Assembly (NCBI GenBank): GCA_015062305.1
Contig: SUUX01000001.1
Location: forward strand, 485-64,484
Source of the DNA: Alphaproteobacteria bacterium
GTDB taxonomy: Bacteria; Pseudomonadota; Alphaproteobacteria; RF32; CAG-239
DNA: 64,000 bases
Direction: 5' to 3'
Shown: piece by piece, positions 1 to 64,000 of the stretch
Numbering within the stretch: the first letter of the stretch is position 1
How the letters are laid out: each line of letters starts with the position of its first letter
Program-made: the position numbers and the translations under genes
Notes under the pieces: model-generated
Seen by the model: the letters and a program-made list of their open reading frames with translations, nothing else
What the model was told of the DNA's origin: nothing
Database searches by the model: none

Positions 1-335
1 GGCCAAATATTTTTCAATCTCTCTTCCTTGAAAAATTTCTTATTGTTATTGATTCCCCTTAACCATCCGAGTAAAAATGAGAATATAGCCGAGATAACCA
101 TAATTATTTTTATTACTAAATTGGAGCTTTCAAACTCTTGATAAGACGCAATACTTCCCAAGAAAAAGAAAAGCCCACCGAAAATCAATCCACCTAAAAG
201 GGAACTTTTAATACAATCCCAAAGAGATGGTTTAAGTTTATCAAGGTAAGCACTCGCGCCAAAATAGCCCAAAATGCGTCCAGCAATAAAAAACGATACT
301 ATCCCTACAAAAATAAAAAAAATTGGAATTTCCAT
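1..335 (-). CDS. hypothetical membrane protein, partial (C-terminus beyond window start)
   Basis: ATG at 335..333 on minus strand, no stop down to position 1 (about 111 codons). Hand translation MEIPIFFIFVGIVSFFIAGRILGYFGAS...GGLIFGGLFFFLG is hydrophobic and TM-like. Confidence 0.35.
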   Translation of the reverse strand, partial: MEIPIFFIFVGIVSFFIAGRILGYFGASAYLDKLKPSLWDCIKSSLLGGLIFGGLFFFLGSIASYQEFESSNLVIKIIMVISAIFSFLLGWLRGINNNKKFFKEERLKNIW

Positions 336-390
336 AATTAATTTTTTTAGTGTTTATTTAATTTTTTTTACCTTGTCTTTGAGAGACACT

Positions 391-732
391 CTAAAAATAC
401 CTGTCTTTGAACCAATGTTTAAACCATCCTATGCCACACCAGATTAAAGCCCATATAATTATGAAAACCTTTATTTCCGCTGCTGGGTAGCACCAAATTT
501 CAAGGATAAAAGCACAAGCAAGTCCACCAATAAATAATGCAATTCCGATGTGGAAATAATTGCCAAAGTAATCATCATGGAAACCCAATACTGACTCTGG
601 TGGCAAATATTTTGCTAAGCAAAGGTTAATTCCAATCCATTTGCAAAAAATGGTAAACATTAAAAAACAAATAGTCTCTCTTAATCCAAATGAGAGGAAT
701 GCCTCATTTAAAACTTGAATAAACTCTTCCAT
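391..732 (-). CDS. hypothetical small membrane protein
   Basis: 113 aa ORF with hydrophobic segments (FIGGLACAFILEIW, IIIWALIWCGIGWF). No recognised motif. Confidence 0.4.
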   Translation of the reverse strand: MEEFIQVLNEAFLSFGLRETICFLMFTIFCKWIGINLCLAKYLPPESVLGFHDDYFGNYFHIGIALFIGGLACAFILEIWCYPAAEIKVFIIIWALIWCGIGWFKHWFKDRYF

Positions 733-911
733 ATTTATAATATTTTAATGATTCAACATAATTACTTTTATTATTGAGGCAAATGTAACATATTTTATTA
801 TAAAAATCAAATATTTTTGTGTCTAATTTTCGAAAAATGTTGCTTTTTCTAAAAAAAACTATATTATGTCAGCAAAATAATATAATTGTATCACTTTAAT
901 TTTTATGTCTT

Positions 912-1223
912 ATGGAAAAGTATGCTATGCTTTTTTTTGAGGAATTAGGTTCACAAGGTATTGGTGGCTTATTTCTTTTTATCTTGTCTTCTCTTTTGGC
1001 TTTTATAGCTGGTCATCTGATTAGAGACTGTTTTTCACAGTTAAATAATAAGTATTTTGAGTGGTCTGCTATATGGCTTCCTATTGTGGTATTGTTGCTA
1101 TCATTTTTATGTGGTGGAGCTCTATTGATGTCAACAGTATCAGGTGTTCCAATTGTGATGATAATATGGCTTATTATTTCTGTGGTTATTGGCACTTTTA
1201 TATCAATGGATAAGAATGGATAA
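912..1223 (+). CDS. hypothetical small membrane protein
   Basis: 103 aa ORF with 3 predicted TM stretches. Confidence 0.4.
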   Translation: MEKYAMLFFEELGSQGIGGLFLFILSSLLAFIAGHLIRDCFSQLNNKYFEWSAIWLPIVVLLLSFLCGGALLMSTVSGVPIVMIIWLIISVVIGTFISMDKNG

Positions 1224-1241
1224 TCTTAAAATTATCATATT

Positions 1242-1574
1242 ATGGAAAAGAAAAAAGATAGAAGTTGGATACCTATGTTTATCATTGGAATGATATTATT
1301 TGTATGGTTTGGGGGAATGACATTTATTGCTCTTAAGCCTCCCAAAGTTTCTGAATGGAAAAAGGTAATAGTAGTTTCACGAAGTGAAATAATTGTTCCC
1401 TATAAACTTAGTTCTGAAACAGAGGTTTCCTTAGTATTCTCAGATGGGACTACTTGGAAAGGCTCTCCTTCTACAGCAAAAAGCGAGCAACAACATCTTC
1501 TTCATGCTCAAAAAGGTGATGTTGAGTGTTATAGATATAATTCACATTATTTTGGTGGTAAGCAGTGGAGATAA
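1242..1574 (+). CDS. hypothetical membrane-anchored protein
   Basis: 110 aa ORF with N-terminal TM segment (WIPMFIIGMILFVWFGGMTFIAL). Followed by a hairpin plus T-run. Confidence 0.4.
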   Translation: MEKKKDRSWIPMFIIGMILFVWFGGMTFIALKPPKVSEWKKVIVVSRSEIIVPYKLSSETEVSLVFSDGTTWKGSPSTAKSEQQHLLHAQKGDVECYRYNSHYFGGKQWR

Positions 1575-1588
1575 TCTATGATGTAAAA

Positions 1589-1619
1589 AAGGAAGTCCTA
1601 AAAAAACTTCCTTTTTTTG
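1589..1619 (+). terminator. rho-independent terminator
   Basis: ggaagt..acttcc stem followed by ttttttt. Confidence 0.5.
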
Positions 1620-1699
1620 TTGTAAAAATTAGAAAAATGTGGTAGTATTGAGGAACAAATTGATTATTGTGACTAAGTTTAATCTAAAAATATATAATT

Positions 1700-2182
1700 A
1701 TGCAGACGAAAGAAAAAATTAACATTACACAAGTCAAACCGGGGATGTTATGGTATAAAGGTGATATTTTCTCATTTGAGAAAATAGAAGGCAAGGAAGT
1801 AAAAGCTATTGTTGAGTTGGTAGAAGATGGTGTTATCTATGGTGATTTAACAGCTTCGGAGATGTTTGATATTCGAGAAGAGATGTTAAATTGGGGAAAT
1901 GCTAAGAATTTCATTGATAATTTTTATTATCCAAGCCAAAGAGGTGAGGCGGTTGTTTGGTATAGTATCGAGCAGTTAGAAAAGGTTTGTAAAAATTACG
2001 AATTAGTGAAAAAAGCATTTCGTGAAATAAAAAAGCCTTTTAGAAAAGAATTTTATTGGTCCTCTACCGAAAGAAGTTCAACAAGTGCGTGGTATTTATT
2101 TTTTGAAAACAGGTTTGTACATACCAATGTTAAGTACGATAAATTTTTTGTGCGACCGGTTTTGACTTTGACAGTTAAGTAA
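1700..2182 (+). CDS. DUF1566 (Lcl C-terminal-like) domain protein
   Basis: C-terminal YWSSTERSSTSAWYLFF...KFFVRPVLTL resembles the DUF1566 signature (YWSST...vRcVR). Confidence 0.45.
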   Translation: MQTKEKINITQVKPGMLWYKGDIFSFEKIEGKEVKAIVELVEDGVIYGDLTASEMFDIREEMLNWGNAKNFIDNFYYPSQRGEAVVWYSIEQLEKVCKNYELVKKAFREIKKPFRKEFYWSSTERSSTSAWYLFFENRFVHTNVKYDKFFVRPVLTLTVK

Positions 2183-2190
2183 TTACAAAA

Positions 2191-2226
2191 AACAGTTCTG
2201 AGTTTATACTCAGAGCTGTTTTTTGG
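2191..2226 (+). terminator. rho-independent terminator
   Basis: acagttctgag / ctcagagctgt stem followed by a T-run. Confidence 0.55.
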
Positions 2227-2285
2227 TTGAAAATAGGTCAATTGGGTTATATGATGGATATGTTTTGAAGAGAGGAGTTGTTGAT

Positions 2286-2819
2286 ATGTTGGATATTGTT
2301 TTGCCAGAAGAAAAATATTGGGCATCTTTTCAAAATGGTTTGATAGAGATGAAGAGCTTTCCGACCCCATTTGATATAGTAGCTATGAAGAATGGTTTGA
2401 AATTTGAAAGTTTTACTGATTATAAAATTGATTGTGAAAATAAGAGGTTGGGAGTAGGGTTAAAAGAAGGCTATGTTGCATCGACAATATTGTGGTTGAT
2501 TGAAGATGATAAATTTGTTGGTATGTTTGATGTTCGTCATAGTTTGACCGAATATTTGAAAAAAGAAGGTGGCAATGTTGCCTATTATATTATTCCTTCA
2601 GCCAGAAGAAGAGGTTTGGCTCAAGAGGGATTAAAGCTTTGTTGTAAATATGCTAAAGAAGTTTTGGGGCTTGATGAAGTTTTAGTAACATGTAATGCAG
2701 AAAATATTGCTTCTTATAAAACAATGTTAAAAGTTATGAAAGTTTTAGACGGATATGAAGATGATCCGGTTATGTTTACGGAAAAAGAAGAAAGAAGAGT
2801 TTGGATTAAGACCGTATAG
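2286..2819 (+). CDS. GNAT family N-acetyltransferase
   Basis: Acetyl-CoA binding motif region IIPSARRRGLAQEGL. First in-frame ATG lies after the upstream terminator. The track start at 2223 is a TTG inside that terminator. Confidence 0.6.
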   Translation: MLDIVLPEEKYWASFQNGLIEMKSFPTPFDIVAMKNGLKFESFTDYKIDCENKRLGVGLKEGYVASTILWLIEDDKFVGMFDVRHSLTEYLKKEGGNVAYYIIPSARRRGLAQEGLKLCCKYAKEVLGLDEVLVTCNAENIASYKTMLKVMKVLDGYEDDPVMFTEKEERRVWIKTV

Positions 2820-2962
2820 TTTAGAGATAAAATTATATTGCTATAAATTTACTTTTTTTAAAGGGGCGATTTTTTGTGTATGGAAACTTGACAAAAATTA
2901 TATGTTGGAATATAGGCATAGCTAATCTATCTACAATTTATGAATAATTAATATTAAAGTTT

Positions 2963-3400
2963 ATGAAAAAGAAAAGAAATTTAGCAGTTGCCAGTGAAGA
3001 AAAGGCAATTGAACTGATGAAAGCTTTTTTGGCTTCGCAGCTTATTGAAACAGATCTCGAAAGAGATGAGGGTGTGGATCCAGCATCGGCTCCATATTTT
3101 ATTAAACTGGCATGGGTGAACAAAAACTGGGAAGGTGACGAATGGCTCGGTTGTCCATGCTTTGTGGCTGATTTCCACGGCAAGACGCATGATCAGAAAA
3201 AAGTACATGGTGTTGTGTACGTAAAAACGTTACCAACACAGACTACTGAAATTACCAAGATGCAGATTGTGGAAGATGAGCTGAGTTTGGATTTTGATTT
3301 CATTGAGAATGGAGATACATTCTCAATGCGAGACACTAAGTGTCGGTATCAAGATGAGAAATTTATCTTCAAAAACGGCGAGATTTCTCGTTTGGATTAA
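2963..3400 (+). CDS. hypothetical protein
   Basis: 145 aa ORF with a clean terminator hairpin downstream. No family recognised. Confidence 0.4.
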   Translation: MKKKRNLAVASEEKAIELMKAFLASQLIETDLERDEGVDPASAPYFIKLAWVNKNWEGDEWLGCPCFVADFHGKTHDQKKVHGVVYVKTLPTQTTEITKMQIVEDELSLDFDFIENGDTFSMRDTKCRYQDEKFIFKNGEISRLD

Positions 3401-3403
3401 AAA

Positions 3404-3435
3404 AGTTCGCAAACATAATGTTTGCGAACTTTTTC
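3404..3435 (+). terminator. rho-independent terminator
   Basis: gttcgcaaaca / tgtttgcgaac stem followed by ttttt. Confidence 0.55.
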
Positions 3436-3516
3436 ATTTAAATGATACAGATTTATGATTGTAAATAATTAAAGTATTTGTTATAGCTTAAGGTGATTAT
3501 TGAGGAGATAATAAAT

Positions 3517-3783
3517 ATGAAAAGAATTTCTTATAATACGCAAGGTGTTTGTTCGACAAATATCAGTTTTGAACTAAATGAAGGTAAATTATATAATTTG
3601 CAATTTAGTGGTGGTTGCATGGGAAATCTGAAAGCCATTTCTAAGCTGGTGGAAGGGCGTTTGGCGAAAGAAGTTGCAGATATATTGCGAGGAAATGATT
3701 GCAAAGGCAAGGGAACATCTTGTGCAGATCAGCTGTCTAAGGCAATTGATGCAGCTTTGGCTGCAAGTAAAAAAGTTGCTTAG
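3517..3783 (+). CDS. TSCPD-domain small protein
   Basis: GGCMGN...AISKL...L.G..C.GKGTSCADQLSKA matches the TSCPD family signature (GGC.GN ... TSC.DQ). GAGGAG RBS 8 nt upstream of ATG 3517. Confidence 0.6.
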   Translation: MKRISYNTQGVCSTNISFELNEGKLYNLQFSGGCMGNLKAISKLVEGRLAKEVADILRGNDCKGKGTSCADQLSKAIDAALAASKKVA

Positions 3784-3786
3784 TTT

Positions 3787-4338
3787 TTATTTATATCGTT
3801 GGCGTTCTTGATATCTTTGGTGCATTCTTAAAATTTCTTGCGGATCTATTTGCTTGATGATTTTGCGTTGATGAACGAAAAATTTGGTGATTTTAGATAG
3901 TTTTTTTTCGACTGAAGCTACAGTTTCTTCGGGTGATGTTGGAACTTCTATGCGTAATTCGTTGAAATAATGTCGAATGCATTCATCGCTTTTGGGGATG
4001 AATTGTGCTATTTTGTTTGCAATCATTATATCTGCTATTTGTTTGTTTCTTTCATCAAGAGTATCGTATTTGATTTTTATGTAGGCACGGTCGGAACAAT
4101 TTTCTCCATTGCAACCTGATTCTGTGGTTTCGACATTTTTATCGAATAAATATTGGCAGGCTTTTAGGCAAGGTTCTTCAACAATTTCTTTGAGGTCATC
4201 ACGGGTATTGACAGGGATATGTGTTCCTTGACGAATAGGGGGAACATCTTTGATTCGTTTTAGCCCTTTTATTGTAAAAGGAGGTTTCTTCGGACCAAAT
4301 TTAATTTTAGGAGCTTGTTTTTTGGGGCCAATAATCAT
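3787..4338 (-). CDS. hypothetical protein
   Basis: ORF 3787..4398. The ATG at 4338 (MIIGPKK) is preceded by a GGAG RBS. Confidence 0.4.
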   Translation of the reverse strand: MIIGPKKQAPKIKFGPKKPPFTIKGLKRIKDVPPIRQGTHIPVNTRDDLKEIVEEPCLKACQYLFDKNVETTESGCNGENCSDRAYIKIKYDTLDERNKQIADIMIANKIAQFIPKSDECIRHYFNELRIEVPTSPEETVASVEKKLSKITKFFVHQRKIIKQIDPQEILRMHQRYQERQRYK

Positions 4339-4402
4339 GATAATCTCCAAGGTTATTAAACTATCGCCCATTATATCATGATTTTGAGATTTTTTCAACG
4401 AA

Positions 4403-4861
4403 TTATAGTTTTAGATGTTTCAGAAAGGCGTCACATCCTTCGACAATATCCCAATAGGTTTCATCAAAGTTGCCGGTGTACCAAGGATATTTGATGTTGC
4501 GAGGTTTGTTTGCAAAATCGAGTAAGCGGTGGATTTTGTTATCTGTATCAACGCCAACAATAGATTGAATATCCTCTATATTGCTATCGTCCATCGCCAA
4601 AATATAGTCATAATAAGCATAATCGCGCGGACGAATGCGGCGGGAATAATGCTCCTCAAACGGCACATGCATGGATTTTAGTATTTCGCGCGTGCCATGA
4701 TGAATGCCGGCATGACACATTTCATTATAGCTTTCTGTGGCAGCGGAATCAATTTCAAATTGCTCTGCCAAACCACGTTCCTCTATCATATGCTTAAACA
4801 CAAATTGCGCCATCGGCGACCGACAAATATTCCCCAAACATACAAACAGAACTTTAATCAT
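4403..4861 (-). CDS. low-molecular-weight protein-tyrosine phosphatase
   Basis: N-terminal CLGNICRSP P-loop (CX5R) with the catalytic Asp region. Start MIKVLFVC is preceded by an AAGGA RBS. Confidence 0.85.
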   Translation of the reverse strand: MIKVLFVCLGNICRSPMAQFVFKHMIEERGLAEQFEIDSAATESYNEMCHAGIHHGTREILKSMHVPFEEHYSRRIRPRDYAYYDYILAMDDSNIEDIQSIVGVDTDNKIHRLLDFANKPRNIKYPWYTGNFDETYWDIVEGCDAFLKHLKL

Positions 4862-4961
4862 TTTAAATCCTTTGGTTTTGAGGGAGAGTAACAAATTGTT
4901 GTGGTTTTGGCAAGAATGTATTGCGATTTAAAATGCAAAACCTCCCCGAAGGGAGGTGTTG

Positions 4962-5543
4962 CTAGAGTTTGGTGAAGAATTTTGAGAAGTAGGGCTCAAC
5001 ACAGTATTGTAGAACCTTTGCTTCATCTTCATTGATTACCAAATTCTCATTGTTAATAAAAGAATTGATAACCTTGTTTCTGAGAGATTCTGCTGAAATT
5101 TCTGCTGAAATCAACATTTTCTCGGCCAAATGCTCTGAGGCTTTCTCAAAAGGACAGTCTGAAAAAGTCCATGTGTACTTGAATTTTCCAGACAGGCAAT
5201 TATCTGCGACAACTTTCCATAAAATACCTCTTTTGCATGCATCAGTTAAGTTGCAGTCTTTGAGGTTTATGTAATTTGTTTCTTTAATGAGCTTACCATA
5301 CATTTGGACAACCTCTTGATAATAGCCATGGTCGACAGCCACGTAGCCATCATAGAACTCATTTTCTTTTAGCACATTTTTTTGGCCGTAGATGTTAATG
5401 AGATCTTGAAAAGACGTTGTCTCTTTGAAACTCATTGCTTGATCTGGTGATAGTTTGATGACATGTAATGTATTACCTAGTCTCAGATCAGCATCTCTGG
5501 TTTCCAGAGCGTAGCGGTTTGGTTTGAATGTTTTATACTTCAT
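4962..5543 (-). CDS. hypothetical protein
   Basis: 193 aa ORF. No recognised motif. Confidence 0.4.
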   Translation of the reverse strand: MKYKTFKPNRYALETRDADLRLGNTLHVIKLSPDQAMSFKETTSFQDLINIYGQKNVLKENEFYDGYVAVDHGYYQEVVQMYGKLIKETNYINLKDCNLTDACKRGILWKVVADNCLSGKFKYTWTFSDCPFEKASEHLAEKMLISAEISAESLRNKVINSFINNENLVINEDEAKVLQYCVEPYFSKFFTKL

Positions 5544-5720
5544 AATTTTAATAATTGGTTAATGATTTCTTTTCTGCTCTATAATAACACAAATTTTGTC
5601 TAAATGCAATATGAATTTTGCATAAATAAATCTTGCAAGGGTGGAAAAAATGTGATATGATTTACAAAGTAAAATATATTGAGAACTTATTGTGTAACAG
5701 AGAGATTTCTCTCATAAATT

Positions 5721-5906
5721 TTGACAAATATGAAAAAAAAGAGTAGCGTTATCGCATTTGCTGTGACTGTGGTTGCTTGGTTGACAGCTGTTGTGTTGGG
5801 TTGTCTCGACAAAAATGTGGGGTTTTGCGTGTTAGCTTTTGTGGCTGCAGCATCTGCATTTTATCTTTTGATAGGTGAGTACAGGGCAGCAAGAATGTGG
5901 AGGTAA
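5721..5906 (+). CDS. hypothetical small membrane protein
   Basis: 61 aa with two TM-like segments. A weak hairpin plus T-run follows, around 5923-5950. Confidence 0.3.
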   Translation: MTNMKKKSSVIAFAVTVVAWLTAVVLGCLDKNVGFCVLAFVAAASAFYLLIGEYRAARMWR

Positions 5907-6029
5907 TTTTTTCAGGTATGAGAAGAGGGGTGTGAAGCTCCTCTTTTTTTGTGGGAAAATTCCAGAACTATTGACTTTGAGGTGGCTTTGCGGTTTAGTA
6001 TTATACATATATTAATAAGGAGATGACCT

Positions 6030-6911
6030 ATGAAGCAAAACTATTCTGATTTGGCGCAGAGATTAATGTTGGATTTTCAAAAAGATGAGGCTACAAGTGC
6101 TTTGATCTATGCTCATTTTGCCAGAAAGATGAAAAATCAGAAAGAACATGATAAAATTATGCAGATTTCTCATGACGAGGCAGCTCACGCCGCTATTTGG
6201 AAATCTTATACCAAACAAGATGTGAAACCAAATATCTTGAAAATTTGGTGGTATAGATTTTTGATGATGGTATTGGGTTATACTTTTGTGATAAAATCTC
6301 TGGAATTGCATGAATATGAAGGTGTTAACGGCTTGAAATTGCTGGAAAAGGAGATTCCGGAGGTCAAAAAAATTATCGCCGATGAGCTCAAACATGAAAA
6401 GCAATTGATTGAAATGCTTGATGAAGACAGGTTGAATTATGTGGGAGCGATGGTGTTGGGACTTAATGATGCTCTGGTGGAATTGACCGGTACAATTGCA
6501 GGTTTGACATTTGTATTGATGAATACAACCTTAATTGCTATGGCCGGTATTATTACAGGAATTGCAGCTACATTGTCGATGGCTGCTTCTAATTATTTGG
6601 CAGAAAGAGCCGATGGAAATCCAAATGCGTTGAAAGCTAGTTTTTATACCGGAATTGCTTATTTGGTAACGGTGGTGTTTTTGGTGTTGCCTTATTTGTT
6701 GTTTCCTCAAAATATGTTTGTGCCGGCACTGATTTGTATGATTGCAATTGTGGTGTTTTTGGTGTTTATATTCAATTTTTATATTGCAGTGGTTAAATCA
6801 GAGAGCTTTTGGCCGAAGTTTTTGGAGATGGCTACAATTAGTTTGTCGGTGGCTTTGATATCGTTTTTGATTGGCTTGGGCGCAAAAATGTGCTTTGGGA
6901 TAGAAGTATAG
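6030..6911 (+). CDS. mbfA: membrane-bound ferritin-like / VIT1-CCC1 family iron transporter (MbfA-like)
   Basis: N-terminal ferritin/erythrin-like region (EATSALIYAHFA..HDEAAHAAIW..ELKHE) is fused to a C-terminal VIT1/CCC1 membrane domain (GLNDALVELTG, MAASNYLAE). Confidence 0.7.
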   Translation: MKQNYSDLAQRLMLDFQKDEATSALIYAHFARKMKNQKEHDKIMQISHDEAAHAAIWKSYTKQDVKPNILKIWWYRFLMMVLGYTFVIKSLELHEYEGVNGLKLLEKEIPEVKKIIADELKHEKQLIEMLDEDRLNYVGAMVLGLNDALVELTGTIAGLTFVLMNTTLIAMAGIITGIAATLSMAASNYLAERADGNPNALKASFYTGIAYLVTVVFLVLPYLLFPQNMFVPALICMIAIVVFLVFIFNFYIAVVKSESFWPKFLEMATISLSVALISFLIGLGAKMCFGIEV

Positions 6912-6999
6912 GCTCTGGATATCTGAATATTTGAGTTTTAGATTTCGGAAACTTTACGCTATGATGCTAATATTAGTGAAATAAAAGGAGAATTTCTAA

Positions 7000-8112
7000 A
7001 TGAAGTTGATGGTGGTGAAAGATCGTAATGTTAGCAGTCGCTTTGTGTGGGATTTTTGCAATATGTTGGCAAAACGAGGACATGAGGTGAATTTTGTGTT
7101 TGATAGTTTTAAGCAACAATCTGGACCGGCTAATTTGTTGCCTCAGGTGAAAGTGCAAAATTTGAGCGCAAAATGCGGAAATCTGATGAAAGATATTTGG
7201 ACAGGTGCAAAAAGTGTGTTTATGCCGGCTTCTTTTAGATATGCAAAAGCTATTAAGCAGATTAAACCAGATGCGATTGTGTGTTATTTTTTGAAAGATG
7301 TTTATAATATTTGCTTTTTGCATAATCATAATGTTCCAATTGTGCTGATGGTGCATAATCATCCTCCGGTGTTCTTTGCTCCGTTACGCAAAAAGCCTAT
7401 CAGATATAGAGTGTATAAAAAACAATTGGAAAAAATTGCAGCATATGATTTGTTGCTGGAAAGTTTTAGAGGAACAATCGGAGATGATTATCCGAAACAT
7501 GAGGAACGTATTATCGGAAATATTATTGCCCAAATACCTCCGGCAGAAAGAGCTGATTTAAATAATGAAAAAAAGAAAATTGTTTATGTGTGCCGGGTGG
7601 ATGAAACACAAAAACGCCAACATTTGTTGTTTGAGGCTTTTGGGAAAATTGCTAAAGATTTTCCAGATTGGAAAATTGAATTGTATGGTAGTATAAAGCA
7701 TCCAGACTATCATAAACGATTGTTGGAGCAATTAAAGCAGTTGAAGATTGAAAAACAGGTTGAGTTTATGGGCTATGCAGATGATGTGAAAGCTGTATAT
7801 CGTGGTGCTGATTTTATGGCATGGCCAGCAGCCTATGAAGGTTTGAGTATTGCTTTGGCAGATGGGCAAGCTCATGGGTTGCCAGCTATTGGTTTTGCAG
7901 ATGCCCCATCTGTGAATGAGGTGATTGTTGATGGTGTAAATGGATTTTTGGCCAAAGATGTTGATGATTTTGCAGTGAAAATGGCAAAATTGATGAGTGA
8001 TAAAAATTTGCGAATTAAAATGGGGGCAGAGGCTGCTAAAGGAGTTGAGCAATATGCTGAGCAACATATAGCTGATAAATGGGAAAAGCTTTTGCATGAT
8101 TTGCAAAAGTAA
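7000..8112 (+). CDS. glycosyltransferase family 4 (GT4)
   Basis: C-terminal GT4 core: AWPAAYEGLSIALADGQAHGLPAIGFADAPSVNEVIVDGVNGFL (E-x7-E region). Confidence 0.7.
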   Translation: MKLMVVKDRNVSSRFVWDFCNMLAKRGHEVNFVFDSFKQQSGPANLLPQVKVQNLSAKCGNLMKDIWTGAKSVFMPASFRYAKAIKQIKPDAIVCYFLKDVYNICFLHNHNVPIVLMVHNHPPVFFAPLRKKPIRYRVYKKQLEKIAAYDLLLESFRGTIGDDYPKHEERIIGNIIAQIPPAERADLNNEKKKIVYVCRVDETQKRQHLLFEAFGKIAKDFPDWKIELYGSIKHPDYHKRLLEQLKQLKIEKQVEFMGYADDVKAVYRGADFMAWPAAYEGLSIALADGQAHGLPAIGFADAPSVNEVIVDGVNGFLAKDVDDFAVKMAKLMSDKNLRIKMGAEAAKGVEQYAEQHIADKWEKLLHDLQK

Positions 8113-8122
8113 TATTATAAAA

Positions 8123-8156
8123 AGAGCCGCAGTCTGTAACGACGGCGGCTTTTTTG
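8123..8156 (+). terminator. rho-independent terminator
   Basis: agccgc...ggcggct stem followed by tttttt. Confidence 0.55.
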
Positions 8157-8163
8157 AAAACAA

Positions 8164-8382
8164 TTATTGCCATTGCGGAGGAAATTCTCGAAGTAGTTTA
8201 AGTGCTTTATCTTTGTTGCACCAACAAACCTCAGTTATTCTGTCCGATATGACACGAGCAGCTCCGTATAATTTTTTTGCCTCAAAATAGTAAACAAATG
8301 TTTTTGAGGCTTTGCATACTACCCTTGATGAGTTTTGATCAATATGACAAGCAATGTCTGTCAGTTCTAAAACGGCTTTCAT
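8164..8382 (-). CDS. hypothetical small protein (downstream gene of a coupled pair)
   Basis: 72 aa. Its start ATG overlaps the stop of the upstream ORF in an ATGA arrangement. Confidence 0.3.
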   Translation of the reverse strand: MKAVLELTDIACHIDQNSSRVVCKASKTFVYYFEAKKLYGAARVISDRITEVCWCNKDKALKLLREFPPQWQ

Positions 8383-8567
8383 TGCAACATCTTGTGGCAG
8401 TTTTTTTGGCGGGACGGTACTACCCGGAAAGTTCCATCAGCATAACGAACTAGCAAATACTGTTCTGAATTGTCTTTGACAATAGCAAATGATAAAAATT
8501 TCTCCATAACAAATACAAAATTATAAAAGTGAAGAGGTGAATATAGAAAAATTTTTGTAAAAGTCAA
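8379..8567 (-). CDS. hypothetical small protein (upstream gene of a coupled pair)
   Basis: 62 aa, or 42 aa if translated from MEKFL. The ATGA stop/start overlap suggests translational coupling. Confidence 0.3.
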   Translation of the reverse strand: MTFTKIFLYSPLHFYNFVFVMEKFLSFAIVKDNSEQYLLVRYADGTFRVVPSRQKNCHKMLQ

Positions 8568-8578
8568 ACAAATAAAAT

Positions 8579-8610
8579 AAAACTCTGCATATTTTTTTAT
8601 GCAGAGTTTT
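8579..8610. terminator. bidirectional hairpin terminator downstream of recA
   Basis: Perfect palindrome aactctgcata ttttttt atgcagagtt. Confidence 0.6.
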
Positions 8611-8631
8611 ATTGGACGTTAAGATTGTTTT

Positions 8632-9660
8632 TTATTCGTCAGAAGCCGGTGAATTATCTCCGATTAGTTCACTTGCCAGATGTCCGGCATCGGCTTTGAT
8701 TTTATTTTCTATTTCCAGAGCTAAATCTGGATGTTCTCTTAGAAAGATTTTGGCATTTTCTCTGCCTTGTCCTAGTTTATCTCCATTGTAGGCAAACCAA
8801 GCACCAGATTTTTCGATAACATTTGCTTTGACGCCAAGATCGATAATTTCTCCGGTTTTAGATATGCCCTCTCCATACATAATGTCAAAGTCAATAACTT
8901 TGAACGGAGGAGCTACTTTGTTTTTGACAATTTTGACTCTGGTCTGGCTACCAATGATATCTTCTTTGTCTTTGATTTTTCCGATGCTGCGAATATCTAT
9001 ACGCACAGAAGCATAGAATTTGAGAGCATTGCCGCCTGTGGTGGTTTCTGGATTGCCAAACATTACGCCGATTTTCATGCGAATTTGGTTGATGAAGATA
9101 ACCAAAGTGTTAGAACGAGCAATGGTGGAGGTTAGTTTGCGTAGAGCTTGGCTCATTAGGCGAGCTTGCAACCCCATGTGAGAATCTCCCATTTCTCCTT
9201 CTAATTCAGCCTTAGGAACAAGGGCAGCCACAGAATCTACTACCAAAACATCAATTGCTCCGGAGCGAACTAATGTATCGGTAATTTCCAGAGCTTGTTC
9301 TCCGGCATCTGGCTGAGAAATAAGAAGATTTTCTATATCTACGCCAATTTTTTTGGCATAAGATGGGTCAAGAGCATGTTCGGCATCTATAAATGCACAG
9401 GTTCCGCCTTTTTTTTGGGCTTGGGCAATAACACTAAGCGCTAAGGTTGTTTTACCAGAACTTTCGGGGCCATATATTTCTATGATACGACCACGAGGGA
9501 GTCCTCCGATGCCTAAAGCCATATCAAGGCCAAGAGAACCTGTGGGTATTGCCTCAATATCGACATGGGCATTGTCTTGTCCTAATCTCATAATCGAACC
9601 CTTGCCAAAGGCTTTCTCAATTTGGCTGAGGGCGGCGTCTAGCGCTTTATCTTTGTCCAT
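8632..9660 (-). CDS. recA: recombinase RecA
   Basis: Walker [14 protein letters not shown]2 loop and conserved RecA core throughout. Confidence 0.95.
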
Positions 9661-9722
9661 AACTATACTCCATTTGTGTTTATAAAATTAATACTAACGA
9701 ATCGCTATAAATGTATATTGTT

Positions 9723-10676
9723 CTATTTTTGTTCTTTTGGCAAGAACTTTTTTGAATAATGTCTGTTTTTTTTGCGAGGATTGTTGTTTGTATATTCAAA
9801 CACTTTTAATTCTCTAGGTTTTTGTTCTTTGGGTTGTTGAAAATCATCGAGGGCAGCCGTGATGACGGCACCAAAGATAACAGCAGCCCATACTAAATAT
9901 AGCCAAATTAACATTATGGGAATAATGGCAAGTGCGCCATAAAGAATATTGTATGTGTTTGTAGATATGAGGAAGGCGCCAAATGCTTTGCGTAATATAT
10001 AAAATAGTATTACGGCAATGGTGGCGCCAATAAAAGCGTGAAAAATATTTACTTTTTTGTTGGGTACCAAAACATATAGCAAAACTAGAGCCAGCGTGGT
10101 GAGAATGCTTGGAACAATAGCACTAAACATTAGGGCGCTACTAATAATGTTGTCGGGCATGAGGTTTTGAAGAGCGTACACATATCCTCTCAGCGAGAAA
10201 GCTGTTCCAAGCAAAAGTGGTCCGAGAGTGATAACTGTCCAATAAAGAGTGATTTTGGTTTTGATGCTTCTAGCTTTATATACTTTAAATATAAAGTTTA
10301 AGCTGTTTTCGATGGTTGATAGTAATAAGATTGCGGTGACTGCAATACCAATTACTCCGATAGTGGTTAGTTTGGCTGTAGCAGAAACAAAGTCGTTGAA
10401 GTATTGGCTGATATCTTGTTCGGCATCGGGCATCATGTTTTGTAATAATAGCATCTGAATTTGTTCTCTAATATCTGAAAACACCGGAAATGCCGAAAAA
10501 ATGGCCAAGCCAATAGCAATAAGTGGAACTATAGCAATAAGAGAAGTGTAACTGAGAGATGATGCTACACGTAGAATCATATCGCTTTTGACACGTTGTG
10601 TCAGAAAAATCATAAAATTTTTGGCTGTTTTTAGTTTGGTTTTGCAAAAATTACATTTTAAGTTATTCAGAAACAT
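9723..10676 (-). CDS. YihY/BrkB family inner membrane protein
   Basis: SSLSYTSLIAIVPLIAIGLAIFSAFP plus multiple TM helices typical of YihY. Confidence 0.65.
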   Translation of the reverse strand: MFLNNLKCNFCKTKLKTAKNFMIFLTQRVKSDMILRVASSLSYTSLIAIVPLIAIGLAIFSAFPVFSDIREQIQMLLLQNMMPDAEQDISQYFNDFVSATAKLTTIGVIGIAVTAILLLSTIENSLNFIFKVYKARSIKTKITLYWTVITLGPLLLGTAFSLRGYVYALQNLMPDNIISSALMFSAIVPSILTTLALVLLYVLVPNKKVNIFHAFIGATIAVILFYILRKAFGAFLISTNTYNILYGALAIIPIMLIWLYLVWAAVIFGAVITAALDDFQQPKEQKPRELKVFEYTNNNPRKKNRHYSKKFLPKEQK

Positions 10677-10794
10677 TCGTCACCTATAAAAAAATATGTT
10701 TACAAATTTGTTTGAATTTTATAAAAAACTAACTAATAATTCAAGTGATTTAATTGGATTGTTAATTGTGTGAAATTTAATTAAGGATATTGGT

Positions 10795-11625
10795 ATGACT
10801 GAAACAACAGCTCTTATGGCTGGTAAAAAAGGCTTAATTATGGGGCTTGCAAATGATAAGTCTATTGCATGGGGTATTGCTCAGGCTTTGAATGCTCATG
10901 GAGCTCAAATTGCGATTTCTTATCAAAATGAAGCTTTAGAAAAGAGAGTTCAACCCTTGGCTGCTCAATTAGATAAAGAACCTTTGTTGATAAAATGTGA
11001 TGTTTCGGATTCCGCAAGTGTTGAGGCTTGTTTTAAGGAATTGGGTGAAAAATGGGGCAAAATAGACTTTTTGGTTCATGCTATTGGTTTTTCTGATAAA
11101 AATCAGTTGAAAGGTCGTACAATAGACACAACTCGAGATAATTTTACCATGACAATGGAAATATCTTGTTTCTCTTTTATTGAGGCTTGTAAATTTGCAT
11201 CTCCAATTATGAATGAAGGCGGAAGTATTGTTACTCTGACTTATATGGGAAGTGAAAGAGTTTTGCCTAACTATAATATTATGGGTGTGGCAAAGGCTGC
11301 CTTGGAGGCTTCTGTTCGTTATGCGGCAACAGATATGGGTGCTCAGGGCGTGAGAGTGAATGCGGTTTCTGCAGGTCCGATAAAAACATTGGCTGCATCT
11401 GGAATTGGTGATTTTAGAAAAATATTGCATTGGAATGAGTTGAATGCTCCTTTGCAACGCAATATTACTCAAGAAGAGGTTGGTATGGTAACTTTGGGAT
11501 TGTTGTCTGCTTGTGGCAGCGGAATTACCGGAGAGGTTATCCATGTTGACTGCGGATATCATACGGTTGGTATGATGAATATTAATAAGACTAAGGAGCT
11601 TGGCGAATTTTTGGTTAGTGAATAG
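10795..11625 (+). CDS. fabI: enoyl-[acyl-carrier-protein] reductase (NADH) FabI
   Basis: GKKGLIMGLANDKSIAWGIAQAL N-terminus and the Y/K catalytic region. Terminator downstream. Confidence 0.9.
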   Translation: MTETTALMAGKKGLIMGLANDKSIAWGIAQALNAHGAQIAISYQNEALEKRVQPLAAQLDKEPLLIKCDVSDSASVEACFKELGEKWGKIDFLVHAIGFSDKNQLKGRTIDTTRDNFTMTMEISCFSFIEACKFASPIMNEGGSIVTLTYMGSERVLPNYNIMGVAKAALEASVRYAATDMGAQGVRVNAVSAGPIKTLAASGIGDFRKILHWNELNAPLQRNITQEEVGMVTLGLLSACGSGITGEVIHVDCGYHTVGMMNINKTKELGEFLVSE

Positions 11626-11641
11626 CCTTGCTTTAGCATTT

Positions 11642-11675
11642 AACAGCCTCCATTGAAATGGAGGCTGTTTTTGTT
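11642..11675 (+). terminator. rho-independent terminator
   Basis: cagcctccatt gaa atggaggctg stem followed by tttttgttt. Confidence 0.65.
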
Positions 11676-11759
11676 TGGTGAATATATAATTTGTGCTTGA
11701 TATCTGTTATATTTGTGTGCTAAAAACAATACAATATTTTGATATGATAGAGGTAAAAA

Positions 11760-12047
11760 ATGGCAATAGATAAGGAAACTGTTAAAAAAGTTGCTTTTTT
11801 GTCACGTTTAAAAATTGAAGAAGACAAAATTGAGGCAACAGAAAGGGAGTTTAATAAAATTTTGCAATGGATTGAACAATTGAGTGAGGTTAACACCGAT
11901 GGTGTAGAACCTTTGGTGTCGGTTAATGATTGTTCTTTGCAAATGCGACAAGATATTGTAAATGACGGTAATCTGGCAGAGCAGGTGTTGGCAAATGCAC
12001 CGATGAAAGAATATGGTTATTTTGGGGTTCCTAAAGTTGTAGAGTAA
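11760..12047 (+). CDS. gatC: Asp/Glu-tRNA(Asn/Gln) amidotransferase subunit C
   Basis: 95 aa. Sits immediately upstream of gatA-gatB in the conserved order. Confidence 0.85.
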
Positions 12048-12052
12048 AAAAA

Positions 12053-13510
12053 ATGACAGATTTAACAAAGTTAACTATTGCTCAAGCTAAAAAAGGCTTG
12101 AAGAATAAGGATTTTAGTGCAGTAGAATTGGTTGATGCTTATGCGGCTAAAATGAATGAAGGACGCAAATATAATGCTTATGTTTGTGAGACTGTAGAGC
12201 AAGCAAGAGAATTAGCTAAACGTAGCCAAGCCAAAATTGATGCAGGCGAAGGCGGAAATCTTGAAGGGATTCCTTTGGGAATCAAGGATTTGTTTTGTAC
12301 TAAAGGGATTGCAACGACAGCATGCTCGGAATTTTTGAAAGGTTTTGTTCCTCCTTATGAGTCAACAGTTAGTGCTAAGCTGTTGGCTGCTGGTGCAAGT
12401 TTTCTAGGCAAATTGAATTTGGATGAATTTGCAATGGGTGGAAGTAATGAAACCTCAGCTTTTGGTCCTGTGATAAACCCATGGAGTAAAGATGTTCCGT
12501 TGGTGGCAGGGGGATCTTCCGGTGGTTCGGCCGCAGCTGTGGCCGCCGGTATGTGTGCCGCTGCAACAGGTACGGATACCGGAGGTTCTATTCGCCAGCC
12601 TTCGTCATATTGTGGCGTGACAGGAATAAAGCCTACTTATGGACGTTGTTCTCGTTATGGAATTATTGCTTTTGCATCATCTTTGGATCAGGCTGGACCA
12701 ATTGCTAAAGATGTGCGTGATTGTGCTATTATGTTAAATTCTATGGCTGGTTATGATGCTAAAGATTCTACCTCTGTAAAAATAGATGTGCCGGATTTTG
12801 AAAAGTTTTTGGGTGAAGATATCAAGGGAATGAAGATTGGTATACCCAAAGAATATATGGTTGATGGTATGGATTCTGAACTGTCAGCTTATTGGAATAA
12901 GGCTGCGGAGATGCTAAAATCAAGAGGCGCAGAGCTGGTGGAAATATCTTTGCCTCATACAAAATATGCGTTGGCGGCTTATTATATTATTGCACCGGCT
13001 GAGGCTTCGGCAAATTTGGCCAGATATGATGGTTTGCGCTATGGAAATCGTGTGGAAGGTGATACTTTGGATGAAATGTATATCAACTCTCGTACAGCAG
13101 GTTTCGGAAAAGAAGTTAAAAGACGCATTATGGTCGGAACTTATGTGCTTTCGGCTGGTTATTATGATGCTTATTATGTAAAAGCTCAAAAAGTGCGCCG
13201 TCTGATTCGTAATGATTTTATGAATGCTTTTGAAAAATGTGATGTGATTTTGACACCAACTGCGCCGGTGGTGGCTTTTCCGATTGGAGATAAATCGATG
13301 CAAGAGAATCCGATAACGATGTGGTTGAATGATATCTTTACTGTGTCTGTTTCTTTGGCAGGATTGCCGGCAATGAGTTTGCCAATTGGTTTAAATAATG
13401 GTGGTTTGCCTTTGGGAATGCAAATAATTGGAAAAGCTTTTGATGAAGCCAGTGTGTTTAAGACTGCTTTTGCGCTGGAAAAAGATGCAAATTTTAAGGG
13501 GATGAGATAA
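12053..13510 (+). CDS. gatA: Asp/Glu-tRNA(Asn/Gln) amidotransferase subunit A
   Basis: Amidase signature [14 protein letters not shown]. 485 aa. Confidence 0.95.
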
Positions 13511-13511
13511 A

Positions 13512-14969
13512 ATGAGTGGAATGATTTTGAAGGGTGAAACCTGTGATTGGGAGATTGTTTGCGGGTTGGAGATACATTGCCAGATTATTTCTCAATCTAA
13601 AATATTTTCTGGAGCTTCTACTCATTATGGTTCGGATATTAATGAAAATGTGTCGTTTGTTGATGCCGGTATGCCCGGTATGTTGCCGGTTTTGAATGAA
13701 GAGTGTGTGCGTCAGGCTATTAAGACCGGATTGGGATTAAATGCTAAAATTAATAAACATTCGGTTTTTTCTCGTAAAAATTATTTTTATGCTGATTTGC
13801 CACAAGGATATCAGATAACTCAGTTTGAATATCCACTTGTGGGAGAGGGGTGTGTTCAGATTGATTTGGAAGATGGTAGTAAAAAAGGTATTGGTATTGA
13901 ACGTATACATATTGAACAAGATACCGGAAAATCTATTCATGACATTTCTCCGACCAAAACATTTTTAGATTTTAATCGTGCCGGTGTGGGGTTGATGGAA
14001 ATTGTGACCAAACCAGATTTTCGGTCACCGGAAGAGGCTGGCGCTTTTTTGCGCAAGTTGAGAACAATTGTGCGCTATTTGGGAACTTGTGATGGTAATA
14101 TGGATGAGGGTTCTATGCGTTGTGATGCCAGTGTTTCTATCAGACCCGTAGGGAGTGATGAGCTGCGCCCGAGAGCAGAAATTAAAAATGTGAACTCAGT
14201 TAAATTTGTTATGCAAGCTATTGAATTTGAAGCAAAACGCCAAATGAAAATTTATGAATCCGGTGGAGAAGTTGAACAACAAACTCGTTTGTTTGATCAG
14301 TTGAGCGGAGAGACAAGATTTATGCGTAGCAAAGAGTTTGCGCATGATTATCGTTATTTTCCGGAGCCGGATTTGCTACCGTTGGATTTGGAAGATGGTT
14401 TTATTGAGGCTATAAAAGCCGAAATGGTTGAATTGCCCGATGCAAAACAAGAGCGTTTTGTAAAGGATATGGGCTTGACACCTTATGATGCTTCTGTTTT
14501 GACAGAGGATAGAGAAACTGCTGAATGGTTTGAAAAAGCAGCTAAGGGTCACGATGCTAAGAAAGTGGCCAATTGGATGATGGGAGACTTTTTTGCAATG
14601 CTTAATGAGAAAAAAATAGCTTTGCAAGATAGTCCAATCTCCCCGGAAAATTTGGGAAAATTGGTTGAATTAGTTACATCTAATGTTATTAATGGAAAAA
14701 CAGCCAAAGATGTTTTTGCCATTATGGTAGAAACTGGTGATAATCCGGAAAAAATTGTAGAAGAAAAAGGATTAAAACAAGTTACAGATACAGGAGCAAT
14801 TGAAAAAATTATAGATGATGTAATTGCTTCTAATCCGGCAAATGTAGAAGCTTATAAGGCAGGAAAGACTGCTTTAATGGGGTGGTTTGTGGGACAGGTC
14901 ATGAAAGCATCTCAAGGAAAAGCGAATCCTGGCGTTGTGAATAAGATACTACAACAAAAATTGGTCTAA
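13512..14969 (+). CDS. gatB: Asp/Glu-tRNA(Asn/Gln) amidotransferase subunit B
   Basis: GatB conserved N-terminus ([13 protein letters not shown]) and C-terminal YqeY-like tail. Starts 2 nt after the gatA stop. Confidence 0.95.
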
Positions 14970-15002
14970 TAATCTTTTTTGTTGGTATAATATTACAATA
15001 AA

Positions 15003-15041
15003 AATCCCGCTTCTAATGTGAAAGAAGCGGGATTTTTGAGA
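15003..15041. terminator. bidirectional terminator between gatB and the convergent DUF192 gene
   Basis: aatcccgcttct ... agaagcgggatt stem followed by ttttt. Confidence 0.6.
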
Positions 15042-15055
15042 GGTTGTGTTAGTTT

Positions 15056-15760
15056 TTACAAACTAGGGGCAGGAACCGGAAGCTTTGGAGCCACAACAGG
15101 GGCAGCTACCGGAGCTTTGGGAGCCACAACAGGTGCTGAAGCTTTTGGTGTGGCCGGTTTGGGTGCTTCGGTATTGGTTGGCTGAGCTTTGGGTGCTACG
15201 GGTTGCTTGTTTTGCGGTTGAACCTGCAATTGTGGAGAAGGTTGAGTTTTTTCCGGAGCTTTTTCATAGGATATTACTTTGGGTTCCGGCCCAGGAGTTT
15301 TTATATCTAGCATACTATTTAGAAGCATGTGGGTGATTTTGTCTCCAACTTTTATGTTGTTACGTTTGACTTGCCCGGCGTTGATTTCTACTACAGCACG
15401 AACAGGATCTTTGCATATAATTAATTCTTCAGATAGTGGAGCGGCGTTTTCTTTGATCATGATGATGGAACCATCAGGGCCAATAAATAACATATCTAAA
15501 GGAATTTTTGTGTTTTTCATCCACATGGCTATTGGTCTTACGGGATATATGTTGAATATCATTCCACTGGTGAAGCCTAGGTTTGTGCGGTGCATTAGAC
15601 CAGTTTTTAGCTCTTCGGGGGTGTTGGCAACCTCTACCATAAAACGAGTTTCTCCATTTGCGGTTTTGACCATAAGAGGAGTGGTTGGTTTGGGTGGTTG
15701 TTCTTGCGAACAGGCCGAAAAAATTAAAGCAATTAAAAATAATTTGGCAAATTTAAGCAT
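15056..15760 (-). CDS. DUF192 domain protein with Pro/Ala/Lys-rich C-terminal tail
   Basis: Signal peptide plus DUF192-like core (PLDMLFIGPDGSII, VRAVVEINAG). Start MLKFAKL has an AAGGAG RBS. C-terminal repeats of the PVVAPKAP type. Confidence 0.55.
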   Translation of the reverse strand: MLKFAKLFLIALIFSACSQEQPPKPTTPLMVKTANGETRFMVEVANTPEELKTGLMHRTNLGFTSGMIFNIYPVRPIAMWMKNTKIPLDMLFIGPDGSIIMIKENAAPLSEELIICKDPVRAVVEINAGQVKRNNIKVGDKITHMLLNSMLDIKTPGPEPKVISYEKAPEKTQPSPQLQVQPQNKQPVAPKAQPTNTEAPKPATPKASAPVVAPKAPVAAPVVAPKLPVPAPSL

Positions 15761-16316
15761 TTTTATTCTCCTTGGTTGTTTTTTTGCTAAGTTTGCGAGG
15801 GTGCCATTGAGATACAACAACAGGACCATTTTGAGATAGCATAACTTTGCGTTTTTTTGAGGTGTTATGAGGCGCTGATGAAGCAGTTCCCTTGAAAAGA
15901 GGGGTTAACTCTTCTAATGAGGTAGGAGTTAATTGTCCAGATTTGAAGTATTTGTTGTATGCATCTGAGTTTTTGACAAAGTCTTCTAACTGTAATTTGC
16001 TCATGGGTGAGTATTTTTTCCAGATAAGTTCAAGAAAAGTGTGGATTTCTTTGTCAAATTTTGGGGCTTCCATAAGGGGCATACCAAAAGTAAGCATGTG
16101 TGCCAAGTTTGGCTCATGAAAACCTTTGTTGTCGCATACAAATATTCCCGGAAAAAGATATTCTCCGTTGTGTCCTACGGAAAAATGAATTTGCGCCAAA
16201 AAAAGAAGATGGTGCAATTTATCATTTTCCAGATAAATATCTGAAGAATCTGCTTTGCGAAAAAACCAATTGGCCGCAGATAAGATAGAATTTATGTGGG
16301 GAGAAGACATGAACAA
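15753..16316 (-). CDS. Panacea (DUF4065)/SocA-like antitoxin-domain protein
   Basis: KLHHLLFLAQIHFSVGHNGEYLFPG resembles the Panacea motif (KLqKLlYfaqg..L...lf). Its stop overlaps the DUF192 gene start by 8 nt. Confidence 0.45.
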   Translation of the reverse strand: MFMSSPHINSILSAANWFFRKADSSDIYLENDKLHHLLFLAQIHFSVGHNGEYLFPGIFVCDNKGFHEPNLAHMLTFGMPLMEAPKFDKEIHTFLELIWKKYSPMSKLQLEDFVKNSDAYNKYFKSGQLTPTSLEELTPLFKGTASSAPHNTSKKRKVMLSQNGPVVVSQWHPRKLSKKTTKENKNA

Positions 16317-16490
16317 CTCCTTTTTGTTATGAAACTATCTTGTATTATAATCAGTGCAAGATAAAATACAAATGAATATTGAAAGATAATCACGGATAAA
16401 TTAATTTGCTGAAAAAATATTTTTATTCTTGTTTTATGGTGTTTAATAAGTTAGTTTATCTATAGTTGAAAAGTTATAGGGACATGTCTG

Positions 16491-17240
16491 ATGTTTGTTA
16501 TTAATAAGTTTTTGGTCGGATTGACCGCTGTTTTGTTAGTTTCCGGTTGTGCTAGTGCTGTATTTCCGGATTTTGATGATAATATGGAAGATATTCAGGT
16601 ATCTGAAGGTGGAAGAGTGGCAGGACAAATGCCTGAAGAAGGAAATTCTTTGAGTGCAGATGCCGAAAATGTTGCTTATGAGAATGAAGCTCAGGCAAAA
16701 GATGATTTGAAAGCAGAAAAAGAAGAAAAAGGTGATTTGATTGCAACAGCAGAAACAAAGCCTGTTGAAACAGAAGAACTTGATGACATTGATGATGATA
16801 AGTTTTTGGCAATGGATGACGAGCCTGTTGATGAAACTGTAAATGTTGTTGCTGAAGAAAATGTGGAAAAGGCTGCTCCGAGTGTAAGATATTTGGTTGA
16901 AACAATATATTTTGATAACGGAAGTTCTTATGTTGCACCGTCTTATAGAGCTAAGTTGCGTAAGGTGGCCAAACAAGTTAAAGAAAATGATGCAATGGTA
17001 TATGTGTATGGACATTCATCGAGCCGCACAAGAGATACTGATCCGATCAGCCATAAGATAGCTAATTTCAAGGCTTCTATGGATAGAGCTCAAAATGTGT
17101 CTGCAGTTTTGAAAAGAGCAGGCGTGCCGGCAGATAAAATTGTGATAGAAGCAATGTCTGATTCAGCTCCGGCCTATTTGGAGGTTATGCCTGAGGGAGA
17201 ACGCTTGAACAGACGAGCAGAAGTTTATATAGCTTATTAA
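16491..17240 (+). CDS. OmpA-family lipoprotein
   Basis: Lipobox LLVSGC, acidic low-complexity linker and a C-terminal OmpA-like domain (YFDNGSSYV...NRRAEVYI). Confidence 0.65.
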   Translation: MFVINKFLVGLTAVLLVSGCASAVFPDFDDNMEDIQVSEGGRVAGQMPEEGNSLSADAENVAYENEAQAKDDLKAEKEEKGDLIATAETKPVETEELDDIDDDKFLAMDDEPVDETVNVVAEENVEKAAPSVRYLVETIYFDNGSSYVAPSYRAKLRKVAKQVKENDAMVYVYGHSSSRTRDTDPISHKIANFKASMDRAQNVSAVLKRAGVPADKIVIEAMSDSAPAYLEVMPEGERLNRRAEVYIAY

Positions 17241-17261
17241 ATAGTCGGAGGTTAGGGGTTA

Positions 17262-19037
17262 GTGCTTGGTGCAACTTCCGATATGATATCAATAGGGGGC
17301 AATTTGTGGAAAATTGCCCCTGTTGATGATAGACAAGCTCAGTTGTTGCAAGAAAGATGTGGAATTTCTTATATATTGGCAAAGATTTTGTCACAAAGAG
17401 GTGTGTCTTGGGAAGATGCATCTGTTTTTTTGGAGCCTAAAATTCAATCTTTGATGCCTAATCCGTCTATTTTGCTAGATGTAGAAAAAGCTGCAAGGCG
17501 AATTGCAGATGCTGTTGTAAATAAACAACAGGTGGCGATAATTGGAGATTATGATGTTGATGGGGCAACTTCTTCGGCTGTATTGCGACTGTTTTTGGAA
17601 GCAGTAGGTTTGAAACCAGATGTGCATATACCAGAAAGAGAAGAAGGATATGGTCCCAGTAAGATGGCTGTTGATAAATTTAAGGCTATGGGTGCGGAGC
17701 TGTTGATTACAACAGATTGCGGAACAACAGCTTTTGAACCTTTGGAATATGCAGTTGAGAATGGATTTGATGTTATTGTAATAGACCATCATGAAGCAGA
17801 GGCTAAACTGCCAAATGTTTTGGCAGTGGTGAATCCTAAACGTTTGGATGAAACAAATAATTGTCCGTATTTGAAATATATGGCGGCTGTTGGAGTGGTG
17901 TTTATGGTGGTGGTGGCCATTAACAGAGAACTGCGTCAGAGAGGTTTTTATAATGAAAATGTGAAAGAGCCAAATTTGATGCAATGGTTAGATTTGGTAG
18001 CTTTGGGAACTGTTTGCGATGTGGTTCCGCTCAACGGCTTAAATAGAGCTTTTGTACGCCAAGGACTAAAAATCATGTGTAATACACAAAATGTTGGTCT
18101 TGGAGCATTGTTGGAAAAAGGTGGTTTGAGTTCTCCGCCAACAGCATTCCATTTGGGCTTTGTTTTGGGACCCAGAATCAATGCCGGTGGCCGAGTGGGG
18201 GATTCCAGTATTGCTCATAAATTGTTGTGTGAAAAAAATGATTATCAAGCGCAAATATTGGCAGATAAATTAAATGATTTTAATGCGCAAAGAAAAGATA
18301 TTGAGAATTATGTATTATTGCAAGCAATAGAGATGTTGGAAGGAACTCCTCAAGAATATCCGATTGCTTTTGTTGCAGGAGATGATTGGCATCAAGGGGT
18401 GATAGGGATTGTGGCCGGAAAGCTCAAAGAACGTTATAATTTGCCGTCGTTTGTAATGTCTATTGAAGATGATGAGGTTAAAGGTTCTGCAAGATCTATT
18501 CCGCAAGTTGATTTGGGAGCTTTGGTTATGTCGGCAAAAGAAAAAGGCTTGTTGACCAAAGGTGGTGGACATACGATGGCGGCCGGATTTTCGTTGGAAA
18601 AAGAAAAAATTGAAGAGTTTAGGACTTTTGCCGGACAGTATGTGATGGAACGAATTGGCGGTGAAGCTATTATTCCTGTGCTGGAAATTGATGCTGTGTT
18701 AGAGGTATCGGGAGCAACAAAAGATTTGGCTAAAGCTTTGGAAAGTATGGAACCTTTTGGAGCAGGCAATAATGAGCCTAAATTGATGTTGAAGAATGTG
18801 AAAATAATAAAATCAAGCTTGGTTGGAATCGGACATGTGCGTTGTATATTGACCTCGGATAATGGAGGTAGTATAAAAGGAATGGCGTTTAGAGTAGGGG
18901 ATAATGATGTTGGAAAAACGATGCTGAATTCTAAAGGTGAATGTTTTGATGTGGTGGGAGTGCTACGGAGAGATACTTGGAATGGGAGAGATGAAGTACA
19001 ATTTATAATTGAAGATATTAGAAAAATTGTTAGGTGA
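17262..19037 (+). CDS. recJ: single-stranded-DNA-specific exonuclease RecJ
   Basis: DHH motifs (IIGDYDVDGATS, DHHEA) and DHHA1 (GGGHTMAAG). Confidence 0.9.
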   Translation: MLGATSDMISIGGNLWKIAPVDDRQAQLLQERCGISYILAKILSQRGVSWEDASVFLEPKIQSLMPNPSILLDVEKAARRIADAVVNKQQVAIIGDYDVDGATSSAVLRLFLEAVGLKPDVHIPEREEGYGPSKMAVDKFKAMGAELLITTDCGTTAFEPLEYAVENGFDVIVIDHHEAEAKLPNVLAVVNPKRLDETNNCPYLKYMAAVGVVFMVVVAINRELRQRGFYNENVKEPNLMQWLDLVALGTVCDVVPLNGLNRAFVRQGLKIMCNTQNVGLGALLEKGGLSSPPTAFHLGFVLGPRINAGGRVGDSSIAHKLLCEKNDYQAQILADKLNDFNAQRKDIENYVLLQAIEMLEGTPQEYPIAFVAGDDWHQGVIGIVAGKLKERYNLPSFVMSIEDDEVKGSARSIPQVDLGALVMSAKEKGLLTKGGGHTMAAGFSLEKEKIEEFRTFAGQYVMERIGGEAIIPVLEIDAVLEVSGATKDLAKALESMEPFGAGNNEPKLMLKNVKIIKSSLVGIGHVRCILTSDNGGSIKGMAFRVGDNDVGKTMLNSKGECFDVVGVLRRDTWNGRDEVQFIIEDIRKIVR

Positions 19038-19043
19038 TATGGA

Positions 19044-19748
19044 GTGAAGATGAAAAAAGAAAAAAATATAAAAAAAAGAGCTAAAAATATTAAAAAAATT
19101 CGTTTGGAGAGAGAAAAAGCTGTTTTTTTGAAACTTGGAGGAAAACTGAGAGCTTATTTGTTTACCGGAATTCTGGTTACGGCACCGGTGGCGATTACAC
19201 TCTATTTGGCGGTAAAATTTGTATTGTGGATGGATATTTTGGTAAATCGTTTGTTGCCTCCACAGTATAAATTTGATAATATGCCGTATACTATACCCGG
19301 CCTAGGTTTGGTTGTGGGAGTGTTGTTTTTGACTGTTGTTGGTATGTTTGCAGCAGGTTTCTTGGGGCGTTTCTTTATAAAGCTTGGTGAATGGATTGTT
19401 TATAAAGTGCCATTAGTGTCCAGCGTGTATTCTGTGTTAAAACAAGTGTTTGAAACATTTTTTTCAAGTAAAACTCAAGCTTTTAGCAAGGTGGTAATGC
19501 TTGAATATCCGCGCAAAGGAATTTGGATTTTGGGATTTGTGAGTTCTGATTTGCAAGGAGAAATTAAAGCCAAATGTCCTAAAGATATGTTGAGTGTGTT
19601 TATTCCGACTACGCCCAACCCGACATCGGGATTTTTGATTTTTGTACCGAAGAAAGACTGTATTGAAATGGATATGACAGTTGAACAAGGATTGAAGTTT
19701 GTGATATCCGGCGGTTTGGTAGAACCGGAAAGTAAAAATAAGAAATAA
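19044..19748 (+). CDS. DUF502 family membrane protein
   Basis: Lysine-rich N-terminus followed by the TM and DUF502 core (COG2928-like). Confidence 0.6.
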   Translation: MKMKKEKNIKKRAKNIKKIRLEREKAVFLKLGGKLRAYLFTGILVTAPVAITLYLAVKFVLWMDILVNRLLPPQYKFDNMPYTIPGLGLVVGVLFLTVVGMFAAGFLGRFFIKLGEWIVYKVPLVSSVYSVLKQVFETFFSSKTQAFSKVVMLEYPRKGIWILGFVSSDLQGEIKAKCPKDMLSVFIPTTPNPTSGFLIFVPKKDCIEMDMTVEQGLKFVISGGLVEPESKNKK

Positions 19749-19753
19749 AAAAT

Positions 19754-19786
19754 AACCGACAGTATAAAGCTGTCGGTTGTTTTTTA
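19754..19786. terminator. bidirectional terminator
   Basis: aaccgacag tataaag ctgtcggtt stem followed by tttttt. Confidence 0.6.
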
Positions 19787-20356
19787 TCTTCGCATAATGA
19801 TGTTTGCGAAAAGAGATTTGTTCTTTTTGGAAGAGGGCGATGCCATCTGCTTATATTTTTCTATCCAAAACAAACCTTCCGGAAGAGGTGTATCACCGGC
19901 GTTTTGGCGCATTTGTGATACATGTTTCCAATAAGCTAGCAAAACTTGAGCCTCAGACCAACTTAGTAAATGTCCATTGTGTTTCTTTGCGAATTCTGTT
20001 GTATCATCTTCACTCCATCCTCCTAGAGAACCAACCATATCGTGAATAACTAATGTTGGGCTGATACGATAACCTATGATTTGTCCCTGAGATGGGTCAA
20101 AATCTTCACTCTCTGCCAAATTTTCATAAACATAGCGAGGAAGTACGAAATTATCAACTTTTTCAGGCAGTTTTCCGTTCCATTCTACAGGCTTAAGACC
20201 TGAAAGTTTGGAGCCTTGAGGCAATTTGATTTCAGTTACTTCGTCGTGTTGTTTTTCAACTTTCTTCATTATTCGTTTGAATACGATTCCTTTGCTAACA
20301 ACGAGCAACAACACAGCAAGAGCTATGGCAATGCATGCAATTAGAAAAATACTCAT
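19784..20356 (-). CDS. hypothetical membrane-anchored protein
   Basis: 190 aa with a single N-terminal TM segment. No family recognised. Confidence 0.4.
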   Translation of the reverse strand: MSIFLIACIAIALAVLLLVVSKGIVFKRIMKKVEKQHDEVTEIKLPQGSKLSGLKPVEWNGKLPEKVDNFVLPRYVYENLAESEDFDPSQGQIIGYRISPTLVIHDMVGSLGGWSEDDTTEFAKKHNGHLLSWSEAQVLLAYWKHVSQMRQNAGDTPLPEGLFWIEKYKQMASPSSKKNKSLFANIIMRR

Positions 20357-20578
20357 AATTATTTAGGATTATTTTACGAGGGCGCATCTCCTGATATGCT
20401 TCCTATTCCTCGAGTTAAAATTATTTGATAATAGTTATTTTATGGAGTGTTTTTTATCTGATTGTTTATAAAAAGTAAAGTTTTTTCGTTAAATAAAAAA
20501 ACTTTTACTAATTTGTAAAAAAGACTTGATTTATTTTTATTTGTGATTTATTTCTGTTTGCAGCTTTATTGGCGATAT

Positions 20579-20665
20579 GCGGCCATGGCGGAATTGGTAG
20601 ACGCGCAACCTTGAGGTGGTTGTGGGAGAACTCCCGTGAAGGTTCAAGTCCTTTTGGCCGCACCA
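20579..20665 (+). tRNA. tRNA-Leu (anticodon GAG)
   Basis: GCGGCCA...TGGCCGCACCA acceptor, long variable arm, anticodon loop CTTGAGGT, T-loop GGTTCAAGTCC, CCA encoded. Confidence 0.9.
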
Positions 20666-20754
20666 TTTATCTTGCTGAATAAAGCTTTTTTTGTATGTAT
20701 AGCTTTGCTATGAGCTGGTAACAACAAAGATTTATTAGTCTGAAAGGGGGAAAT

Positions 20755-22182
20755 ATGGGCAAGCGTTTTAAAAGCGATATTCTCCCTAAATCGAAACTCC
20801 TGAAAAAAAGAAAAAAATCTGAGGCAAGAAAAAGACAAATGTTAGGCTTGGGGCCGAAGTTTATCGAATCGGTAAGCTGTGCTTTGTGTGAAAATGATGT
20901 TATTCATGTTCGCAAGATGGTTGAAGGCTTGTCTGAATATGGCTTGGCCAATTTGATTGAGGCTTTGAGCCATAATGAGCGAACAAAGCTTGTGCAGATT
21001 TTGGGTGATAAAATTAATCCAGATGTGTTTCCTGAACTCAATGATGTGGTACAAGAGCAAGTTATTGACAGTTTGCAAGAAAAACAAATTGTTAAAATTG
21101 CTAATGAGCTTGATTCTGATGAAGTGGTTGAGATTTTGGAACATTTGGATGAGGAAGAGCAAGAAAGTATTATCCAAAAACTTGATCCGGAGTTGCAATA
21201 TCAGGTGCAATCGTCTTTGGCTTATCCGGAAGACTCTGCCGGGCGTATTATGTCTAGAGAGTTTGTGAGTATGCCTGATTGGTGGACAGTCAAAGAAGCT
21301 AAGGCTTTTTTGCTTAAAAATGAAGAATTACCAGAAGAATTTTATGATATATTTTTGACAGATGAAAAATTTAAGCCAACAGGACAGATATCTTTGGATA
21401 AATTGTTACGAGCAAAACCATCTGAAAGCTTGTTTGATATTATGGATGGAGAAGTAGTGCCAATAGATGTGTTGACCGACCAAGAGGAAGTGGCTCATAT
21501 GTTTAGAGAGTATGGTTGGCATTCTGCTATGGTGGTGGATAACAAAGATCATTTGATAGGTGTTATAACCATTAGTGATGTTGTAGATGTGATTCATGAA
21601 GAAGCTTCTGAAGATATTATGCATCTTTCCGGAGCCGAAGAAGGTGATGTTTATAAATCTGTGTTTTCTATTTTTAAATCTCGAGTTTTGTGGTTGGTGA
21701 CCAATTTAGTGGCTACAATTTTGGCTGCCTCTGTGGTGAAAGGGTTTCAAGATGTAATTGCTCAGATATCTGTTTTAGCAGTGTTGATGCCAATTGTTGC
21801 TTCTATGGGAGGAACAACAGGAAACCAAACATTGGCAGTGGTTGTCAGAGCTTTGGCAACTAGAGAGTTGACGTCTTCGAATACATTGAGAGTTATCGGA
21901 AAAGAATTTTTGGTGGGATTGAGCAATGGTTTGTTGTTTGCCTTGTTAATAGGGGTGATAACTCAGTTGTGGTTTCCTGACTATAAGGTGGTTAGCTTAA
22001 TTATTGCGGTGGCAATGCTGGTGACTCTGTCTATTGCTAGTTTGAGCGGAATTTTGGTGCCTTTAACTTTGAATCGCTTAAAAGTAGATCCGGCAGTATC
22101 TTCGGGGGTGTTTTTGATTGCAATTACTGATTGTGGCGGTTTTTTTGTGTTTTTAGGTCTGGCTAAAATGTTTTTATTGTAG
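20755..22182 (+). CDS. mgtE: magnesium transporter MgtE
   Basis: N-domain, tandem CBS region and C-terminal MgtE TM domain. 475 aa. Confidence 0.9.
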   Translation: MGKRFKSDILPKSKLLKKRKKSEARKRQMLGLGPKFIESVSCALCENDVIHVRKMVEGLSEYGLANLIEALSHNERTKLVQILGDKINPDVFPELNDVVQEQVIDSLQEKQIVKIANELDSDEVVEILEHLDEEEQESIIQKLDPELQYQVQSSLAYPEDSAGRIMSREFVSMPDWWTVKEAKAFLLKNEELPEEFYDIFLTDEKFKPTGQISLDKLLRAKPSESLFDIMDGEVVPIDVLTDQEEVAHMFREYGWHSAMVVDNKDHLIGVITISDVVDVIHEEASEDIMHLSGAEEGDVYKSVFSIFKSRVLWLVTNLVATILAASVVKGFQDVIAQISVLAVLMPIVASMGGTTGNQTLAVVVRALATRELTSSNTLRVIGKEFLVGLSNGLLFALLIGVITQLWFPDYKVVSLIIAVAMLVTLSIASLSGILVPLTLNRLKVDPAVSSGVFLIAITDCGGFFVFLGLAKMFLL

Positions 22183-22269
22183 GATATGTTTATATCTTAC
22201 AGTTATTACTTTAGATTTGCAGAATATTTGCTATATTTTATTTGGTAATTTTAATATTAGAGGTTTGAT

Positions 22270-22743
22270 GTGTTTATAGGTTTAAATGTTGCTCTATTGG
22301 TGGTGTTGCTGGATCAGCTAAGCAAATATTATATATTGCACGAAGTACTTGGTGAAAGAATGGGAATATATGTTGTGTCATTCTTTAATCTGGTGAGAGC
22401 TTGGAATACCGGTGTTAGTTTTTCGATGTTTAATAATTATGGTAATTTTGGTGTTTGGGTGCTTTCCGGTTTGGCTTTGTTTGTGGTTTTGTTTTTGTTG
22501 TGGTGGTTGAAATCTGAACAAACCAAATGGGGTAAAGTTGCTTTGGGTTTTATTATTGGTGGTGCCATCGGTAATGTTATTGACAGAATCAGATTGGGTG
22601 CTGTTTTTGATTTTTTGGACTTTCATATTGGCGATAGTCATTGGCCGGCTTTTAATCTGGCGGATAGTTTTATTTGTGTGGGGGCTGCAATTTTGATTTT
22701 GCAAAGTGTAGGTTCTCATTTTAACAAAAAGAAAGGTGAATAA
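22270..22743 (+). CDS. lspA: lipoprotein signal peptidase II
   Basis: NTGVSFSMF and FNLADSFICVGAAILIL motifs. Confidence 0.85.
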   Translation: MFIGLNVALLVVLLDQLSKYYILHEVLGERMGIYVVSFFNLVRAWNTGVSFSMFNNYGNFGVWVLSGLALFVVLFLLWWLKSEQTKWGKVALGFIIGGAIGNVIDRIRLGAVFDFLDFHIGDSHWPAFNLADSFICVGAAILILQSVGSHFNKKKGE

Positions 22744-22978
22744 AATGAAGAATATTGCTTTGGTTTTGATGATGTTGTTGGTTTTGGGTGCTTGTAGCAA
22801 GCTAAATAGAGATACGTTGGGCATGAATAAAAAAGCACCAAATGAGTTTTTGGTTACAACTCGTCCTCCATTGTCTTTGCCACCTGAATTTGATTTGAAA
22901 CCGGTTAGTGCAAATGTGGTTGAAGATAAGGTTGTTTCGGAAGATGAAGGGTTTTTGGATAAACTGAACGCAGAATAA
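22736..22978 (+). CDS. DUF3035-like small lipoprotein
   Basis: Lipobox LGAC and a PPEFDLKP motif. Sits downstream of lspA, as is common in alphaproteobacteria. Confidence 0.5.
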   Translation: MNKMKNIALVLMMLLVLGACSKLNRDTLGMNKKAPNEFLVTTRPPLSLPPEFDLKPVSANVVEDKVVSEDEGFLDKLNAE

Positions 22979-22981
22979 TAT

Positions 22982-24319
22982 ATGAAATATAGATTTTTGT
23001 ATGTTTTGGCTTTGTGTGTGGTGTTGCTGTCCGGCAATGCCACAGCAGGCTTTTTAAATGCTGAAGAATTTTATTTGAATAATGGAATGCAGGTTATTGT
23101 TGTGCCAAACCATAGAACTCCGATAGTGAAACATATGGTGTGGTACAGAACGGGTGCTGCGGATGAGGTTGCGGGCAAGGGCGGAAGCGCTCATTTGCTA
23201 GAACATTTAATGTTTAGGGGTACTAAAAAAGTGCCTGGTAATGAACTTAATAATCTGTTGGAAGTCAATGGAGCCTCCAGTAATGCATTTACCGGACAAG
23301 ATATGACAACTTATCATCAGTTGTTGGATGTTAGCCGCTTGGAGCTGGCTATGTTTTTGGAAGCTGACCGTATGACTAACCTGCACATTAGTGATGAGGA
23401 TTTTGCGACAGAGCGAGATATTGTGTTTCAGGAAAGAAAAGAAAGAATTGACAATGATCCGATGGGATATTTTAGAGAAGCTGTAAATAGAGCTTTGTGG
23501 CAAACACATCCTTATGCAAAACCAGTAATAGGTATTGATGAAGAAATAAAGTTATTAGAAAAAGATGATGTTTGGGAGTATTATAAGGCTAAATATAATC
23601 CCAGCAATGCAATTTTGGTTATGTCGGGTGATATAGATGTAGATACTGCAAAGAAGTTGGCTCAGAAATATTATGGTAATATTGAAGTTAATGGTATTAA
23701 AAATGAAAAAAAATTTGCAGATTTATCTGAGGGAAGCAAAGTTGTTGTGGATATGAAAAGCTCTCATATCAAAGGCTTTAGAGTATTAAAAAATTGGGCG
23801 GCTCCATCTTTTGCAACAAATAAAGAAGATGTGTATAATTTGTATGTGTTGGCCGAATATATGGGGGGCGGCAAAACAGCAAAATTGTATAAAAAATTAG
23901 TTGAAGAAAAGAAAAAAGCATTGGATGTTGCTGTTAAATATAATCCGATAGCTCGTAGTTATGGCGTTTTTGCCATTTCTGTGGTGCCGGCGGATGATGT
24001 GAGACCGGAGGAAATTTTGCAAGAGTTGGAAAAATCTTGGACGGAGGCCTTGGAAGAACTAAGTATAGATGAATTGGAAAAAACTAAGCAAAAAATGTTA
24101 GCCGGATTGATTTATTGGAGAGATAACCCTGAAGATGCCGCTTATATGGTTGGGGCTATGGCAGTGGCAGGTGTGTCATTGCAAGAGATTGAACAGCAAG
24201 ATGCTAAAATTAAGGCTGTTCGATATAAAGAAGTTAAAAAAGCAGCAGAAAAATTGTGGAATGATGCTCCTCAGGTGATTGGAATTTTGCGTCCTAAAGG
24301 AGATGATGATAATGCGTAG
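22982..24319 (+). CDS. M16 family zinc peptidase (active subunit)
   Basis: Inverted zincin motif HLLEHLMFRG plus signal peptide. Confidence 0.85.
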   Translation: MKYRFLYVLALCVVLLSGNATAGFLNAEEFYLNNGMQVIVVPNHRTPIVKHMVWYRTGAADEVAGKGGSAHLLEHLMFRGTKKVPGNELNNLLEVNGASSNAFTGQDMTTYHQLLDVSRLELAMFLEADRMTNLHISDEDFATERDIVFQERKERIDNDPMGYFREAVNRALWQTHPYAKPVIGIDEEIKLLEKDDVWEYYKAKYNPSNAILVMSGDIDVDTAKKLAQKYYGNIEVNGIKNEKKFADLSEGSKVVVDMKSSHIKGFRVLKNWAAPSFATNKEDVYNLYVLAEYMGGGKTAKLYKKLVEEKKKALDVAVKYNPIARSYGVFAISVVPADDVRPEEILQELEKSWTEALEELSIDELEKTKQKMLAGLIYWRDNPEDAAYMVGAMAVAGVSLQEIEQQDAKIKAVRYKEVKKAAEKLWNDAPQVIGILRPKGDDDNA

Positions 24320-25715
24320 GGGGTCTAAATTTAGGCGTAAAAGCTCAAATATATGGGTATATTTTGTATTGTTGATGATTTTGGGTGTTTGTTTGTGGTG
24401 GAAATGGCCATTGTGGAGGCCGTTTAATCCGCAAGATTTGGTTGAACAGTCTGAGCTAAAATACAAAAAATTTGAAACCGATATAAAAATTGTAAAATCG
24501 CCGTTATATGGTGTGTCTGCATATTGGATGGAAGATAAGACAAATCCTATTGTGGCTATTAATCTGAAATTTAAGAATTCTGGTTATGCATATGATGATG
24601 AAAAGGCTTTAGGTGAGGCGGTTTTGGTTGCGGCTTTGATGACAGAAGGTGCTGGAGAGTTGACTGCTCAGCAATTTAAGGAAGAACTTGAACTTAGAGC
24701 AATAACTATTAGATTTGACGCTGAAAAAGATGATTTTAGTGTATCTGTCTTAACTACTAAAAAAAATCTGCAAAAAGCAAAAGAATTGCTTTCTTTGGCG
24801 CTGAAAAGACCTCGTTTTGATGAAGCTGATATATCTCGTGTCAAAGCGCAGATATTGGAAAGTTTGAAAAGGCAAGATGAGTATCCGGATAGCGTGTTGG
24901 ATAGAGAAATGCAAAAAGAGTTATATGGTTCTCATCCATATGCCAGAAATCCGCTTGGAGAAGCTCAATTTTTGAAAAATTTAACAAAGGATAATTTGAT
25001 GTCTTTTGTTAAGGATAGGTTTACTCGTACAAACTTGTTGGTTAGCGTGGTTGGTGATTTGAGTGAAGCCGAAACCAAAACATTGCTAGATGATGTGTTT
25101 GGTGATTTGCCGACTAACGGAAAAAATAATTTTGTAAGAAATGCGGAAGTTGTTTTTGATGGCAGAGAAAAGAAGATACTGCGTGGCGGTGGGCAAAATT
25201 TGGTATTGAAGGCCTTGCCCTCTGTACAACGTACAGATGAAGATTTTTATCCGTTGTTTGTGGCAAATCATATTTGGGGAGGAGCCGGCCTAACCTCTAA
25301 AATTTCTCAGAAAATCAGGGAACAAGAGGGGTTGACATATGGAGTATATTCTTATTTGACAATAGACGATAAGTTTCAGTTATTGATGGTGGGCTTTGCT
25401 TCTACTCCGGACAAGTTTGAACAAGCAGAAAATTTGCTTATGGAAGAAGTGGCTTCATTTGCAAATAAGGGAATTAGCAAGAAAGAGCTTGATAAGGCTA
25501 AAGATTATTTGTTGGCTTCTTATAATTTGCGTTTTGCATCAATTACCAATATCGCTGAGATATTGACAGCAATGCAAAAATACAATTTAGGGCTGGATTT
25601 TTTGCAAAAAAGAAACGAATATATTGATAAGGTGTCATTAAAGCAGGTTAATGCTGCTGTAAAGAAATATTTTGTTAAAGATAAAATGATAAGTGTTAAG
25701 ATAGGTGAGTTTTAA
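24312..25715 (+). CDS. M16 family peptidase (second, non-HxxEH subunit)
   Basis: M16 fold without the HxxEH motif. ATG 24312 has an AAAGGAG RBS 9 nt upstream and an 8-nt overlap with the upstream gene. Confidence 0.75.
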   Translation: MRRGSKFRRKSSNIWVYFVLLMILGVCLWWKWPLWRPFNPQDLVEQSELKYKKFETDIKIVKSPLYGVSAYWMEDKTNPIVAINLKFKNSGYAYDDEKALGEAVLVAALMTEGAGELTAQQFKEELELRAITIRFDAEKDDFSVSVLTTKKNLQKAKELLSLALKRPRFDEADISRVKAQILESLKRQDEYPDSVLDREMQKELYGSHPYARNPLGEAQFLKNLTKDNLMSFVKDRFTRTNLLVSVVGDLSEAETKTLLDDVFGDLPTNGKNNFVRNAEVVFDGREKKILRGGGQNLVLKALPSVQRTDEDFYPLFVANHIWGGAGLTSKISQKIREQEGLTYGVYSYLTIDDKFQLLMVGFASTPDKFEQAENLLMEEVASFANKGISKKELDKAKDYLLASYNLRFASITNIAEILTAMQKYNLGLDFLQKRNEYIDKVSLKQVNAAVKKYFVKDKMISVKIGEF

Positions 25716-25737
25716 TGTGCTTTGAAGGAGTAATGTT

Positions 25738-27390
25738 ATGTTTGGACTGAAATCTGATTTGAGTAAAAATAAAGCGTGGAAAAAGCTGGCAAAGCATTAT
25801 AAAGATATGCGAGATGTTGAAATGAGAGGACTTTTTAGAAAAGATCCACAGAGAGCAGAGCGTTATTGCATTACTCTAGATTCTATTATGGTGGATTATT
25901 CTAAAAACAGAATAACCAATAAAACAATGGATTATTTATTTGAATTGGCTCAAGAAAAGAAGGTTCCTGAGAAAATTGAACAAATGTTTCGTGGAGATAA
26001 GATTAATCAGACAGAGAATAGAGCTGTTTTGCATGTGGCTTTGCGTAATAGAGAGAATTCTCCGATATATGTTGATGGCAAGAATATTATGGCAGATGTT
26101 AATGCTGTATTGGCAAAAATGCGCAAGTTTTCAGATGATGTTAGATTGGGTAAGTTTGTGGGTTATACCGGTAAAAAACTGGTGAATATTGTTAATATTG
26201 GAATAGGTGGATCTGATTTGGGGCCAAAAATGGCAACAGAGGCTTTGAGAAAATATTGGGCCAAGGATATTAATTGCTATTTTATATCTAATATTGACGG
26301 GACAGCTTGCAATGAAGTGTTGAATAAGATTAATCCAGAAGAGACATTGTTTATTGTATGTTCAAAAACTTTTACCACTATTGAGACTTTGACCAATGCG
26401 CATACATGCAGAAAATGGTTGATTGATGCATTGGGAGAACACGCTGTATCTAAACATTTTGTGGCAGTTTCTACTAATGCTAAAGAGGTGGCTAAGTTTG
26501 GTATTGATACCGAAAATATGTTTGAATTTTGGGATTTTGTCGGTGGTCGTTATTCTATGTGGTCGGCAATCGGGTTATCAATTGCTATAGCTGTCGGTAT
26601 GGATAATTTTGAAAAAATGCTTGATGGTGCACATGAGATGGATATGCATTTTAAGTATACTGAAATGTCAAAAAATATTCCGGTGATATTGGCTTTGTTG
26701 GGCGTTTGGTATAGTGACTTTTTTAATTTTAGAAGTACGGCAGTTGTACCTTATGACCAATATTTGCAATATGTGCCGGCTTATTTGCAGCAATTGGTAA
26801 TGGAAAGCAATGGAAAATTTGTGTCAAACGATGGAGAATATGTGAAATATATGACTTCTCCTGTTGTGTTTGGTGGGGCAGGTACAGATGTTCAGCATTC
26901 GTTTTTTCAGATGATGCATCAAGGTACATCAGTTATTCCGTGTGATATTATCGTGCCGGCTATTTCTCATAATGAAATTGGGGAACATCATGAAATTTTG
27001 GTAGCTAATGCATTGGCTCAGGGGGAGGCCTTGATGAAAGGTAAGACCGTTAAAGAAGCATATGATGAAATGCGACGTGCCGGAAAACCAAAAGAAGAAG
27101 CAAAACGGTTGAAGAAATATAAGAGTTTTGAAGGAAACAGACCTAGCAATACGATTTTGTTTAAGAAAATAGATGCTCATGCCTTGGGAATGTTGATTGC
27201 AATGTATGAGCATAAGACATTTGTAGAAGGAATTATTTGGAATATTGATTCTTTTGATCAGATGGGTGTGGAGCTGGGTAAACAGATGGCATTGAGCATA
27301 TTGCCAGAATTGCAAAGCAACGCTTCTGGAATTAGTCATGACAGCTCTACTAAAAATTTGATAACAATGGTTAAGCGGATGCGAAAATAG
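25738..27390 (+). CDS. pgi: glucose-6-phosphate isomerase
   Basis: PGI signatures (DFVGGRYSMWSAIG, GGAGTDVQHSFFQ). Confidence 0.9.
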   Translation: MFGLKSDLSKNKAWKKLAKHYKDMRDVEMRGLFRKDPQRAERYCITLDSIMVDYSKNRITNKTMDYLFELAQEKKVPEKIEQMFRGDKINQTENRAVLHVALRNRENSPIYVDGKNIMADVNAVLAKMRKFSDDVRLGKFVGYTGKKLVNIVNIGIGGSDLGPKMATEALRKYWAKDINCYFISNIDGTACNEVLNKINPEETLFIVCSKTFTTIETLTNAHTCRKWLIDALGEHAVSKHFVAVSTNAKEVAKFGIDTENMFEFWDFVGGRYSMWSAIGLSIAIAVGMDNFEKMLDGAHEMDMHFKYTEMSKNIPVILALLGVWYSDFFNFRSTAVVPYDQYLQYVPAYLQQLVMESNGKFVSNDGEYVKYMTSPVVFGGAGTDVQHSFFQMMHQGTSVIPCDIIVPAISHNEIGEHHEILVANALAQGEALMKGKTVKEAYDEMRRAGKPKEEAKRLKKYKSFEGNRPSNTILFKKIDAHALGMLIAMYEHKTFVEGIIWNIDSFDQMGVELGKQMALSILPELQSNASGISHDSSTKNLITMVKRMRK

Positions 27391-27400
27391 GAGTTTTTAA

Positions 27401-29224
27401 ATGTCTATCAGAGTGTTGCCATCTAATTTGGTAAACCAGATTGCAGCGGGAGAAGTTGTGGAGCGTCCGGCCTCTGTTGTTAAGGAGTTGGTAGAAAATG
27501 CTATTGATGCCGGGGCAACAAATGTGGAAGTGCGTTTGGTTGATGGTGGTAAAACGCTGATTGCGATATCTGACAATGGAAAGGGAATGTCTGCTTCTGA
27601 TTTGGAGATGGCTGTGGAACGCCATGCAACATCTAAATTGCCAGATGATAATTTGTTTAATATAAATTTTTTGGGGTTTAGAGGTGAGGCTCTTCCATCT
27701 ATTGCTTCTGTGGCTAGACTTTCTATTGTGAGCAGAAGTAAAAATGCTGATGATGCGTGGAAAATAGAGGTTAATGGAGGAGACAAATCGGCAGTTGTAC
27801 CGGCAGCACATGGGGTAGGAACAAGAATAGAAGTACGTGATTTGTTTTATGCAACTCCGGCAAGATTAAAGTTTTTGAAGACAGCTGCCACGGAAACGTC
27901 ACAATGTGTTGAGATATTGCAGAGAATTGCTTTGGCTAACCCTCAGATAGGCTTTTATTTATATGATGGAGATAAAAAGAAGATAGCTTTGCCTCCATGT
28001 AACGGAGATTTGTTTGAGGCAAGGTTAGAGAGAGTGGCTGCAGTGTTGGGACGAGAATTTTCGGAGAATTCGTTTAGGGTAAGCGCAGAACGTGAAGATG
28101 TTCAGATTAGTGGTTATGTATCTTTGCCTACACTCAATAAGGCTAACTCATTGTCTCAGTTTTTGTTTGTAAATAATCGTCCGGTGAGAGATAAGTTGTT
28201 GCTGGGAGCTCTTAGAGGAGCTTATCAAGATGTGTTAGCTTCAGGAAGGTATCCGTTGTGTGCGTTGTTTATTGATGTTGCTCCTAAATATGTAGATGTA
28301 AACGTGCATCCGGCCAAGGCTGAGGTGCGTTTTTTTGACGGGGCTTTGGTTAGAGGGTTGTTGGTAGGTGCGATTAGAAATGGACTTAATTTGCACGCAA
28401 ATAAAACGTCTAATGTTTTGAGCTTGGAGGAGTTAGTCGGCGACAAAATTCCAGATTTTGCTGAGCCTATTGCTGAAAATATGAGTTTGCAAGAAGGTGT
28501 TGTCCCTAATAGAATATATAACCCTCAATCTTTTGCTTATGGAAGTGCCAGAACGTATAAACAAAGTGCGTTGCCGGATTTGGAACGAAAGTTTTCGGTT
28601 AGAGTGGAAAATGTTGAAGATGTTGTTGAACGCTCTGATGTTGGTCCTCTTGGGTTGGCGAAAGCTCAGTTTCATGACACATATATAATATCACAAAATG
28701 AGGATAGCATAATTATAACAGATCAGCATGCCGCTCATGAAAGAATTGTAATGGAGAAATTAAAGGCCGGGTTAAGTGAGGGTCGTGTTGCTTCTCAGAT
28801 TTTATTGATTCCGGAGATTGTTGATTTACCAGATGCGGAAAAAAACAGAATTTTGGCGGCGGCAGTTGAATTGGAAAAGTTGGGTTTGGTATTGGAAGAG
28901 TTTGGAACAACGGCTGTTATTGTGAGAGAAACACCAGCTTTGTTAGGAGAGGTTGATGTTAAAAAGTTGGTTAAAGATGTGGCTGAGCAGATGGCTGAGT
29001 GGGGACGGGGTTTTGAGCTGACAGAAAAATTGCATTTAGTGTGTGCAACAATAGCTTGTCATGGTTCGGTTAGAGCCGGTAGACGTTTGAATATTGAAGA
29101 AATGAATAGGTTGTTGCGAGATATGGAAAAAACGCCTTATTCTGGTCAGTGTAATCATGGTCGTCCAACTTATGTTGAGTTGAAAATAAAAGATATTGCA
29201 AAATTATTTGACAGGAATCAATAG
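27401..29224 (+). CDS. mutL: DNA mismatch repair protein MutL
   Basis: GHKL ATPase N-terminus (IAAGEVVERPASVVKELVENAIDAGAT) and a C-terminal dimerisation domain. Confidence 0.9.
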   Translation: MSIRVLPSNLVNQIAAGEVVERPASVVKELVENAIDAGATNVEVRLVDGGKTLIAISDNGKGMSASDLEMAVERHATSKLPDDNLFNINFLGFRGEALPSIASVARLSIVSRSKNADDAWKIEVNGGDKSAVVPAAHGVGTRIEVRDLFYATPARLKFLKTAATETSQCVEILQRIALANPQIGFYLYDGDKKKIALPPCNGDLFEARLERVAAVLGREFSENSFRVSAEREDVQISGYVSLPTLNKANSLSQFLFVNNRPVRDKLLLGALRGAYQDVLASGRYPLCALFIDVAPKYVDVNVHPAKAEVRFFDGALVRGLLVGAIRNGLNLHANKTSNVLSLEELVGDKIPDFAEPIAENMSLQEGVVPNRIYNPQSFAYGSARTYKQSALPDLERKFSVRVENVEDVVERSDVGPLGLAKAQFHDTYIISQNEDSIIITDQHAAHERIVMEKLKAGLSEGRVASQILLIPEIVDLPDAEKNRILAAAVELEKLGLVLEEFGTTAVIVRETPALLGEVDVKKLVKDVAEQMAEWGRGFELTEKLHLVCATIACHGSVRAGRRLNIEEMNRLLRDMEKTPYSGQCNHGRPTYVELKIKDIAKLFDRNQ

Positions 29225-30001
29225 ATGATGGTTAATCAGGTGTTTTTACATGGATTTTTGGTCGCTCTTGGAGCAGGTTTGGTGACCGGCATAGGTGGTT
29301 TGTGCATATTTTTAAAAAAGCGTTATTTGAAAGCGGAGATTAATATGCTTTTGAATGTGGCTGCCGGTGTAATGTTGGCGGCATCGTTTTTCTCTCTGTT
29401 GGTGCCATCAATGCAAGAAATTGTTGTTAATGCTGATTTAGCACGAACTTCTTTGAACTATGTTTTGTCGGTGTTTGGAGGGGTTTTGTTGGTGTGGATA
29501 TTGAATTTGTTGATTCCACATGAGCATAATGCTATAGGACGTCATGGACCACATTTTGATCTGAAAAAAGCATGGTTGTTTATAATTGCAATTACTTTGC
29601 ACAAATTACCAGAGGGCTTGGCTGTCGGGGTTGCGTATGGTGCGGAGAGCATTGTTAATCCGACTTCTTTAGTTATAGGAATTGCAGTGCATAATATTCC
29701 GGAAGGATTAACAATAGCGATATCTTTAGTGGCAGCTGGAAATTCCAGATTAAAAGCGGCAATGACTGCTTTGGCAATAGGTTTGGTGCAACCTTTGGGA
29801 GCTATTGTGGGGTTGTTTTTGATGGGGCTGAGTTTTAATGTGGTGCCTTATGGTATGGCTTTTGCCGGAGGAACATTGCTGTTTGTTGTGATAAATGAGA
29901 TTTTACCAGAGACATATGGAAATCAGTCCACCAATAAATCTGCAGCGGCAGTATTTGTTGGTTTTATTGTTATGACGTATTTATCAATAATTTTTCATTA
30001 A
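29225..30001 (+). CDS. ZIP family metal transporter (ZupT-like)
   Basis: HNIPEGLAI/HKLPEGLAV motifs. Starts immediately after the mutL stop. Confidence 0.8.
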   Translation: MMVNQVFLHGFLVALGAGLVTGIGGLCIFLKKRYLKAEINMLLNVAAGVMLAASFFSLLVPSMQEIVVNADLARTSLNYVLSVFGGVLLVWILNLLIPHEHNAIGRHGPHFDLKKAWLFIIAITLHKLPEGLAVGVAYGAESIVNPTSLVIGIAVHNIPEGLTIAISLVAAGNSRLKAAMTALAIGLVQPLGAIVGLFLMGLSFNVVPYGMAFAGGTLLFVVINEILPETYGNQSTNKSAAAVFVGFIVMTYLSIIFH

Positions 30002-30015
30002 AATGAAAAAAAACG

Positions 30016-30044
30016 TTGACGATATGATAAACATGGTCTAAATA
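30016..30044 (+). promoter_or_regulatory. sigma70-like promoter for tRNA-Ser
   Basis: TTGACG, 17 bp spacer, TAAATA, about 20 bp upstream of the tRNA 5' end. Confidence 0.45.
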
Positions 30045-30064
30045 TAGACTTCGTTATCGCTTGT

Positions 30065-30151
30065 GGAGAGTTGGCAGAGTGGTAATGCAGCGGATTGCTA
30101 ATCCGTCATCGGGATACCGATGCACAGGTTCGAGTCCTGTACTCTCCGCCA
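30065..30151 (+). tRNA. tRNA-Ser (anticodon GCU)
   Basis: GGAGAGT...ACTCTCCGCCA acceptor, long variable arm, anticodon loop TTGCTAA, T-loop GGTTCGAGTCC. Confidence 0.9.
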
Positions 30152-30154
30152 CTT

Positions 30155-30183
30155 AAACCCTAGAGAAATCTAGGGTTTTGTTG
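30155..30183 (+). terminator. rho-independent terminator after tRNA-Ser
   Basis: aaaccctaga gaaa tctagggttt stem followed by tgttg. Confidence 0.65.
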
Positions 30184-30233
30184 TATCTGAAATCAGGTTA
30201 ACTGTTGGCTTTTTTGATAAATAGGGCTTTAAG

Positions 30234-30263
30234 TTGCACAATGTTACTCAAATTTTGCACAAT
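30234..30263 (+). promoter_or_regulatory. direct repeat TTGCACAAT x2 (operator-like) upstream of the SNF2-like gene
   Basis: Two exact 9-mers 21 bp apart, just upstream of the GAGGAG RBS at 30273. Confidence 0.3.
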
Positions 30264-30286
30264 TTTTGTTGTGAGGAGATAGTGTT

Positions 30287-31528
30287 GTGGTAAACAAAAT
30301 TAAATATCAGATAATAAAAAATAAAAAAGGTGGTATTGTATTGGCAATGCAACACGAAAAGAGAATTGCCGTTGCATCTAAAATAATTATTAAATTTGCG
30401 GAAGCTTGGGATAGAGTTGTGTGGATTGCTCCAAGCGGCTATTTGGATACGGATGAATATGAATTATTAATAAGAAAATATCTCAAGGGTTATTTTAATA
30501 AAGTAGGTCTATATTCTTATGATGATTTATCTCAAAGAAGTGATATATATTTAGAATTGTTAAATGCCGCAAAAACTCAAAGAGTGTTTGGTGTGGTTGA
30601 CGAGAATTTGTTTGTGAAGAATACATATTCTTGGCGAACAAAAAGAGTTAGTTTTTTGAGAGATTTTTTTACATTTAGGTTATTGTTGGCCAGAAACCTT
30701 ACTTCCAGAGGGTTGAGAGATATATATGCTCAGTTGAATTTTGTGTCGCCGGCAATATTGAAGATGACAGAAACACAATTTGTGCATCAATTTATGCCTT
30801 ATTATGAAGATGAATTTCAGATATCGAAAAGGTGGTCTAATCGTTTTTTTGATAGAAAAGTTTTGAATTTGATAAGACCTTTTTTGGTTTTTTGTTCTGC
30901 TTGGGATTTGAGTAATTTTGATTATCGAGAAATATGGTTTGAGCTAACTCCGCAGGAAAAAGAAGCCTATCGAAATGATAAAGAAATGTTTTTGCGTAAA
31001 AAAGATAGAGTTTGTTATTTGCAAGTGGTTCAACAATTTCAGTATTGTTATACAATATGTGTGAAAAAAGTTGATTACTTGCGTTTTTTGTTACAGCAGA
31101 TTAGAGATAAGAATGAGAAAGTTATTTTGTATACAAAATATTTGGGAGAAGTGAAATTTTTGAAAGAATCTGGTGTGTTGAAAGGTTCTAAATATGTAGT
31201 GATGTGTGGAACAACAGATAAGCAAAGAGCTATTGGACTATTTGCAACAGAATGTAATGTTATGATTTGCACATATAAGGTTGATATTCCAAGATTGGTG
31301 TTGAAAAACTGTCAGAACTTGATATACTTCTCTCAAACTTTTGATTACAAGGACAAGCTCTTTGCTATGTATAGGCTGTGCGGAAATCGTAAACATAAGG
31401 TTCGGATTTTTGATTTTTGGGTTAATACAAAGTTGGAGCTGATGATTAAGGATAATTTGCTACGCAAGCGTAAATTATTGCAAGAATTTAGTCAAATTAT
31501 CTCTGAAAATGGAGAATGTTGTTTATGA
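30287..31528 (+). CDS. SNF2-family helicase-like protein with degenerate catalytic motifs (predicted inactive)
   Basis: SNF2 motif order is recognisable. Motif I is GGIVLAMQHEKRI instead of ILADEMGLGKT. Motif Ia is VVWIAPSGYL. Motif II is VVDENLFVKN instead of DEAHrlKN. Motif III is RLLLARNLTSRGLRDIYAQLNFVSP instead of LLLTGTPlqN..ELwsLlnFL.P. The C-lobe has KVILYTKY..MCGTTDKQR..LFA..MICTY and AMYRLCGNRKHKVRIFDFWV instead of RahRiGQ. Confidence 0.5.
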   Translation: MVNKIKYQIIKNKKGGIVLAMQHEKRIAVASKIIIKFAEAWDRVVWIAPSGYLDTDEYELLIRKYLKGYFNKVGLYSYDDLSQRSDIYLELLNAAKTQRVFGVVDENLFVKNTYSWRTKRVSFLRDFFTFRLLLARNLTSRGLRDIYAQLNFVSPAILKMTETQFVHQFMPYYEDEFQISKRWSNRFFDRKVLNLIRPFLVFCSAWDLSNFDYREIWFELTPQEKEAYRNDKEMFLRKKDRVCYLQVVQQFQYCYTICVKKVDYLRFLLQQIRDKNEKVILYTKYLGEVKFLKESGVLKGSKYVVMCGTTDKQRAIGLFATECNVMICTYKVDIPRLVLKNCQNLIYFSQTFDYKDKLFAMYRLCGNRKHKVRIFDFWVNTKLELMIKDNLLRKRKLLQEFSQIISENGECCL

Positions 31529-32826
31529 AAATTTATCAAAAAGAAAATGTTTTTGATGCAACAATGAAAAGAATCAAATTTGCTTTTGATAATTTTGACA
31601 ATATCTATGTTTCTTTTTCTGGAGGAAAAGACAGCGGGTTGCTGCTGAATATGGTTTTGGATTACAAACGCAAGCATAATATCAAGAAAAAGATTGGTGT
31701 TTTTCATCAGGATTTTGAATCTCAATATCAGTTGACCACAGAATATGTAACAAAAATGTTTGATGATAATATTGATGATATTGAGCCGTATTGGGTTTGC
31801 TTGCCGATGGGATCCAGATGTGCGGTTAGCAATTTTCAGATGTATTGGTATCCATGGGATGATAAAAAGAAAGATTTGTGGGTTAGGGAGATGCCTAATC
31901 GTCCATATATAATTAATATGGAGAATAATCCTATTGACACCTATAAATATAAAATGGCTCAAGAAGATTTGTATATGGCATTTGGTAAATGGTTTGCTAA
32001 AACACATGCAGGAACAACTATTTGTATGGTGGGAATTAGAGCCGATGAATCTATAAATCGTTTTAGGGCTTATGCAAATACCAGAAAAACATTGATGAAA
32101 GATTCTCAATGGACTACTAAAATGGGTGAAAATTTTTATAATGCATATCCTCTTTATGACTGGACAACCAAAGATGTTTGGGTTGCTAATGGAAAAATGG
32201 GGTATGAGTATAATCGTATTTATGATTTGTTTTATAGAGCAGGGTTGAGTATCAACCAAATGAGGGTTTCTAGCCCATATCATGAGAATGCGAAAGAAAG
32301 TCTCAATTTATATAGGGTTTTGGAACCATCTACTTGGATTAAAGTGGTATCTCGCGTAAATGGGGCGAATTTTGCTGCAATATATGGCAGTACCAAAATT
32401 ATGGGAGTTGGAAAAATTACTCTGCCCAAAGGTCATACTTGGCGTAGTTATGTGAAGTTTTTGTTGGCCACTCTGCCAGAGGGAATAAGAAGAAACTATA
32501 TAAACAAGTTTAAGACGTCTATTCGTTTTTGGTGGAAAAAAGGCGGAGTGGTGTGTGAAGAAGCAATCAAAGAATTAGAAAAATGTAATTATAAGGTGCG
32601 AAACAACGGAAAGAGCTGCTACCATACTTTGAAAGATAGAATGGTTTTCTTGGGAACGCCGGATAATACAGATGATATAAAGTCTACAATAGATATTCCT
32701 TCGTGGAAACGTATGGCTGTTTGTATATTAAGAAATGACCATTTGTGCAAATACATGGGGTTTTCTCAGACAAAAAAACAGACTATGCGTGAGCGTGAAT
32801 TGATTGAAAAATATAAAAGTTTGTGA
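31525..32826 (+). CDS. IbrA-like PAPS-reductase-family PP-loop protein with C-terminal DUF3440-like region
   Basis: PP-loop SFSGGKDSG near the N-terminus. Long C-terminal extension typical of the PAPS_reduct+DUF3440 architecture. Start ATG overlaps the upstream stop as ATGA. Alternative start at 31516. Confidence 0.65.
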   Translation: MKIYQKENVFDATMKRIKFAFDNFDNIYVSFSGGKDSGLLLNMVLDYKRKHNIKKKIGVFHQDFESQYQLTTEYVTKMFDDNIDDIEPYWVCLPMGSRCAVSNFQMYWYPWDDKKKDLWVREMPNRPYIINMENNPIDTYKYKMAQEDLYMAFGKWFAKTHAGTTICMVGIRADESINRFRAYANTRKTLMKDSQWTTKMGENFYNAYPLYDWTTKDVWVANGKMGYEYNRIYDLFYRAGLSINQMRVSSPYHENAKESLNLYRVLEPSTWIKVVSRVNGANFAAIYGSTKIMGVGKITLPKGHTWRSYVKFLLATLPEGIRRNYINKFKTSIRFWWKKGGVVCEEAIKELEKCNYKVRNNGKSCYHTLKDRMVFLGTPDNTDDIKSTIDIPSWKRMAVCILRNDHLCKYMGFSQTKKQTMRERELIEKYKSL

Positions 32827-32833
32827 GGTGAAT

Positions 32834-33349
32834 ATGAAAAATTTTGTAAGCCCGGTTTATAATGTTTTGGCTGTGCCGGTAGAAAAGGTTAAAGCGAATG
32901 ATTATAATCCTAATAAGGTTGCACCTCCAGAGATGAAGTTGCTAGAACTTTCTATTTGGGAAGATGGTTTTACACAGCCGGTTGTGTGTTATTATGATAA
33001 AGATGCCGATGAATATATTGTGGTTGATGGTTTTCATAGATATACGGTTTTGAAAACAAGTGAAAGAATATTTGCCAGAGAAAAAGGCAAATTGCCAGTG
33101 GTGGTGATTGATAAGGAGTTAGGAGAGCGTATTGCTTCTACAATAAGACACAATAGAGCCAGAGGTAGCCATAATGTGGATTTGATGAGTAATATTGTGG
33201 CCGAGCTGCTGGAACTTGGTAAAAGTGATGCTTGGATTTGCCGTAATATAGGTATGTCGGCAGACGAACTCTTGAGATTGAAACAAGTGACAGGTCTGGC
33301 AGCATTGTTTAAAGATGATGAATTTTCTAAAAGTTGGGTTGTGGAATAG
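32834..33349 (+). CDS. IbrB-like ParB/Srx-type nuclease domain protein
   Basis: ParB N-terminal-domain motifs (FTQPVVCY..YIVVDGFHRYTVL; RHNRARG). GAGGTG RBS. An alternative TTG start at 32804 would overlap ibrA-like. Confidence 0.6.
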   Translation: MKNFVSPVYNVLAVPVEKVKANDYNPNKVAPPEMKLLELSIWEDGFTQPVVCYYDKDADEYIVVDGFHRYTVLKTSERIFAREKGKLPVVVIDKELGERIASTIRHNRARGSHNVDLMSNIVAELLELGKSDAWICRNIGMSADELLRLKQVTGLAALFKDDEFSKSWVVE

Positions 33350-33427
33350 TTTTTAGTTATTAGCTCTTTAAGTTTGGAAACTACTGCTTATATGAAAAAA
33401 ATAAGTGTAAGCAGAAGGAGGTTTGGT

Positions 33428-34351
33428 ATGCAAAATATTTTGTTGAATAATGATGTGGAAATGCCGATTTTGGGGCTGGGGACTTGGTTGTCTGAGCCGG
33501 GTGAGGTTTATCAGGCCGTTCGTTGGGCAATAAAGTTGGGATATAAGCATATTGATTGTGCTTCAATTTATGGAAATCAGAAAGAAATCGGACAGGCTTT
33601 GCATGATGCAATTGCAGAAAAAGACATAAAAAGAGAGGAGTTGTTTGTAACCTCTAAGTTGTGGAATGATTGTCATGCCCCACAAGATGTAGAGCCAGCA
33701 TTGAAACAAACATTGCAAGATTTGCAACTTGATTATTTGGATCTATATTTGATACATTGGCCAGTGGCTCAGGTTAAAGGTGTGTTAATGCCACAAAAAG
33801 ATGAAGATTGGATAGAGCTGGAAAAATTGCCATTGGAGGAAACTTGGGCAGAAATGGAAAAGCTTTATGAAAATGGTTTGGTGAGGGCAATTGGCGTTTC
33901 TAATTTTAGTGATAAACAGCTTGAAGACTTAATGAAAAAATCAAAAATTGTGCCAATGGTGAACCAAATTGAATGTCATCCATTCTTGCAACAGTCAGAG
34001 TTGATTGATTTTGCAAAGAAAAATAATATAGCGATTACAGCATATTCACCTTTGGGAGCCAAACCTAGGGACAAAGGAGAGCATTTGCTGGAAAATGAAG
34101 AGATTGTTGGCTTGGCAAACAAATTGAATGCAACTCCAGCGCAGATTGTGTTGGCATGGCAGATGCAGAGAGGGGTAATTGTTATTCCAAAATCTGTGCA
34201 TGAAAATAGAATACGTGAAAATTTTGCGGCGCAGGTAGTTAAGCTTGATGAGGCAGACGTGAAGGTAATAGAAAGACTGGATAAAGGATATAGATTTATT
34301 ACCGGCAACAGTTTTGTTAATCCCAATAAAGGCTATTCTGCTATATTTTGA
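33428..34351 (+). CDS. aldo/keto reductase
   Basis: AKR signatures (LGLGTW, IDCASIYGNQKEIG, LYLIHWP, IPKS). AGGAGG RBS before ATG 33428. The track ORF starts further upstream at 33374. Confidence 0.85.
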   Translation: MQNILLNNDVEMPILGLGTWLSEPGEVYQAVRWAIKLGYKHIDCASIYGNQKEIGQALHDAIAEKDIKREELFVTSKLWNDCHAPQDVEPALKQTLQDLQLDYLDLYLIHWPVAQVKGVLMPQKDEDWIELEKLPLEETWAEMEKLYENGLVRAIGVSNFSDKQLEDLMKKSKIVPMVNQIECHPFLQQSELIDFAKKNNIAITAYSPLGAKPRDKGEHLLENEEIVGLANKLNATPAQIVLAWQMQRGVIVIPKSVHENRIRENFAAQVVKLDEADVKVIERLDKGYRFITGNSFVNPNKGYSAIF

Positions 34352-34353
34352 GT

Positions 34354-35301
34354 TTAATGAAGAAGAAAATTAGCTAACTCGAGCGGGTTTTCCCATTCGA
34401 TGCAGATTTCTAATACTTTGAATTTGCTTTGTAGGTGGGGTGGAATTTTTACAAAGTCTTTAGATGTTGTATAAACGGGAGATTTGTGTTTTTTTCCTAA
34501 GTCAAGAAGTTGTTGTAGTTCTGCCTCTGTATAAAAATGATGATCGGGAAAATCTTGTGTGGCAACAACATTAAAACCACATTCTTTTAGAGAATCATAA
34601 AACTTAGATGGTCGGCCAATGCCGGCAAAAGCCACAACATCATAGGTGAGGGGAGATGGAGATACAGCCTTTATTTTGCCTTTGAATACCGGAATGTCGG
34701 TGAAGTCTTTGGCCAGATTATATTTGTCTTGACCAATTATTACAACGGCATTTGCCCTTTTTAGGCCAAGGTTTTTGAACTCTCTCATCGGTCCGGCAGG
34801 AATACAGAAGCCATTGCCAAAGCCAACGCTACCATCTATGACCAGGAGTGAGCAATCTTTGTAAAGAGAGGGATTTTGATAGCCATCATCCATAATTATG
34901 TAGTCTGCTCCTTCCATGGCAGCCATAAGAGCGCCTTGGTAACGATTGGGGTTGATTATAACAGGAGCTTGTCTGGCCAGAATAAGAGGTTCGTCACCAA
35001 CATCGACAGCTGAATGTTTCTGTGGAGATACTTGTATTCCTTTTAGACGTCCACCATATCCACGGCTTACAAAAAAAGGTTTTTTGCCGTTTTGTTGCAA
35101 AAGTTTGGCAAGAGATACAGAAACAGGGGTTTTGCCGGTTCCTCCTGCTGTCAAATTGCCAACACATATAACTTTAGCTTCAACTCTAAGGGGTTTTTTG
35201 AATATAAGACGCAATGCTGTTGCAAACCCGTATAATAAGCCAAACGGGTAAAGAATTAAAGAAAGTAAATTTATTGATTTCCAATGAGTTGGTGTCTTCA
35301 C
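34354..35301 (-). CDS. lpxK: tetraacyldisaccharide 4'-kinase
   Basis: Walker A GNLTAGGTGKTP. Confidence 0.85.
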   Translation of the reverse strand: MKTPTHWKSINLLSLILYPFGLLYGFATALRLIFKKPLRVEAKVICVGNLTAGGTGKTPVSVSLAKLLQQNGKKPFFVSRGYGGRLKGIQVSPQKHSAVDVGDEPLILARQAPVIINPNRYQGALMAAMEGADYIIMDDGYQNPSLYKDCSLLVIDGSVGFGNGFCIPAGPMREFKNLGLKRANAVVIIGQDKYNLAKDFTDIPVFKGKIKAVSPSPLTYDVVAFAGIGRPSKFYDSLKECGFNVVATQDFPDHHFYTEAELQQLLDLGKKHKSPVYTTSKDFVKIPPHLQSKFKVLEICIEWENPLELANFLLH

Positions 35302-36561
35302 TTAAACAAATCCTTTAACTTTATCCATGATACCATCAAGCACTTTGGCTTCACTTGTTGCCCAATTATATGCCAATGAACGTTTGGCATCTAATAAATC
35401 TTTGTTTTCTAAAAGTTGAGCAACAATTTCTTCCAGCTCGACAGTATCCGTTACTTGAATGATAGCATCTGCTTTTTTGGCTCTGTTCATGGCATCGGTG
35501 AAGTTGTGCATATGAGGACCGACAATTACGGCATCTCTAACACGAGAAGGCTCTATAAAGTTTTGACCTCCATGAGGGATTAGTGAGCCTCCGATGAATA
35601 CAAGGTTGGAGATATCATACCATATACCCATTTCTCCAATGGTGTCGGCAATATAGATATCTGTGGTAGGGGTTATTTTTTCTTGTGTGGAACGAAGGGA
35701 TACGGAAAGACCGAGATTTTCACTTTCTTTTTTGATGTCTGCACCTCGTTGCGGGTGGCGAGGTGCGATGATAGTTAGCAAATCTGGGAATTTTTCTTTT
35801 AATCTTTTGTGTATTTTAGCAATGCGTATTTCTTCATCATTGTGAGTTGAGCTGGCCAACCAAAATGTGCGATTGCCAATTTGTTTGAGGATTACAGATT
35901 TTTTTTCTTCATCAATAGGAAGAGGAAATCCTGCATATTTGATATTGCCAAGACACATCGTGTTTGGTGCGCCTAGTACTTGTAAACGGTAGGCATCTTC
36001 TTCTGATTGTCCAAGACAGAGATGAAAACAACTCAATAGTTCTTTGCTAATAAAGTCAAATTGTTGCCAACGTTTGAATGATTTGTTAGAAATGCGACCG
36101 TTTATTAGGATAAGGGGGATATTTTTGCGTTTGATGCAAGAGAGGATTGAAGGCCAAAATTCTGACTCAAACCAAAGAGCAACATCAGGGTGCCAGTATT
36201 TGATGAAACGAGTTGTGAATATTGGGTTATCAATTGGAATATACTGGTGAAAAGCTCGTTCTGGCAGTCGTTTGTTCATTACGTCTGCAGAGGTAACGGT
36301 ACCGGTTGTTACCATGACATGAGCATCTGGATAGGTGTCTACTATTTTTTGAATAAGAGGAAGCATGGAAATAGATTCTCCAACAGAAGCTCCGTGTAAC
36401 CATACCAATTTTCCGTCAGGACGTTTGAGAGAGGGACGGCCAACACGCTCATTGAAGCGAGAAGCATCTTCTTTGCCGTTTGCAAGGCGTTTTTTGATGT
36501 ATCTTTTTATTACCAAAGGATATAAAATGGTAATGAGAGTGTTGTATATGTTTATGAACAT
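35302..36561 (-). CDS. waaA: 3-deoxy-D-manno-octulosonic acid transferase
   Basis: KdtA N-terminal motif WLHGASVGE and a GT-B C-terminal domain. Abuts lpxK. Confidence 0.9.
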   Translation of the reverse strand: MFINIYNTLITILYPLVIKRYIKKRLANGKEDASRFNERVGRPSLKRPDGKLVWLHGASVGESISMLPLIQKIVDTYPDAHVMVTTGTVTSADVMNKRLPERAFHQYIPIDNPIFTTRFIKYWHPDVALWFESEFWPSILSCIKRKNIPLILINGRISNKSFKRWQQFDFISKELLSCFHLCLGQSEEDAYRLQVLGAPNTMCLGNIKYAGFPLPIDEEKKSVILKQIGNRTFWLASSTHNDEEIRIAKIHKRLKEKFPDLLTIIAPRHPQRGADIKKESENLGLSVSLRSTQEKITPTTDIYIADTIGEMGIWYDISNLVFIGGSLIPHGGQNFIEPSRVRDAVIVGPHMHNFTDAMNRAKKADAIIQVTDTVELEEIVAQLLENKDLLDAKRSLAYNWATSEAKVLDGIMDKVKGFV

Positions 36562-36564
36562 CTG

Positions 36565-37335
36565 TTATTTCCTTTTTGATGGGCGGTGTTTTGCATTTAT
36601 GGATTTAGAATCCGGCAATATCGGTTGCAATCCCATTTCTGTATCACATTCGTGAGTAATTCGATTTAGTTCATTTTCAAGCAATTTGCGATATTCTTCT
36701 AATTTTGGTTCTGTAGCGTCGGCTGGAATATATATGGGTTTTGTTGTTTTGCAAACACCTTTTGAAAAGGGAAAAGGCAACATGGTCTTATCCCATGCTT
36801 TTTCGATGATTTTGGAATTTTGAATGCTGTATGCAGCTCCGATAATGGGTTTTCCGGTCTTGAGAGCGTAGTATATAGGGGATTTGCCCATGTGCATACG
36901 AGGCCCCCTAGGTCCGTCGGGAATAATACATATAGATGTATCTTTTTTGATTGTTCTCATAAGGTCTAACGCTCCACCAGTAGCGTTTTCATTGCTGGAG
37001 CCGTCTATTATGCCGATACCGAATCTTTTGAGTAGGCCGGCAATCATTTGACCATCTCGGTGAGGCGATACAAGGGCGCTTAGGGGTAGGTCTTTTTGTT
37101 TGAAATAGGGCAACATTACAGCTCTGCCGTGCCATATAACTAATATTACGCCATTGTTTTCTTTGGCGAGCCGGTGAAATTCTTCTACTCCTTCAGTGTG
37201 CCAACGTGTGGTCTGTCCGACAAATTTGGCATATAAATATAGTATGGCGGATATTGTTTGCAACACAAAGCCAGAGTTGCCAATTTTTTGGAGTGGTTTT
37301 TTGATATATTTTTTATAAAATTTAGTTTTCTTCAT
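36565..37335 (-). CDS. DUF374 (lysophospholipid-acyltransferase-like) protein
   Basis: VIWHGR...SPHRDGQ...IIPDGPRGP motifs. Commonly encoded next to waaA. Confidence 0.7.
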   Translation of the reverse strand: MKKTKFYKKYIKKPLQKIGNSGFVLQTISAILYLYAKFVGQTTRWHTEGVEEFHRLAKENNGVILVIWHGRAVMLPYFKQKDLPLSALVSPHRDGQMIAGLLKRFGIGIIDGSSNENATGGALDLMRTIKKDTSICIIPDGPRGPRMHMGKSPIYYALKTGKPIIGAAYSIQNSKIIEKAWDKTMLPFPFSKGVCKTTKPIYIPADATEPKLEEYRKLLENELNRITHECDTEMGLQPILPDSKSINAKHRPSKRK

Positions 37336-37338
37336 CGT

Positions 37339-37590
37339 TTATTTATTAGAAACAGTATCTGTTACGCTAATGCCAATAGTTTCGTTGTCTGTGATAACAA
37401 CTTCTCCATGGCCGATTAAAATATCATTTGCATAGATATCCACGTTGTCATTGATATCTCTATCAAGTTCAACCACAGCACCACGGCCGAGCTTGAGTAA
37501 TTGGTGTACTCGCAAGTCTGCAGATCCCAGAGTGACAGATACGTTAACAGAAATGTCGTTATTGAATAATAAGTCTTTGTTGATTGCCAT
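37339..37590 (-). CDS. FliN/YscQ-like SpoA-domain protein
   Basis: VSVTLGSADLRVHQLLKLGRGAVVELDR...NDILIGHGEVVITDNETIGISVT aligns along its length with the FliN C-terminal SpoA domain. GGAG RBS before ATG 37590. Confidence 0.5.
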   Translation of the reverse strand: MAINKDLLFNNDISVNVSVTLGSADLRVHQLLKLGRGAVVELDRDINDNVDIYANDILIGHGEVVITDNETIGISVTDTVSNK

Positions 37591-37815
37591 TATATACTCC
37601 AAATGTGACAAGTGTAATCTGTAACTATTATATATATTTTTTTTAATCTGCAAATTTTTTATTGCATTTTATCACCGTAAAAATATTTGTGGATTATACA
37701 AATTGCATTTGCGAAGAGATATCAGATGTGGCAAAAAAGTTTAGAGGAGAATCTTGCATAGGTTAGGACTCTTTCCTATATAGATTACATAACTTATTTT
37801 TATAAAAGGTGAAAC

Positions 37816-40143
37816 ATGGTAAAAAAAGAAAAATATCCGGTGTTACCGTTGAGAGATATTGTGGTTTATCCGAAGATGATTGTGCCTCTGTTTGTGGGTA
37901 GAGATAAGTCTATTAGAGCCTTGCAAAAGGTGGTGGATGGAGACCAAAATATTGTTTTGGTAACACAGAAAGATGCTGCTGTAGAAGACCCCAGAGCAGA
38001 TGATATTTTTCAGGTGGGTACATTGGGAACAGTATTGCAATTGCTACGTTTGCCAGATGGTACCGTGAAAGTTTTGATTGAAGGATTGGAAAGAGTCAAG
38101 CTGGATAAAGTGTTTGATGATGATGAGCATATGTCTGCAAATATTACGGTTTTACCGGAAGCAGATAGCGATAGTCCAGAGTTAGAGGCTGTGGTTAGAG
38201 CTGTGATGACGCAGTTTGAAGAATATGTGAAATTGTCAAAGAAAACAGCTCCGGAGGTTTTGGTAGCGGTTAGTCAGATATCTGATTATAGTAAATTGGC
38301 AGATACGATAGCTTCTCACTTATCTTTGAAGATTGCTGATAAGCAGGCTCTTTTGGAGGGTAGCACTCTAAATGAAAGATTTGAAAAAATATTAGGCTTT
38401 ATGGATGCAGAAATTACGATGCTGGAAGTGGAGAATCGTATTCGTAATCGTGTGAAAAAGCAGATGGAAAAGAGCCAAAAAGAGTATTATTTGAATGAAC
38501 AGATGAAGGCTATTCAAAAAGAACTTGGTGATGGTGAAGAAGATTCTGAAATATCTGAGTATATGAAACGTATTAAGAAGACGCATTTGTCTAAGGAAGC
38601 AAAAGATAAGGCTATGGCAGAGATTAGAAAACTCAAAAATATGAGTGTGATGTCTGCAGAGGCAACTGTGGTGCGTAATTATTTGGATTGGTTGTTGGAT
38701 ATTCCATGGAAAAAGCGTTCTAAAGTTAATAAAGATTTACAAAAAGCAATGGATATCTTGGAAGCTGACCATTATGGTTTGGATAAGGTGAAAGAACGAA
38801 TTGTTGAATATTTGGCAGTTCAAGCCAAAGCAGATAAGGTGAAAGGGCCTATTTTGTGTTTGGTTGGACCTCCGGGAGTAGGTAAGACCTCTTTGGGCAA
38901 ATCTATTGCTAAGGCAACGGGAAGAGCTTTTGTTAGAGCTTCTTTGGGAGGAATGCGTGATGAGGCAGAAATTAGAGGACATCGTCGTACCTATATCGGT
39001 TCTATGCCCGGAAAAATTATTAAAGGCATGAAAAAGGCAGGAACATCTAATCCGTTGTTTTTGTTAGATGAAATTGATAAGATGGGGAGCGATCATCGAG
39101 GGGATCCGGCTTCGGCTTTGTTGGAGGTATTGGATCCGGAACAAAACTCATCTTTTAATGATCATTATCTGGAAGTGGACTATGATTTGTCTGATGTGAT
39201 GTTTGTTACGACAGCAAACTCTTTGGATATGCCAAGGCCTTTGTTGGATAGAATGGAGATAATTAGGCTTTCTGGTTATACAGAAGATGAAAAGATAGAG
39301 ATTTCTAGAAGACATTTGATTCCGAAAATTTTTGTTGAAAATGCGGTGACACCAAGTGAATTGGAAATTACAGATGATGCTGTGCGCTCTATTATAAGAT
39401 ATTATACCAGAGAAGCCGGTGTGCGTAATTTGGAAAGGGAGATATCTACGATTGCTCGTAAAGCAATAAAAGAGAATCTATTGGCTAAGAAAAAGAAGAA
39501 GATTGTTGTTGATGCCAAAAATTTGGATAAATATTTAGGAGTAATAAAATATAGATTTGGCGAGGCAGAAGAAGAGGATCATGTAGGTGTTACAACCGGA
39601 TTGGCTTGGACAGAAGTGGGCGGAGATATTTTGTTTATTGAAGCTGTTGATATGCCAGGAAAAGGAGTGGTTAAACAAACCGGAAAGCTTGGTGATGTTA
39701 TGAAAGAATCTATAGAAACAGCTTATTCGGTGGTGAGAGCTCATTCTAAAGAGCTGGGAATAAAGCCGGAAGTATTTGAAAAAACGGATATTCATGTACA
39801 CGTTCCAGAAGGAGCAACTCCTAAGGATGGTCCTTCTGCCGGTATTGCAATGTATACAACTTTGGTTTCTACCCTAACAAAGATACCAGTAAAAAAAGAT
39901 GTGGCGATGACCGGAGAAATTACATTGCAAGGTAGGGTTTTGCCGATTGGCGGGTTGAAAGAAAAATTGCTTTCGGCTTTGCGAGGAGGTATTAAAACGG
40001 TAATAATTCCTAAGGACAATGAAAAAGATCTGGTCGAAATACCAGATAATGTAAAAAAGGGATTGCGGATTATTCCGGTGGCGGATGCCAAAGAAGTGCT
40101 GAAAATTGCATTGAAATGTAAATTGAAGCCCTTGAAAAAATAA
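37816..40143 (+). CDS. lon: ATP-dependent protease Lon
   Basis: LON N-domain, AAA+ Walker A GPPGVGKTS and C-terminal protease domain with catalytic PKDGPSAG. Confidence 0.95.
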   Translation: MVKKEKYPVLPLRDIVVYPKMIVPLFVGRDKSIRALQKVVDGDQNIVLVTQKDAAVEDPRADDIFQVGTLGTVLQLLRLPDGTVKVLIEGLERVKLDKVFDDDEHMSANITVLPEADSDSPELEAVVRAVMTQFEEYVKLSKKTAPEVLVAVSQISDYSKLADTIASHLSLKIADKQALLEGSTLNERFEKILGFMDAEITMLEVENRIRNRVKKQMEKSQKEYYLNEQMKAIQKELGDGEEDSEISEYMKRIKKTHLSKEAKDKAMAEIRKLKNMSVMSAEATVVRNYLDWLLDIPWKKRSKVNKDLQKAMDILEADHYGLDKVKERIVEYLAVQAKADKVKGPILCLVGPPGVGKTSLGKSIAKATGRAFVRASLGGMRDEAEIRGHRRTYIGSMPGKIIKGMKKAGTSNPLFLLDEIDKMGSDHRGDPASALLEVLDPEQNSSFNDHYLEVDYDLSDVMFVTTANSLDMPRPLLDRMEIIRLSGYTEDEKIEISRRHLIPKIFVENAVTPSELEITDDAVRSIIRYYTREAGVRNLEREISTIARKAIKENLLAKKKKKIVVDAKNLDKYLGVIKYRFGEAEEEDHVGVTTGLAWTEVGGDILFIEAVDMPGKGVVKQTGKLGDVMKESIETAYSVVRAHSKELGIKPEVFEKTDIHVHVPEGATPKDGPSAGIAMYTTLVSTLTKIPVKKDVAMTGEITLQGRVLPIGGLKEKLLSALRGGIKTVIIPKDNEKDLVEIPDNVKKGLRIIPVADAKEVLKIALKCKLKPLKK

Positions 40144-40150
40144 CAATTAA

Positions 40151-40183
40151 GCCCAGAATCGATAGATTTTGGGCTTTTTTTTT
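40151..40183 (+). terminator. rho-independent terminator after lon
   Basis: gcccagaatc...gattttgggc stem followed by ttttttttt. Confidence 0.6.
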
Positions 40184-40344
40184 GTATGCTATAAAATAGA
40201 GGAATCGGGCGAATCTGGAAGAGATGGTTGTGGAAAATTTGGGTTTTGTAAGCGGGTTTATATAAAAAAATATGCAAAATGGCGGTTTTTAAGCTTTTTG
40301 TGCACAAAAAACATAAAAAATGTTGAAATATTTGATGTTTTTGT

Positions 40345-40373
40345 TTGACAGAGCTTTTTTTTAATGCTCAAAT
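40345..40373 (+). promoter_or_regulatory. candidate sigma70 promoter for hupB
   Basis: TTGACA, 17 bp spacer, then TCAAAT as a weak -10. Confidence 0.3.
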
Positions 40374-40440
40374 TCCTGTGTAAGCGAGGGAAACCTTGGC
40401 TTATGTGGTTTATAACTTATAATTAGAGGGAGTCCTCACC

Positions 40441-40713
40441 GTGAATAAAAACGAATTGATTTCTAGCATTGCTAACGAAACTGGTTTGACAAAAACTGAT
40501 TCTGCTAAAGCTTTGGATGCTTTGGTATTGTCTATTACAAAAGCTTTGAAGAAAGGTGACGAAGTTCGCTTGGTTGGTTTCGGTACTTTTGCTGTTAGCA
40601 AGCGTGCAGCTACTACAGGTCGCAATCCTCGCACTGGCGCAGCTATCAAAATCCCAGCTCGCAAGCAAGCTAAATTCAAGGCTGGTAAAGCTTTGCAGGA
40701 TTCTGTAAACTAG
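40441..40713 (+). CDS. hupB: DNA-binding protein HU
   Basis: MNKNELISSIA...GFGTFAVSKRAATTGRNPRTG HU/IHF signature. GTG start. Confidence 0.9.
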   Translation: MNKNELISSIANETGLTKTDSAKALDALVLSITKALKKGDEVRLVGFGTFAVSKRAATTGRNPRTGAAIKIPARKQAKFKAGKALQDSVN

Positions 40714-40745
40714 TTATTTGTGACTAGTCTTTAGAGATTAGAAAT

Positions 40746-40781
40746 TAGGAGATTTGCAAATGTAAATCTCCTATTTTTTTT
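40746..40781 (+). terminator. rho-independent terminator after hupB
   Basis: taggagattt ... aaatctccta stem followed by tttttttt. Confidence 0.65.
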
Positions 40782-40840
40782 GATAACTATATATTTTATC
40801 AAGATAAATTAAAAAAAATGATTTTTTTTGAATTTTTTGC

Positions 40841-40869
40841 TTGATTAATTATTTTTGTGAGTGTATAAA
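40841..40869 (+). promoter_or_regulatory. candidate promoter for tRNA-Val
   Basis: TTGATT, 17 bp spacer, then TATAAA, ending 18 bp before the tRNA 5' end. Confidence 0.35.
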
Positions 40870-40887
40870 CACTGACGTAGACAAGAT

Positions 40888-40963
40888 GGGCGCTTAGCTC
40901 AGCTGGAAGAGCATCTCGTTTACACCGAGAGGGTCGGGAGTTCGAACCTCTCAGCGCCCACCA
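40888..40963 (+). tRNA. tRNA-Val (anticodon UAC)
   Basis: GGGCGCT...AGCGCCCACCA acceptor, D-arm AGCTCAGCTGGAAGAGC, anticodon loop TTTACAC, T-loop GGTTCGAACC. Confidence 0.9.
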
Positions 40964-40969
40964 ATTAGA
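40914..40969 (+). repeat. attL core: 3' part of tRNA-Val plus 6 bp, duplicated at attR
   Basis: A 56 bp stretch (tctcgtttacacc...ccaattaga) recurs exactly at 46826..46881. Confidence 0.8.
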
Positions 40970-41010
40970 GCCTTGAAATTAAAAAAGAATTTCGAGGCTT
41001 TTTTCTTTTT
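40968..41010 (+). terminator. hairpin plus T-run just inside the island after tRNA-Val
   Basis: agccttgaaatt...aatttcgaggct stem followed by tttttcttttt. Confidence 0.45.
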
Positions 41011-41029
41011 AAATTTTATGTAAAATAAA

Positions 41030-41051
41030 ATAGCTAACAAATAGCTAACAG
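41030..41051 (+). repeat. tandem 11-bp repeat ATAGCTAACAA/ATAGCTAACAG (island left end)
   Basis: The same tandem pair recurs at 46670..46691 near the int promoter. Confidence 0.6.
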
Positions 41052-41321
41052 AATTTAGAAAAAAGATAGTGTTTTTTATTCTTTACTTTTTTGTTTTTTA
41101 TTTATAGAGTCGTAATTGGATGGGATGATAACCCGTCTGGGGTGTGGTAACCTCTTACTTGACGTCTATGTGTAAAGACGAAACTTTTGCACGCTTTCTA
41201 GTTAATGAGACTGGAAGGCGGCAAAATACGCTATTTCAGTCAATATGCTGCACTATTCAAGTATAGTTACCAACTTCCAGTCGCCTCTCATCATGGCGGC
41301 TTTTTTTATAAGGAGTTGAGA

Positions 41322-41822
41322 ATGAAAAAAAGTTTGTTAGTGCTATTATGTTGTTTTTTATCATCATGTAGCTTAGAAAGCCGGATTAATTGGGCTAAGT
41401 ACTCTATAAATGTTGAGCGAGATACATTTAAGAAAACATTATTGGTTTGCACGGATGAGTATAAAACAGATGATTATATTAATGGAAGAAGTCCGGCAAC
41501 TTATGCTTTTTGCTATTATGAAGATAAAAACAATAAACATATTTATTCTATTACTGGAAAATATGTTTTACATCAACCTTTACCTATTGAATTTAATGAA
41601 GCTATTGATAAAAATGGCAATCAATTAAAAATAAAATCCACAGATGATAGGCGTTTAGGTGCTACAATAAATAATTTTGCAGTTCAGATTGAAGATAAAT
41701 ATATTGAAAATGTGACTGAAAGTATAGATGTTAGAATTTATGGTAAATACTCTTATACGTTACATATTCCTTATATTGATATTTTGGCATTAAAAGAAAA
41801 AATTAAAGAGGAAAATTTATAA
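41322..41822 (+). CDS. hypothetical lipoprotein (island cargo)
   Basis: AGGAG RBS. Signal peptide with lipobox CFLSSC. No family recognised. Confidence 0.45.
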   Translation: MKKSLLVLLCCFLSSCSLESRINWAKYSINVERDTFKKTLLVCTDEYKTDDYINGRSPATYAFCYYEDKNNKHIYSITGKYVLHQPLPIEFNEAIDKNGNQLKIKSTDDRRLGATINNFAVQIEDKYIENVTESIDVRIYGKYSYTLHIPYIDILALKEKIKEENL

Positions 41823-41963
41823 TAATATAAGGTTGAACAAAATTTATCTTTGAGGGGATATTTTGTTCAACCTTATTATGTTTTTTTGTTAAAATTACAT
41901 GTATTTAATTGAACGTGTTTTTATTGTTTATTTTCAATGTGTTATACTATAAAAATAAAACAT

Positions 41964-42788
41964 TTATCTTGAACACTGTTCTACTATGTTCAAGTATTTT
42001 TTTGAACATTTTGAATAAAAAACTTTAACACGTTGAATTAGATTTTGACTTATAAATAATAAAGTTAAAGCTTCATCTTGATTTTTTGTTATATATTCAA
42101 ACCATCCAGTTGGAGATGAAATGTTTTCAAATTTTATAATATTCTTATTCATTGGATGTTGTTTATGTTTTTTATTAAAAGCAATTTCTTTGAATATTTT
42201 TTTTAATGTTTTTATTTTTTGTGCGTTAAAATTTATAATTCCATGTATATGAAATAAATGTAAGTTATCTTTTATTGTGGTAGTTTTATCAAACTCAATA
42301 ACAAATAACCATTGAGGGTTGCAGTTAAATACATATTTATATTTATTTCTAAAACTCTCGCTAATATAATTGGTTAGTGTTTTAGAGGATTTATAGGCGT
42401 TATAAATATATTTGGTGGAAAATCTTAGTGTAAAGGCAATAAATTCATTAGCAGGAGCAAAACGTAATATGCACATTAGTTTATCAGATTTGTTAAGATT
42501 TCTCCATAATGGTAATTTATTATAATTATATATATTACTAACTGAAGAAGGATTATCAAAAACAACCTTATGAATACAGTTAGTGATTTGATAACTATGA
42601 GTTCTTACATCATTTGTCATTATATGAATTTTTGGTTTTTTTGCGAGTGTTTTACAAAAAAAATTACTTGATGTTTCATTTTCGTTATGTATTATGGTTT
42701 TAGATGATTTATGAAAGTTGTCTATTTCTAAGGCTTGCTGTTGGTGCAAAACAAAGCAAGCCTTTTCTTTTATTGTTCTTTTATACAT
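41964..42788 (-). CDS. putative rolling-circle/HUH-type replication initiator (Rep-like)
   Basis: HUH-like motif LHLFHIHGII and a YxxK-type motif (EYITK) about 40 aa downstream. Positioned after alpA, as in satellite/PICI replication modules. Confidence 0.35.
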   Translation of the reverse strand: MYKRTIKEKACFVLHQQQALEIDNFHKSSKTIIHNENETSSNFFCKTLAKKPKIHIMTNDVRTHSYQITNCIHKVVFDNPSSVSNIYNYNKLPLWRNLNKSDKLMCILRFAPANEFIAFTLRFSTKYIYNAYKSSKTLTNYISESFRNKYKYVFNCNPQWLFVIEFDKTTTIKDNLHLFHIHGIINFNAQKIKTLKKIFKEIAFNKKHKQHPMNKNIIKFENISSPTGWFEYITKNQDEALTLLFISQNLIQRVKVFYSKCSKKYLNIVEQCSR

Positions 42789-43008
42789 ATTTTACAACCT
42801 CGCAACTATTAGAAATGGCTGTTGATATGCGAGAAATTGCCCATTCTTGTAATTCTTTTTCATCATATACAACTGTTTTATATCCAAACTTATGATATTT
42901 AGGACCACCGCCAGTGGTAGCGTACTTACCAAGAGTTTTAGGACTTATTGTTAATCCAAATGTTGTCTTTAAGAAAATACAGGCTTCAGGTCTTGTGTAA
43001 TATTTCAT
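42781..43008 (-). CDS. AlpA-family phage regulatory protein / excisionase-like
   Basis: YTRPEACIFLKTTFGLTISPKTLGKYATTGGGPKYHKFG..VVYDEKELQEW fits the AlpA HTH pattern. Confidence 0.55.
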   Translation of the reverse strand: MKYYTRPEACIFLKTTFGLTISPKTLGKYATTGGGPKYHKFGYKTVVYDEKELQEWAISRISTAISNSCEVVKYV

Positions 43009-43101
43009 AATTTATCCTTTCTTTGTTTTTATAAGTTTTACAAAGTAAGGAATAGTCTATTTTGAAGTAAAGCATAAGTTAGGAAAAAAAATATTTTTTT
43101 C

Positions 43102-43860
43102 TTATTTTTCGTACGCTTTTTCTTTTTTATTATGATAATGTCGATAATCTGCAGATAAATGTCTACATCTATCATTACAGTATTTTTTATTACTTCTATA
43201 TAAGAAAAATTTATTACAACTATGACGTTCACATTGTTTTAAAATATGATTGTTTTCTAAATGTTTAAAAAATGTTTCGATAATGTTTAATAGTAAATGT
43301 TTACTTAAAGTGTCTTTTCTTGATGCCAAAATTTTTTGTATTTTAGGAAACAATGTATTTGCTGTTTTATCTTGGGGTTTAGACGAGTTTAAAATGTCAT
43401 TAAATATTTTTCCTAATTTTCCAATAGATATTGCTAATCCTATTGAGTAACTTCCATCAATAGCTTGATATTTAAGTAAATTATAAATTTGCTTATCAAG
43501 AGTATTAATTATTTCTCCCATTATTTGAATATTTTTAAAATTTGTTAGTAATTGACATATAAAAAAATAGGGAAAAATGTTATTTTCGTTTTGTATTCTA
43601 AATTTTAGATAATAGGAACGTTCTCTTTTAGTGTAGTCATCAGGAAAAAAACTTTTTTCTTCATCTGCATTAAAATTTTTAGATAATGAACATTTTATTG
43701 GATGTTTAACATAAGACATTGTCACAAACTCTAGAGTAACATTATATTTTATATTATTTTCATCTAACATTTCTGCAGATACAATATCCTTAAAAAGATA
43801 TATTCGGTTTGTATCTTGTTTTATAAGGTGGTTTTTTTTGTAAGCAACTATGTCATTCAT
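43102..43860 (-). CDS. hypothetical protein with C-terminal CGNR-type zinc-finger-like motif
   Basis: C-terminus CERHSCNKFFLYRSNKKYCNDRCRHLSADYRH resembles zf-CGNR (C..C..F.D.S.....WCS..CGNR). N-terminal 200 aa unassigned. Confidence 0.35.
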   Translation of the reverse strand: MNDIVAYKKNHLIKQDTNRIYLFKDIVSAEMLDENNIKYNVTLEFVTMSYVKHPIKCSLSKNFNADEEKSFFPDDYTKRERSYYLKFRIQNENNIFPYFFICQLLTNFKNIQIMGEIINTLDKQIYNLLKYQAIDGSYSIGLAISIGKLGKIFNDILNSSKPQDKTANTLFPKIQKILASRKDTLSKHLLLNIIETFFKHLENNHILKQCERHSCNKFFLYRSNKKYCNDRCRHLSADYRHYHNKKEKAYEK

Positions 43861-43862
43861 GA

Positions 43863-45371
43863 TTATCTCTTTGAATGCGTTTTTTTACAGTTTGGGGTAA
43901 ATGATAATTTTGCATATTGATAATTAATGGTGTTGCAAATAACATCTTTAATTCCTGTAGCATATCGTAAATCAGCGCCTTTGATGTCGGCATTGGTTAA
44001 AATTGCATTTGAAAAGTTGCTACATCTAAAATCTGCATTTTGTAAGTTTGCATTGGTAAAATTAGAATTGCTAAAATTAATATTAGAAGCTTGTATTTTT
44101 TTCAAATTACCATTTATAAATCGTTTATTAGTGTATTTACTTATTTGTTCTTTTTCGCAAATTCCACTCCATGTATTAAAAGAAATATTCTCAAGTGTTA
44201 TATTGCTTAGATGATAATTAGAAAAGTATATTGTGATAATAACAATATATATTGGTAAAATGGAATTCATTTTTGTTTTTTGGGGTATAAAGTGATATGA
44301 TAAAACACTTGTCACAACAATAAATAAGCTTAACATCCAAGTGGGTTTGTTAAATGATAAGAGTTTTGTTATGTTTGTACCAATATTGTTTATATCAATA
44401 AAAGTAGCTAAGGCTAATATTAACAATATTGAGGTTATAGGATGTATAGTATTTCCTGAGTGATTTATTTTGAATATAAAGAATACACCTAAAATCATTT
44501 GAAGTTCGTTTTCACTTAAATTTAAAAATGCAATATCAAAAAAGTATATGTGTAATATTCTGCTTAAGAATAGATATAAACAAATAAAGTCTAAGAATCG
44601 AAATAAAGCTATAGTGTGATTAGTTATTTCATTATAATCCAATTTTAAATTTTTATCCATATTTTGACTTTTGATATTACTAATTGGAAGTAATCCTTTA
44701 AAGTCTATTTGAAGTTCAGTTATCCATCTTAATAAAAAATACTTACTTAAAACGGTTGAAATTCTTTCACCATCTGGAAATATTACGGGTAAAGTTCTTA
44801 TCATTGCCATTATTTCGAGAGTTAATGGTATTAAAAATTTATCTAAGGCAAATACTATTATAATTCCAAAACATAAAAATGTTGTATAAGATACCATTCC
44901 TGTTAAATCAAAGAATGGATTTGGAATATTTATTTTTGTTCCTAAGAAAAAATCAGAATATGAGGCACTTAGTGCAAATAATATGTAGTAAATACAAATG
45001 ATACAGTAGAGAAGTGAGATTATTTTGTATTTTGAACTATGGTCGTTAATATATTCTATTTTTTGAGAATAAGAAAAAGGTAGTTTTGTTCCGTATAAAT
45101 TTGAAAAGCCAAAAGCATTAATACTAAGGTATTGAGCATTAATAAAATTACATTTTTGGATAATTGAATTTTCAAATTTTGTATTTGTGAGGTCACAGTT
45201 AGAAAAATCACAATTTTCAAATATACTATTATTTAAGTTCATATTAGATAAACAATCTTTTGTAAAAGAGCAATTTACTAATTTTAATTGTTTTCCAGTA
45301 ATGTTATTTGTAAGCCAATCAGAATGATTCTTATATAACTTTTCAAATTCTTTTTTGTTTATTTTTTTCAT
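43863..45371 (-). CDS. pentapeptide-repeat / polytopic membrane / pentapeptide-repeat protein
   Basis: N-terminal pentapeptide repeats (NCSFTKDCLSNMNLNNSIFENCDFSNCDLTNTKFENS), about 8 TM helices, then C-terminal repeats (ASNINFSNSNFTNANLQNADFRCSNFSNAILTNADIKGADL). Very AT-rich. Confidence 0.55.
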   Translation of the reverse strand: MKKINKKEFEKLYKNHSDWLTNNITGKQLKLVNCSFTKDCLSNMNLNNSIFENCDFSNCDLTNTKFENSIIQKCNFINAQYLSINAFGFSNLYGTKLPFSYSQKIEYINDHSSKYKIISLLYCIICIYYILFALSASYSDFFLGTKINIPNPFFDLTGMVSYTTFLCFGIIIVFALDKFLIPLTLEIMAMIRTLPVIFPDGERISTVLSKYFLLRWITELQIDFKGLLPISNIKSQNMDKNLKLDYNEITNHTIALFRFLDFICLYLFLSRILHIYFFDIAFLNLSENELQMILGVFFIFKINHSGNTIHPITSILLILALATFIDINNIGTNITKLLSFNKPTWMLSLFIVVTSVLSYHFIPQKTKMNSILPIYIVIITIYFSNYHLSNITLENISFNTWSGICEKEQISKYTNKRFINGNLKKIQASNINFSNSNFTNANLQNADFRCSNFSNAILTNADIKGADLRYATGIKDVICNTINYQYAKLSFTPNCKKTHSKR

Positions 45372-45375
45372 TTTA

Positions 45376-46635
45376 TTAAACCTCTAAAGCTTCTGCGATT
45401 TTTTTTGATATGGCATCGGCGGCATAAACTAGGCTTGCATCAACACTGTGACTGTAGCGGTTAGTTACGCCACCAAGTTTATGACCTAATAGTCCGGCAA
45501 TGGTTAATTCATTATAATTCATATCAGCGCCGACGCTTGCAAAACTATGTCTTAATGTGTGAAGGCATATATCTTTACTAATAAAGGGTGTTTTTTCTTG
45601 TTCTGGATGTTCATTTTTATAATCGGTAGGCAAACGATATATTTTATTAAAGATTTTTAATAAGCTAATAAGGTGTCCTGAGCCTCTAGTTGCCGGAAAT
45701 ACCCAATCATAATTATTATTTTGTTCTTTTATTTCTTCTAATAGTTTTTTTGCAGAGTATCCAAAAGGTCTTATTTGCGCTCCTGTTTTGGTGTCAGGAA
45801 AACGAAAACACTGATTTTTAAAGTCTACATAATCCCATTTGAGAGTTAATATCTCATTTTTTCTACAACCTGTTAATATTAAAAGTTTTAAGGCATTTAT
45901 AGCGGTGGTGCTACATAAATGCAATTCTTCAGCCGCTGTCAATGCCTTTCCAAATAATTTAATTTCATCAATAGTTAAAAATTCTTCTCTTTTGTTAGTT
46001 TTAGGCTTTTTTATTCCTAAAGCAGGATTCTCATTAATATAACCTCTTAATTTTGCAAAGGATAAAATACTACTGAGCATTTCAAGCGTACGCTTAGCAA
46101 TAGATTTTCCACCTTTTACATTTATAACACCTCTTTTTTTTGAGCTTTTAGCTATATATGCTGTGTCACCTTTAATAATAGATAATACCATTTTATCTAT
46201 ATGTTCTTTTTGTAGTTCTTTAACCGCCATGTTTCCTATTAATGGCTTAATATGGCGTTCTATTCTGCTTCTATCGTTTATTATAGTTGAATTTTTTTTA
46301 TTGTAAGTTGCTTCATCCATATAAATTTCGCATAGTTCAGTTATAGTAATAGCTTTTTTATTACCTGTTTTTTCTAATGCAGGGTCACCATGATTTAAGG
46401 TTATATCTGCTAATGTTTTTTGAGCTTTTTCTCTTGCCTGTTCAGGAGTTATTTTTCCAACTTTTCCTAATGTAAACATTTTTTGTTTACCAAATTGGTT
46501 TCTATACATAATTACCCAAGATTTACTTTTGGGTTGAATTCGTATACCAAAACCTTTTAAACTATCATCCCAAAATGTCTTTCCTATGTCTTTTTCTGTT
46601 ATTTTATCTATAAAACTTTTGTTTATTTTTACCAT
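45376..46635 (-). CDS. tyrosine-type site-specific integrase (P4-like, N-terminal arm-binding DUF4102-like)
   Basis: N-terminus ...KGFGIRIQPKSKSWVIMYR.. and C-terminal catalytic HTLRHSFAS...LLGHKLGGVTNRYSH (R..H..R..Y). Confidence 0.9.
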   Translation of the reverse strand: MVKINKSFIDKITEKDIGKTFWDDSLKGFGIRIQPKSKSWVIMYRNQFGKQKMFTLGKVGKITPEQAREKAQKTLADITLNHGDPALEKTGNKKAITITELCEIYMDEATYNKKNSTIINDRSRIERHIKPLIGNMAVKELQKEHIDKMVLSIIKGDTAYIAKSSKKRGVINVKGGKSIAKRTLEMLSSILSFAKLRGYINENPALGIKKPKTNKREEFLTIDEIKLFGKALTAAEELHLCSTTAINALKLLILTGCRKNEILTLKWDYVDFKNQCFRFPDTKTGAQIRPFGYSAKKLLEEIKEQNNNYDWVFPATRGSGHLISLLKIFNKIYRLPTDYKNEHPEQEKTPFISKDICLHTLRHSFASVGADMNYNELTIAGLLGHKLGGVTNRYSHSVDASLVYAADAISKKIAEALEV

Positions 46636-46669
46636 AATACTAGTGTTTCCAATGCTTGTAGATTAAAAA

Positions 46670-46691
46670 ATAGCTAACAAATAGCTAACAA
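46670..46691 (+). repeat. tandem 11-bp repeat ATAGCTAACAA x2 (island right end, 35 bp upstream of int start)
   Basis: Matches the tandem pair at 41030..41051. Confidence 0.6.
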
Positions 46692-46825
46692 ACTAGGGTA
46701 ATTTATGGTAAAAGTTATAATTGATTTTATTTTTAAAGTAAAGTATATTATTTTGTAAAAACAAATATATGAGTACAAAATAATCATTTATAAATCACCA
46801 TAAAAATATAGTAAAAAATATGGTT

Positions 46826-46881
46826 TCTCGTTTACACCGAGAGGGTCGGGAGTTCGAACCTCTCAGCGCCCACCAATTAGA
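46826..46881 (+). repeat. attR: 56 bp direct repeat of the tRNA-Val 3' end
   Basis: Exact copy of 40914..40969. Confidence 0.8.
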
Positions 46882-46882
46882 T

Positions 46883-46917
46883 AGAGTTTCGAATGATATT
46901 CGGAACTCTTTTTTTTT
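46883..46917 (+). terminator. displaced native tRNA-Val terminator
   Basis: agagtttcg aatgatatt cggaactct stem followed by ttttttttt. Confidence 0.55.
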
Positions 46918-47022
46918 ATGATTTTTTTGTTCGAACTCCCGGGAAGGGAGTTTGGGCTGAACTTTTAGGCAGACGGGAGTATGCCGGTGGCAAAGCCAAA
47001 AAGTGAAGCAGGCGAAGCCAGC

Positions 47023-47042
47023 CTCTCAGCGCCCACCAATTA
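47023..47042 (+). repeat. second partial att copy (20 bp of tRNA-Val 3' end)
   Basis: ctctcagcgcccaccaatta. Confidence 0.6.
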
Positions 47043-47045
47043 AAA

Positions 47046-47082
47046 GAACACCCTTAGAGAAATTCTAAGGGTGTTCTTTTTG
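47046..47082 (+). terminator. rho-independent terminator
   Basis: gaacacccttaga gaaatt tctaagggtgttc stem followed by tttttg. Confidence 0.6.
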
Positions 47083-47106
47083 TTGATATGGGACTTGAGT
47101 AGCCTG

Positions 47107-47160
47107 TTCAGCGCTCACCAATTAAATAGAATTTCAGATGATATTCGGAACTCTTTTTTT
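47107..47160 (+). repeat. third, degenerate copy of att 3' end plus terminator
   Basis: ttcagcgctcaccaattaaatagaatttcagatgatattcggaactcttttttt is a diverged duplicate of 46863..46917. Confidence 0.55.
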
Positions 47161-47293
47161 TGCATAATATATACATTTTATCAGATTTTTGAGTTCTTGA
47201 AAAAGATATGAATGTTTATTACTTATTTTTTATATACTTTTGTAACTTGAACTAATCTTTGTACTATGTGTGAAAACAAGGATTGGAGTTGCT

Positions 47294-47725
47294 ATGATGA
47301 AGGTGTATTGTGATTCTAGTTTTGATGATAGGAGAGGCATTGCCGGAATTGGGGTAACAATTGTGGATGGAGAAAAAAGACGAACTTATTCTTCTTGGAT
47401 TAGAGCCAGAAGTAATAATGAGGGAGAATTGTTTGCAATCCACTTGGCAAGTATTTTGAGTGAAGGACGAGGGATTATATATACAGATTCTCAATGCGCA
47501 TTGACTTATATTAGTGGTTTGGTGCAAGACAAGCCCAGAACAAGAGAACAGTATTTGAACCACAAACATTGTGAATATTGGGCGAAGCAAATTAGGCGCA
47601 GAGGTGTGTCGGCAGAAAAAATAAAAGCACATCAAAAAACTTTTCAGGTTCATTCTATAGGGAACAGAATGGCTGATTTGTTGGCAAATGAAGGCAGAGC
47701 AAAGTTTTATGAACGCTTGCATTAA
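47294..47725 (+). CDS. rnhA: ribonuclease HI-type RNase H domain protein
   Basis: D/E/D/H/D motifs in order (VYCDSS, NNEGELFA, IYTDSQ, KAHQ, GNRMADLLA). Confidence 0.65.
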   Translation: MMKVYCDSSFDDRRGIAGIGVTIVDGEKRRTYSSWIRARSNNEGELFAIHLASILSEGRGIIYTDSQCALTYISGLVQDKPRTREQYLNHKHCEYWAKQIRRRGVSAEKIKAHQKTFQVHSIGNRMADLLANEGRAKFYERLH

Positions 47726-47727
47726 AA

Positions 47728-47757
47728 AATCCAAAGTCATGAGACTTTGGATTTTTT
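47728..47757. terminator. bidirectional terminator
   Basis: aatccaaagtc atga gactttggatt stem followed by tttttt. Confidence 0.6.
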
Positions 47758-47772
47758 TGACCGGTAATTGTT

Positions 47773-48249
47773 TTATTCGTAAGAAACGGTGATGGTTTTG
47801 TCTTCATTGATGATGAACTCTTGGCATGTTTTGTAATAAGATGGATTATTTTTTACGAGATGCTTGAATTCATCTATTGAAATAGCTGTCAGAGGCTTGC
47901 CATCTGTAGAAAATTTCTGCCAAAAAGAAGCTTCTTCTTTGTACAGACATAAGACGAAAATCTCTTTATCCATATTAAAGTAGATGTTCTCAATGTGCAA
48001 AGAATACTCCATATCGGGACACTCCAACAAAGGCAATACTTTGTTTATTAGCAAATTGTGCATTGGGTTGAGAGTGTAACATGGAGGCAATGTCATAGAT
48101 TCCAGTTCTACAGGAGGTTTTTGAATTTCTTTTGTAGCGGTTTCGGTGACGGCAGAAGTTTTGTGTTTTTGCTTGTTTCTATTAAATATTCCAAATCCGG
48201 CTAATAGCACCATCATAATGATGCAAATTACAATAATCAAACTTTCCAT
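47773..48249 (-). CDS. hypothetical membrane-anchored protein
   Basis: 158 aa with an N-terminal TM segment. No family recognised. Confidence 0.4.
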   Translation of the reverse strand: MESLIIVICIIMMVLLAGFGIFNRNKQKHKTSAVTETATKEIQKPPVELESMTLPPCYTLNPMHNLLINKVLPLLECPDMEYSLHIENIYFNMDKEIFVLCLYKEEASFWQKFSTDGKPLTAISIDEFKHLVKNNPSYYKTCQEFIINEDKTITVSYE

Positions 48250-48395
48250 AGTAATTGTGTTTTTTTGTTAATAATAAAATTTTGTCACATATTATGTCTA
48301 ATAAAATAAAATGTCAAGATATAAGTCGTTTGTAGTTGATAATGAAAAAAATGTATGTTATCTTGAATTAGATTTGTTTTTTGGGGAGAAAAAAT

Positions 48396-48644
48396 ATGGA
48401 AACTAAAGTTGCTGTCATCGCTATTATCGTAGAAAATAGAGATTCTGCTGAAAGTTTGAATGCAATTTTGAGTGAATATGGTGAATATATCATAGGGCGC
48501 ATGGGGATTCCATATAAGGCTAAAAAAATTAATATTATCAGTGTGGTTGTGGATGCACCGCATGATGTGATTAGTGCTATGGCCGGAAAAATCGGAAATT
48601 TGCAAGATGTTACTGTTAAAACGGCTTATTCCGGTTGCAATTAA
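48396..48644 (+). CDS. TM1266-family small protein (putative [FeFe]-hydrogenase system regulator)
   Basis: VAVIAIIVENRDSAESLNAILSEYGEYIIGRMGIPY...VISAMAGKIGNLQDVTVKT fits the TM1266 pattern. GGGGAG RBS. Confidence 0.6.
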   Translation: METKVAVIAIIVENRDSAESLNAILSEYGEYIIGRMGIPYKAKKINIISVVVDAPHDVISAMAGKIGNLQDVTVKTAYSGCN

Positions 48645-48693
48645 TTAAATATATTTAACTGACGGGAAAGAGTAATCTGACCCAAAAGATGAG

Positions 48694-50121
48694 GTGGAAA
48701 TGGTTTATGATGTTAAATCGGCCAAGGCCGAAGAATTTATTTGTCATGAAGAAATTTTGGACAGTTTGGCTTATGCAGAGGCTAATAAAGGAAATCTGCA
48801 ATTAATTGATGAAATATTAGAAAAAGCAAGGCAGCGCAAAGGATTGTTGCATCGAGAGGCATTGCTTTTGCTTGATTGTGAAGATGAAGAAAGAAATCAG
48901 CAAATTTTTGCTTTGGCAGAACAGATAAAAAAAGATTTTTATGGCAATAGAATTGTGTTGTTTGCACCGTTGTATTTGTCTAATTATTGCGTGAATGGTT
49001 GCGTTTATTGCCCGTATCATGCTAAGAATAAGAGAATCTTTCGAAAAAAAATGACTCAGGGCGAGATTCGACAAGAAGTGATTGCTCTGCAAGATATGGG
49101 TCATAAGAGATTGGCTCTGGAGGCCGGTGAGGATCCGGTTAATAATCCGATAGAGTATATTTTGGAATCTATCAAAACTATTTATTCCATTCAGCACAAA
49201 AATGGTGCAATTAGGCGAGTTAATGTAAATATTGCAGCAACAACAGTTGATAATTATCGCAAATTGAAAGATGCCGGAATTGGAACTTATATTTTGTTTC
49301 AAGAGACATATAATAAAGAATCTTATGAAAAATTGCATCCGACTGGTCCTAAGCATAATTATGCGTGGCATACAGAGGCTATGGATAGGGCTATGGAAGG
49401 TGGAATTGATGATGTGGGCTTGGGTGTGCTTTATGGTTTGGAATCTTATAGATATGAATTTGTGGGACAATTGATGCATGCCGAACATTTGGAAGCTGTG
49501 CATGGGGTGGGGCCACATACAATCAGTGTGCCAAGAATAAAGAGGGCAGATGATATTGATCCGGATAGTTTTGATAATGGAATAGATGATGATACTTTTG
49601 CAAAGATTATTGCTTGCATTAGAATTGCTGTGCCTTATACCGGAATGATTATTTCTACAAGAGAATCTCCAAAAGTTAGAGAAAGAGCCTTGCATTTAGG
49701 AGTGTCGCAAATTAGTGGAGCTTCTAAGACAAGTGTGGGCGGATATGCACATCCGGAATCGGAAGACGAAAATTCGGCCCAGTTTGATGTGAGCGATAAC
49801 AGAACTTTGGATGAAATCATCTATTGGTTGATGAAAATGGGGTATGTACCCAGTTTTTGTACGGCTTGTTATCGAGAGGGGCGTACAGGTGATAGGTTTA
49901 TGGAGCTTTGCAAAGCAAAGCAAATTCAAAACTGTTGTCATCCCAATGCATTGATGACACTGAAGGAATATTTGACAGACTATGCTTCTGAGGCAACCAA
50001 AGAGCTGGGACAGGCATTAATACAGTCAGAATTGGGTAATGTTCCGCAAGAAAAAGTGCGCGAGATTGTACAAAAGCATTTGATAGAAATAGAAAAAGGC
50101 AAAAGGGATTTCTATTTTTAA
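48694..50121 (+). CDS. hydG: [FeFe]-hydrogenase H-cluster radical SAM maturase HydG (tyrosine lyase)
   Basis: Radical SAM CVNGCVYC (CX3CX2C) and ThiH-like core. HydG-specific C-terminal CTACYREGRTGDRFMELCKAKQIQNCC (CX2CX~22C auxiliary cluster motif), which ThiH lacks. Confidence 0.75.
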   Translation: MEMVYDVKSAKAEEFICHEEILDSLAYAEANKGNLQLIDEILEKARQRKGLLHREALLLLDCEDEERNQQIFALAEQIKKDFYGNRIVLFAPLYLSNYCVNGCVYCPYHAKNKRIFRKKMTQGEIRQEVIALQDMGHKRLALEAGEDPVNNPIEYILESIKTIYSIQHKNGAIRRVNVNIAATTVDNYRKLKDAGIGTYILFQETYNKESYEKLHPTGPKHNYAWHTEAMDRAMEGGIDDVGLGVLYGLESYRYEFVGQLMHAEHLEAVHGVGPHTISVPRIKRADDIDPDSFDNGIDDDTFAKIIACIRIAVPYTGMIISTRESPKVRERALHLGVSQISGASKTSVGGYAHPESEDENSAQFDVSDNRTLDEIIYWLMKMGYVPSFCTACYREGRTGDRFMELCKAKQIQNCCHPNALMTLKEYLTDYASEATKELGQALIQSELGNVPQEKVREIVQKHLIEIEKGKRDFYF

Positions 50122-50171
50122 TAAAATTTTATCAAAATTTGTTTGACTATAAGGCGATATCATGATATGTT

Positions 50172-53100
50172 GTGGCAAGTTTTGTACAAAAAGGATTTGC
50201 CACTTTGATTATTACAAATTTTAGAGAGTATATTGAGTGTTTGCGCAATTTGTTTGCCGGCGAGCAAGCAGGTGCATTGTCTGATTATGCTCAAGATGTG
50301 GCACAAAGCGGCAGAAAACAAAAAGAAGTTAAAGAAAAACTACAAAAAGAGATTGTGGCTATAACTGCTAAAATCAACTTTTGGCGGCAAAGGATTAAAG
50401 AGGAAGAAGATAAAGTAGCTCTTAGTCAAGAAATAACAAAATTCAAAGAAGTTAAACAAGATTTGTTGCGCAAACTTAAGCAAAAATCTCAGACCAGTCG
50501 TTTTGCAATGCTTTCTGATGAAAGTAAAGCTACTCTTTGTTGTCTAACGGTGTTGCGTAAATATTTGACCAAAGAATTGATGAACAATAAATTTGTCGGA
50601 ATGGCGACAGATGATGATGGCAATTTAATATTTAGCCAAGAAGTATTTGAAAATTCTTTTTTATACAATGATGCCAGACATATTTATGACTATATGTTGG
50701 CTTATATAATTGAACATCCGGAACAGGTATTGAGCGAAACGCATTTTAATAAATTTTTTGACAAAGAAAGCGGTTGGCGAGGAATTGTCCATTTTGCTGA
50801 TAAGTATTTTGAAGAGAAGAATAAACGCAAAAAAAAGAGCAGGGCCGAGATTATTGCAGAAAGTCGAAGCGATTTGGAGCTAATTAAGGAATATCCGCAG
50901 CAAAAAGTGGTGTTGGTAAGGCTGATAACTCCAGAGGCTTTGGATTATGAAGGGGCCGCTGCGCATAATTGTGTGGGAGCCGGAAGTTATGATAAGCTCT
51001 TAAATCAAGTTAATAGTGGTATTTTTTCGTTACGCAGAGAAACCAAAGACGGTGAACTTAAGCCGGTTGCAACCGTAGAATTAAAAAATGGCTTAATTAC
51101 TCAATTTAGGGGAATTTGTAACGGTATTGTGGCTTATGATTATAATTTGGCCGCCAGAGATGTAAGCTTGCGGATGATGAGGGCTGAAAGTATTGCAGAA
51201 TTGGTGAATAATGAAAAATTGAGTGATAGTGTGCTTAATTCTTTGGGAATTTATCGTGACAAAAAGGGCGGATTTTTAGATATTCATAACTTGAGTGGCG
51301 ATGAGGGATTTGTTTTGCCTAAACTGGTTGTTGATGGTGACAGTTTAGGAAAATATGAATTTGAAAAATTGAAAATAGAACAACTACAAATAGAAGGTTT
51401 GCGACCTAAAGATGCTAAGTATTTGAGTAAGTTTAAAAGAGTTAAAAACTTAACAATCAACCAGATAGAAGATGGAGTTGTTTTGGATTTGAGTGGTTTT
51501 GATTATTTGACCGACTTGACTACAGAGTTGAAAAACGGATTGGGCAAGATAGTGAATTTGCCTAAATCTGTAACTCGTATTACTTATAGAGGTAAAAATG
51601 TTTTACATGCATCGGGCGAGGTGGAGCGTATTTATATACAATGTAGCGGTAATAACAAAGTAAGCTTAGAGGATATTCCGTCGGCCAAAGATATTGTTGT
51701 AAATTCAATGGGTAATATAGATTTGTCTGGAGATACAATATATCCACGCTTGGAGAGTTTGTCTTCTGATGGAGATTTGTTGAACGAGGTATGCGCTGAA
51801 AAATTTCCCAATTTGACGATGTTATCGTGTTCAAATATTAAATCTTTGGGGCATATTCCAAGTCTTAAGATGATAGATCTTACAGGAACATCTGATACGT
51901 TGATTGATTTGTCGAATAACCCTCAGTTGTTGGTTGCTAAGATTAAAGGCAAAGGAGTAAAACTTCGTTTGGCAGATTGTTATCCTAATTTAAAAGATTT
52001 CTATACGGAAAATGTTGGTTTGGATTTATTTGATGTGAAAAGTTTTCCGCAATTGGAAAATTTGAAATTGGGTGTTTCTGACAGTTGTATCATACGTTTT
52101 CGTCCTGATAGTAAATTAAAATCGGTTTCGATGGTATCTTCAAATAATAATGCAATATTTACACTCGAAGGACAGACTAATGGAAGAGAAACATTATATA
52201 TAGATAATGTTAATGCTCCGGTGTTTTTGAATGATAATATCGGTTTTGGTAAAGTTGAATTTCGTAATTCTTATTTGAACGATCCGCTTCCGGATTGTTT
52301 TAATGATATGGAAACTTTTTTTGATAACACGCGCTTGAGTGCTGAGCTATGTAGAAGGATTGCCGTGATTAATGTAGATTCCAGAAATAGGGATAATGGT
52401 GCGGCACCGGTGATAGATTTTTCTGATTGCCAGAGTGTTGATTTTTCTTCGTTTGCGGTGTTGCCGGCAGAAAGGTTGATCCTTCCTGAGAGAATGGAAA
52501 AATTGGTTTTGCATGGAACTTTATTTCCGGCAGCAGAAATTGTCGGAGGACGACAAATCAGAAATTTGGATTTAGCTCAAGTTTATAAACATCCTTTTAT
52601 TGATAAGCTGGATTATGGTTATATTGAGGAATTAACATTGCATAATGTAACGCAAAATGATTTTATTGCTAAATGTCCGAATTTGAAAAAATTGAATTGT
52701 ACAATGTTGCCGCTTGAAAGGGTTCCCGAAGGAATTACGGATTTGACATATCATTCGGCTATGGGAATTGCGATGGAAGGGGACGAGCCTCAAAGATTGT
52801 TTGATGAAATAGTGGATTTTTCAAGCTTGGGTAATGTTAAAAAACTTGATTTGCGTATGAATCTTTCTCATTTTAAGTCACTGAAGCTACCTCAAAATAT
52901 AGAAAGTCTTGCTTTTATGAATCAGATGTGTAGTATGCAAGTGTTGGACTTGAGCCCGTATCCTAACTTGAAAAAGATATCTTTGAGAAATTCTTTCAGT
53001 GATAAGTTTGAAAAAGTAATACTTCCGGAATCGGTAGAAGAATTAGACGCCGGAAGAGGAGATATGGATGCAATCGGGTATTGCAAATTTGCGCAGTCTG

Positions 53101-53288
53101 ATGGACCGGAAAAGCCGGCAAAAGTGTTTTTTGAAATTCCACAAACCGCTAAACCGGAAGTCATTGCATATTTGCAAAAAGAATGGGGTAAGGATAATGT
53201 GATAATTGTGCCGCCTAAAAATAAAAAAGAACAAAATTTGCTGTCGGTAGTGATGATGAAACAAAAATTATCTCGAGGAAATAGTTAA
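50172..53288 (+). CDS. large leucine-rich-repeat protein with conserved N-terminal domain of unknown function (effector-like)
   Basis: 1038 aa. C-terminal two-thirds has many L..L.L..N/C-type repeats (NLTINQI, LSGFDYLTDLTTELKN, LKKISLRNSF). The N-terminal region contains a conserved-looking motif EALDYEGAAAHNCVGAGSY...GIFSLR. Confidence 0.55.
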   Translation: MASFVQKGFATLIITNFREYIECLRNLFAGEQAGALSDYAQDVAQSGRKQKEVKEKLQKEIVAITAKINFWRQRIKEEEDKVALSQEITKFKEVKQDLLRKLKQKSQTSRFAMLSDESKATLCCLTVLRKYLTKELMNNKFVGMATDDDGNLIFSQEVFENSFLYNDARHIYDYMLAYIIEHPEQVLSETHFNKFFDKESGWRGIVHFADKYFEEKNKRKKKSRAEIIAESRSDLELIKEYPQQKVVLVRLITPEALDYEGAAAHNCVGAGSYDKLLNQVNSGIFSLRRETKDGELKPVATVELKNGLITQFRGICNGIVAYDYNLAARDVSLRMMRAESIAELVNNEKLSDSVLNSLGIYRDKKGGFLDIHNLSGDEGFVLPKLVVDGDSLGKYEFEKLKIEQLQIEGLRPKDAKYLSKFKRVKNLTINQIEDGVVLDLSGFDYLTDLTTELKNGLGKIVNLPKSVTRITYRGKNVLHASGEVERIYIQCSGNNKVSLEDIPSAKDIVVNSMGNIDLSGDTIYPRLESLSSDGDLLNEVCAEKFPNLTMLSCSNIKSLGHIPSLKMIDLTGTSDTLIDLSNNPQLLVAKIKGKGVKLRLADCYPNLKDFYTENVGLDLFDVKSFPQLENLKLGVSDSCIIRFRPDSKLKSVSMVSSNNNAIFTLEGQTNGRETLYIDNVNAPVFLNDNIGFGKVEFRNSYLNDPLPDCFNDMETFFDNTRLSAELCRRIAVINVDSRNRDNGAAPVIDFSDCQSVDFSSFAVLPAERLILPERMEKLVLHGTLFPAAEIVGGRQIRNLDLAQVYKHPFIDKLDYGYIEELTLHNVTQNDFIAKCPNLKKLNCTMLPLERVPEGITDLTYHSAMGIAMEGDEPQRLFDEIVDFSSLGNVKKLDLRMNLSHFKSLKLPQNIESLAFMNQMCSMQVLDLSPYPNLKKISLRNSFSDKFEKVILPESVEELDAGRGDMDAIGYCKFAQSDGPEKPAKVFFEIPQTAKPEVIAYLQKEWGKDNVIIVPPKNKKEQNLLSVVMMKQKLSRGNS

Positions 53289-53306
53289 GATAGGGGTGGT
53301 GGATAT
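53289..53306 (+). repeat. direct repeat GATAGGGGTGGTGGATAT (left copy)
   Basis: Recurs at 53771..53788 and flanks the DUF559 gene. Confidence 0.6.
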
Positions 53307-53655
53307 GTCTGGAAATGCGGTTAATGGTAGATTTTTAGAAATTTCAAGGAAATTGAGGAAGAATCAGACAGATTGTGAGAACAGGCTTTGGTTGCGAATT
53401 AACCGAAAGCAGCTTGGAGTTAAGTTTAGAAGACAATATGTTGTTGCAAATAGGTATATCGTCGATTTTATTTGCTTAGAAAGCAAATTAATAATAGAGC
53501 TGGATGGTGGGCAACACTGTGATAATAAAGATGATGTAGTGAGAAACAGTTGTTTGCAAAATATGGGATTTGAAGTGTTGAGATTTTGGAATAGTGATGT
53601 TATTGATAATATAGAAGGATGTTTAAAAGTTATATGTAAAAAAATTAAGAAGTAA
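53305..53655 (+). CDS. DUF559 (Vsr-like endonuclease domain) protein
   Basis: E..LW..L.....G.KFRRQY....YIVDFIC...KLIIELDGGQH....DDVVRNSCLQNMGFEVLRFWNSDV matches the DUF559 signature. Confidence 0.65.
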   Translation: MSGNAVNGRFLEISRKLRKNQTDCENRLWLRINRKQLGVKFRRQYVVANRYIVDFICLESKLIIELDGGQHCDNKDDVVRNSCLQNMGFEVLRFWNSDVIDNIEGCLKVICKKIKK

Positions 53656-53679
53656 TTGTTGATACACCCCCACCTTAAT

Positions 53680-53765
53680 CCTCCCCCATCAAGGGGGAGG
53701 AAAAAAGAGAAGATTAATCTTCCATCAAGAGGGAGGAAAAGTTCCTTTCCCCTTGATGGGGAAAG
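53680..53765. repeat. GC-rich paired hairpins/inverted repeats (REP/MITE-like)
   Basis: Hairpin cctccccc atcaa gggggagg (53680-53700). Repeat catcaagagggagga. Opposite-sense hairpin tcctttcccc ttgat ggggaaagg (53742-53765). Unusual G5/C5 runs for this AT-rich sequence. Confidence 0.5.
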
Positions 53766-53770
53766 GTTAG

Positions 53771-53788
53771 GATAGGGGTGGTGGATAT
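53771..53788 (+). repeat. direct repeat GATAGGGGTGGTGGATAT (right copy)
   Basis: Exact 18-mer copy of 53289..53306. Match extends to about 22 bp with one mismatch. Confidence 0.6.
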
Positions 53789-53807
53789 CAACGGCAATTG
53801 AAAAGTT

Positions 53808-54392
53808 TTGAAAAAATATTATTGTATAACCTTTAAAAATTGTAAAATTATGAATGTGAGTATGAAACTTAATGCGGTTAAAGCTCTGATGCAATCATTA
53901 AAGTTTGACCTAAGTGACAAACAAGCTTTGGTTAATTTGCTTAATGCAGAACTGAAGCCTGAAGTACAGACACAAAACCTAGCAGAGCCGGAGACCTTCG
54001 GAGAAAAACAAAAGTTTGAGATGTTGTTTGAGGACGGAACAACCGGGTTCTATCAGCGCAAAAACGAAAAACCTGTTGGTATAATTGTAAATCGTAGCGG
54101 ATTGCGGTTTGCAATTTATTGCAGGACGCACGGCTGTCCTGATAACACTTGTAGGAGTAGTGCCAGACGATGTGCTTCTAATTTGAATACAGTATCCGGA
54201 AAAGGGTGGTGTGTGATTCGAGAGGAGCATTGTCGAGCTATTAACAACAGAGAGGTTTTTACCGACTTGTGTGCTCAACTTCGAATACTTGGGTGTCGCC
54301 CGATTGTTGCTAGCAAGTTCAAAGAGGTTTTGACAGATGATGGTTCTTTGACTGCAAATGAGTGGGAAGTGTGGTTCGTGATGGATCTGTAA
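53808..54392 (+). CDS. hypothetical Cys-rich protein
   Basis: 194 aa. C-terminal half is rich in Cys (CRTHGCPDNTCRSSARRCAS...WCVIREEHC). A hairpin plus T-run follows. Confidence 0.35.
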   Translation: MKKYYCITFKNCKIMNVSMKLNAVKALMQSLKFDLSDKQALVNLLNAELKPEVQTQNLAEPETFGEKQKFEMLFEDGTTGFYQRKNEKPVGIIVNRSGLRFAIYCRTHGCPDNTCRSSARRCASNLNTVSGKGWCVIREEHCRAINNREVFTDLCAQLRILGCRPIVASKFKEVLTDDGSLTANEWEVWFVMDL

Positions 54393-54397
54393 CATCA

Positions 54398-54428
54398 AAG
54401 CGGGGGAGGTAACTTCTCCGCTTTTTTG
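54398..54428 (+). terminator. rho-independent terminator
   Basis: agcggggga...ctccgct stem followed by tttttt. Confidence 0.45.
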
Positions 54429-54486
54429 TTGACTTTTTGAGGTGGGCGCAATAATAAATTAGCTTAGGTGATAAAGGATAAAGAGT

Positions 54487-56745
54487 ATGAGAACAGAACT
54501 TTTGGCGCCGGCTGGCGATATTGAAGCAGGATATGCAGCTCTGTATTATGGAGCCGATGCTGTTTATTTGGGGTTGCAACAGTTTTCAGCCAGAGCTACG
54601 GCTACCAATTTTGCAGAAGATGAACTTAATGAATTTGTCGGTTATGCTCATTATTTGGGTCGCAAAGTATATGCCGCGGTTAATACGGTAGTGCAAGAAG
54701 ATGAGTTGCCACAACTCTTGCAAACCTTGGATATTTGTTCTCATTGCAAAATAGATGCGGTGATTATTCAAGATTTGGGAGTTGCTCGAGTAGTGCGAGA
54801 GAGCTATCCGGAGCTTGAAATGCACGCCAGTACACAAATGGCGGTGCATAATAAAGAGGGGGCTTTGGCTCTGCAGAAACTCGGATTTTCGCGTGTGGTG
54901 GTGGCCAGAGAGTTGACTTTGCCGGAGATTAAAGAAATTGCTGATATTCCTAATCTGGAAACCGAAGCTTTTATTCATGGGGCTTTATGCTATTCGTATA
55001 GTGGGCTTTGTTTGTTTTCGTCCTTTGAAAGCGGGCGTAGTGCAAACCGGGGAAAGTGTTTGTATCCTTGCCGTTCGGAATTTTTGGGTGAATTCGGAAA
55101 AACTCACTATTTTTCGATGAAAGATATGGCATTGCAAGAAGATGTGTTAAAAATGCCGGTTACATCTTTGAAAATAGAGGGACGTAAAAAAACAGCTCTT
55201 TATGTGGCGGCAGTCACTGATTATTATCGGCGTTTGCTTGATGGAAAACCGGTTGAAAATAGAGATGAGCATATAAAGCAGATTTTTTCTCGTCCATGGT
55301 GCAAGTTTCATTTTATGGGTAGAGATAAAAATGTAATTGAGCGCAATTTTGTAGGGCATAGAGGGCTTAAAATTGGAAAAATTGAGCGCTTGGGAAAGCA
55401 TAGTATAGTTTTTAAAACGGGTCATGATATTGGTAGATATGATGGCTTGCAGATAGAAATACCAGGTATGGAAAAGCCGTTTGGTTTTTCGATACAACAA
55501 ATGCGAGTAGAAGGCAAAAATGTATTCGTTGCCAAAGCCGGAACAGAAGTGGAAATCGTGGTACCATCGCAAGCTAAAAACTTGTGTAAAGGACAAGAAA
55601 TTTATTTGGCATCGTCAACTGAGGTTAAAGGGGCTTATGATTATGTTAAACCTAGGCCCAATGAATATAGGCAAAAACAACAAATAGACGTGTCAGTGGA
55701 ACTTTTTGAAGATAAGATTGTTGCTAAAGCGGCAGATAAACAGGCCATAATTTGTGGCAAATTTGAAGCAGCTCAACAGCCGGAAAAAGTAATAGAGGCA
55801 ATTAAAAAATCTTTTGGCAAAAGCGGTGAGGCTGATGTTGCACTTGATAAATTGGAAATAAAAAATGATAAAGTTTTGTTTGTACCAGCTTCTGTGCTAA
55901 ATGAATTGCGGCGTGATTTATATAAGCAAATTGAACCAAAGCAAAAATTAGGAATTTTGCCAGAGGTTTCTAAGCATAATTTGACAAAACCACAATGGAT
56001 TTTACGAACTGATAATGTTGGTAATTTGGCTCTGGTCGATTTGAGCGACGTGGCAGAAATAATTGTATTGTTGAATGAAAACTTTAAGGTCTCTGATTTG
56101 AGCAGTATGCCTAAGAACAAGGTTAGATTGGCCTTGCCGGCGGTTTGTCGAAAAGTGTCAGCTTGGAAGCCGATAATTGAAAAAATGTTGACTGCAGGAT
56201 ATCGCAAATGGGAAATTGCCAATTATTGGGGATGTTCGGTGTTGCCGGAAAAAGGTATTGATTTGAGTTTTGATGCGCCGATTTATATGTTTAATTCGCA
56301 AGCAACAGAAATGGCAAAAGAACTGAGAGCAGGGCGTATTACCTTGCCGGCAGAAGATTTGTTGATTAACTTGCAAAAAGTAGCTAAAAACTCAGCTTTG
56401 CCGGTGGTGTGGGAAGTATATGGTGATATGCCGTTATTTACCAGCGCCGCTTGTATCAGAGATAATGATTGTAAAGATTGTAAACGTGGCGAAAAATGGA
56501 TAAAACTTGAAAAAGACGGTCACAAATACGATGTTTGTTCAAAAGATTGTCAGACAATGCTGTTTGATGCAAAACCATATTGTGTGGCAGAAGAGGCCAG
56601 AGATGTGGCTGTTGATTTTTATAGAGTTAGCTTTGTTTATAAGAAATATAAAGTGGAGCAGGTGGTAGATATTTTTGAAAAATTGCAAAAATTTGAAGAT
56701 GTGTCAGTTTATCATAAAGGCAATTTGGTTGGTAAAATTTTGTAA
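54487..56745 (+). CDS. U32 family peptidase (long form with C-terminal extension)
   Basis: U32 N-terminal signature LLAPAGD..GADAVYLG...and E.F.HGALCYSYSGLC..S.....RSANRGKCLYPCR. Confidence 0.8.
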   Translation: MRTELLAPAGDIEAGYAALYYGADAVYLGLQQFSARATATNFAEDELNEFVGYAHYLGRKVYAAVNTVVQEDELPQLLQTLDICSHCKIDAVIIQDLGVARVVRESYPELEMHASTQMAVHNKEGALALQKLGFSRVVVARELTLPEIKEIADIPNLETEAFIHGALCYSYSGLCLFSSFESGRSANRGKCLYPCRSEFLGEFGKTHYFSMKDMALQEDVLKMPVTSLKIEGRKKTALYVAAVTDYYRRLLDGKPVENRDEHIKQIFSRPWCKFHFMGRDKNVIERNFVGHRGLKIGKIERLGKHSIVFKTGHDIGRYDGLQIEIPGMEKPFGFSIQQMRVEGKNVFVAKAGTEVEIVVPSQAKNLCKGQEIYLASSTEVKGAYDYVKPRPNEYRQKQQIDVSVELFEDKIVAKAADKQAIICGKFEAAQQPEKVIEAIKKSFGKSGEADVALDKLEIKNDKVLFVPASVLNELRRDLYKQIEPKQKLGILPEVSKHNLTKPQWILRTDNVGNLALVDLSDVAEIIVLLNENFKVSDLSSMPKNKVRLALPAVCRKVSAWKPIIEKMLTAGYRKWEIANYWGCSVLPEKGIDLSFDAPIYMFNSQATEMAKELRAGRITLPAEDLLINLQKVAKNSALPVVWEVYGDMPLFTSAACIRDNDCKDCKRGEKWIKLEKDGHKYDVCSKDCQTMLFDAKPYCVAEEARDVAVDFYRVSFVYKKYKVEQVVDIFEKLQKFEDVSVYHKGNLVGKIL

Positions 56746-56859
56746 AATTTGGAAAATAATCGTCGTTTGGTTGCAATATGTGGATATAAAACAATTATTT
56801 GTTGAGTGCTGAAGTTATATATGTTTTTCTAATCTTAAATAAAAGATTGGAGATTGGTT

Positions 56860-57702
56860 ATGCATCCTTTGTTGACGAGGTTTTTTAGTTTTTTTATAGC
56901 AAATAAAAATAAAAGACAGCAATATCGGAGAGAACAGGCGCTTAAATATGAGAAACAGAAACTGAAAAAATATCGTTTTGGAGTTTCTTATTCTCTTTTT
57001 GATGGAATAGAATTATTGGAACCATCTATAAAAAGTATCAGATCTGAAGTTGATTATGTGAATGTGGTTTATCAAATGCACTCTTGGTATGGTGAGCCAG
57101 TGGGTGAAGATTTGCCGCATAGTTTGAGTGAACTAAAAAGAAAAGGTTTGATTGATGAGGTGATAGAATATATGCCGGAGATATCAAAACCAGCAGGATT
57201 ACAAGAATTAAATAAACGAAATTTGGGATTGAAGTATGCAAAAAAGGCCAAGGTTGATTATTTTATGACCATGGATGTAGATGAATTTTATTGCGCAAAA
57301 AATGTGGCTGAGGCTAAAAAAGTAATTGTAGAGAAAAATATTACTCGAAGTTTTGTAACACAAGTTCTTTATGGTAGAAAGCCGACAAAGTTAAATTTGA
57401 ATTTTGGAGAGGCTTGTTATGTGCCATTTTTTTGCAAAATTAATATGTTTTCAAAATTAGGGAGAAATTCTAAAGTTCCATGTAGGGTGGATAAGACCAG
57501 AAGATTTGCTTATAGTATGTTTGATAAATGTTTTGTATTAGATGGAGTGGTTATGCACCATTTATCTGAGGTTAGAAAAGATTATGCCAAGAAAAAACGA
57601 AACTCTTCTACTCAGCAGACCAGAAAAAAACGAAGATGTTTTATACTTCATAAAGGAAAAGCGGAGGTTAGAGATGTGTTTGGTGTAATGGAGTATTTAT
57701 AA
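56860..57702 (+). CDS. putative glycosyltransferase (DxD-containing)
   Basis: YFMTMDVDEFY DxD-like motif. GGAG RBS before ATG 56860. Family not confidently assigned. Confidence 0.3.
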   Translation: MHPLLTRFFSFFIANKNKRQQYRREQALKYEKQKLKKYRFGVSYSLFDGIELLEPSIKSIRSEVDYVNVVYQMHSWYGEPVGEDLPHSLSELKRKGLIDEVIEYMPEISKPAGLQELNKRNLGLKYAKKAKVDYFMTMDVDEFYCAKNVAEAKKVIVEKNITRSFVTQVLYGRKPTKLNLNFGEACYVPFFCKINMFSKLGRNSKVPCRVDKTRRFAYSMFDKCFVLDGVVMHHLSEVRKDYAKKKRNSSTQQTRKKRRCFILHKGKAEVRDVFGVMEYL

Positions 57703-57717
57703 AATAATACCGGTTAT

Positions 57718-57746
57718 AAGGAGGAGCCTAGGCTTCTCCTTTTTTG
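57718..57746. terminator. bidirectional terminator
   Basis: aaggaggagcc tag gcttctcctt stem followed by ttttt. Overlaps the last codons of the MATE gene. Confidence 0.5.
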
Positions 57747-59101
57747 TTGTTTAGCAGATATTTGCGAAGACCTTTATCGCTAAAATGGCGAATAGTGAGG
57801 AAGTAGCCTATGGTTACCACAATTCCGGCACCGAGCCAAGCGATTGGTCCGGCATAGAAGACACCGATATATCCTATTTGAGCAGATAGCCAGATGGCTG
57901 CAAAAGCTCGCATAATCAGTTCTGTGGTGCTGGCAAACATGGGAATAAGAGCCTTGCCCATGCCTTGAAGGGCGTTTCTGAAAACAAAAATCATTCCTAA
58001 AAAGAAGTAAAATAATGTGCTGATATTCAAATATTCACATGCAATATCTACAACATTGGAATTTTGTTGTTCCATAAATATGGATATCATATGTTTTCCG
58101 ACTAATCTGACCAAAATGGCCAAAGCAATACTGAAAACAAAAGACATGAGAGCGGCACTGCGAACACCTTGGCGAATGCGATGTAATTTGGCAGCTCCCC
58201 AATTTTGGGCAGTGTAGGTGGCAATTGCAAGGCCAATAGCCAAAAGGGGTTGCGTGCAGAGTTGTTCGATACGTATGCCAGCCGAGAAAGCTGCGATGAC
58301 TTCTGTGCCAAAAGAGTTGCATACGCTTTGAATAATCAGCATACTTAAAGCTAATATGGCAAATTGTACAGTCATGGGAATAGCAATATTTAGGTGTTCT
58401 TTCATGAAATTCCAACGTAGTTTCCAGTCTTGTTTGTGGAGTTGCAAAATGGAATATCTTTTTTTGATGTATATTAGGCAGCAGATAACTGAAGAACAAA
58501 TAGCAATGATAGTGCCGGTGGCAGACCCTGCAACCCCCATGTTAAATACACCAATTAGCAGCAAATTTAGCAACACATTGATAATTGTTGCAAAAATAAG
58601 AAAATATAGAGGAGTTCGGCTGTCGCCAACAGCACGAATAAATCCCGATAATAGATTGAAAAATACGGTTAAAACCATGCCTGAAGAAAGAATAAAAAGA
58701 AAAATATATGCCTCATCCATAATCTCAGATGGAACATTCATTATTTTTAGCAGAGGAGTTGTGAAAGTGAGGAGGCAGATTGAGACAATAGAACTAAGGA
58801 CTAGAGATGCAACAATACAATGAGCCATGGAAGAGTGCATACCTTGATAATCTTTGGCTCCAAATCGTTGGGCCGTGATTACGGTTAGTCCATTGGTAAA
58901 TCCAAAGGTTATGAATAAAAATAAAAAATAGATAGGAACAGTGGCTCCTACGGCTGCAATAGCGTTGATACCTATCAAACGACCGACTATAATTAAATCT
59001 GCCAAATTGTATAATTGTTGAAAAATATTACCCAGTAAGAGAGGTAAGGCGAATAGTATTATTAATTTTAGGGGAGACCCCTTGGTCATATCTTGTATCA
59101 T
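57728..59101 (-). CDS. MATE family efflux transporter
   Basis: 12-TM MATE architecture with an N-terminal LPLLLGNIFQQLYNLADLIIVGRL-type motif. Confidence 0.85.
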   Translation of the reverse strand: MIQDMTKGSPLKLIILFALPLLLGNIFQQLYNLADLIIVGRLIGINAIAAVGATVPIYFLFLFITFGFTNGLTVITAQRFGAKDYQGMHSSMAHCIVASLVLSSIVSICLLTFTTPLLKIMNVPSEIMDEAYIFLFILSSGMVLTVFFNLLSGFIRAVGDSRTPLYFLIFATIINVLLNLLLIGVFNMGVAGSATGTIIAICSSVICCLIYIKKRYSILQLHKQDWKLRWNFMKEHLNIAIPMTVQFAILALSMLIIQSVCNSFGTEVIAAFSAGIRIEQLCTQPLLAIGLAIATYTAQNWGAAKLHRIRQGVRSAALMSFVFSIALAILVRLVGKHMISIFMEQQNSNVVDIACEYLNISTLFYFFLGMIFVFRNALQGMGKALIPMFASTTELIMRAFAAIWLSAQIGYIGVFYAGPIAWLGAGIVVTIGYFLTIRHFSDKGLRKYLLNNKKGEA

Positions 59102-59248
59102 TTTGTGTCCTCATATTTGCGTCTGCACTTTAGCTGTGACTTATAACTTTGTAAAGAGGGAGTTTTGAATAAGTGCAAAAATATTGTCGCTTTTTTGGGA
59201 TATGAAGATATAATGTTTTTATTAGATGTTGCAAAGAAAGGTTTTTGT

Positions 59249-59779
59249 ATGAAAAAAATATATTCGTTATTATTGATAATGTTGCTTCTGGGTGGATGTG
59301 TGGCTCCGAATTATCATAGTTATAGTCAAAAATTGCCTCTTGGTGATATGATTAATACTCAAGGAATGACGTTGGAACAGGTTAGAGGCACAGAGATTAT
59401 GATAGACCAAAAACCTATTGATAAAAGATGTATAGAGTTTGAAGATGGTGAATATGTATTGAAGGTTAGTCGTGGTTCTGAGGATAAGATTGTGGCTGTG
59501 GTTGATGAATATGGTACAGAACATAAGGTGTTGCTCAGAAGTCAGATTACTAATGATAAATGGGCGCAAAAAACAGGCTTTAACGGAGAAGATATTTCTG
59601 CCGGATATTTAATGGTGCCAACAAATACAGTAATCAATTTTAAGGAAAATGATTTTTGGAAGTTTATAATATGTTTGCCTTTTTCTTTGGTGGCCGATGT
59701 ATTGAACATGGTAGTATTGGGGCCCTCTACGGCATTGATAAACCCATGGTATGAATATGTGGCTGAAGTTCAGCAATAA
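59249..59779 (+). CDS. hypothetical lipoprotein
   Basis: Signal peptide with lipobox LLGGC. No family recognised. Confidence 0.4.
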   Translation: MKKIYSLLLIMLLLGGCVAPNYHSYSQKLPLGDMINTQGMTLEQVRGTEIMIDQKPIDKRCIEFEDGEYVLKVSRGSEDKIVAVVDEYGTEHKVLLRSQITNDKWAQKTGFNGEDISAGYLMVPTNTVINFKENDFWKFIICLPFSLVADVLNMVVLGPSTALINPWYEYVAEVQQ

Positions 59780-59790
59780 AGGAGTTAGCA

Positions 59791-60765
59791 ATGGCAAAAG
59801 TGTTGATTGTCGGAGGTGCCGGGTATATTGGTTCTCATACTGTGAAGCATTTTTTGCAACATGGTTATGAATGTGTGGTGGTGGATAATTTGGTTTGCGG
59901 CCATAGAGAAGCTGTGCCACAAGAAGCAATTTTTGAATTGGCTGATTTGCAAAATGTGGAATCTTTAAGAAAGGTTTTTGCCAAACATCAATTTGATGCC
60001 GTAGTACACTTTGCAGCATATTCGTTGGTGGGCGAAAGTGTGGGAAAACCTCAGAAATATTACTATAATAATGTGGTTGGAACATTGAATTTGTTGGACG
60101 TGATGATGGAAAATAGAGTTAATAAAATTGTTTTTTCCAGTACTTGTGCCACTTATGGAAATCCTCAATATGTGCCGTTGGATGAAAAACATCAGCAATG
60201 TCCGATTAATCCGTATGGTCAGACAAAGTTGGTGATTGAAAATATTTTTAAGGATTATGCCAATGCCTATGGGCTAAAATATATTGCATTGCGCTATTTT
60301 AATGCTGCCGGAGCATCGTTTGAAGGTGAAATCGGCGAAAGCCATAATCCGGAGAGCCATTTGATTCCTTTAGTGTTAAAGGCAATTAAAGGTGAGCGTG
60401 AAAATATAAAAGTATTTGGCTCGGATTATGATACTCCGGATGGAACATGTTTGCGTGATTATATACATGTGGACGACTTGGCTGCTGCTCATCGCTTGGC
60501 TGTAGAAAAAGTGGGTGAATATAGCGGTTTTGTTAATTTAGGTACAGGTATTCCTACATCTGTTTTGGATATTATCAAGGCTGCAGAAAAAGTAAGTGGC
60601 AAAAAATGTCCGGTGGTTTATGCCGAAAGAAGAGCCGGAGATCCCAGTGTGTTGTATGCGGATAATAAAAAAGCAAAGGATGTTTTGGGTTGGGAACCAA
60701 AATATAAAAATATTGAACAGATTGTGAGTTCTGCATGGAATTGGGAAGTTAATAGGCTTTTTTAG
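59791..60765 (+). CDS. galE: UDP-glucose 4-epimerase
   Basis: VLIVGGAGYIGSHTV Rossmann motif, YxxxK catalytic region, about 324 aa. Confidence 0.9.
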   Translation: MAKVLIVGGAGYIGSHTVKHFLQHGYECVVVDNLVCGHREAVPQEAIFELADLQNVESLRKVFAKHQFDAVVHFAAYSLVGESVGKPQKYYYNNVVGTLNLLDVMMENRVNKIVFSSTCATYGNPQYVPLDEKHQQCPINPYGQTKLVIENIFKDYANAYGLKYIALRYFNAAGASFEGEIGESHNPESHLIPLVLKAIKGERENIKVFGSDYDTPDGTCLRDYIHVDDLAAAHRLAVEKVGEYSGFVNLGTGIPTSVLDIIKAAEKVSGKKCPVVYAERRAGDPSVLYADNKKAKDVLGWEPKYKNIEQIVSSAWNWEVNRLF

Positions 60766-60777
60766 GAGTGAAACGAG

Positions 60778-61035
60778 ATGAAATGGTTTGTTTTAGTGAT
60801 GTTGCTTTTGCCATTGGAAGTTGTAGCATCTGAGTTTTATGTTGATGACTATGGTGTAGAGTGGGAATGTGAAGGTGAATATTGTTATTCTGATGATGAG
60901 AGGATTGAAGACAATAAACTTTTGTATCGCAAAAAGACAAAAAATAAAATTAAATATGGTGGAGATGTTTTGGCTATGCCAAAAACAAAAGAGACTAAGG
61001 CGGCCAAAAGAAAAAGAGATCCTTTGGCTTTTTAG
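60778..61035 (+). CDS. hypothetical small secreted protein
   Basis: Signal peptide followed by an acidic Cys-containing segment and a K-rich tail. Confidence 0.3.
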   Translation: MKWFVLVMLLLPLEVVASEFYVDDYGVEWECEGEYCYSDDERIEDNKLLYRKKTKNKIKYGGDVLAMPKTKETKAAKRKRDPLAF

Positions 61036-61739
61036 GATGATTTGAGCAGTTCTTCTATAAAGGCGGGGAGGGTGGTGCCGGCTGGCCCCATGATGTGTTT
61101 GTCAAAATAAAAGTTGTTAGAGGTTGGTTCTAAATTGAACTCAAATGTTTTTGCTCCGTTATATTTGGCAATTTGTACAAATGAGGCTGCCGGAAAAACA
61201 ACGCCAGAGGTGCCGACAGATAAGAACAAATCACAAGATGATAATAGTTGTTCAACTGTGTCCATACAGAGCAAATTCTCGCCAAAAAATACAATATTAG
61301 GTTTCATCATACCTGTAACATGACAGTTGTGGCATTGAGTTTGAGTATCAACATCGCCAAAAGTTTCTAATATGTGTCCACAATTGAGGCATACGGACTG
61401 ATTAATTTGTCCGTGAATGTGATATATATTTTGATTGCCGGCTTTTTCGTGCAGAGTGTCGACATTTTGGGTGATAACACTAATTTTTGCCGGGTAGTTT
61501 TGCTGCAATTTGGTTATGGCCAAATGTGCCGGATTGGGTTGAGCTTTAATTAATTCTAATTTTAGCTCGTTGTAGAAGTCATGAACATAATCAGGGTTGC
61601 GCTCAAAAGCCTCTATTGTTGCGACATCTTCCACCTTGTGATTGTTCCACAAACCATTTGAGGCACGAAAAGTGGCCAGACCAGATTCTGCAGATATGCC
61701 GGCACCGGTTAAGATTATGATGTTTTTATAAGAATTCAT
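61032..61739 (-). CDS. cobB: NAD-dependent protein deacylase (Sir2 family)
   Basis: GAGISAESGLATFR Rossmann motif, Zn-binding CxxC...CxxC, HG.. catalytic His. Confidence 0.85.
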   Translation of the reverse strand: MNSYKNIIILTGAGISAESGLATFRASNGLWNNHKVEDVATIEAFERNPDYVHDFYNELKLELIKAQPNPAHLAITKLQQNYPAKISVITQNVDTLHEKAGNQNIYHIHGQINQSVCLNCGHILETFGDVDTQTQCHNCHVTGMMKPNIVFFGENLLCMDTVEQLLSSCDLFLSVGTSGVVFPAASFVQIAKYNGAKTFEFNLEPTSNNFYFDKHIMGPAGTTLPAFIEELLKSS

Positions 61740-61824
61740 TTTAACTCCTCTGGGTGTTTATATTAAAATATAGTTTGCTAATTTTTAGTGAAGATTTATA
61801 ATGTATTGAGAAAGGATAAATAAA

Positions 61825-62349
61825 ATGAAATTTTTGTTATTATCTTGCTGTGCTCCTTGTTCTTGTGCTGTGATTAAACGACTAGCAGAAGAAAAGAACA
61901 ATTTTACAGTTGTATTTTATAATCCCAATATTCGTCCCAGAGATGAATATGAGCGCAGATTGGAAGAAAATAAACGTTTGTGTGATATATATGCGGTGCC
62001 GTTTGTCGAGTTAGAATATGATAATGAACGTTGGTGTGAATTGATTGCCGGTTTAGAAACAGAGCCTGAAAGAGGAAAACGTTGTGATGTATGCTTCTAT
62101 ATGCGAATAAAACGCGTGATGGAATATGCAAAAAAGCATGATTTTGATGCTGTGGCATCTGTATTGGGAGTGTCCAGGTATAAGGATTTGGCTCAAGTAA
62201 ATAGAGCAGCAGAAAAAGCAGCTGCAGAAACAGGTATAAAGTATTTACAGATAGAAGGACGAAAAGGGGGGATGCAAGAACTTAGGATCCAATTGATTAA
62301 GGATTTGGCTCTTTATAATCAAGATTATTGCGGTTGCAAGCCCCGTTAA
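61825..62349 (+). CDS. queH: epoxyqueuosine reductase QueH (DUF208)
   Basis: LLLSCCAPCS motif and conserved Cys pattern (CDVC, CGC). Confidence 0.75.
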   Translation: MKFLLLSCCAPCSCAVIKRLAEEKNNFTVVFYNPNIRPRDEYERRLEENKRLCDIYAVPFVELEYDNERWCELIAGLETEPERGKRCDVCFYMRIKRVMEYAKKHDFDAVASVLGVSRYKDLAQVNRAAEKAAAETGIKYLQIEGRKGGMQELRIQLIKDLALYNQDYCGCKPR

Positions 62350-63038
62350 TTAGTTTTTTTGGGGAATAGATTTATAAATTTCAGGCAGAGATTTTGAAGG
62401 CGAAGCGAAAGGCTTCCGGCGGCTCTGAATCTGATTGCAATACGTTCGATGCCGTTTTCTACACATATACCTATGCGGTGATGCCCATCATCAACACAGT
62501 CTTTGATACCACAACGGCGACAAAGCATAATTGCTATCGGGTATTTGTCATCAAAGCCGTTTTGTTTAATGGAGTTGCTAAGTTTTTGATATCTATTGAC
62601 TCGTTCTTCAGGAGAAATTTTCCAACGTTTTGATATTGCATAGGCATTTTGGGCGTTGCGAAATCCTCTTTCTATGTGCATAGAACGCAAAGAATTAAGG
62701 CTTATGTGATATATATTTGGGCTTTGGAATTTGTAATGTTGACGCAATCCTTTGAAAAATATGGCAGGCAAATTCCAGCGTGAGATATTGGATATAAATG
62801 CAAAGCGAACGCCAATATGTGTTTGTTTGTTTTGGATGGCATTTTGGACTTTTTCTCTGCCACTTATGAGTGTATCGGCAATTCCTTGTTTGTCGTTACC
62901 AAGAAGCACCACAACTTCTGATGTTAGGTGTGGAGGCAAAGCAATTGGAGTGATGTTGTCTTCAAGACCCATGACGTCTTGAGCTTCAATAAAATAAAGT
63001 TCTGAAGAGTAACCGATGGTTGTTGACATTAAATACAC
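62346..63038 (-). CDS. hypothetical protein with C-terminal ParB/Srx-like motif
   Basis: PIAIML....VDDGHHRIGICVENGIERIAIRF resembles the ParB N-domain/sulfiredoxin fold motif. N-terminus unassigned. Confidence 0.3.
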   Translation of the reverse strand: MYLMSTTIGYSSELYFIEAQDVMGLEDNITPIALPPHLTSEVVVLLGNDKQGIADTLISGREKVQNAIQNKQTHIGVRFAFISNISRWNLPAIFFKGLRQHYKFQSPNIYHISLNSLRSMHIERGFRNAQNAYAISKRWKISPEERVNRYQKLSNSIKQNGFDDKYPIAIMLCRRCGIKDCVDDGHHRIGICVENGIERIAIRFRAAGSLSLRLQNLCLKFINLFPKKTN

Positions 63039-63112
63039 CTATTCGTAGAATTGTGATTGCAGAGACAATATATTTAAAACAAAACAAAATTGCAAATGAT
63101 TTTGAGGTGTGA

Positions 63113-64000
63113 ATGCTAAATTTTTTGAAAAAATGGATGGAACCAAAGCCTTTTAATAGTGGTTTTTTACCTGTTAAGGATGGACATAGTGTTTACTTTG
63201 CTGAATATGGAAATCCGTTAGGTGAGCCGATTTTAGTTTTTCACGGCGGACCCGGAGGGGGAAGTCGTCCGGGACACGCAACATTTGCTAATTTAAGAAA
63301 ATATAGAGTTATAATGTTTGACCAAAGAGGATGTTGCAGATCTGAGCCTTTGGGAAAATTGGAATTTAATGATACTGAATGTTTGTTGGACGATGCTGAG
63401 CGATTGTTAAAATTTTTGAATGTAAACAAAAGGGTAATATTGAGAGGGGCTTCTTGGGGAGCGACATTGGCTTTGGAGTTTGCACAAAGGAATCCGAAAA
63501 AAGTCAAAAAAATGTTGCTTTCTCAAGTATTTTTAGCTGATGAAAAGGATGAATATTGGGAGTTTGAAGGTAAAAAATGGCATTATCCTGAATTTGTGGA
63601 GGAGTTATTTGAAAAATCTGGGGGTGAAGTAGTTGATTTTTTTGCAAAAGAGATAAGCTCTAACTCTGCTAGAGAGCAACTGGATGCTGCCAATTATTAT
63701 GGTTGGTATGAACGTGTGGGATGTAGTTTGACTCCTATGTGGAATAATAGTCAAATGCTTGATGACAAAACATTGGCTGAATTGCGAATATTTATGCATT
63801 ATAGAAAAAATAAATTTTTTATAGAAAAAAGCAAGCGTATTATGTCTAATATAGACAAAATAAAGAATATAGAAACGGTTATTGTGCATAATAGATTGGA
63901 TTTTGTTTGTCCGCTAATAGGTGCTTATGAATTGAATAAAGCGCTAAACAAATCAAGGCTAGTGATAGTTCCGGAGTTTGGACATGTTGGAAAATTGTTG
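63113..64000 (+). CDS. pip: proline iminopeptidase (S33), partial: 3' end beyond window
   Basis: ATG 63113 with an open frame to the window end. Motifs HGGPGGG and GASWGATLA (GxSxG nucleophile elbow). Not in the ORF track because there is no stop in the window. Confidence 0.8.
   Translation, partial: MLNFLKKWMEPKPFNSGFLPVKDGHSVYFAEYGNPLGEPILVFHGGPGGGSRPGHATFANLRKYRVIMFDQRGCCRSEPLGKLEFNDTECLLDDAERLLKFLNVNKRVILRGASWGATLALEFAQRNPKKVKKMLLSQVFLADEKDEYWEFEGKKWHYPEFVEELFEKSGGEVVDFFAKEISSNSAREQLDAANYYGWYERVGCSLTPMWNNSQMLDDKTLAELRIFMHYRKNKFFIEKSKRIMSNIDKIKNIETVIVHNRLDFVCPLIGAYELNKALNKSRLVIVPEFGHVGKLL

What the first reader, a model, noticed from the sequence alone, without database searches (positions are those of the whole stretch)
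30155..33349. Candidate DNA-modification/defence cassette at tRNA-Ser: dead SNF2-like protein + IbrA-like PP-loop + IbrB-like ParB nuclease
Immediately after tRNA-Ser and its terminator lies a tight three-gene unit. Gene 1 starts at a GTG with a GAGGAG RBS. Genes 1 and 2 overlap as ATGA. Gene 3 starts 7 nt after gene 2.

Gene 1 has recognisable SNF2 N- and C-lobe motif order. Yet its Walker A lysine (GKT to KRI), DEAH box (to DENL) and arginine finger (RiGQ to LCGN) appear replaced, which points to a non-catalytic SNF2 scaffold.

Gene 2 has the SGGKDS PP-loop of PAPS-reductase/DndC-like enzymes plus a long C-terminal region of the DUF3440 type (IbrA architecture). Gene 3 is a ParB/Srx-fold nuclease-like protein (IbrB architecture).

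PP-loop plus ParB pairs have been proposed from comparative genomics as DNA base/backbone modification systems. To my knowledge, pairing with an inactivated SNF2 is not a described system. The tRNA-adjacent location and the TTGCACAAT x2 operator-like repeat upstream fit an acquired, regulated cassette. No integrase or att repeat was found here, so the mobility mechanism is unclear.
Basis: partly seen in the sequence, partly recalled or inferred. Interest (0 to 1): 0.8.

Follow-up and report, generated by a model that had tools for sequence, protein, structure and literature searches.

The report
Domesticated phage trio with dead helicase
A three-gene unit that phages carry (an SNF2 motor protein plus the little-understood IbrA and IbrB enzymes) is kept in the chromosome of many gut Alphaproteobacteria with its motor switched off, so it looks like an old host function of unknown chemistry, not a recently acquired defence cassette.

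Summary
Three tightly packed + strand genes follow tRNA-Ser(GCT): g1 30287-31528, g2 31525-32826 (ATGA overlap) and g3 32834-33349. g2 is IbrA-type (PP-loop plus DUF3440) and g3 is IbrB-type (ParB/Srx). g1 has an SNF2 fold but has lost motifs I, V and VI.

The SNF2-IbrA-IbrB trio is common in phages, where the ATPase motifs are intact. The motor-dead form occurs as an intact trio in 74 species-representative genomes of uncultured, mostly gut, Alphaproteobacteria. About 30 share the window's synteny; the rest lie in at least seven other ordinary chromosomal contexts.

Among syntenic species IbrA and IbrB are 84% and 88% identical on average, above MutL, WaaA, Zip and LpxK (63-79%). g1 averages 50%, yet dN/dS is 0.01-0.12. 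The window has no integrase, nuclease effector or defence-model hit. The TTGCACAAT repeat is species-specific and overlaps promoter-like hexamers.

Best reading: an anciently domesticated phage module. An enzymatically intact IbrA/IbrB pair probably works on DNA with a non-motor SNF2 scaffold. The chemistry is unknown, and no cysteine is invariant across the family, unlike DndC. I found no published description of the trio or its dead-motor form.

The parts
30065..30151 (+). tRNA-Ser(GCT), the conserved left neighbour of the trio in the syntenic species
   Evidence: ARAGORN and Rfam tRNA at 62.5 bits. The same tRNA lies upstream of the trio in every syntenic locus scanned (L006, L015-L017, L019-L021, L024, L025, L028, L029, L039, L042, L083, L092), inverted in L021. 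Its first 47 nt are identical in the 14 of these compared.
30155..30178 (+). Terminator-like hairpin of the tRNA gene
   Evidence: 10-bp stem followed by a T-rich tail.
30234..30263 (+). Probable promoter of the operon. It holds the two TTGCACAAT copies (30234-30242 and 30255-30263). One reading is TTGCAC as -35, an 18-nt spacer and CACAAT as -10. The scan also offers TTGATA (30214) / 17 nt / CACAAT (30237-30242).
   Evidence: Repeat family D16 and the promoter scan. The 9-mer is found upstream of g1 only in the window's own species, among about 84 loci. Assigning it as a promoter is inference.
30273..30278 (+). GAGGAG ribosome-binding site, 8 nt before the GTG start of g1
   Evidence: Read directly from the sequence.
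30287..31528 (+). g1: a 413-aa minimal SNF2-fold protein with no N- or C-terminal accessory domains. ATP-site motifs I (GxGKT), V (GxGSxGLNLQ) and VI (RxYRTGQ) are lost. Motifs Ia, II, III and IV and the QTFDYKDK block are kept. It is a pseudo-ATPase.
   Evidence: dN/dS is 0.01-0.12 between close species.
31525..32826 (+). g2: a 433-aa IbrA-type protein with an N-terminal PAPS-reductase-like PP-loop ATP pyrophosphatase domain (SGGKDS) and a C-terminal DUF3440. It is translationally coupled to g1 through an ATGA overlap.
   Evidence: Pfam DUF3440 6e-77 and PAPS_reduct 5e-11. PHROG 2302 5e-111. 30% identity to E. coli YbdN, E 3e-65. The PP-loop and the RxxESxxR residues are invariant in 88 sequences, and no cysteine is invariant. 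Junction sequence.
32834..33349 (+). g3: a 171-aa IbrB-type protein with a ParB/Srx-like N-terminal domain (invariant NDYNPN, DGxHR, RHNRARGxH) and a short C-terminal helical region.
   Evidence: Pfam ParB_N at 21.6 bits, below the cut-off. PHROG 2159 2.6e-78. 52% identity to E. coli YbdM. Invariant residues; junction sequence. Reading the C-terminal region as a DNA-binding helix-turn-helix is inference.
30211..30235 (.). Left copy of a 25-nt imperfect direct repeat. The right copy (33350-33374) begins at the first base after the g3 stop codon, so the pair brackets the operon.
   Evidence: Repeat family D2, 19 of 25 bases matching. By my own estimate about 20 matches of this quality are expected by chance in 3.9 kb of AT-rich DNA, so this may be coincidence. 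Its conservation in other species was not tested.

Best explanation
The locus is one operon. It is the chromosomally fixed descendant of a phage gene trio: SNF2 ATPase, IbrA and IbrB.

In phages and phage-like contigs the SNF2 partner has a complete ATP site. In a large clade of uncultured, mostly gut, Alphaproteobacteria, which includes the organism of this window, the same trio is kept intact, but the SNF2 protein has become a pseudo-ATPase. It retains the fold and the blocks outside the ATP site. By analogy with characterised SNF2 enzymes these include the DNA-contacting surface, though I did not test that here.

Proposed mechanism (inferred, not shown):
1. IbrB, a ParB/Srx domain with a helical tail, binds DNA and a nucleotide.
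2. IbrB recruits IbrA, an active PP-loop ATP pyrophosphatase. IbrA adenylates a target, most likely a group on the nucleic acid itself. The chemistry would be related to the DndB/DndC pair but would not involve sulfur.
3. The dead SNF2 protein acts as a static DNA-holding adaptor. In the phage version it would instead be a translocating motor.

The likely output is a host-serving mark on, or remodelling of, chromosomal DNA that affects gene expression. This would fit the only phenotype known for the family, which I cite from memory because the paper could not be opened: IbrA and IbrB activate prophage eib genes in E. coli ECOR-9 (Sandt et al. 2002).

The evolutionary status is shown by the data. 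The biochemical steps are inference.
For: Gene structure and domains.

SNF2 fold with a dead ATP site.

Phage origin:
- The trio with intact GTGKT / DES / RxGQ lies on a phage contig with terminase and portal genes (L010) and on phage-like contigs L011 and L012.
- It is present in Flavobacterium phage FCL-2 between the terminase and portal genes and in Lactobacillus phage AQ113.
- It is present in Streptococcus phages.
- On IMG/VR viral contigs, IbrA and IbrB homologues flank the SNF2 gene in 15 of 18. All 12 with a full-length SNF2 match have the three motifs intact.

Fixation in the host clade:
- 74 of 80 species-representative genomes carry the dead form. g1-g2-g3 are adjacent wherever the contig allows.
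- There are at least 8 ordinary chromosomal contexts, for example next to flgI/K/L, mnmA, rml genes and an HD-domain gene. No integrase lies within about 5 kb.
- One IbrA sequence is recorded in 8544 sample blocks and on contigs of 1.9-2.0 Mb.

Selection:
- dN/dS is 0.01-0.12 for g1, 0.01-0.07 for g2 and 0-0.05 for g3, with one g3 outlier of 0.18.
- Mean pairwise identity among 15 syntenic species is g2 0.84 and g3 0.88, against MutL 0.78, WaaA 0.79, Zip 0.74, LpxK 0.63 and g1 0.50.

Enzymes are intact: the PP-loop and RxxESxxR in IbrA, and DGxHR and RHNRARGxH in IbrB, are invariant across host and phage copies.

Precedents:
- E. coli K-12 keeps a chromosomal ybdN-ybdM pair with no SNF2 gene. 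It is repressed by YbdO/CitR (PMC9068703).
- An inactive SNF2-type domain has been proposed as a DNA binder in DndH (PMC10853773).
Against: - No biochemical activity of IbrA or IbrB is known, no structure of either family is solved, and my IbrA model failed (pLDDT 50). The substrate is therefore a guess.
- The trio is not strictly universal or fixed in place. It sits in several contexts, and one relative with mutL-zip-tRNA-Ser has no trio within 2.7 kb of that site (L119).
- A whole-trio allele has been exchanged between two close relatives, and g1 evolves much faster than g2 and g3. Both are also typical of conflict genes.
- Pairwise distances of g1-g3 correlate poorly with those of the flanks (Spearman 0.12-0.24). 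The tree is star-like and MutL itself gives only 0.36, so vertical descent is supported by synteny and not by phylogeny.
- Presence or absence across all genomes of the clade was not measured.
Confidence: 0.6

Rival explanations
1. One reading: a horizontally acquired anti-phage or DNA-modification cassette, inserted at tRNA-Ser, that marks self DNA and/or restricts foreign DNA.
For: - PP-loop plus ParB-like pairs parallel DndC/DndB, with weak PADLOC hits to DndC (1e-6) and BrxP (2e-5).
- tRNA-Ser is a live integration site: L132 carries an integrase element exactly at the tRNA 3' end.
- g1 has lower GC (0.32) than the flanks (0.37-0.41).
- A whole-trio allele was swapped between close relatives.
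- The ATPase-intact form sits beside integrases in a Holosporaceae MAG and an 'Opitutales' MAG.
Against: - The operon and its neighbours contain no nuclease or other effector gene, and no defence-system model is matched.
- The trio is present in 74 species representatives and syntenic in about 30.
- IbrA and IbrB are more conserved than housekeeping neighbours.
- The motor that a scanning or restricting system would need is dead in all of them.
- The window has no integrase or convincing att repeat.
Confidence: 0.15
2. A purely regulatory complex with no covalent nucleic-acid chemistry. IbrB would act as a ParB-like nucleotide-switched DNA binder or anti-silencer, IbrA as its nucleotide-handling partner, and the dead SNF2 as an adaptor to RNA polymerase or the nucleoid (RapA-like).
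For: - The only phenotype reported for the family is activation of prophage eib genes by IbrA and IbrB (Sandt et al. 2002, cited from memory; the paper was not readable).
- Sources name these proteins 'co-activator of prophage gene expression'.
- RapA is among the structural matches of g1.
- The very high conservation of the small IbrB protein (52% between this organism and E. coli) would suit a protein with many fixed contacts.
Against: - The complete, invariant PP-loop catalytic set in IbrA argues for real adenylating chemistry on some substrate.
- IbrB lacks the GERRxR CTP-binding box of ParB switches and has DGxHR instead.
- RapA ranks 25th with a poor TM-score (0.48), below ISWI and INO80.
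Confidence: 0.2
3. A decaying prophage remnant. g1 would be on its way to becoming a pseudogene, and the operon would have no function for the host.
For: - g1 has lost its catalytic motifs and is the least conserved and most AT-rich of the three genes.
- The trio is of phage origin.
Against: - g1 is full length (about 407-480 aa as read from the first in-frame start; 407-457 aa in public gene calls) in every alphaproteobacterial locus where its contig does not cut it.
- Its dN/dS is 0.01-0.12 even where dS is 0.4-2.
- Several blocks, such as QTFDYKxK, EKVIIY and FWVxT, are at least 80% conserved.
- Translational coupling to g2 is preserved.
Confidence: 0.03

Closest known systems
IbrA/IbrB of E. 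coli ECOR-9 ('immunoglobulin-binding regulator', activators of prophage eib genes) and the E. coli K-12 paralogues YbdN/YbdM
   Same: The two-gene architecture is the same: PAPS-reductase-like PP-loop plus DUF3440, followed by a small ParB/Srx-like protein. g2 is 30% identical to YbdN (E 3e-65) and g3 is 52% identical to YbdM. ybdNM is also a chromosomal, non-mobile copy.
   Different: ybdNM has no SNF2-like partner and is preceded by a LysR repressor gene (PMC9068703). Whether the ECOR-9 IbrAB island has an SNF2 gene could not be checked, because the paper is not held. The biochemical function is unknown for all of these proteins.
The uncharacterised phage trio SNF2-like helicase + IbrA + IbrB (Flavobacterium phage FCL-2, Lactobacillus phages AQ113 and CR28, Streptococcus phages PY2 and CHPC1062, Listeria phage fragments, IMG/VR contigs)
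   Same: The same three families are always adjacent, and the SNF2 partner is about 390-415 aa long, as in the window's g1. The window's proteins are 25-36% (g1), 30-48% (g2) and 40-74% (g3) identical to the phage copies.
   Different: Phage copies keep GTGKT, DESxxIKN and RxGQ. Gene order varies (g1-g2-g3, g2-g3-g1, g1-g3-g2). They lie among phage structural or replication genes. The window's copy is chromosomal, motor-dead and conserved across a bacterial clade.
DndB/DndC of the Dnd DNA phosphorothioation system (also SspD and BrxP)
   Same: A ParB-superfamily protein is paired with a PAPS-reductase-like PP-loop ATP pyrophosphatase that acts on DNA. Hits are weak: TIGR03183 DndC E 6e-4 and PADLOC DndC 1e-6.
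   Different: DndC has a 4Fe-4S cluster held by three cysteines plus a cysteine dyad (PMC10853773). IbrA has no cysteine conserved across the family. No DndA, DndD or DndE homologues appear among the neighbours. The scores are far below the family cut-offs (18.8 against 290 bits).
Inactive SWI2/SNF2-type domain of DndH
   Same: It is a precedent for an SNF2-derived module that has lost its ATP-binding signatures and arginine fingers and is proposed to serve as a DNA binder in a DNA-modification-linked system (PMC10853773).
   Different: DndH retains only the second (C-terminal) lobe, fused into a giant multidomain protein with an active nuclease and a HerA/FtsK ATPase. g1 is a free-standing two-lobe SNF2 core.
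Canonical SNF2 ATPases (Sulfolobus Rad54-like 1z63, ISWI, INO80, RapA)
   Same: The two-lobe fold and the order of the motifs are shared. Foldseek gives E about 1e-15 and TM up to 0.74; a family profile hits the PDB at about 1e-16.
   Different: There are no accessory domains, and the ATP-site motifs I, V and VI are destroyed in the window's clade.

Membership tests
SNF2 family (Pfam SNF2-rel_dom PF00176 / Helicase_C PF00271) | Sequence and fold homology to the two-lobe SNF2 ATPase core | tested here: met
   The window protein has no Pfam hit of its own at E<=1. Support comes from PHROG 62 at 8e-17, homologues carrying PF00176 and PF00271, family-profile hits to PDB SNF2 chains at about 1e-16, and Foldseek matches to ISWI and INO80 at about 1e-15 with a model of pLDDT 83.
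SNF2 family (as an active ATPase) | Walker A GxGKT (motif I), DExx (motif II), and the glycine-rich motif V and arginine-finger motif VI (RxGQ) | tested here: not met
   The window reads HEKRI at GTGKT, DIPRLVLK at GSxGLNLQ and YRLCGN at RxYRTGQ. Only D-E of motif II is kept. All 74 alphaproteobacterial copies show the same losses, while phage copies are intact.
IbrA / YbdN family | PAPS_reduct PP-loop domain with SGGKDS, followed by DUF3440 | tested here: met
   DUF3440 at 257.9 bits (cut-off 25) and PAPS_reduct at 43.3 bits (cut-off 22.5). The PP-loop is invariant. 30% identity to YbdN over the full length.
IbrB / YbdM family (ParB/Srx superfamily) | ParB_N-like domain with a DGxHR-type motif, encoded next to an IbrA gene | tested here: met
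   Pfam ParB_N scores 21.6 bits, below the 26.3 cut-off. PHROG 2159 gives 2.6e-78 and identity to YbdM is 52%. DGFHR is invariant. The gene lies 7 nt after g2. Nuclease activity was not tested and is not implied.
Dnd / Ssp phosphorothioation systems | A DndC/SspD-type enzyme with Fe-S and sulfur-relay cysteines, together with DndA/IscS, DndD and DndE (or SspABC) partners | tested here: not met
   The DndC model scores 18.8 bits against a cut-off of 290. No cysteine is conserved across the family. None of the partner genes appears in the window or in related loci. Housekeeping IscS elsewhere in the genome cannot be excluded.
Known anti-phage defence systems (PADLOC-DB 2.0) | A match of the gene set to a described system model | tested here: not met
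   Only weak single-gene similarities were found: ZorD 0.003, DndC 1e-6, BrxP 2e-5, and nothing for g3.
Integrated mobile element / genomic island at a tRNA | Integrase, flanking att direct repeats including the tRNA 3' end, patchy distribution and a compositional anomaly | tested here: not met
   There is no integrase in 27-37 kb of the window and no repeat of the tRNA 3' end. The only bracketing repeat is a 19/25 match that may be chance. The trio is present and syntenic in about 30 species. GC is only mildly lower in g1. An ancient integration event cannot be excluded.
Core (housekeeping-like) locus of the clade | Present in all members, single context, evolving at a housekeeping rate | tested here: inconclusive
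   The trio is present in 74 species representatives, and g2 and g3 are more conserved than their neighbours. Against this, there are at least 8 contexts, one relative lacks it at the tRNA-Ser site (L119), there is one allele swap, and the clade's full genome set was not surveyed.

The most novel reading that the evidence does not exclude
The SNF2-IbrA-IbrB trio would be an undescribed, sulfur-independent nucleic-acid modification or marking machine of phage origin. IbrA would adenylate a position on DNA and IbrB would target it. In phages the SNF2 motor would spread the activity along the genome. A whole order-level clade of gut Alphaproteobacteria would have captured the trio, killed the motor and turned the dead SNF2 into a fast-evolving, site-restricting specificity subunit. 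The result would be a new kind of host epigenetic or chromosome-marking system.
Probability: 0.25. Interest if true: 0.85.

Novelty: new variant of a known kind. Interest (0 to 1): 0.55.

Why it matters
IbrA/IbrB (YbdN/YbdM in E. coli K-12) is a very widespread enzyme pair. More than 7000 IbrA relatives scored in one capped search. It has no known chemistry.

This locus adds three things:
1. The pair normally travels with a small SNF2 motor in phages, a trio I did not find described in the literature.
2. An abundant lineage of gut bacteria has kept the trio for a long time under strong purifying selection. IbrA and IbrB are better conserved there than MutL or WaaA, which implies a function useful to the cell and not only to a phage.
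3. Nature has already made the separation-of-function mutant. The motor is dead yet retained, so the SNF2 protein must contribute something other than ATP-driven translocation.

This gives direct handles for experiments. Phage and host trios can be compared, with and without g1, by nucleoside mass spectrometry, IbrB ChIP and transcriptomics. It also warns against labelling PP-loop plus ParB gene pairs as defence systems from architecture alone.

Tried and rejected
- **Pfam and NCBIfam on g1** gave nothing. Homology needed PHROGs, family alignment, a PDB profile search and a fold search.
- **IbrA structure.** Only homologues of at least 74% identity were returned. The AlphaFold model had pLDDT 50, with the DUF3440 part below 50, so I ran no fold search on it and learned nothing about DUF3440.
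- **PDB sequence searches** with g2 and g3 found no solved relatives of use.
- **Literature.** Eight searches found only incidental mentions of IbrA/IbrB. Two of them were swamped by 'iBRB' (blood-retinal barrier) and similar strings. Sandt et al. 2002 (PMC135156) is not held.
- **TTGCACAAT as a conserved operator: rejected.** It is not present upstream of g1 in any other species.
- **Rfam** found no RNA element in the leader, only the three tRNAs of the window.
- **Distance correlation** between the trio and the flanking genes, meant to prove vertical descent, was uninformative. The divergence is star-like, and even MutL correlates at only 0.36.
- **Scan of metagenome contigs with the tRNA-Ser sequence** for empty sites. 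Most hits were too short or came from distant relatives with other synteny. It yielded one integrase insertion (L132) and one site without the trio (L119), but it cannot show whether those genomes carry the trio elsewhere.
- **The 25-nt bracketing repeat** was considered as an att remnant and left as unproven.
- **Decaying pseudogene reading of g1: rejected** on dN/dS and full-length retention.

Full report
**1. What is in the sequence**

tRNA-Ser(GCT) lies at 30065-30151. A hairpin terminator follows at 30155-30178. Three + strand genes come next:
- g1, 30287-31528, 413 aa. It starts at GTG, with GAGGAG 8 nt upstream.
- g2, 31525-32826, 433 aa. Its ATG overlaps the g1 stop as ATGA.
- g3, 32834-33349, 171 aa. 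It starts 7 nt after the g2 stop, with a GAGGTGA-like ribosome-binding site across that stop.

Gene calls on five public contigs that carry the identical sequence agree with these boundaries. The flanks are ordinary chromosomal genes: pgi, mutL and a ZIP transporter upstream, and an aldo-keto reductase, lpxK, waaA and DUF374 downstream.

**2. What the three proteins are**

g2 is a textbook IbrA/YbdN protein. It matches DUF3440 at 6e-77 and PAPS_reduct at 5e-11, and it has the SGGKDS PP-loop. It is 30% identical to E. coli YbdN over its full length.

g3 is an IbrB/YbdM protein. It scores below the Pfam ParB_N cut-off (21.6 against 26.3 bits). It matches PHROG 2159 at 2.6e-78 and is 52% identical to YbdM.

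g1 gives no Pfam or NCBIfam hit, yet it is clearly an SNF2-fold protein:
- PHROG 62 'DNA helicase' matches at 8e-17.
- It has 77 homologues, full-length ones about 400-457 aa long, most carrying precomputed PF00176.
- A family profile hits Ino80 and the Sulfolobus SNF2 core 1z63 at about 1e-16 to 1e-15.
- An AlphaFold model of pLDDT 83 matches ISWI, INO80, Snf2h, Chd1, Mot1 and CSB at Foldseek E about 1e-15.

The family contains intact members with MGTGKT, DESxxIKN, GxGSxGLNLQ and HRIYRTGQ. Aligned to them, the window protein has HEKRI, DENLFVKN, DIPRLVLK and YRLCGN. Motifs I, V and VI are gone, and motif II is largely kept. The correction is that the DExx box is not really lost and that motif V is lost as well.

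**3. Where the trio comes from**

The same three families sit side by side in phages:
- a metagenomic phage contig with terminase and portal genes (L010);
- phage-like contigs with primase-helicase and methylase genes (L011 and L012);
- Flavobacterium phage FCL-2, between the terminase and portal genes;
- Lactobacillus phage AQ113;
- Streptococcus phages, where the genes are annotated 'DNA helicase | PAPS reductase | ParB-like' or 'IbrA | IbrB'.

Among isolate phage records, an SNF2 relative is found in 90 of 90 Flavobacterium, 18 of 21 Streptococcus, 3 of 3 Lactobacillus and 2 of 3 Listeria records that have an IbrA match. I inspected adjacency only in a sample of these records.

On IMG/VR viral contigs, IbrA and IbrB homologues lie beside the SNF2 gene in 15 of 18. 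All 12 with a full-length SNF2 match have intact GTGKT, DESxxIKN and RxGQ. An SNF2 partner for IbrA/IbrB is thus the rule in phages, although eight searches of the held paper library did not find it described as a unit.

**4. Where the dead-motor form occurs**

A scan of one genome per species returned 80 loci. Seventy-four are uncultured Alphaproteobacteria, mostly from gut samples by their record titles (CAG:495, Ca. Scatocola, MAGs labelled 'Azospirillaceae', and others). All 74 have lost motifs I, V and VI, and a minority have also lost the E of motif II. In every locus long enough to tell, g1, g2 and g3 are adjacent and in the same order.

The six remaining loci have intact motifs. Five are MAGs labelled Opitutales and one is Holosporaceae UBA3830. 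Two of them have a tyrosine-recombinase gene beside or near the trio.

About 30 of the 74 share the window's arrangement: pgi-mutL-zip-tRNA-Ser-[trio]-(AKR)-lpxK-waaA-DUF374. The others fall into at least seven further contexts made of ordinary genes. These include flagellar flgI/K/L, mnmA, an ABC-F ATPase, rml genes, an HD-domain protein, a nitroreductase and a uvrA-like gene. No integrase lies within about 5 kb. One IbrA sequence of this clade is on record in 8544 sample blocks and on contigs of 1.9-2.0 Mb, so these are abundant organisms.

**5. Selection**

Between close species pairs, dN/dS is 0.01-0.12 for g1, 0.01-0.07 for g2 and 0-0.05 for g3 (one g3 outlier at 0.18). Neighbouring housekeeping genes fall in the same range.

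Mean pairwise protein identity among 15 syntenic species:

| Protein | Mean identity |
|---|---|
| g3 (IbrB) | 0.88 |
| g2 (IbrA) | 0.84 |
| WaaA | 0.79 |
| MutL | 0.78 |
| Zip | 0.74 |
| LpxK | 0.63 |
| g1 (dead SNF2) | 0.50 |

IbrA and IbrB are therefore more constrained than the housekeeping flanks. The dead SNF2 evolves fast but is clearly maintained.

Within g1, the dead clade keeps at 80% or more the blocks WIAP (Ia), FCVxDxSxxIKN (II), YRLxLSxxP (III), EKVIIY (IV), QTFDYKxK and FWVxT. It is somewhat better conserved than the phage forms across residues 241-300. What survives is the fold and the blocks outside the ATP site. I take these to include the DNA-contacting surface by analogy with characterised SNF2 enzymes, but I did not test that.

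**6. Regulation and mobility claims**

The TTGCACAAT repeat (30234-30242 and 30255-30263) occurs upstream of g1 only in the window's own species. It overlaps -35/-10-like hexamers: TTGCAC, 18 nt, CACAAT, or TTGATA, 17 nt, CACAAT. Other species have their own promoter-like sequences there. Examples are TTGACA-17-TATAGT in L006, L032 and L037, and a TTTACC(A/G)GCAA motif in the eight loci L015-L017, L023, L024, L033, L040 and L083, all among those with g1 most similar to the window's. I read the repeat as promoter sequence and not as a conserved operator.

The window has no integrase and no repeat of the tRNA 3' end. A 25-nt 19/25 direct repeat brackets the operon exactly (30211-30235 and 33350-33374), but matches of that quality are expected by chance.

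tRNA-Ser itself is a live integration site. In a strain 99.6% identical to L151 up to the last base of the tRNA, a 683-aa recombinase-like gene follows the tRNA where L151 has the trio 538 nt downstream. That accounts for the variable small ORFs seen between the tRNA and g1 in several species. It also makes an ancient integration of a trio-bearing element at this tRNA plausible, though unproven.

Two observations keep some mobility in the picture:
- L016 and L083 are 95-97% identical in the flanks but only 75-90% identical across the trio, with sharp edges. This is an allele replacement.
- A relative with mutL-zip-tRNA-Ser has a TerC-like gene and no trio at that site (L119).

**7. What it most likely does**

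The following points are shown:
- The trio is of phage ancestry.
- It has been retained for a long time in a bacterial clade.
- IbrA and IbrB keep their catalytic residues, which are invariant across host and phage copies: the PP-loop and RxxESxxR in IbrA, and DGxHR, NDYNPN and RHNRARGxH in IbrB.
- The SNF2 ATP site is dead.

The following points are inferred. IbrB binds DNA and a nucleotide and positions IbrA. IbrA uses ATP to adenylate a target, most likely on nucleic acid. The SNF2 protein holds DNA without moving on it.

The nearest mechanistic analogue is DndB/DndC, but DndC's Fe-S and relay cysteines (PMC10853773) have no counterpart here. No cysteine is conserved across the IbrA family, and no Dnd partner genes are nearby. 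Sulfur insertion is therefore unlikely.

The only phenotype I know for the family is activation of prophage eib genes by IbrA and IbrB in E. coli (Sandt et al. 2002, cited from memory; the paper was not readable). E. coli K-12 keeps a chromosomal ybdNM pair under a LysR repressor (PMC9068703). A host-serving DNA-marking or regulatory role fits these facts better than defence does.

The arguments against defence are the absence of an effector gene, the absence of any defence-model match, the dead motor in all 74 species, and conservation above housekeeping level. I put about 0.6 on the overall reading, domesticated phage module with an enzymatically active IbrA/IbrB pair and a scaffold SNF2. 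Separately, I put covalent nucleic-acid chemistry at roughly 0.4. The rivals score about 0.2 for a purely regulatory complex, 0.15 for a defence cassette and 0.03 for a decaying remnant.

**8. Novelty and verdict**

IbrA/IbrB-type pairs are known, although their function is not. The phage trio is visible in annotations, but I did not find it described. The clade-wide, motor-dead, strongly conserved chromosomal version was absent from all the literature I searched. I class it as a new variant of a known kind and give it an interest of about 0.55. It is not the mobile defence cassette that was proposed. It is a useful natural experiment on an enzyme pair whose function has been open for more than twenty years.

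Noticed in passing
L132:6795-9008 (human-gut contig OJOH01000019.1), compared with L151: The two contigs are 99.6% identical up to the last base of tRNA-Ser(GCT). After that point L132 carries a 683-aa tyrosine-recombinase-like ORF where L151 has the trio. The tRNA-Ser next to the trio is therefore a currently used integration site for another mobile element.
   Followed up: partly
L016:6560-10117 compared with L083: The flanks are 95-97% nucleotide-identical, but g1 is 75-80%, g2 85-88% and g3 about 90% identical, with sharp boundaries at the edges of the operon. A divergent allele of the whole trio has been swapped in between close relatives. The stretch between zip/tRNA-Ser and g1 also carries large indels.
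   Followed up: partly
window 30211-30235 and 33350-33374: A 25-nt imperfect direct repeat (19 of 25 bases) brackets the operon. The right copy starts at the first base after the g3 stop codon. It may be chance, two similar promoter or UP regions, or an old junction. I did not test whether it is conserved in other species.
   Followed up: no
L015, L016, L017, L023, L024, L033, L040, L083: 60-80 nt upstream of g1: The motif TTTACC(A/G)GCAA occurs at a similar distance upstream of g1 in eight loci, all among those whose g1 is most similar to the window's. One of them (L033) lies in a different genomic context. The background frequency is 0.4 per kb. It is probably the -35 region or a regulator site of the operon. 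The window has TTGCACAAT x2 at that position instead.
   Followed up: partly
window 24000-40000: GC skew on the + strand is very strong and sustained, about +0.3 to +0.39, wherever genes are on the + strand. It drops towards 0 only over the minus-strand block lpxK-waaA-DUF374 (34.3-37.3 kb). This is unusually marked strand asymmetry for a 38% GC genome.
   Followed up: no
L008:6162-7734, L050, L068; L011:6623-7279; L012:190-846: An N6/N4 DNA methyltransferase gene lies beside the dead-motor trio in one alphaproteobacterial context, usually together with a Pro-rich lipoprotein gene. It also lies two to three small genes upstream of the intact trio on phage-like contigs. This may be an ancestral neighbour of the trio.
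   Followed up: no
L090:5903-10975 (Holosporaceae UBA3830) and L088:7866-14579 ('Opitutales' MAG): The ATPase-intact form of the trio occurs in bacterial chromosomes next to tyrosine-recombinase genes. In L090 the order is lon, integrase, trio. In L088 the integrase is 2.6 kb downstream. These look like small integrative islands made of little more than an integrase and the trio.
   Followed up: partly
L119:5802-8587: A relative with mutL (70%), zip (71%) and tRNA-Ser in the same order has a TerC-like membrane protein, a 174-aa ORF and a Ham1-like gene downstream of the tRNA, and no trio within 2.7 kb. Either the trio lies elsewhere in that genome or it is absent.
   Followed up: partly
window 33428-34351 and loci L006, L024, L032, L037, L042: The aldo-keto reductase gene immediately downstream of g3 is present in most syntenic species but missing in several. 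It is separated from g3 by only 78 nt, with no terminator-like site found, so in the window it may be co-transcribed with the trio.
   Followed up: no

Follow-up and report, generated by a model that had tools for sequence, protein, structure and literature searches.

A small integrative element in an alphaproteobacterial tRNA-Val gene with a predicted HUH-type replication protein and a structured RNA leader

Site-specific recombination has inserted a 5,912-bp element into the 3' part of a tRNA-Val gene in an uncultured gut member of the Alphaproteobacteria, and the tRNA is rebuilt with a copy of its last 50 nt that the element brings along. Its presence or absence differs between otherwise near-identical genomes. 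We think it probable, though far from assured, that this is an intact and recently mobile element, inserted by its integrase, excised with the help of an AlpA/RdfS-type factor, amplified as a rolling circle by an HUH-type Rep, moved between cells by a helper, and carrying a lipoprotein gene gated by an RNA. Below, "the window" refers to the whole 64-kb stretch of DNA that was analysed.

Integration into tRNA-Val

The integration site has hupB on one side and an RNase H gene on the other, and is defined by the following features:

40888-40963, plus strand: tRNA-Val (anticodon TAC), the integration target (ARAGORN; Rfam tRNA, 64.9 bits)
40914-40969, plus strand: attL, the left-hand copy of the repeated 56-nt core, 100% identical to 46826-46881
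40967-41001, plus strand: terminator hairpin brought by the element and serving the rebuilt tRNA gene (terminator scan: 14-pair stem and T-run)
46826-46881, plus strand: attR, the second copy of the 56-nt core, which is the displaced 3' part of the tRNA (partial tRNA match)
46883-46909, plus strand: native tRNA-Val terminator, now parted from its tRNA gene (terminator scan)

The 3' 50 nt of the tRNA gene lie inside attL. The direct repeat runs from the anticodon stem through the CCA end and 6 nt beyond, and the exact 56-bp duplication claimed in a preliminary description of this DNA holds at 56 of 56 positions. A 52-nt core of attL/attR is also duplicated in two loci that carry related elements (L020 and L022). 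That description was likewise right that the element is AT-rich, with a GC content of 0.20-0.31 inside the insert against approximately 0.34-0.42 in the flanks, and that it supplies its own hairpin after attL while the native terminator sits after attR. Equivalents of the supplied hairpin are present in L020, L022 and L024, and the native one is the hairpin found directly 3' of the tRNA in contigs with an empty site (L003 and L005).

Empty-site alleles, proposed earlier as the informative comparison, were found in three metagenome contigs (L003, L005 and L010), each with an identical HupB and of the same species. With 40970-46881 removed, the window agrees with L005 at 417 of 418 bases across the junction, which is far beyond chance, and the left flank agrees at 638 of 639. 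The element itself is identical in six other contigs (2999-3000 of the 3000 bases compared). The region shows both hallmarks of an integrative element at a tRNA site: each end carries a direct repeat of the 3' part of the tRNA, and relatives have the empty site.

These data bear on the reading that the region has lost its mobility and is now a decaying prophage remnant or genomic islet, fixed in place, in which the repeats are relics and the genes are drifting. Most genes of the element have no database annotation, as a remnant might, and the circular form was not detected: the attP junction, which the preliminary description had suggested looking for, was found neither in the fetched loci nor in JGI metagenome contigs, a result that is uninformative on helper-phage induction. 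However, the repeats are exact, all ORFs are intact (the six genes listed earlier were all recovered), the catalytic residues are present, and the element is polymorphic between near-identical flanks. Its gene set is also retained in other species at 65-88% protein identity with conserved motifs, and we regard decay as very improbable.

Integrase, arm-type sites and excision factor

The recombination functions of the element are as follows:

45376-46635, minus strand: tyrosine integrase of 419 aa whose N terminus carries an arm-binding domain (Pfam; phrog_1, 1.7e-63)
41029-41050, plus strand: the 11-mer AATAGCTAACA in two tandem copies, a candidate arm-type site near attL (exact-copy count)
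46669-46690, plus strand: second tandem pair of AATAGCTAACA, candidate arm-type site on the integrase/attR side (exact-copy count)
42781-43008, minus strand: 75-aa winged-helix excision factor/regulator of AlpA/RdfS type (family profile)

By its sequence the integrase is complete. Arm-DNA-bind_3, Phage_int_SAM_3 and Phage_integrase are matched at 51.6, 33.7 and 61.7 bits, each exceeding its cut-off, and the catalytic R258, H359, R362, H385 and Y394 are all present. The earlier label "P4-type" describes this domain architecture (arm-binding, SAM-like and catalytic) well but does not extend to the sequence, which is only 20% identical to E. coli IntA; identity to the integrase of the related element in L024 is 47%. 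Paired tandem 11-mers near both ends of the element form the putative arm sites, and the four exact copies in the 64-kb window all fall within these two pairs. The same layout recurs in L024 with a different 11-mer. Neither the putative arm sites nor the structured RNA treated below appeared in the preliminary description.

The 75-aa protein, whose gene overlaps the start of rep by 8 nt, had been called an AlpA-family regulator. That assignment stands at the level of the family: 6 of 7 orthologues match HTH_17 (best 1.6e-9), and the family profile matches the solved structures of RdfS (8dgl, 2e-7) and AlpA (8c3t, 5e-3), making this an HTH_17/AlpA/RdfS-type factor as judged by profile. It does not stand on the protein's own scores, which are below the Pfam cut-offs (HTH_17, 17.6 against 27; Phage_AlpA, 15.6 against 21). 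The Rep-like protein is also below Pfam cut-offs, and both assignments rely on family profiles and structure. The excision factor shares 48% identity with that of L024, and we propose that it would direct excision.

A Rep protein with a predicted HUH-nuclease fold

Two features are candidates for a role in replication:

41964-42788, minus strand: 274-aa HUH-type Rep-like protein (E165, H180-x-H182, Y232-x-x-K235)
41827-41876, no strand assigned: hairpin whose 17-bp stem is perfect and closes a 16-nt loop, in the gap separating the convergent lipoprotein and rep genes

H180, H182, G183, W229 and Y232 never vary within the Rep family (35 sequences), and at least 90% of its members keep K235. The profile searches suggested earlier gave a mixed return: Rep_1, Rep_trans and Phage_CRI were not matched by the family, while 13 of the 35 relatives weakly match PF23343 (REP_ORF2-G2P; best 1.1e-4) and the window protein itself matches nothing in Pfam at E up to 1, nor in PHROG or NCBIfam. 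In the structural model (pLDDT 80, with the N-terminal ~55 residues at low confidence, pLDDT <50), HUH nucleases are the best matches of the predicted fold. Family-wide motifs, predicted fold and the weak profile matches agree with the original suggestion of an HUH protein, and point to a previously unclassified family with a predicted HUH-nuclease fold of the rolling-circle type. An inexact repeat, the lack of an empty site and the lack of HUH homology had each been named as grounds for abandoning the original interpretation; none of the three was observed.

We hypothesize that the excised circle is amplified by rolling-circle replication started by this Rep, and that the nick probably falls within the conserved loop of the hairpin that follows rep. 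Hairpins occur at the same place after rep in L033/L038, L024 and L026, where the stems differ and the loops are similar. The hairpin is a candidate rolling-circle origin and nick site, or alternatively a bidirectional terminator.

A Rep of this kind could also belong to a rolling-circle plasmid that has integrated, or to the integrated satellite of an inovirus-type (filamentous) phage, comparable to RS1 and TLC of Vibrio cholerae, which consist of little beyond a G2P/Cri-type Rep and regulators. In Pfam the Rep family shows affinity to REP_ORF2-G2P and to nothing else, a V. cholerae filamentous-phage replication protein is among the structural matches in BFVD (rank 11), and the element is small and free of structural genes. 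Nevertheless, no inovirus gene (coat, Zot-like assembly ATPase) occurs among the inspected ORFs of the window or in related loci, and tblastn against phage and plasmid collections (72,556 plasmids) returned no relatives. RS1 and TLC depend on XerCD, where the window element has a private tyrosine integrase. We consider an origin of this kind quite unlikely.

Core and cargo genes

Two further genes lie between the excision factor and the integrase:

43102-43860, minus strand: 252-aa protein whose C-terminal zinc ribbon is of Cys4 type and weakly CGNR-like, kept in L020, L022 and L024
43863-45371, minus strand: 502-aa accessory membrane protein with pentapeptide-repeat domains at both ends (Pfam Pentapeptide, 58.4 bits; hydropathy)

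Both had been described as unusual cargo. Related elements in other Alphaproteobacteria have the integrase, zinc-ribbon protein, excision factor and Rep in common and differ in cargo, and because of this pattern only the pentapeptide protein, which is absent from the related element in L022, keeps that designation; the 252-aa protein is conserved and belongs to the core. It shares 27% identity (E 2e-10) with its counterpart in L024, and zf-CGNR is weakly matched in 3 of 4 members of its family. By hydropathy, residues 115-365 of the 502-aa protein contain about 6-7 hydrophobic segments. An assignment of this protein to HalA (Hailong) was rejected, as the NCBIfam score of 29 bits falls far short of the cut-off of 250 and reflects the pentapeptide repeats only; PADLOC defence models matched none of the six element proteins.

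The elements in L020, L022 and L024 also lie at tRNA-Val genes with att duplications, and in L025, L026, L028, L033 and L038 Rep is paired with an integrase and/or an HTH_17 protein together with defence-like cargo. Cargo in relatives consists of Fic, RhuM, restriction-modification or unknown genes. We infer that the family core comprises the integrase, zinc-ribbon protein, excision factor and Rep, together with a gene under RNA control that encodes a small envelope protein, and that a variable-cargo slot adjoins the integrase, occupied here by the pentapeptide-repeat membrane protein. The family is small and so far undescribed, and its hosts are uncultured, mostly gut-associated Alphaproteobacteria.

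A structured RNA leader upstream of a lipoprotein gene

At the attL end the element carries:

41107-41317, plus strand: structured RNA leader of ~200 nt with 7 helices (covariation; terminator at ~41279-41307)
41322-41822, plus strand: 166-aa lipoprotein (lipobox LSSC), directly downstream of the RNA leader (ORF; signal/lipobox sequence)

The RNA is conserved in L020, L022, L024, L026, L028, L033 and L038 and in nine other metagenome loci. In the alignment 97.7% of cells are paired and 26 of 49 pairs show compensatory changes, a value reached by none of 500 shuffles; the MFE z-score is -5.98. The intrinsic terminator competes with a 9-bp antiterminator helix, and all three pairings (closing helices, terminator and alternative helix) are supported by compensatory changes. 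In this respect, and in being a 5' leader of about 200 nt whose closing helices and terminator share bases with the alternative helix, the RNA is like terminator/antiterminator riboswitches and leader RNAs. It differs in having no family in Rfam 15 (no match at gathering thresholds, and weak, unrelated matches only at E up to 10) and in that the accessory genes downstream of it vary in kind across loci and do not make up a single pathway. The lipoprotein, conserved in L020 and L022, has no match in Pfam, PHROG or NCBIfam. Most likely the leader gates transcription of the lipoprotein gene in response to some signal.

Proposed movement between cells

Capsid, packaging and conjugation genes are absent from the element (Pfam, PHROG, NCBIfam), and because of this we propose that it moves between cells via a helper. 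We slightly favour a phage, by analogy with minimal satellites such as PICMI or VEIME, in which case rolling-circle concatemers would be packaged; the alternative is a conjugative helper. Searches of IMG/VR viral contigs found neither a relative of Rep nor a copy of the RNA motif, an absence that is uninformative on helper-phage packaging.

The conjugative alternative takes its fullest form in an integrative mobilizable element, in which the HUH protein is a relaxase that nicks the hairpin at 41827-41876 as an oriT, while a co-resident conjugative element carries the single strand across without any phage. Some integrative elements use Rep-like HUH proteins as relaxases (for example PMC5357655, PMC6499999), and a mobilizable element would fit with the absence of phage-related genes (Pfam, PHROG), with the lack of a copy in viral collections (IMG/VR), and with the fact that the best solved relative of the excision factor is RdfS, which comes from a conjugative element. 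However, neither the element nor its immediate surroundings contain a coupling protein, a MobC-like accessory gene or a T4SS gene, and there is no MOB-family or coupling-protein Pfam match within the element and no match among the 72,556 plasmids. The fold and Pfam affinities of Rep are moreover with viral and plasmid initiators (REP_ORF2-G2P, Microviridae, parvovirus, pMV158 RepB) and not with MOB relaxases. On balance we judge a mobilizable element unlikely, and retain the rolling-circle element moved by a helper, with a phage slightly favoured in that role.

Comparison with known systems

The Rep shares the HxH metal motif and the YxxK catalytic motif with HUH initiators (parvovirus NS1/AAV Rep, pMV158 RepB, Microviridae and CRESS Reps, inovirus G2P), which are its top structural matches and whose central sheet with flanking helices is predicted for it as well. 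Sequence similarity to them is near or below detection, and the window Rep has no helicase domain. The order intA-alpA-yfjI-yfjJ in CP4-57 of E. coli K-12 offers a parallel in gene content, with an arm-binding-domain tyrosine integrase followed by AlpA and then a REP_ORF2-G2P-type HUH protein (YfjJ scores 29.9 bits against PF23343). CP4-57 is nonetheless ~22 kb long and lies at ssrA, its integrase is 20% identical, and YfjJ belongs to PF11726 whereas the window Rep does not; a profile comparison of Rep with YfjJ was not significant and aligned the HUH strand alone.

The preliminary description had called the element satellite/PICI-like. The resemblance stands, as the element is small and without structural genes, but the features of PICI or PICMI membership do not. 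A PICI of SaPI/EcCI type was rejected in view of the absence of primase, terS, capsid and redirection genes (Pfam, PHROGs, NCBIfam) and a length of 5.9 kb against 10-15 kb; a P4-like satellite was rejected for want of PHROG or Pfam matches to psu, sid, delta or the alpha primase-helicase. As for PICMI, defined by int, alpA and prim next to fis, int and an alpA-like gene are present, but there is no primase and the site is tRNA-Val. PICMI of Vibrionaceae have a primase where the window element has an HUH-type Rep unrelated in sequence, and lie next to fis rather than in a tRNA-Val gene of uncultured Alphaproteobacteria. VEIMEs are defined by recovery from virions, unlike the window element, which has no IMG/VR match.

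The element does resemble these minimal satellites. PICMI115 is 6.1 kb long with six genes, including int, alpA and a replication gene, and is proposed to form rolling-circle concatemers (PMC10803314). PICMI as a group share with the window element a size of ~6 kb, six genes, a tyrosine integrase, an AlpA-type factor, a single replication gene, variable accessory genes, the absence of capsid and packaging genes, and a proposed rolling-circle amplification (PMC10803314). VEIMEs, the virion-encapsidated integrative mobile elements known from marine bacteria, Pelagibacter/Alphaproteobacteria groups among them, are likewise small, integrase-bearing elements without capsid genes; they presumably use rolling-circle replication and enter virions as concatemers, and they carry restriction-modification and abortive-infection-like genes as cargo (PMC9618062).

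A polymorphic insertion at tRNA-Val

The element is a presence/absence polymorphism within one species. Our survey of the site comprised contigs encoding an identical HupB protein, of which two are occupied (L002, L004) and three are empty (L003, L005, L010). When 40970-46881 is removed from the window, the remaining sequence agrees with the empty allele L005, whose attB lies at 1007-1130, in 417 of 418 bases spanning the junction, bearing out the insertion proposed in the preliminary description, and the left flank matches L005 at 638 of 639 bases. Copies of the element in six other contigs, from different samples, are identical to it (2999-3000 of 3000 bases compared). Polymorphism within one species is the hallmark of a site-specific insertion or excision that happened recently: integration at the tRNA is precise, and mobility is recent. 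The host is an uncultured alphaproteobacterium.

Features of the element and its insertion site
40888-40963: tRNA-Val(TAC), called by ARAGORN and Rfam
40914-40969: attL, first copy of the core repeat
40967-41001: hairpin with T-run supplied by the insert (terminator scan)
41029-41050: tandem pair of 11-mers near attL
41107-41317, plus strand: structured RNA of ~200 nt with seven covarying helices, upstream of the lipoprotein gene
41827-41876: hairpin with a perfect 17-bp stem and a 16-nt loop at 41844-41859, between the convergent lipoprotein and rep genes
41964-42788: Rep-like protein, 274 aa
42781-43008: excision-factor homologue, 75 aa, by family-level matches
45376-46635, minus strand: integrase, 419 aa
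46669-46690: tandem pair of 11-mers near attR
46826-46881: attR, second copy of the core repeat
46883-46909: hairpin with T-run (terminator scan)

The two core copies form a direct repeat of 56 nt, 100% identical, that extends from the anticodon stem to 6 nt beyond the CCA. GC content drops to 0.20-0.31 between the two copies, against about 0.34-0.42 in the DNA on either side. The hairpin that follows attR lies directly 3' of the tRNA in uninterrupted alleles, as expected of the displaced native terminator. On all of these points (the exact repeat, the AT-richness and the terminators) the preliminary description was correct.

Downstream of attR (46910-47161) there are two extra partial copies of the tRNA 3' end, at 47022-47042 (21/21 identical) and 47104-47124 (81%), each with a terminator-like hairpin behind it. 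Between the first pair lies a GC-rich segment of ~100 nt (46921-47021), at whose start the T-arm is found in part and inverted. These ~163-nt units vary by strain, with two extra partial copies in the window, one in L005 and two in L003, where an assembly gap of N separates the two. The units resemble the scars that earlier integrations at a shorter core would leave, or else a tiny repeat element. In another genome with the identical HupB and tRNA-Val (L001 10524-11401, GCA_045538005.1), wholly different DNA begins right after the tRNA: the terminator is not the same, and behind it an unannotated ORF of 274 codons continues up to the end of the contig. Variability downstream of tRNA-Val thus extends beyond this element, and the region is a hot spot.

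The right flank consists of a stand-alone RNase H-like gene (47270-47725, plus strand, 56 bits) and a gene for a 158-aa protein whose N-terminus has a hydrophobic segment (47773-48249, minus strand); both are also found at empty sites and are therefore host genes outside the island. The stretch 48381-50121 (plus strand), just downstream of the island, encodes a TM1266-like iron-only hydrogenase regulator and a 475-aa radical-SAM protein, which in the occupied contigs has Radical_SAM and BATS domains and which we take to resemble the [FeFe]-hydrogenase maturase HydG. Hydrogenase-type genes in this position are consistent with an anaerobic, gut-type alphaproteobacterium. Three contigs (L011 1-2617, L013 1-2617 and L020 1-2323) encode a large protein with a PcfJ-like domain (912 to 1038 aa) at a distance of a few kb from the island, in L011 and L013 beyond the HydG-like gene. 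The PcfJ family is named after a conjugative-plasmid protein, and its presence might hint at conjugative machinery nearby.

Recombination functions

The integrase has Arm-DNA-bind_3, SAM-like and catalytic domains that all score above Pfam cut-offs, matches the PHROGs integrase family phrog_1 (1.7e-63), and retains all of its catalytic residues (R258, H359, R362, H385 and Y394). Its earlier designation as 'P4-type' suits the domain architecture but not close kinship, since identity to E. coli IntA is 20%. The 11-mer AATAGCTAACA occurs in four exact copies in the whole 64 kb window, arranged as two tandem pairs, one near each end of the element. A related element in contig L024 has the same layout built from another tandem 11-mer, which is the pattern expected of arm-type sites that co-evolve with their integrase. 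Judged from these sequences, the element encodes a complete integrase with predicted arm sites.

The 75-aa protein by itself scores below Pfam cut-offs, and its assignment comes from its family: six of seven orthologues match HTH_17, and the family profile matches RdfS, an excision factor of solved structure (2e-7), as well as an AlpA protein (5e-3).

A conserved core and its cargo

Related elements delimit what is conserved. The element in L020, from another species, has the same six genes as that in the window, also at tRNA-Val and with a 52-nt duplication, and the one in L022 is the same but for the pentapeptide gene (4.8 kb). The L024 element (8.8 kb) lies at tRNA-Val(GAC) in a different alphaproteobacterial MAG, with a duplication of ~60 nt; relative to the window, identity is 47% for the integrase, 48% for the excision factor, about 29% for Rep and 27% for the zinc-ribbon protein (E 2e-10). 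Among its other genes are those for a small lipoprotein and a cytosine methyltransferase/restriction pair. In five further relatives (L025, L026, L028, L033 and L038) Rep is accompanied by an integrase, an HTH_17 protein or both, with cargo such as Fic, RhuM, type I restriction-modification and reverse transcriptase genes. From this gene content, the conserved core consists of integrase, zinc-ribbon protein, excision factor and Rep, accompanied by a cargo slot.

We class the 502-aa pentapeptide protein as variable cargo. Both its ends carry pentapeptide repeats, and about six or seven hydrophobic segments lie in between. A Hailong-like defense role was rejected, since the weak resemblance of the protein to the effector HalA, 29 bits against a cut-off of 250, comes from its repeats only; PADLOC returned no match to it. 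The zinc-ribbon protein has a sub-threshold resemblance to zf-CGNR, and a search for a relative in the PDB found none. Between the core genes and attL of L024 (9750-12900) lie a Vsr-like fragment, a cytosine-5 methyltransferase-like ORF and a 378-aa ORF for a putative restriction enzyme, labels that come from our reading of the ORF translations. This arrangement suggests a second cargo slot able to hold defense genes.

A Rep family and a candidate origin

The Rep-like protein of the window has no match in Pfam, PHROGs, NCBIfam or PADLOC, nor in a sequence-profile search of the PDB. Close homologues are few, with only two from a word-indexed protein search and four with a profile, and an exhaustive profile search yielded 38 cluster representatives at 20-33% identity. 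In the family alignment H180, H182, G183, W229 and Y232 are invariant, and S124, P158 and K235 are conserved in 90% or more of the sequences. These residues define the three classical Rep motifs, present here as a beta-strand 'AFTLRFS', 'HxHG' and 'GWxxYxxK'. Weak matches to Pfam REP_ORF2-G2P occur in 13 of 35 family members (best 1.1e-4). A structure model built on the 35-sequence alignment (pLDDT 80) superseded an unusable one from three sequences (pLDDT 38), and its best BFVD matches, with moderate scores, are replication proteins of Microviridae, CRESS-like viruses and inoviruses. The earlier HUH assignment is thus upheld by motifs, family profile and predicted fold, which agree, although the window protein has no Pfam match of its own. 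We file Rep as a putative new, unannotated family within the HUH superfamily. Membership in PF11726 (YagK/YfjJ) was rejected, hhalign against E. coli YfjJ being not significant.

Rep nick sites typically combine a conserved loop with a variable stem. In L033/L038, L024 and L026, a hairpin occupies the place after rep equivalent to that of 41827-41876; the stem sequences are wholly unlike and the loops similar, reading in rep sense ATCCCCTCAAAGATAA in the window and GGACCGYCAAGAGTCAA in those relatives. We regard the hairpin as a candidate nick site and origin; it may instead be a plain bidirectional terminator.

A structured RNA ahead of the lipoprotein gene

The RNA region is ~43% GC compared with 25% for the element. 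It is kept not only in L020 and L022 but in the distant elements L024 and L028 as well. Scanning metagenome contigs with a gapped pattern located 15 more loci, and a covariance model recovered a divergent copy in L026 (97 bits) that the pattern had missed. Eight elements with a Rep carry the RNA, as do at least nine further metagenome loci. Across 17 distinct sequences folded into the seven-helix structure, 97.7% of cells are paired and 26 of 49 pairs show compensatory changes, in an alignment that was fitted to the model and in which two 11-mers were fixed by the search pattern. None of 500 shuffles reached these values, and sliding the partners by 1-3 columns left 3-10 compensated pairs. The sequence from contig L035 was omitted from the alignments as unlike the other copies; it has no match to the covariance model (E up to 1). 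The window sequence alone adopts the same fold (-68.9 kcal/mol, z = -5.98).

An intrinsic terminator closes the RNA, and behind it come a ribosome-binding site and the start codon of the lipoprotein gene. An alternative helix of 9 bp between GACUGGAAG and CUUCCAGUC, 98% paired and with four compensatory positions, could form only at the expense of helix 6, the terminator and the base of the closing helix; L026 has a different perfect 10-bp complement in its place. The predicted pairings have the design of a terminator/antiterminator switch, which makes the function of the RNA directly testable.

It might instead be supposed that the RNA is the origin used by Rep. This is unlikely, since copies also occur at loci without a Rep within 7-14 kb and the RNA always faces a downstream gene, with terminator and ribosome-binding site. 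Those genes are mixed (lipoproteins, small membrane proteins, a methyltransferase, HsdM and proteins with a weak prepilin-methylation motif), and together with the Rep-less loci this leads us to read the RNA as a portable leader. It has no family match in Rfam 15, and its covariation suffices for us to consider it a credible new class of cis-regulatory RNA. A weak match to the model (27 bits, architecture preserved) lies at L022 20466-20676 on the minus strand, upstream of a chromosomal gene for an OMP_b-brl/OmpA-like outer-membrane protein, and the class may also regulate host envelope genes.

Mode of spread and relation to known elements

To our knowledge, small integrase-bearing islands without transfer genes are common, and few have a known way of spreading. 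We hypothesize that the present element is a satellite: it would excise to a circle, be amplified by rolling-circle replication from the hairpin, and depend on a helper for transfer. A serious rival is conjugative mobilization, with the HUH protein acting as a relaxase. Exact and degenerate patterns for the circular attP junction found none in the fetched loci or JGI metagenome contigs, IMG/VR held neither Rep relatives nor the RNA motif, and tblastn against phage and plasmid records gave no match. In its fullest form, which we put forward only tentatively and consider rather doubtful, the satellite reading makes this element the founder of an undescribed group of minimal rolling-circle satellites of uncultured gut Alphaproteobacteria, with a private HUH Rep family, a hairpin origin and helper-phage concatemers. 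The ~200-nt leader would then be a new RNA of riboswitch class or one that controls antitermination in response to a signal, serving as a portable switch for accessory envelope and defense genes on the mobile elements of this group.

With six genes, exact ends and natural empty sites, the element offers a compact model in the poorly studied gut Alphaproteobacteria. What it adds is an apparently unannotated HUH Rep family and a new structured RNA with strong support. As this Rep family is unannotated in current domain libraries, similar elements have probably been missed, and satellite and mobile-element tools that seek primases or known Reps are probably those at risk.

The intA-alpA-yfjI-yfjJ array of E. 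coli CP4-57 is an architectural parallel, counted as such because YfjJ carries a REP_ORF2-G2P domain, although YfjJ has no detectable homology to the window Rep. Without primase or packaging genes and at another site, the element is set apart from PICI, PICMI and P4-like satellites, whose defining features it lacks. Its closest functional analogues are nevertheless the PICMIs and marine VEIMEs (PMC10803314, PMC9618062). PICMI115, at 6.1 kb, has six genes that include int, alpA and a replication gene, and its DNA occurs in helper capsids as rolling-circle concatemers (PMC10803314). The element belongs with the known small islands that combine an integrase, an excision factor and a replication gene.

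Follow-up and report, generated by a model that had tools for sequence, protein, structure and literature searches.

The two genes described here lie within a 5.9-kb integrative element bounded by 56-bp tRNA-Val direct repeats, in the window, the whole stretch of 64,000 nucleotides that was analysed. Both open reading frames are located where the initial annotation had placed them, between int and alpA: a 502-aa gene and a 252-aa gene, flanked by an integrase and an AlpA-like HTH that remains sub-threshold. The gaps are short, with 4 nt from int to the 502-aa gene and 2 nt from the 502-aa gene to the 252-aa gene. The features of the element are given below; L numbers denote homologous loci on other contigs, and PRP stands for pentapeptide-repeat protein.

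40888–40963, plus strand: tRNA-Val(TAC), the integration target (ARAGORN; Rfam tRNA 64.9 bits)
40914–40969: attL, 56-bp direct repeat over the 3' part of tRNA-Val (100% identical repeat, spacing 5912 bp)
41027–41050, second copy at 46667–46690: 24-bp repeat AAAATAGCTAACAAATAGCTAACA, just inside attL (both copies 100% conserved in L001 and L008)
41322–41822, plus strand: lipoprotein-like backbone gene of 166 aa (MKKSLLVLLCCFLSSC...), with 41205 as the start of the longest ORF
41964–42788, minus strand: 274-aa backbone gene with rolling-circle Rep-like motifs (AFTLRFS, FHIHGII, WFEYITK)
42781–43008, minus strand: 75-aa AlpA/excisionase-like HTH (sub-threshold only)
43102–43860, minus strand: 252-aa protein of the element backbone, with a C-terminal Cys4 zf-CGNR-like motif encoded at 43165–43233 (directly after int in L008 and L009)
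43840–45360: cargo insertion/deletion unit, present here and in L001, absent from L008 and L009 (blastn and junction sequences)
43863–45371, minus strand: 502-aa PRP/membrane core/PRP protein, single-gene cargo (ORF, Pfam, AF2)
45078–45371, minus strand: N-terminal capping helix and ~14 pentapeptide repeats, aa 1–98 (Pfam Pentapeptide_4, LD_SV2; pLDDT 79–87)
44172–45077, minus strand: orphan polytopic membrane core, aa 99–400 (6 robust and 2 marginal TM helices)
43866–44171, minus strand: C-terminal domain with ~12 pentapeptide repeats, aa 401–502 (Pfam Pentapeptide best stretch 436–469; pLDDT 80–91)
45376–46635, minus strand: tyrosine integrase, 419 aa (Phage_integrase 61.7 bits, Arm-DNA-bind_3 51.6 bits; phrog_1 integrase E 1.7e-63)
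46826–46881: attR, second copy of the 56-bp tRNA-Val repeat (perfect match to attL)

The integrase domains, the perfect 56-bp repeats and a decayed islet at the same tRNA (L004) identify the element as a tRNA-integrated genomic island, for which no unoccupied attB was seen. The element backbone consists of int, the 252-aa Cys4 protein, the AlpA-like HTH, the 274-aa putative HUH-motif Rep-like protein and the lipoprotein. The 75-aa HTH scores below the Pfam cut-offs (Phage_AlpA 15.6 bits vs 21; HTH_17 17.6 vs 27). The Rep-like motifs of the 274-aa protein are invariant in three homologues, and their pattern suggests a protein of the HUH-motif Rep-like type; it has no match in Pfam, PHROG or PDB. 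The lipoprotein-like gene, predicted at 166 or 205 aa on sister contigs, has 100% aa identity to that of L008, and the 24-bp repeat AAAATAGCTAACAAATAGCTAACA is a candidate arm-type integrase site. The Rfam scan found the tRNA alone, promoter and terminator scans gave signals at shuffle level, and scans of genome, metagenome and viral collections with the 252-aa and 274-aa proteins found no further element variants.

The P4 core genes include int, alpA, the alpha primase, psu, delta, sid and one more. The element, which had been taken for a P4-like satellite, shares with these satellites a tyrosine integrase at a tRNA, an AlpA-type HTH (sub-threshold here) and variable cargo beside int. However, Pfam and PHROG searches of its ORFs found no alpha primase, psu, delta or sid; int alone passes its cut-offs, the AlpA score falls short and the other ORFs match neither collection. 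The element thus lies outside the P4-like class, which is defined by seven core genes with at most one missing (PMC13586616). Unlike P4, it measures only 5.9 kb, carries the putative HUH-motif Rep-like gene instead of a primase and resides in an alphaproteobacterial rather than an enterobacterial host. Nor does the int–alpA interval correspond to the P4 hotspot, which is published as running from int to psu-delta-sid (PMC13586616). A variable, integrase-proximal cargo position on a mobile element, here one integrated at a tRNA, was nevertheless correctly recognized.

Analysis of the 502-aa protein revealed pentapeptide repeats at both termini, in agreement with the initial annotation. The Pfam Pentapeptide model reaches 58.4 bits (cut-off 20.2), its stretches covering residues ~20–85 and 413–475, and Pentapeptide_4 scores 56.6 bits (cut-off 38), placing the protein in the PRP family (PF00805/PF13599). 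The AF2 model, based on a seven-sequence alignment, has a pLDDT of 80–90 for residues 1–95 and 400–495 and displays a beta-solenoid pattern, with periodic short strands at residues 30–95 and 415–475. Together with Foldseek, the model identifies both ends as bona fide right-handed quadrilateral PRP beta-helices, similar to those of the soluble PRPs MfpA, Qnr, AlbG, Rfr, HetL and SEP9 gp043. Whereas the soluble PRPs are single-domain proteins, the 502-aa protein consists of two short PRP modules around an orphan membrane core. The N-terminal PRP region (cap helix and repeats) is 38% identical to gp043 of Staphylococcus phage SEP9, and the sequence and fold matches in the PDB are exclusively PRP proteins, with weak Foldseek E-values of 2e-3 or worse. 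The charge of the PRP domains varies, being basic in the close family (pI 9–9.7) and acidic in the distant relative P0013; as it is not conserved, models that invoke a specific ligand are weakened.

MfpA, QnrB1 and AlbG are among the best matches to the PRP domains in sequence and structure, which would suit a membrane-anchored protector of the Qnr/McbG/AlbG type, with PRP DNA mimics shielding gyrase or topoisomerase from a toxin that the core exports or excludes. However, the scores are far under the family cut-offs (Qnr 33.8 bits vs 240; MfpA 28 vs 360), and each PRP domain here has only ~3 coils, whereas the Qnr/MfpA solenoid is longer, with ~8 coils. DNA-mimic PRPs are acidic, in contrast to the basic PRP domains of the close family, and toxin biosynthesis genes are absent nearby. 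A protector of this type is very unlikely.

The region between the two PRP domains had been described as an 8-TM core. A polytopic membrane core is supported, whereas a firm count of eight is not: the Hessa-scale scan gave six robust segments (112–140, 156–182, 250–280, 307–330, 341–364 and 368–392) and two marginal ones (178–200 and 286–306), so that eight is an upper estimate. Family-averaged hydropathy gave seven peaks, and the TM number and topology derive from crude hydropathy scales. The K/R-rich loops and the termini are all located on one side of the predicted topology. Invariant core motifs of the family include IPNPFF, PLT and LPxxFxxG, and polar and charged residues are conserved within the membrane core, with E186, R192, R271 and H274 among the invariant positions. 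The pLDDT of the AF2 model is below 50 for core residues 100–392; fold comparison is thus meaningful for the PRP ends alone, and a channel or pore activity of the core is conjectural.

The membrane core has no Pfam family, and searches of the 502-aa protein against Pfam, NCBIfam, PHROGs and PADLOC returned nothing beyond PRP. The arrangement of PRP, polytopic core and PRP is without a match in any characterised family, as previously proposed. The membrane-core family comprises 8 protein clusters among billions searched: an exhaustive profile search of 1.84 billion representatives recovered the core family and one distant relative (P0013) and nothing else, and a further word-indexed search with P0013 added yielded no new members. 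With the 502-aa protein as the query, tblastn found no match in plasmids and only an N-terminal PRP match in phages. PADLOC, suggested earlier as a check of a defence link, matched neither the 502-aa nor the 252-aa protein. P0010 (700 aa, PRP-TM-PRP) shares an LPxIFxNG motif and was rejected as a homologue at an hhalign probability of 1.3%; the JGI matches L012 and L013 are unrelated soluble PRPs, and a 2CompART match to the core, seen in two of seven members (18 bits vs 27), overlaps a TM segment in part and was dismissed as spurious.

The closest analogue of the 502-aa protein is HalA of the Hailong system (Tan et al. 2025, as reported in PMC13434031 and PMC13586616). In these reports, HalA combines pentapeptide repeats with an IRK channel domain (PMC13586616), has been found in P4 hotspots and causes membrane depolarisation (PMC13586616; PMC13434031). 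HalA as portrayed there and the 502-aa protein are both membrane proteins with a cytoplasmic PRP domain (predicted for the latter), encoded as cargo at an integrase-proximal hotspot of an integrated element. Membership of Hailong fails, however. The NCBIfam HalA model (NF051894) aligns to the N-terminal PRP region with 29 bits (cut-off 250) and covers positions 66–123 of 338, which are 58 PRP columns rather than the whole protein; the Foldseek search of the PDB with the 502-aa model returned no HalA. No IRK or Ion_trans family was found at E up to 10 in seven core sequences, and hence no IRK-type channel domain. A HalB nucleotidyltransferase is absent beside the 502-aa gene here, where the neighbours are int and a 252-aa protein without a nucleotidyltransferase match, as well as in L004, L006, L007, L010 and L030. 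The 502-aa protein further differs from HalA in its 6–8 TM helices, its second PRP domain and its length (502 aa vs a 338-position model).

Comparison with the sister elements L008 and L009 (87–94% nucleotide identity) revealed that these contain int, the 252-aa gene, AlpA, the 274-aa gene and the lipoprotein gene in this order, with the 502-aa ORF exactly missing and int overlapping the start of the 252-aa gene. In blastn, positions 46879–45361 and 43839–41076 of the window are collinear with positions 3140–4655 and 4666–7432 of L008. The 502-aa gene is therefore a separate one-ORF cargo, inserted precisely after the stop codon of int and before the start codon of the 252-aa gene. In L003, L004, L005 and L011, the 502-aa gene stands alone (83% aa identity) in a decayed tRNA-Val islet, which also retains tRNA-Val, an att remnant and a 55-bp remnant of the int 3' end. 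The two genes had been proposed to act as a pair, and an obligate two-gene sensor-effector module for abortive infection is in keeping with their adjacent, co-directional arrangement 2 nt apart and with the presence of both in every contig of this lineage and in L001. Across the homologous loci, however, their co-occurrence is not that of an obligate operon: in L008 and L009 the 252-aa gene directly follows int and the 502-aa gene is absent, in L004, L011, L007, L010 and L030 (at least three further contexts) the 502-aa gene lacks an adjoining 252-aa homologue, and the phylogenetic affinities of the two genes differ. Such a module is highly improbable, and the separate occurrence of each gene identifies the 252-aa protein as element backbone and not as a partner.

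In the 252-aa protein, the proposed CGNR-type Cys4 end was confirmed as a zinc-finger-like motif. Its four cysteines C210, C215, C228 and C232 are conserved without exception in three homologues, of which the one in L001 is 63% identical, and are candidate Zn ligands by sequence, whereas the zf-CGNR (PF11706) score of the C-terminal 52 aa (16.9 bits, E 0.0055) is below the gathering threshold of 24. This alignment covers model positions 2–42 of 44, almost end to end; the full 252-aa protein (12.7 bits) and the L001 homologue (14.0 bits) are also sub-threshold. The AF2 model, built from two sequences, has a mean pLDDT of 47.6 and is unusable, and PDB profile searches with the 252-aa and 274-aa backbone proteins gave no significant match. 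The 252-aa protein probably binds nucleic acid and regulates the element itself.

The extreme AT content noted earlier was confirmed, with 24.5% GC for the genes of the locus vs ~37%, 24% at 43–45 kb and ~36–40% in the flanking DNA. The GC content of the gene is 25–28% across the family (36% in the distant P0013) vs 34–40% for the surrounding loci; the 502-aa gene keeps its foreign GC content. The dN/dS values of 0.12–0.18 for the 502-aa gene and 0.16–0.31 for the 252-aa gene indicate purifying selection, so both are real genes rather than AT-rich chance ORFs. Where dS is unsaturated, the N-terminal PRP, the core and the C-terminal PRP of the 502-aa gene have dN/dS values of 0.07–0.26, and all three parts are under purifying selection.

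The other members of the family are found exclusively in mobile or defence-type neighbourhoods and never in a housekeeping setting, a qualitative observation from ~6 independent neighbourhoods. Homologues among unlinked chromosomal housekeeping genes, which would have spoken against the initial annotation, were thus not found; the family is very rare and travels from one mobile or defence locus to another as an ORF on its own. In L007 and L020, a UmuC fragment and DUF5677 flank the gene, and a type I R-M locus comes next. In L010, it follows RhuM, which matches PADLOC PDC-S05, and has Redoxin as a neighbour; in L030, it precedes DUF3768. In L006, the gene is located 42 nt downstream of an Xre-peptidase gene on the same strand, the latter being a PADLOC PD-Lambda-2_B match (E 4e-30); a sub-threshold HigB-like ORF (15.5 bits vs 27) precedes the Xre-peptidase, and a type IV Mrr enzyme lies alongside. 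The three-gene defence system PD-lambda-2 has been validated by experiment (Vassallo et al. 2022, PMC9519451). The L006 family member occupies the slot of its third, defence-essential component, after the HigB-like ORF and the Xre-peptidase, an adjacency seen on this one contig, which ends 124 bp past the family gene. In contrast, PD-lambda-2C is described as related to a P4 antitoxin and not as a PRP membrane protein, the L006 member has no PADLOC match to PD-Lambda-2_C, and the copy in the window has no such neighbours.

Comparison of the element with its relatives indicated a mosaic, with int closest to L001 and the backbone closest to L008, and this split affinity places a recombination breakpoint at the cargo. 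The position at the breakpoint, the nesting of the 502-aa gene in the int operon with gaps of 4 nt and 2 nt, and the mobile DNA of other contexts (DUF3768, RhuM, UmuC) argue for an element-selfish role without host protection from phage, such as keeping out competing elements by superinfection exclusion, anchoring the excised replicon to the membrane or post-segregational addiction. We consider this role unlikely, as an intact, selected copy survives in the decayed islet that lacks int, Rep and the rest of the element, and the L006 and L007 copies lie among host-type defence genes, with no backbone within the available sequence.

A non-conflict accessory membrane function, as a channel, a transporter or a signalling protein, would make the gene a niche-adaptive cargo with regulatory or scaffolding PRPs, on the pattern of SV2, an MFS transporter whose luminal domain is a PRP. 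The LD_SV2 Pfam match of the 502-aa protein (33.1 bits vs 29), the conserved polar and charged core residues, the Redoxin neighbour in L010 and the sources of the family, which are all gut or rumen-type metagenomes, are consistent with this function. It is nevertheless improbable, because the core resembles no transporter or channel family, the family has an extremely sparse, patchy distribution and a foreign GC content, and R-M, PD-lambda-2-like and RhuM genes recur in its company.

Because the 502-aa gene is always found among mobile or defence genes, it qualifies as a candidate single-gene effector of phage defence, and the context suggests a defence function of the locus. Our tentative reading, with a probability of roughly 0.45, is that the 502-aa protein acts on its own as a membrane effector in phage defence or abortive infection, governed by cytoplasmic PRP domains. 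The protein would sit in the inner membrane with six TM helices, and with this even number both short PRP beta-helices would face the cytoplasm. There, the PRP domains may bind an infection-linked nucleic-acid or protein ligand, and this binding may control the membrane core, which would leak ions or otherwise disrupt the membrane, resulting in abortive infection or exclusion. The scheme would be analogous to the HalA PRP-plus-channel effector, although the membrane domain differs and a HalB-type partner is missing. The 4-nt gap after int makes expression in the integrated state putative, and was counted against the effector reading.

It is doubtful that the 502-aa protein is, more specifically, a single-polypeptide counterpart of Hailong. 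Its two cytoplasmic PRP half-solenoids would then clamp or stack on a nucleic-acid or phage-protein ligand and gate a new six-helix pore, with abortive infection arising from one bare-ORF gene that hops among integrase-proximal hotspots and TA/R-M islands and could replace the third PD-lambda-2-like component.

The family is extremely rare (8 clusters), its host is uncultured and its function is inferred, so the practical impact is modest for now. If the defence reading holds, PRP-gated membrane effectors reach beyond HalA, to a different membrane fold without a nucleotidyltransferase partner, and the PRP domain would be a reusable sensor or gating module. The locus would then also document a minimal 5.9-kb integrative element, with an integrase and a Rep-like gene, in uncultured gut/rumen Alphaproteobacteria. 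This element would share the int-proximal cargo swapping and the retention of cargo by decayed copies described for enterobacterial P4 and P2; for P4, decayed copies with retained cargo have been described (PMC13586616).

The two genes lie in a 5.9-kb element bounded on each side by an identical, directly repeated 56-bp copy of the tRNA-Val 3' end, with the order attR, int, the 502-aa gene, the 252-aa gene, an AlpA-like HTH gene, the 274-aa gene, a lipoprotein gene on the opposite strand, and attL.

Features of the tRNA-Val element in the window
40914-40969: attL, 56-bp repeat, within the tRNA
42781-43008: 75-aa HTH protein, on one flank of the ORF couple
43102-43860, minus strand: 252-aa ORF, tightly packed with the 502-aa ORF
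43863-45371, minus strand: 502-aa ORF, tightly packed with the 252-aa ORF
45376-46635: tyrosine integrase (int), on the other flank of the ORF couple
46826-46881: attR, 56-bp repeat

As the initial annotation stated, the two ORFs are located between int, which scores above the Pfam thresholds, and the HTH protein, whose likeness to AlpA/HTH_17 is sub-threshold only. The low GC content reported for the locus was also confirmed, with values down to 24% at the two ORFs against approximately 36–40% in the surroundings. The dN/dS of 0.1–0.3 in both ORFs indicates that they are real genes. The framing as a P4-like satellite did not hold: Pfam and PHROG searches found no other P4-typical genes in the element, and the P4 hotspot described in the literature is the interval from int to psu-delta-sid (PMC13586616), so the term is an analogy and not a classification.

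Comparison of the window with other loci and contigs revealed four states of the 502-aa gene.

Presence and absence of the 502-aa gene
State a: the window, at least 22 near-identical contigs and L001; full element with both the 502-aa and 252-aa genes
State b: L008 and L009; same element at 87–94% nucleotide identity, 502-aa ORF exactly absent
State c: L003, L004, L005 and L011; 83% identical 502-aa gene without the int, 252-aa, AlpA and Rep genes
State d: L006, L007/L020, L010 and L030; 502-aa gene alone in unrelated surroundings, similarity stopping at the ORF borders

In L008 and L009, the counterpart of window positions 45360-43840 is missing and the int stop overlaps the 252-aa ATG; this exact absence supports the earlier view of the 502-aa gene as int-proximal mobile-element cargo. 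In state c, only 55 bp of the int 3' end survive ahead of the gene; an att remnant and tRNA-Val come after it, and the upstream neighbour is a host membrane protein of normal GC. A decayed islet thus retains an intact 502-aa copy, which weakens an element-selfish role and renders it rather unlikely. It follows from the four states that the 252-aa protein belongs to the backbone and that the 502-aa gene, decoupled from the 252-aa gene, forms a one-ORF cargo of the tRNA-Val integrative element. The original two-gene model is contradicted by this distribution, as the 252-aa gene occurs without the 502-aa gene in L008 and L009 and the reverse holds in states c and d, and we regard it as very improbable. 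The integrase of the window element is closest to that of L001 (91% aa, dS 0.39; dS 0.71 against L008), and the backbone is closest to L008 (88–100% aa, dS 0.02–0.32), including the lipoprotein at 41322-41822 (plus strand), which is 100% identical in protein to L008 6683-7183 with a dS of 0.02. The nearest relative of the 502-aa cargo is the copy in L004. The element is mosaic around the cargo position, a recent recombinant with int nearer L001 and backbone nearer L008. The 502-aa protein is a stand-alone, horizontally moving, selected membrane protein with pentapeptide-repeat (PRP) domains.

In every locus, the GC content of the 502-aa gene is well under that of its surroundings, and the housekeeping context that the initial annotation had named as counterevidence was seen for none of the homologues among the loci found. 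In L006 (6521-9488), a 363-aa Xre-peptidase matching PADLOC PD-Lambda-2_B (E 4e-30) lies 42 nt upstream of the 502-aa homologue. The ORF ahead of the peptidase gene, of 107 aa, resembles HigB below the threshold (15.5 bits versus 27), and a type IV Mrr restriction enzyme adjoins the upstream side. PD-lambda-2 is a validated three-gene system, with HigB-like A, Xre-peptidase B and C required for defence (PMC9519451). On this single contig, which ends 124 bp downstream, the homologue occupies the C slot: the PRP membrane protein follows the A/B-like pair where PD-lambda-2C is expected, and no recognisable PD-lambda-2C was seen. L007 carries a UmuC C-terminal fragment on one side and DUF5677, a phosphatase and a type I R-M locus on the other. 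In L010, the distant homologue P0013 is located after a RhuM protein matching the PADLOC candidate PDC-S05, and in L030 a DUF3768 gene follows the homologue.

Analysis of the 502-aa protein confirmed pentapeptide repeats at both termini (Pfam Pentapeptide, 58.4 bits; Pentapeptide_4, 56.6 bits), which AF2 predicts as confident beta-solenoids (pLDDT 80–91). Qnr/McbG-like protection is very improbable, as these domains are basic and short and the family scores are very low. The N-terminal repeat subtype also circulates in phages: SEP9 gp043, a soluble 239-aa PRP protein of a Staphylococcus phage (L021 3001-3720), shares the N-terminal 'HxxWL' cap helix and repeats, with 38% identity over 98 aa. 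The two ends are separated by a hydrophobic core with seven peaks in family-averaged Kyte-Doolittle profiles. A Hessa-scale scan of six homologues identified six robust transmembrane segments (112-140, 156-182, 250-280, 307-330, 341-364 and 368-392) and two marginal ones (178-200 and 286-306), so that of the 8-TM core first described, the polytopic character stands but only six segments are robust. A six-helix arrangement places the K/R-rich juxtamembrane N-terminus, the 181-253 and 328-344 loops and the C-terminus on one side; on these crude hydropathy scales, both termini, and with them both PRP domains, would therefore be cytoplasmic (N-in, C-in).

The family comprises only eight 90% clusters in a 5.8-billion-protein index. 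A core profile (residues 95-410) searched against 1.84 billion representatives retrieved its own family and P0013 (E 9e-11) only, the latter kinship being confirmed by hhalign (98% probability). At E up to 10, the only Pfam match to the core was 2CompART, which was rejected as spurious, and PDB, PHROG, phage and plasmid searches matched the PRP ends only. The core is thus an orphan in sequence searches, in line with the earlier remark that the architecture fits no characterised family. That it forms an ordinary accessory channel or transporter is rather unlikely, on a par with the element-selfish role.

Among known proteins, the most relevant is HalA, the effector of the Hailong anti-phage system, which is described as combining pentapeptide repeats with an IRK channel domain, is found in P4 hotspots (PMC13586616), and depolarises the membrane once a phage nuclease destroys its inhibitory oligo-dA ligand (PMC13586616; PMC13434031). 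The NCBIfam HalA model matches the N-terminal PRP region through the repeats only (29 bits versus 250), and neither an IRK-like domain nor a neighbour resembling the nucleotidyltransferase HalB was found; HalA membership was rejected on these grounds. The likeness is kept as an analogy, in which a cytoplasmic PRP domain would control a membrane effector. We tentatively propose, with a probability of approximately 45%, that the 502-aa protein is a conflict effector whose cytoplasmic PRP domains may act as ligand sensors that control the membrane core, leading to abortive infection or exclusion. The novelty lies in a protein family that is very rare, has not been described before and contains a new membrane core; the theme it belongs to, membrane effectors carrying PRP domains and turnover of int-proximal cargo, is known. 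The interest of the family rests on the analogy with HalA, the position in the PD-lambda-2 slot, and the clean series of presence, absence and remnant states.

The 252-aa protein was found in only two clusters by direct searches, with a further 63% identical copy from L001. Its proposed CGNR-type Cys4 end was supported in part: four cysteines are invariant at the C-terminus, but the near full-length zf-CGNR alignment is sub-threshold (16.9 bits versus 24). Most simply, it is a putative Zn-ribbon nucleic-acid-binding regulator of the element. The 274-aa protein (41964-42788, minus strand) has no match in Pfam, PHROG or PDB; its invariant AFTLRFS, FHIHGII and WFEYITK motifs resemble, as patterns, motifs 1-3 of HUH rolling-circle Rep proteins, which suggests that the excised 5.9-kb element may replicate by rolling circle. 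A perfect 24-bp repeat, AAAATAGCTAACAAATAGCTAACA, lies inside each element end (41027-41050 and 46667-46690); it is a tandem 11-mer, 100% conserved in L001 and L008, and a candidate arm-type integrase binding site.

The att core and the terminator-like sequence after it recur as extra partial copies outside attR (47022-47042 and 47104-47161, and 46863-46916), which look as if left behind by previous or tandem integration events at tRNA-Val. In the decayed islet of L004 (5100-5414), approximately 120 bp of GC-rich sequence between the 502-aa cargo homologue and tRNA-Val are flanked by a duplicated unit of terminator plus att core. GC skew is positive, strongly so and with little variation, over the whole window (1-64000), and its cumulative curve climbs throughout; only inside the element does the skew drop to approximately 0-0.1. 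The element genes are oriented against the window's dominant gene direction. At 48381-50121 (plus strand), a small TM1266-like protein precedes a 475-aa radical-SAM/BATS protein of the ThiH/HydG type, just past which sister contigs encode a very large PcfJ-domain protein, unrelated to the 502-aa finding.
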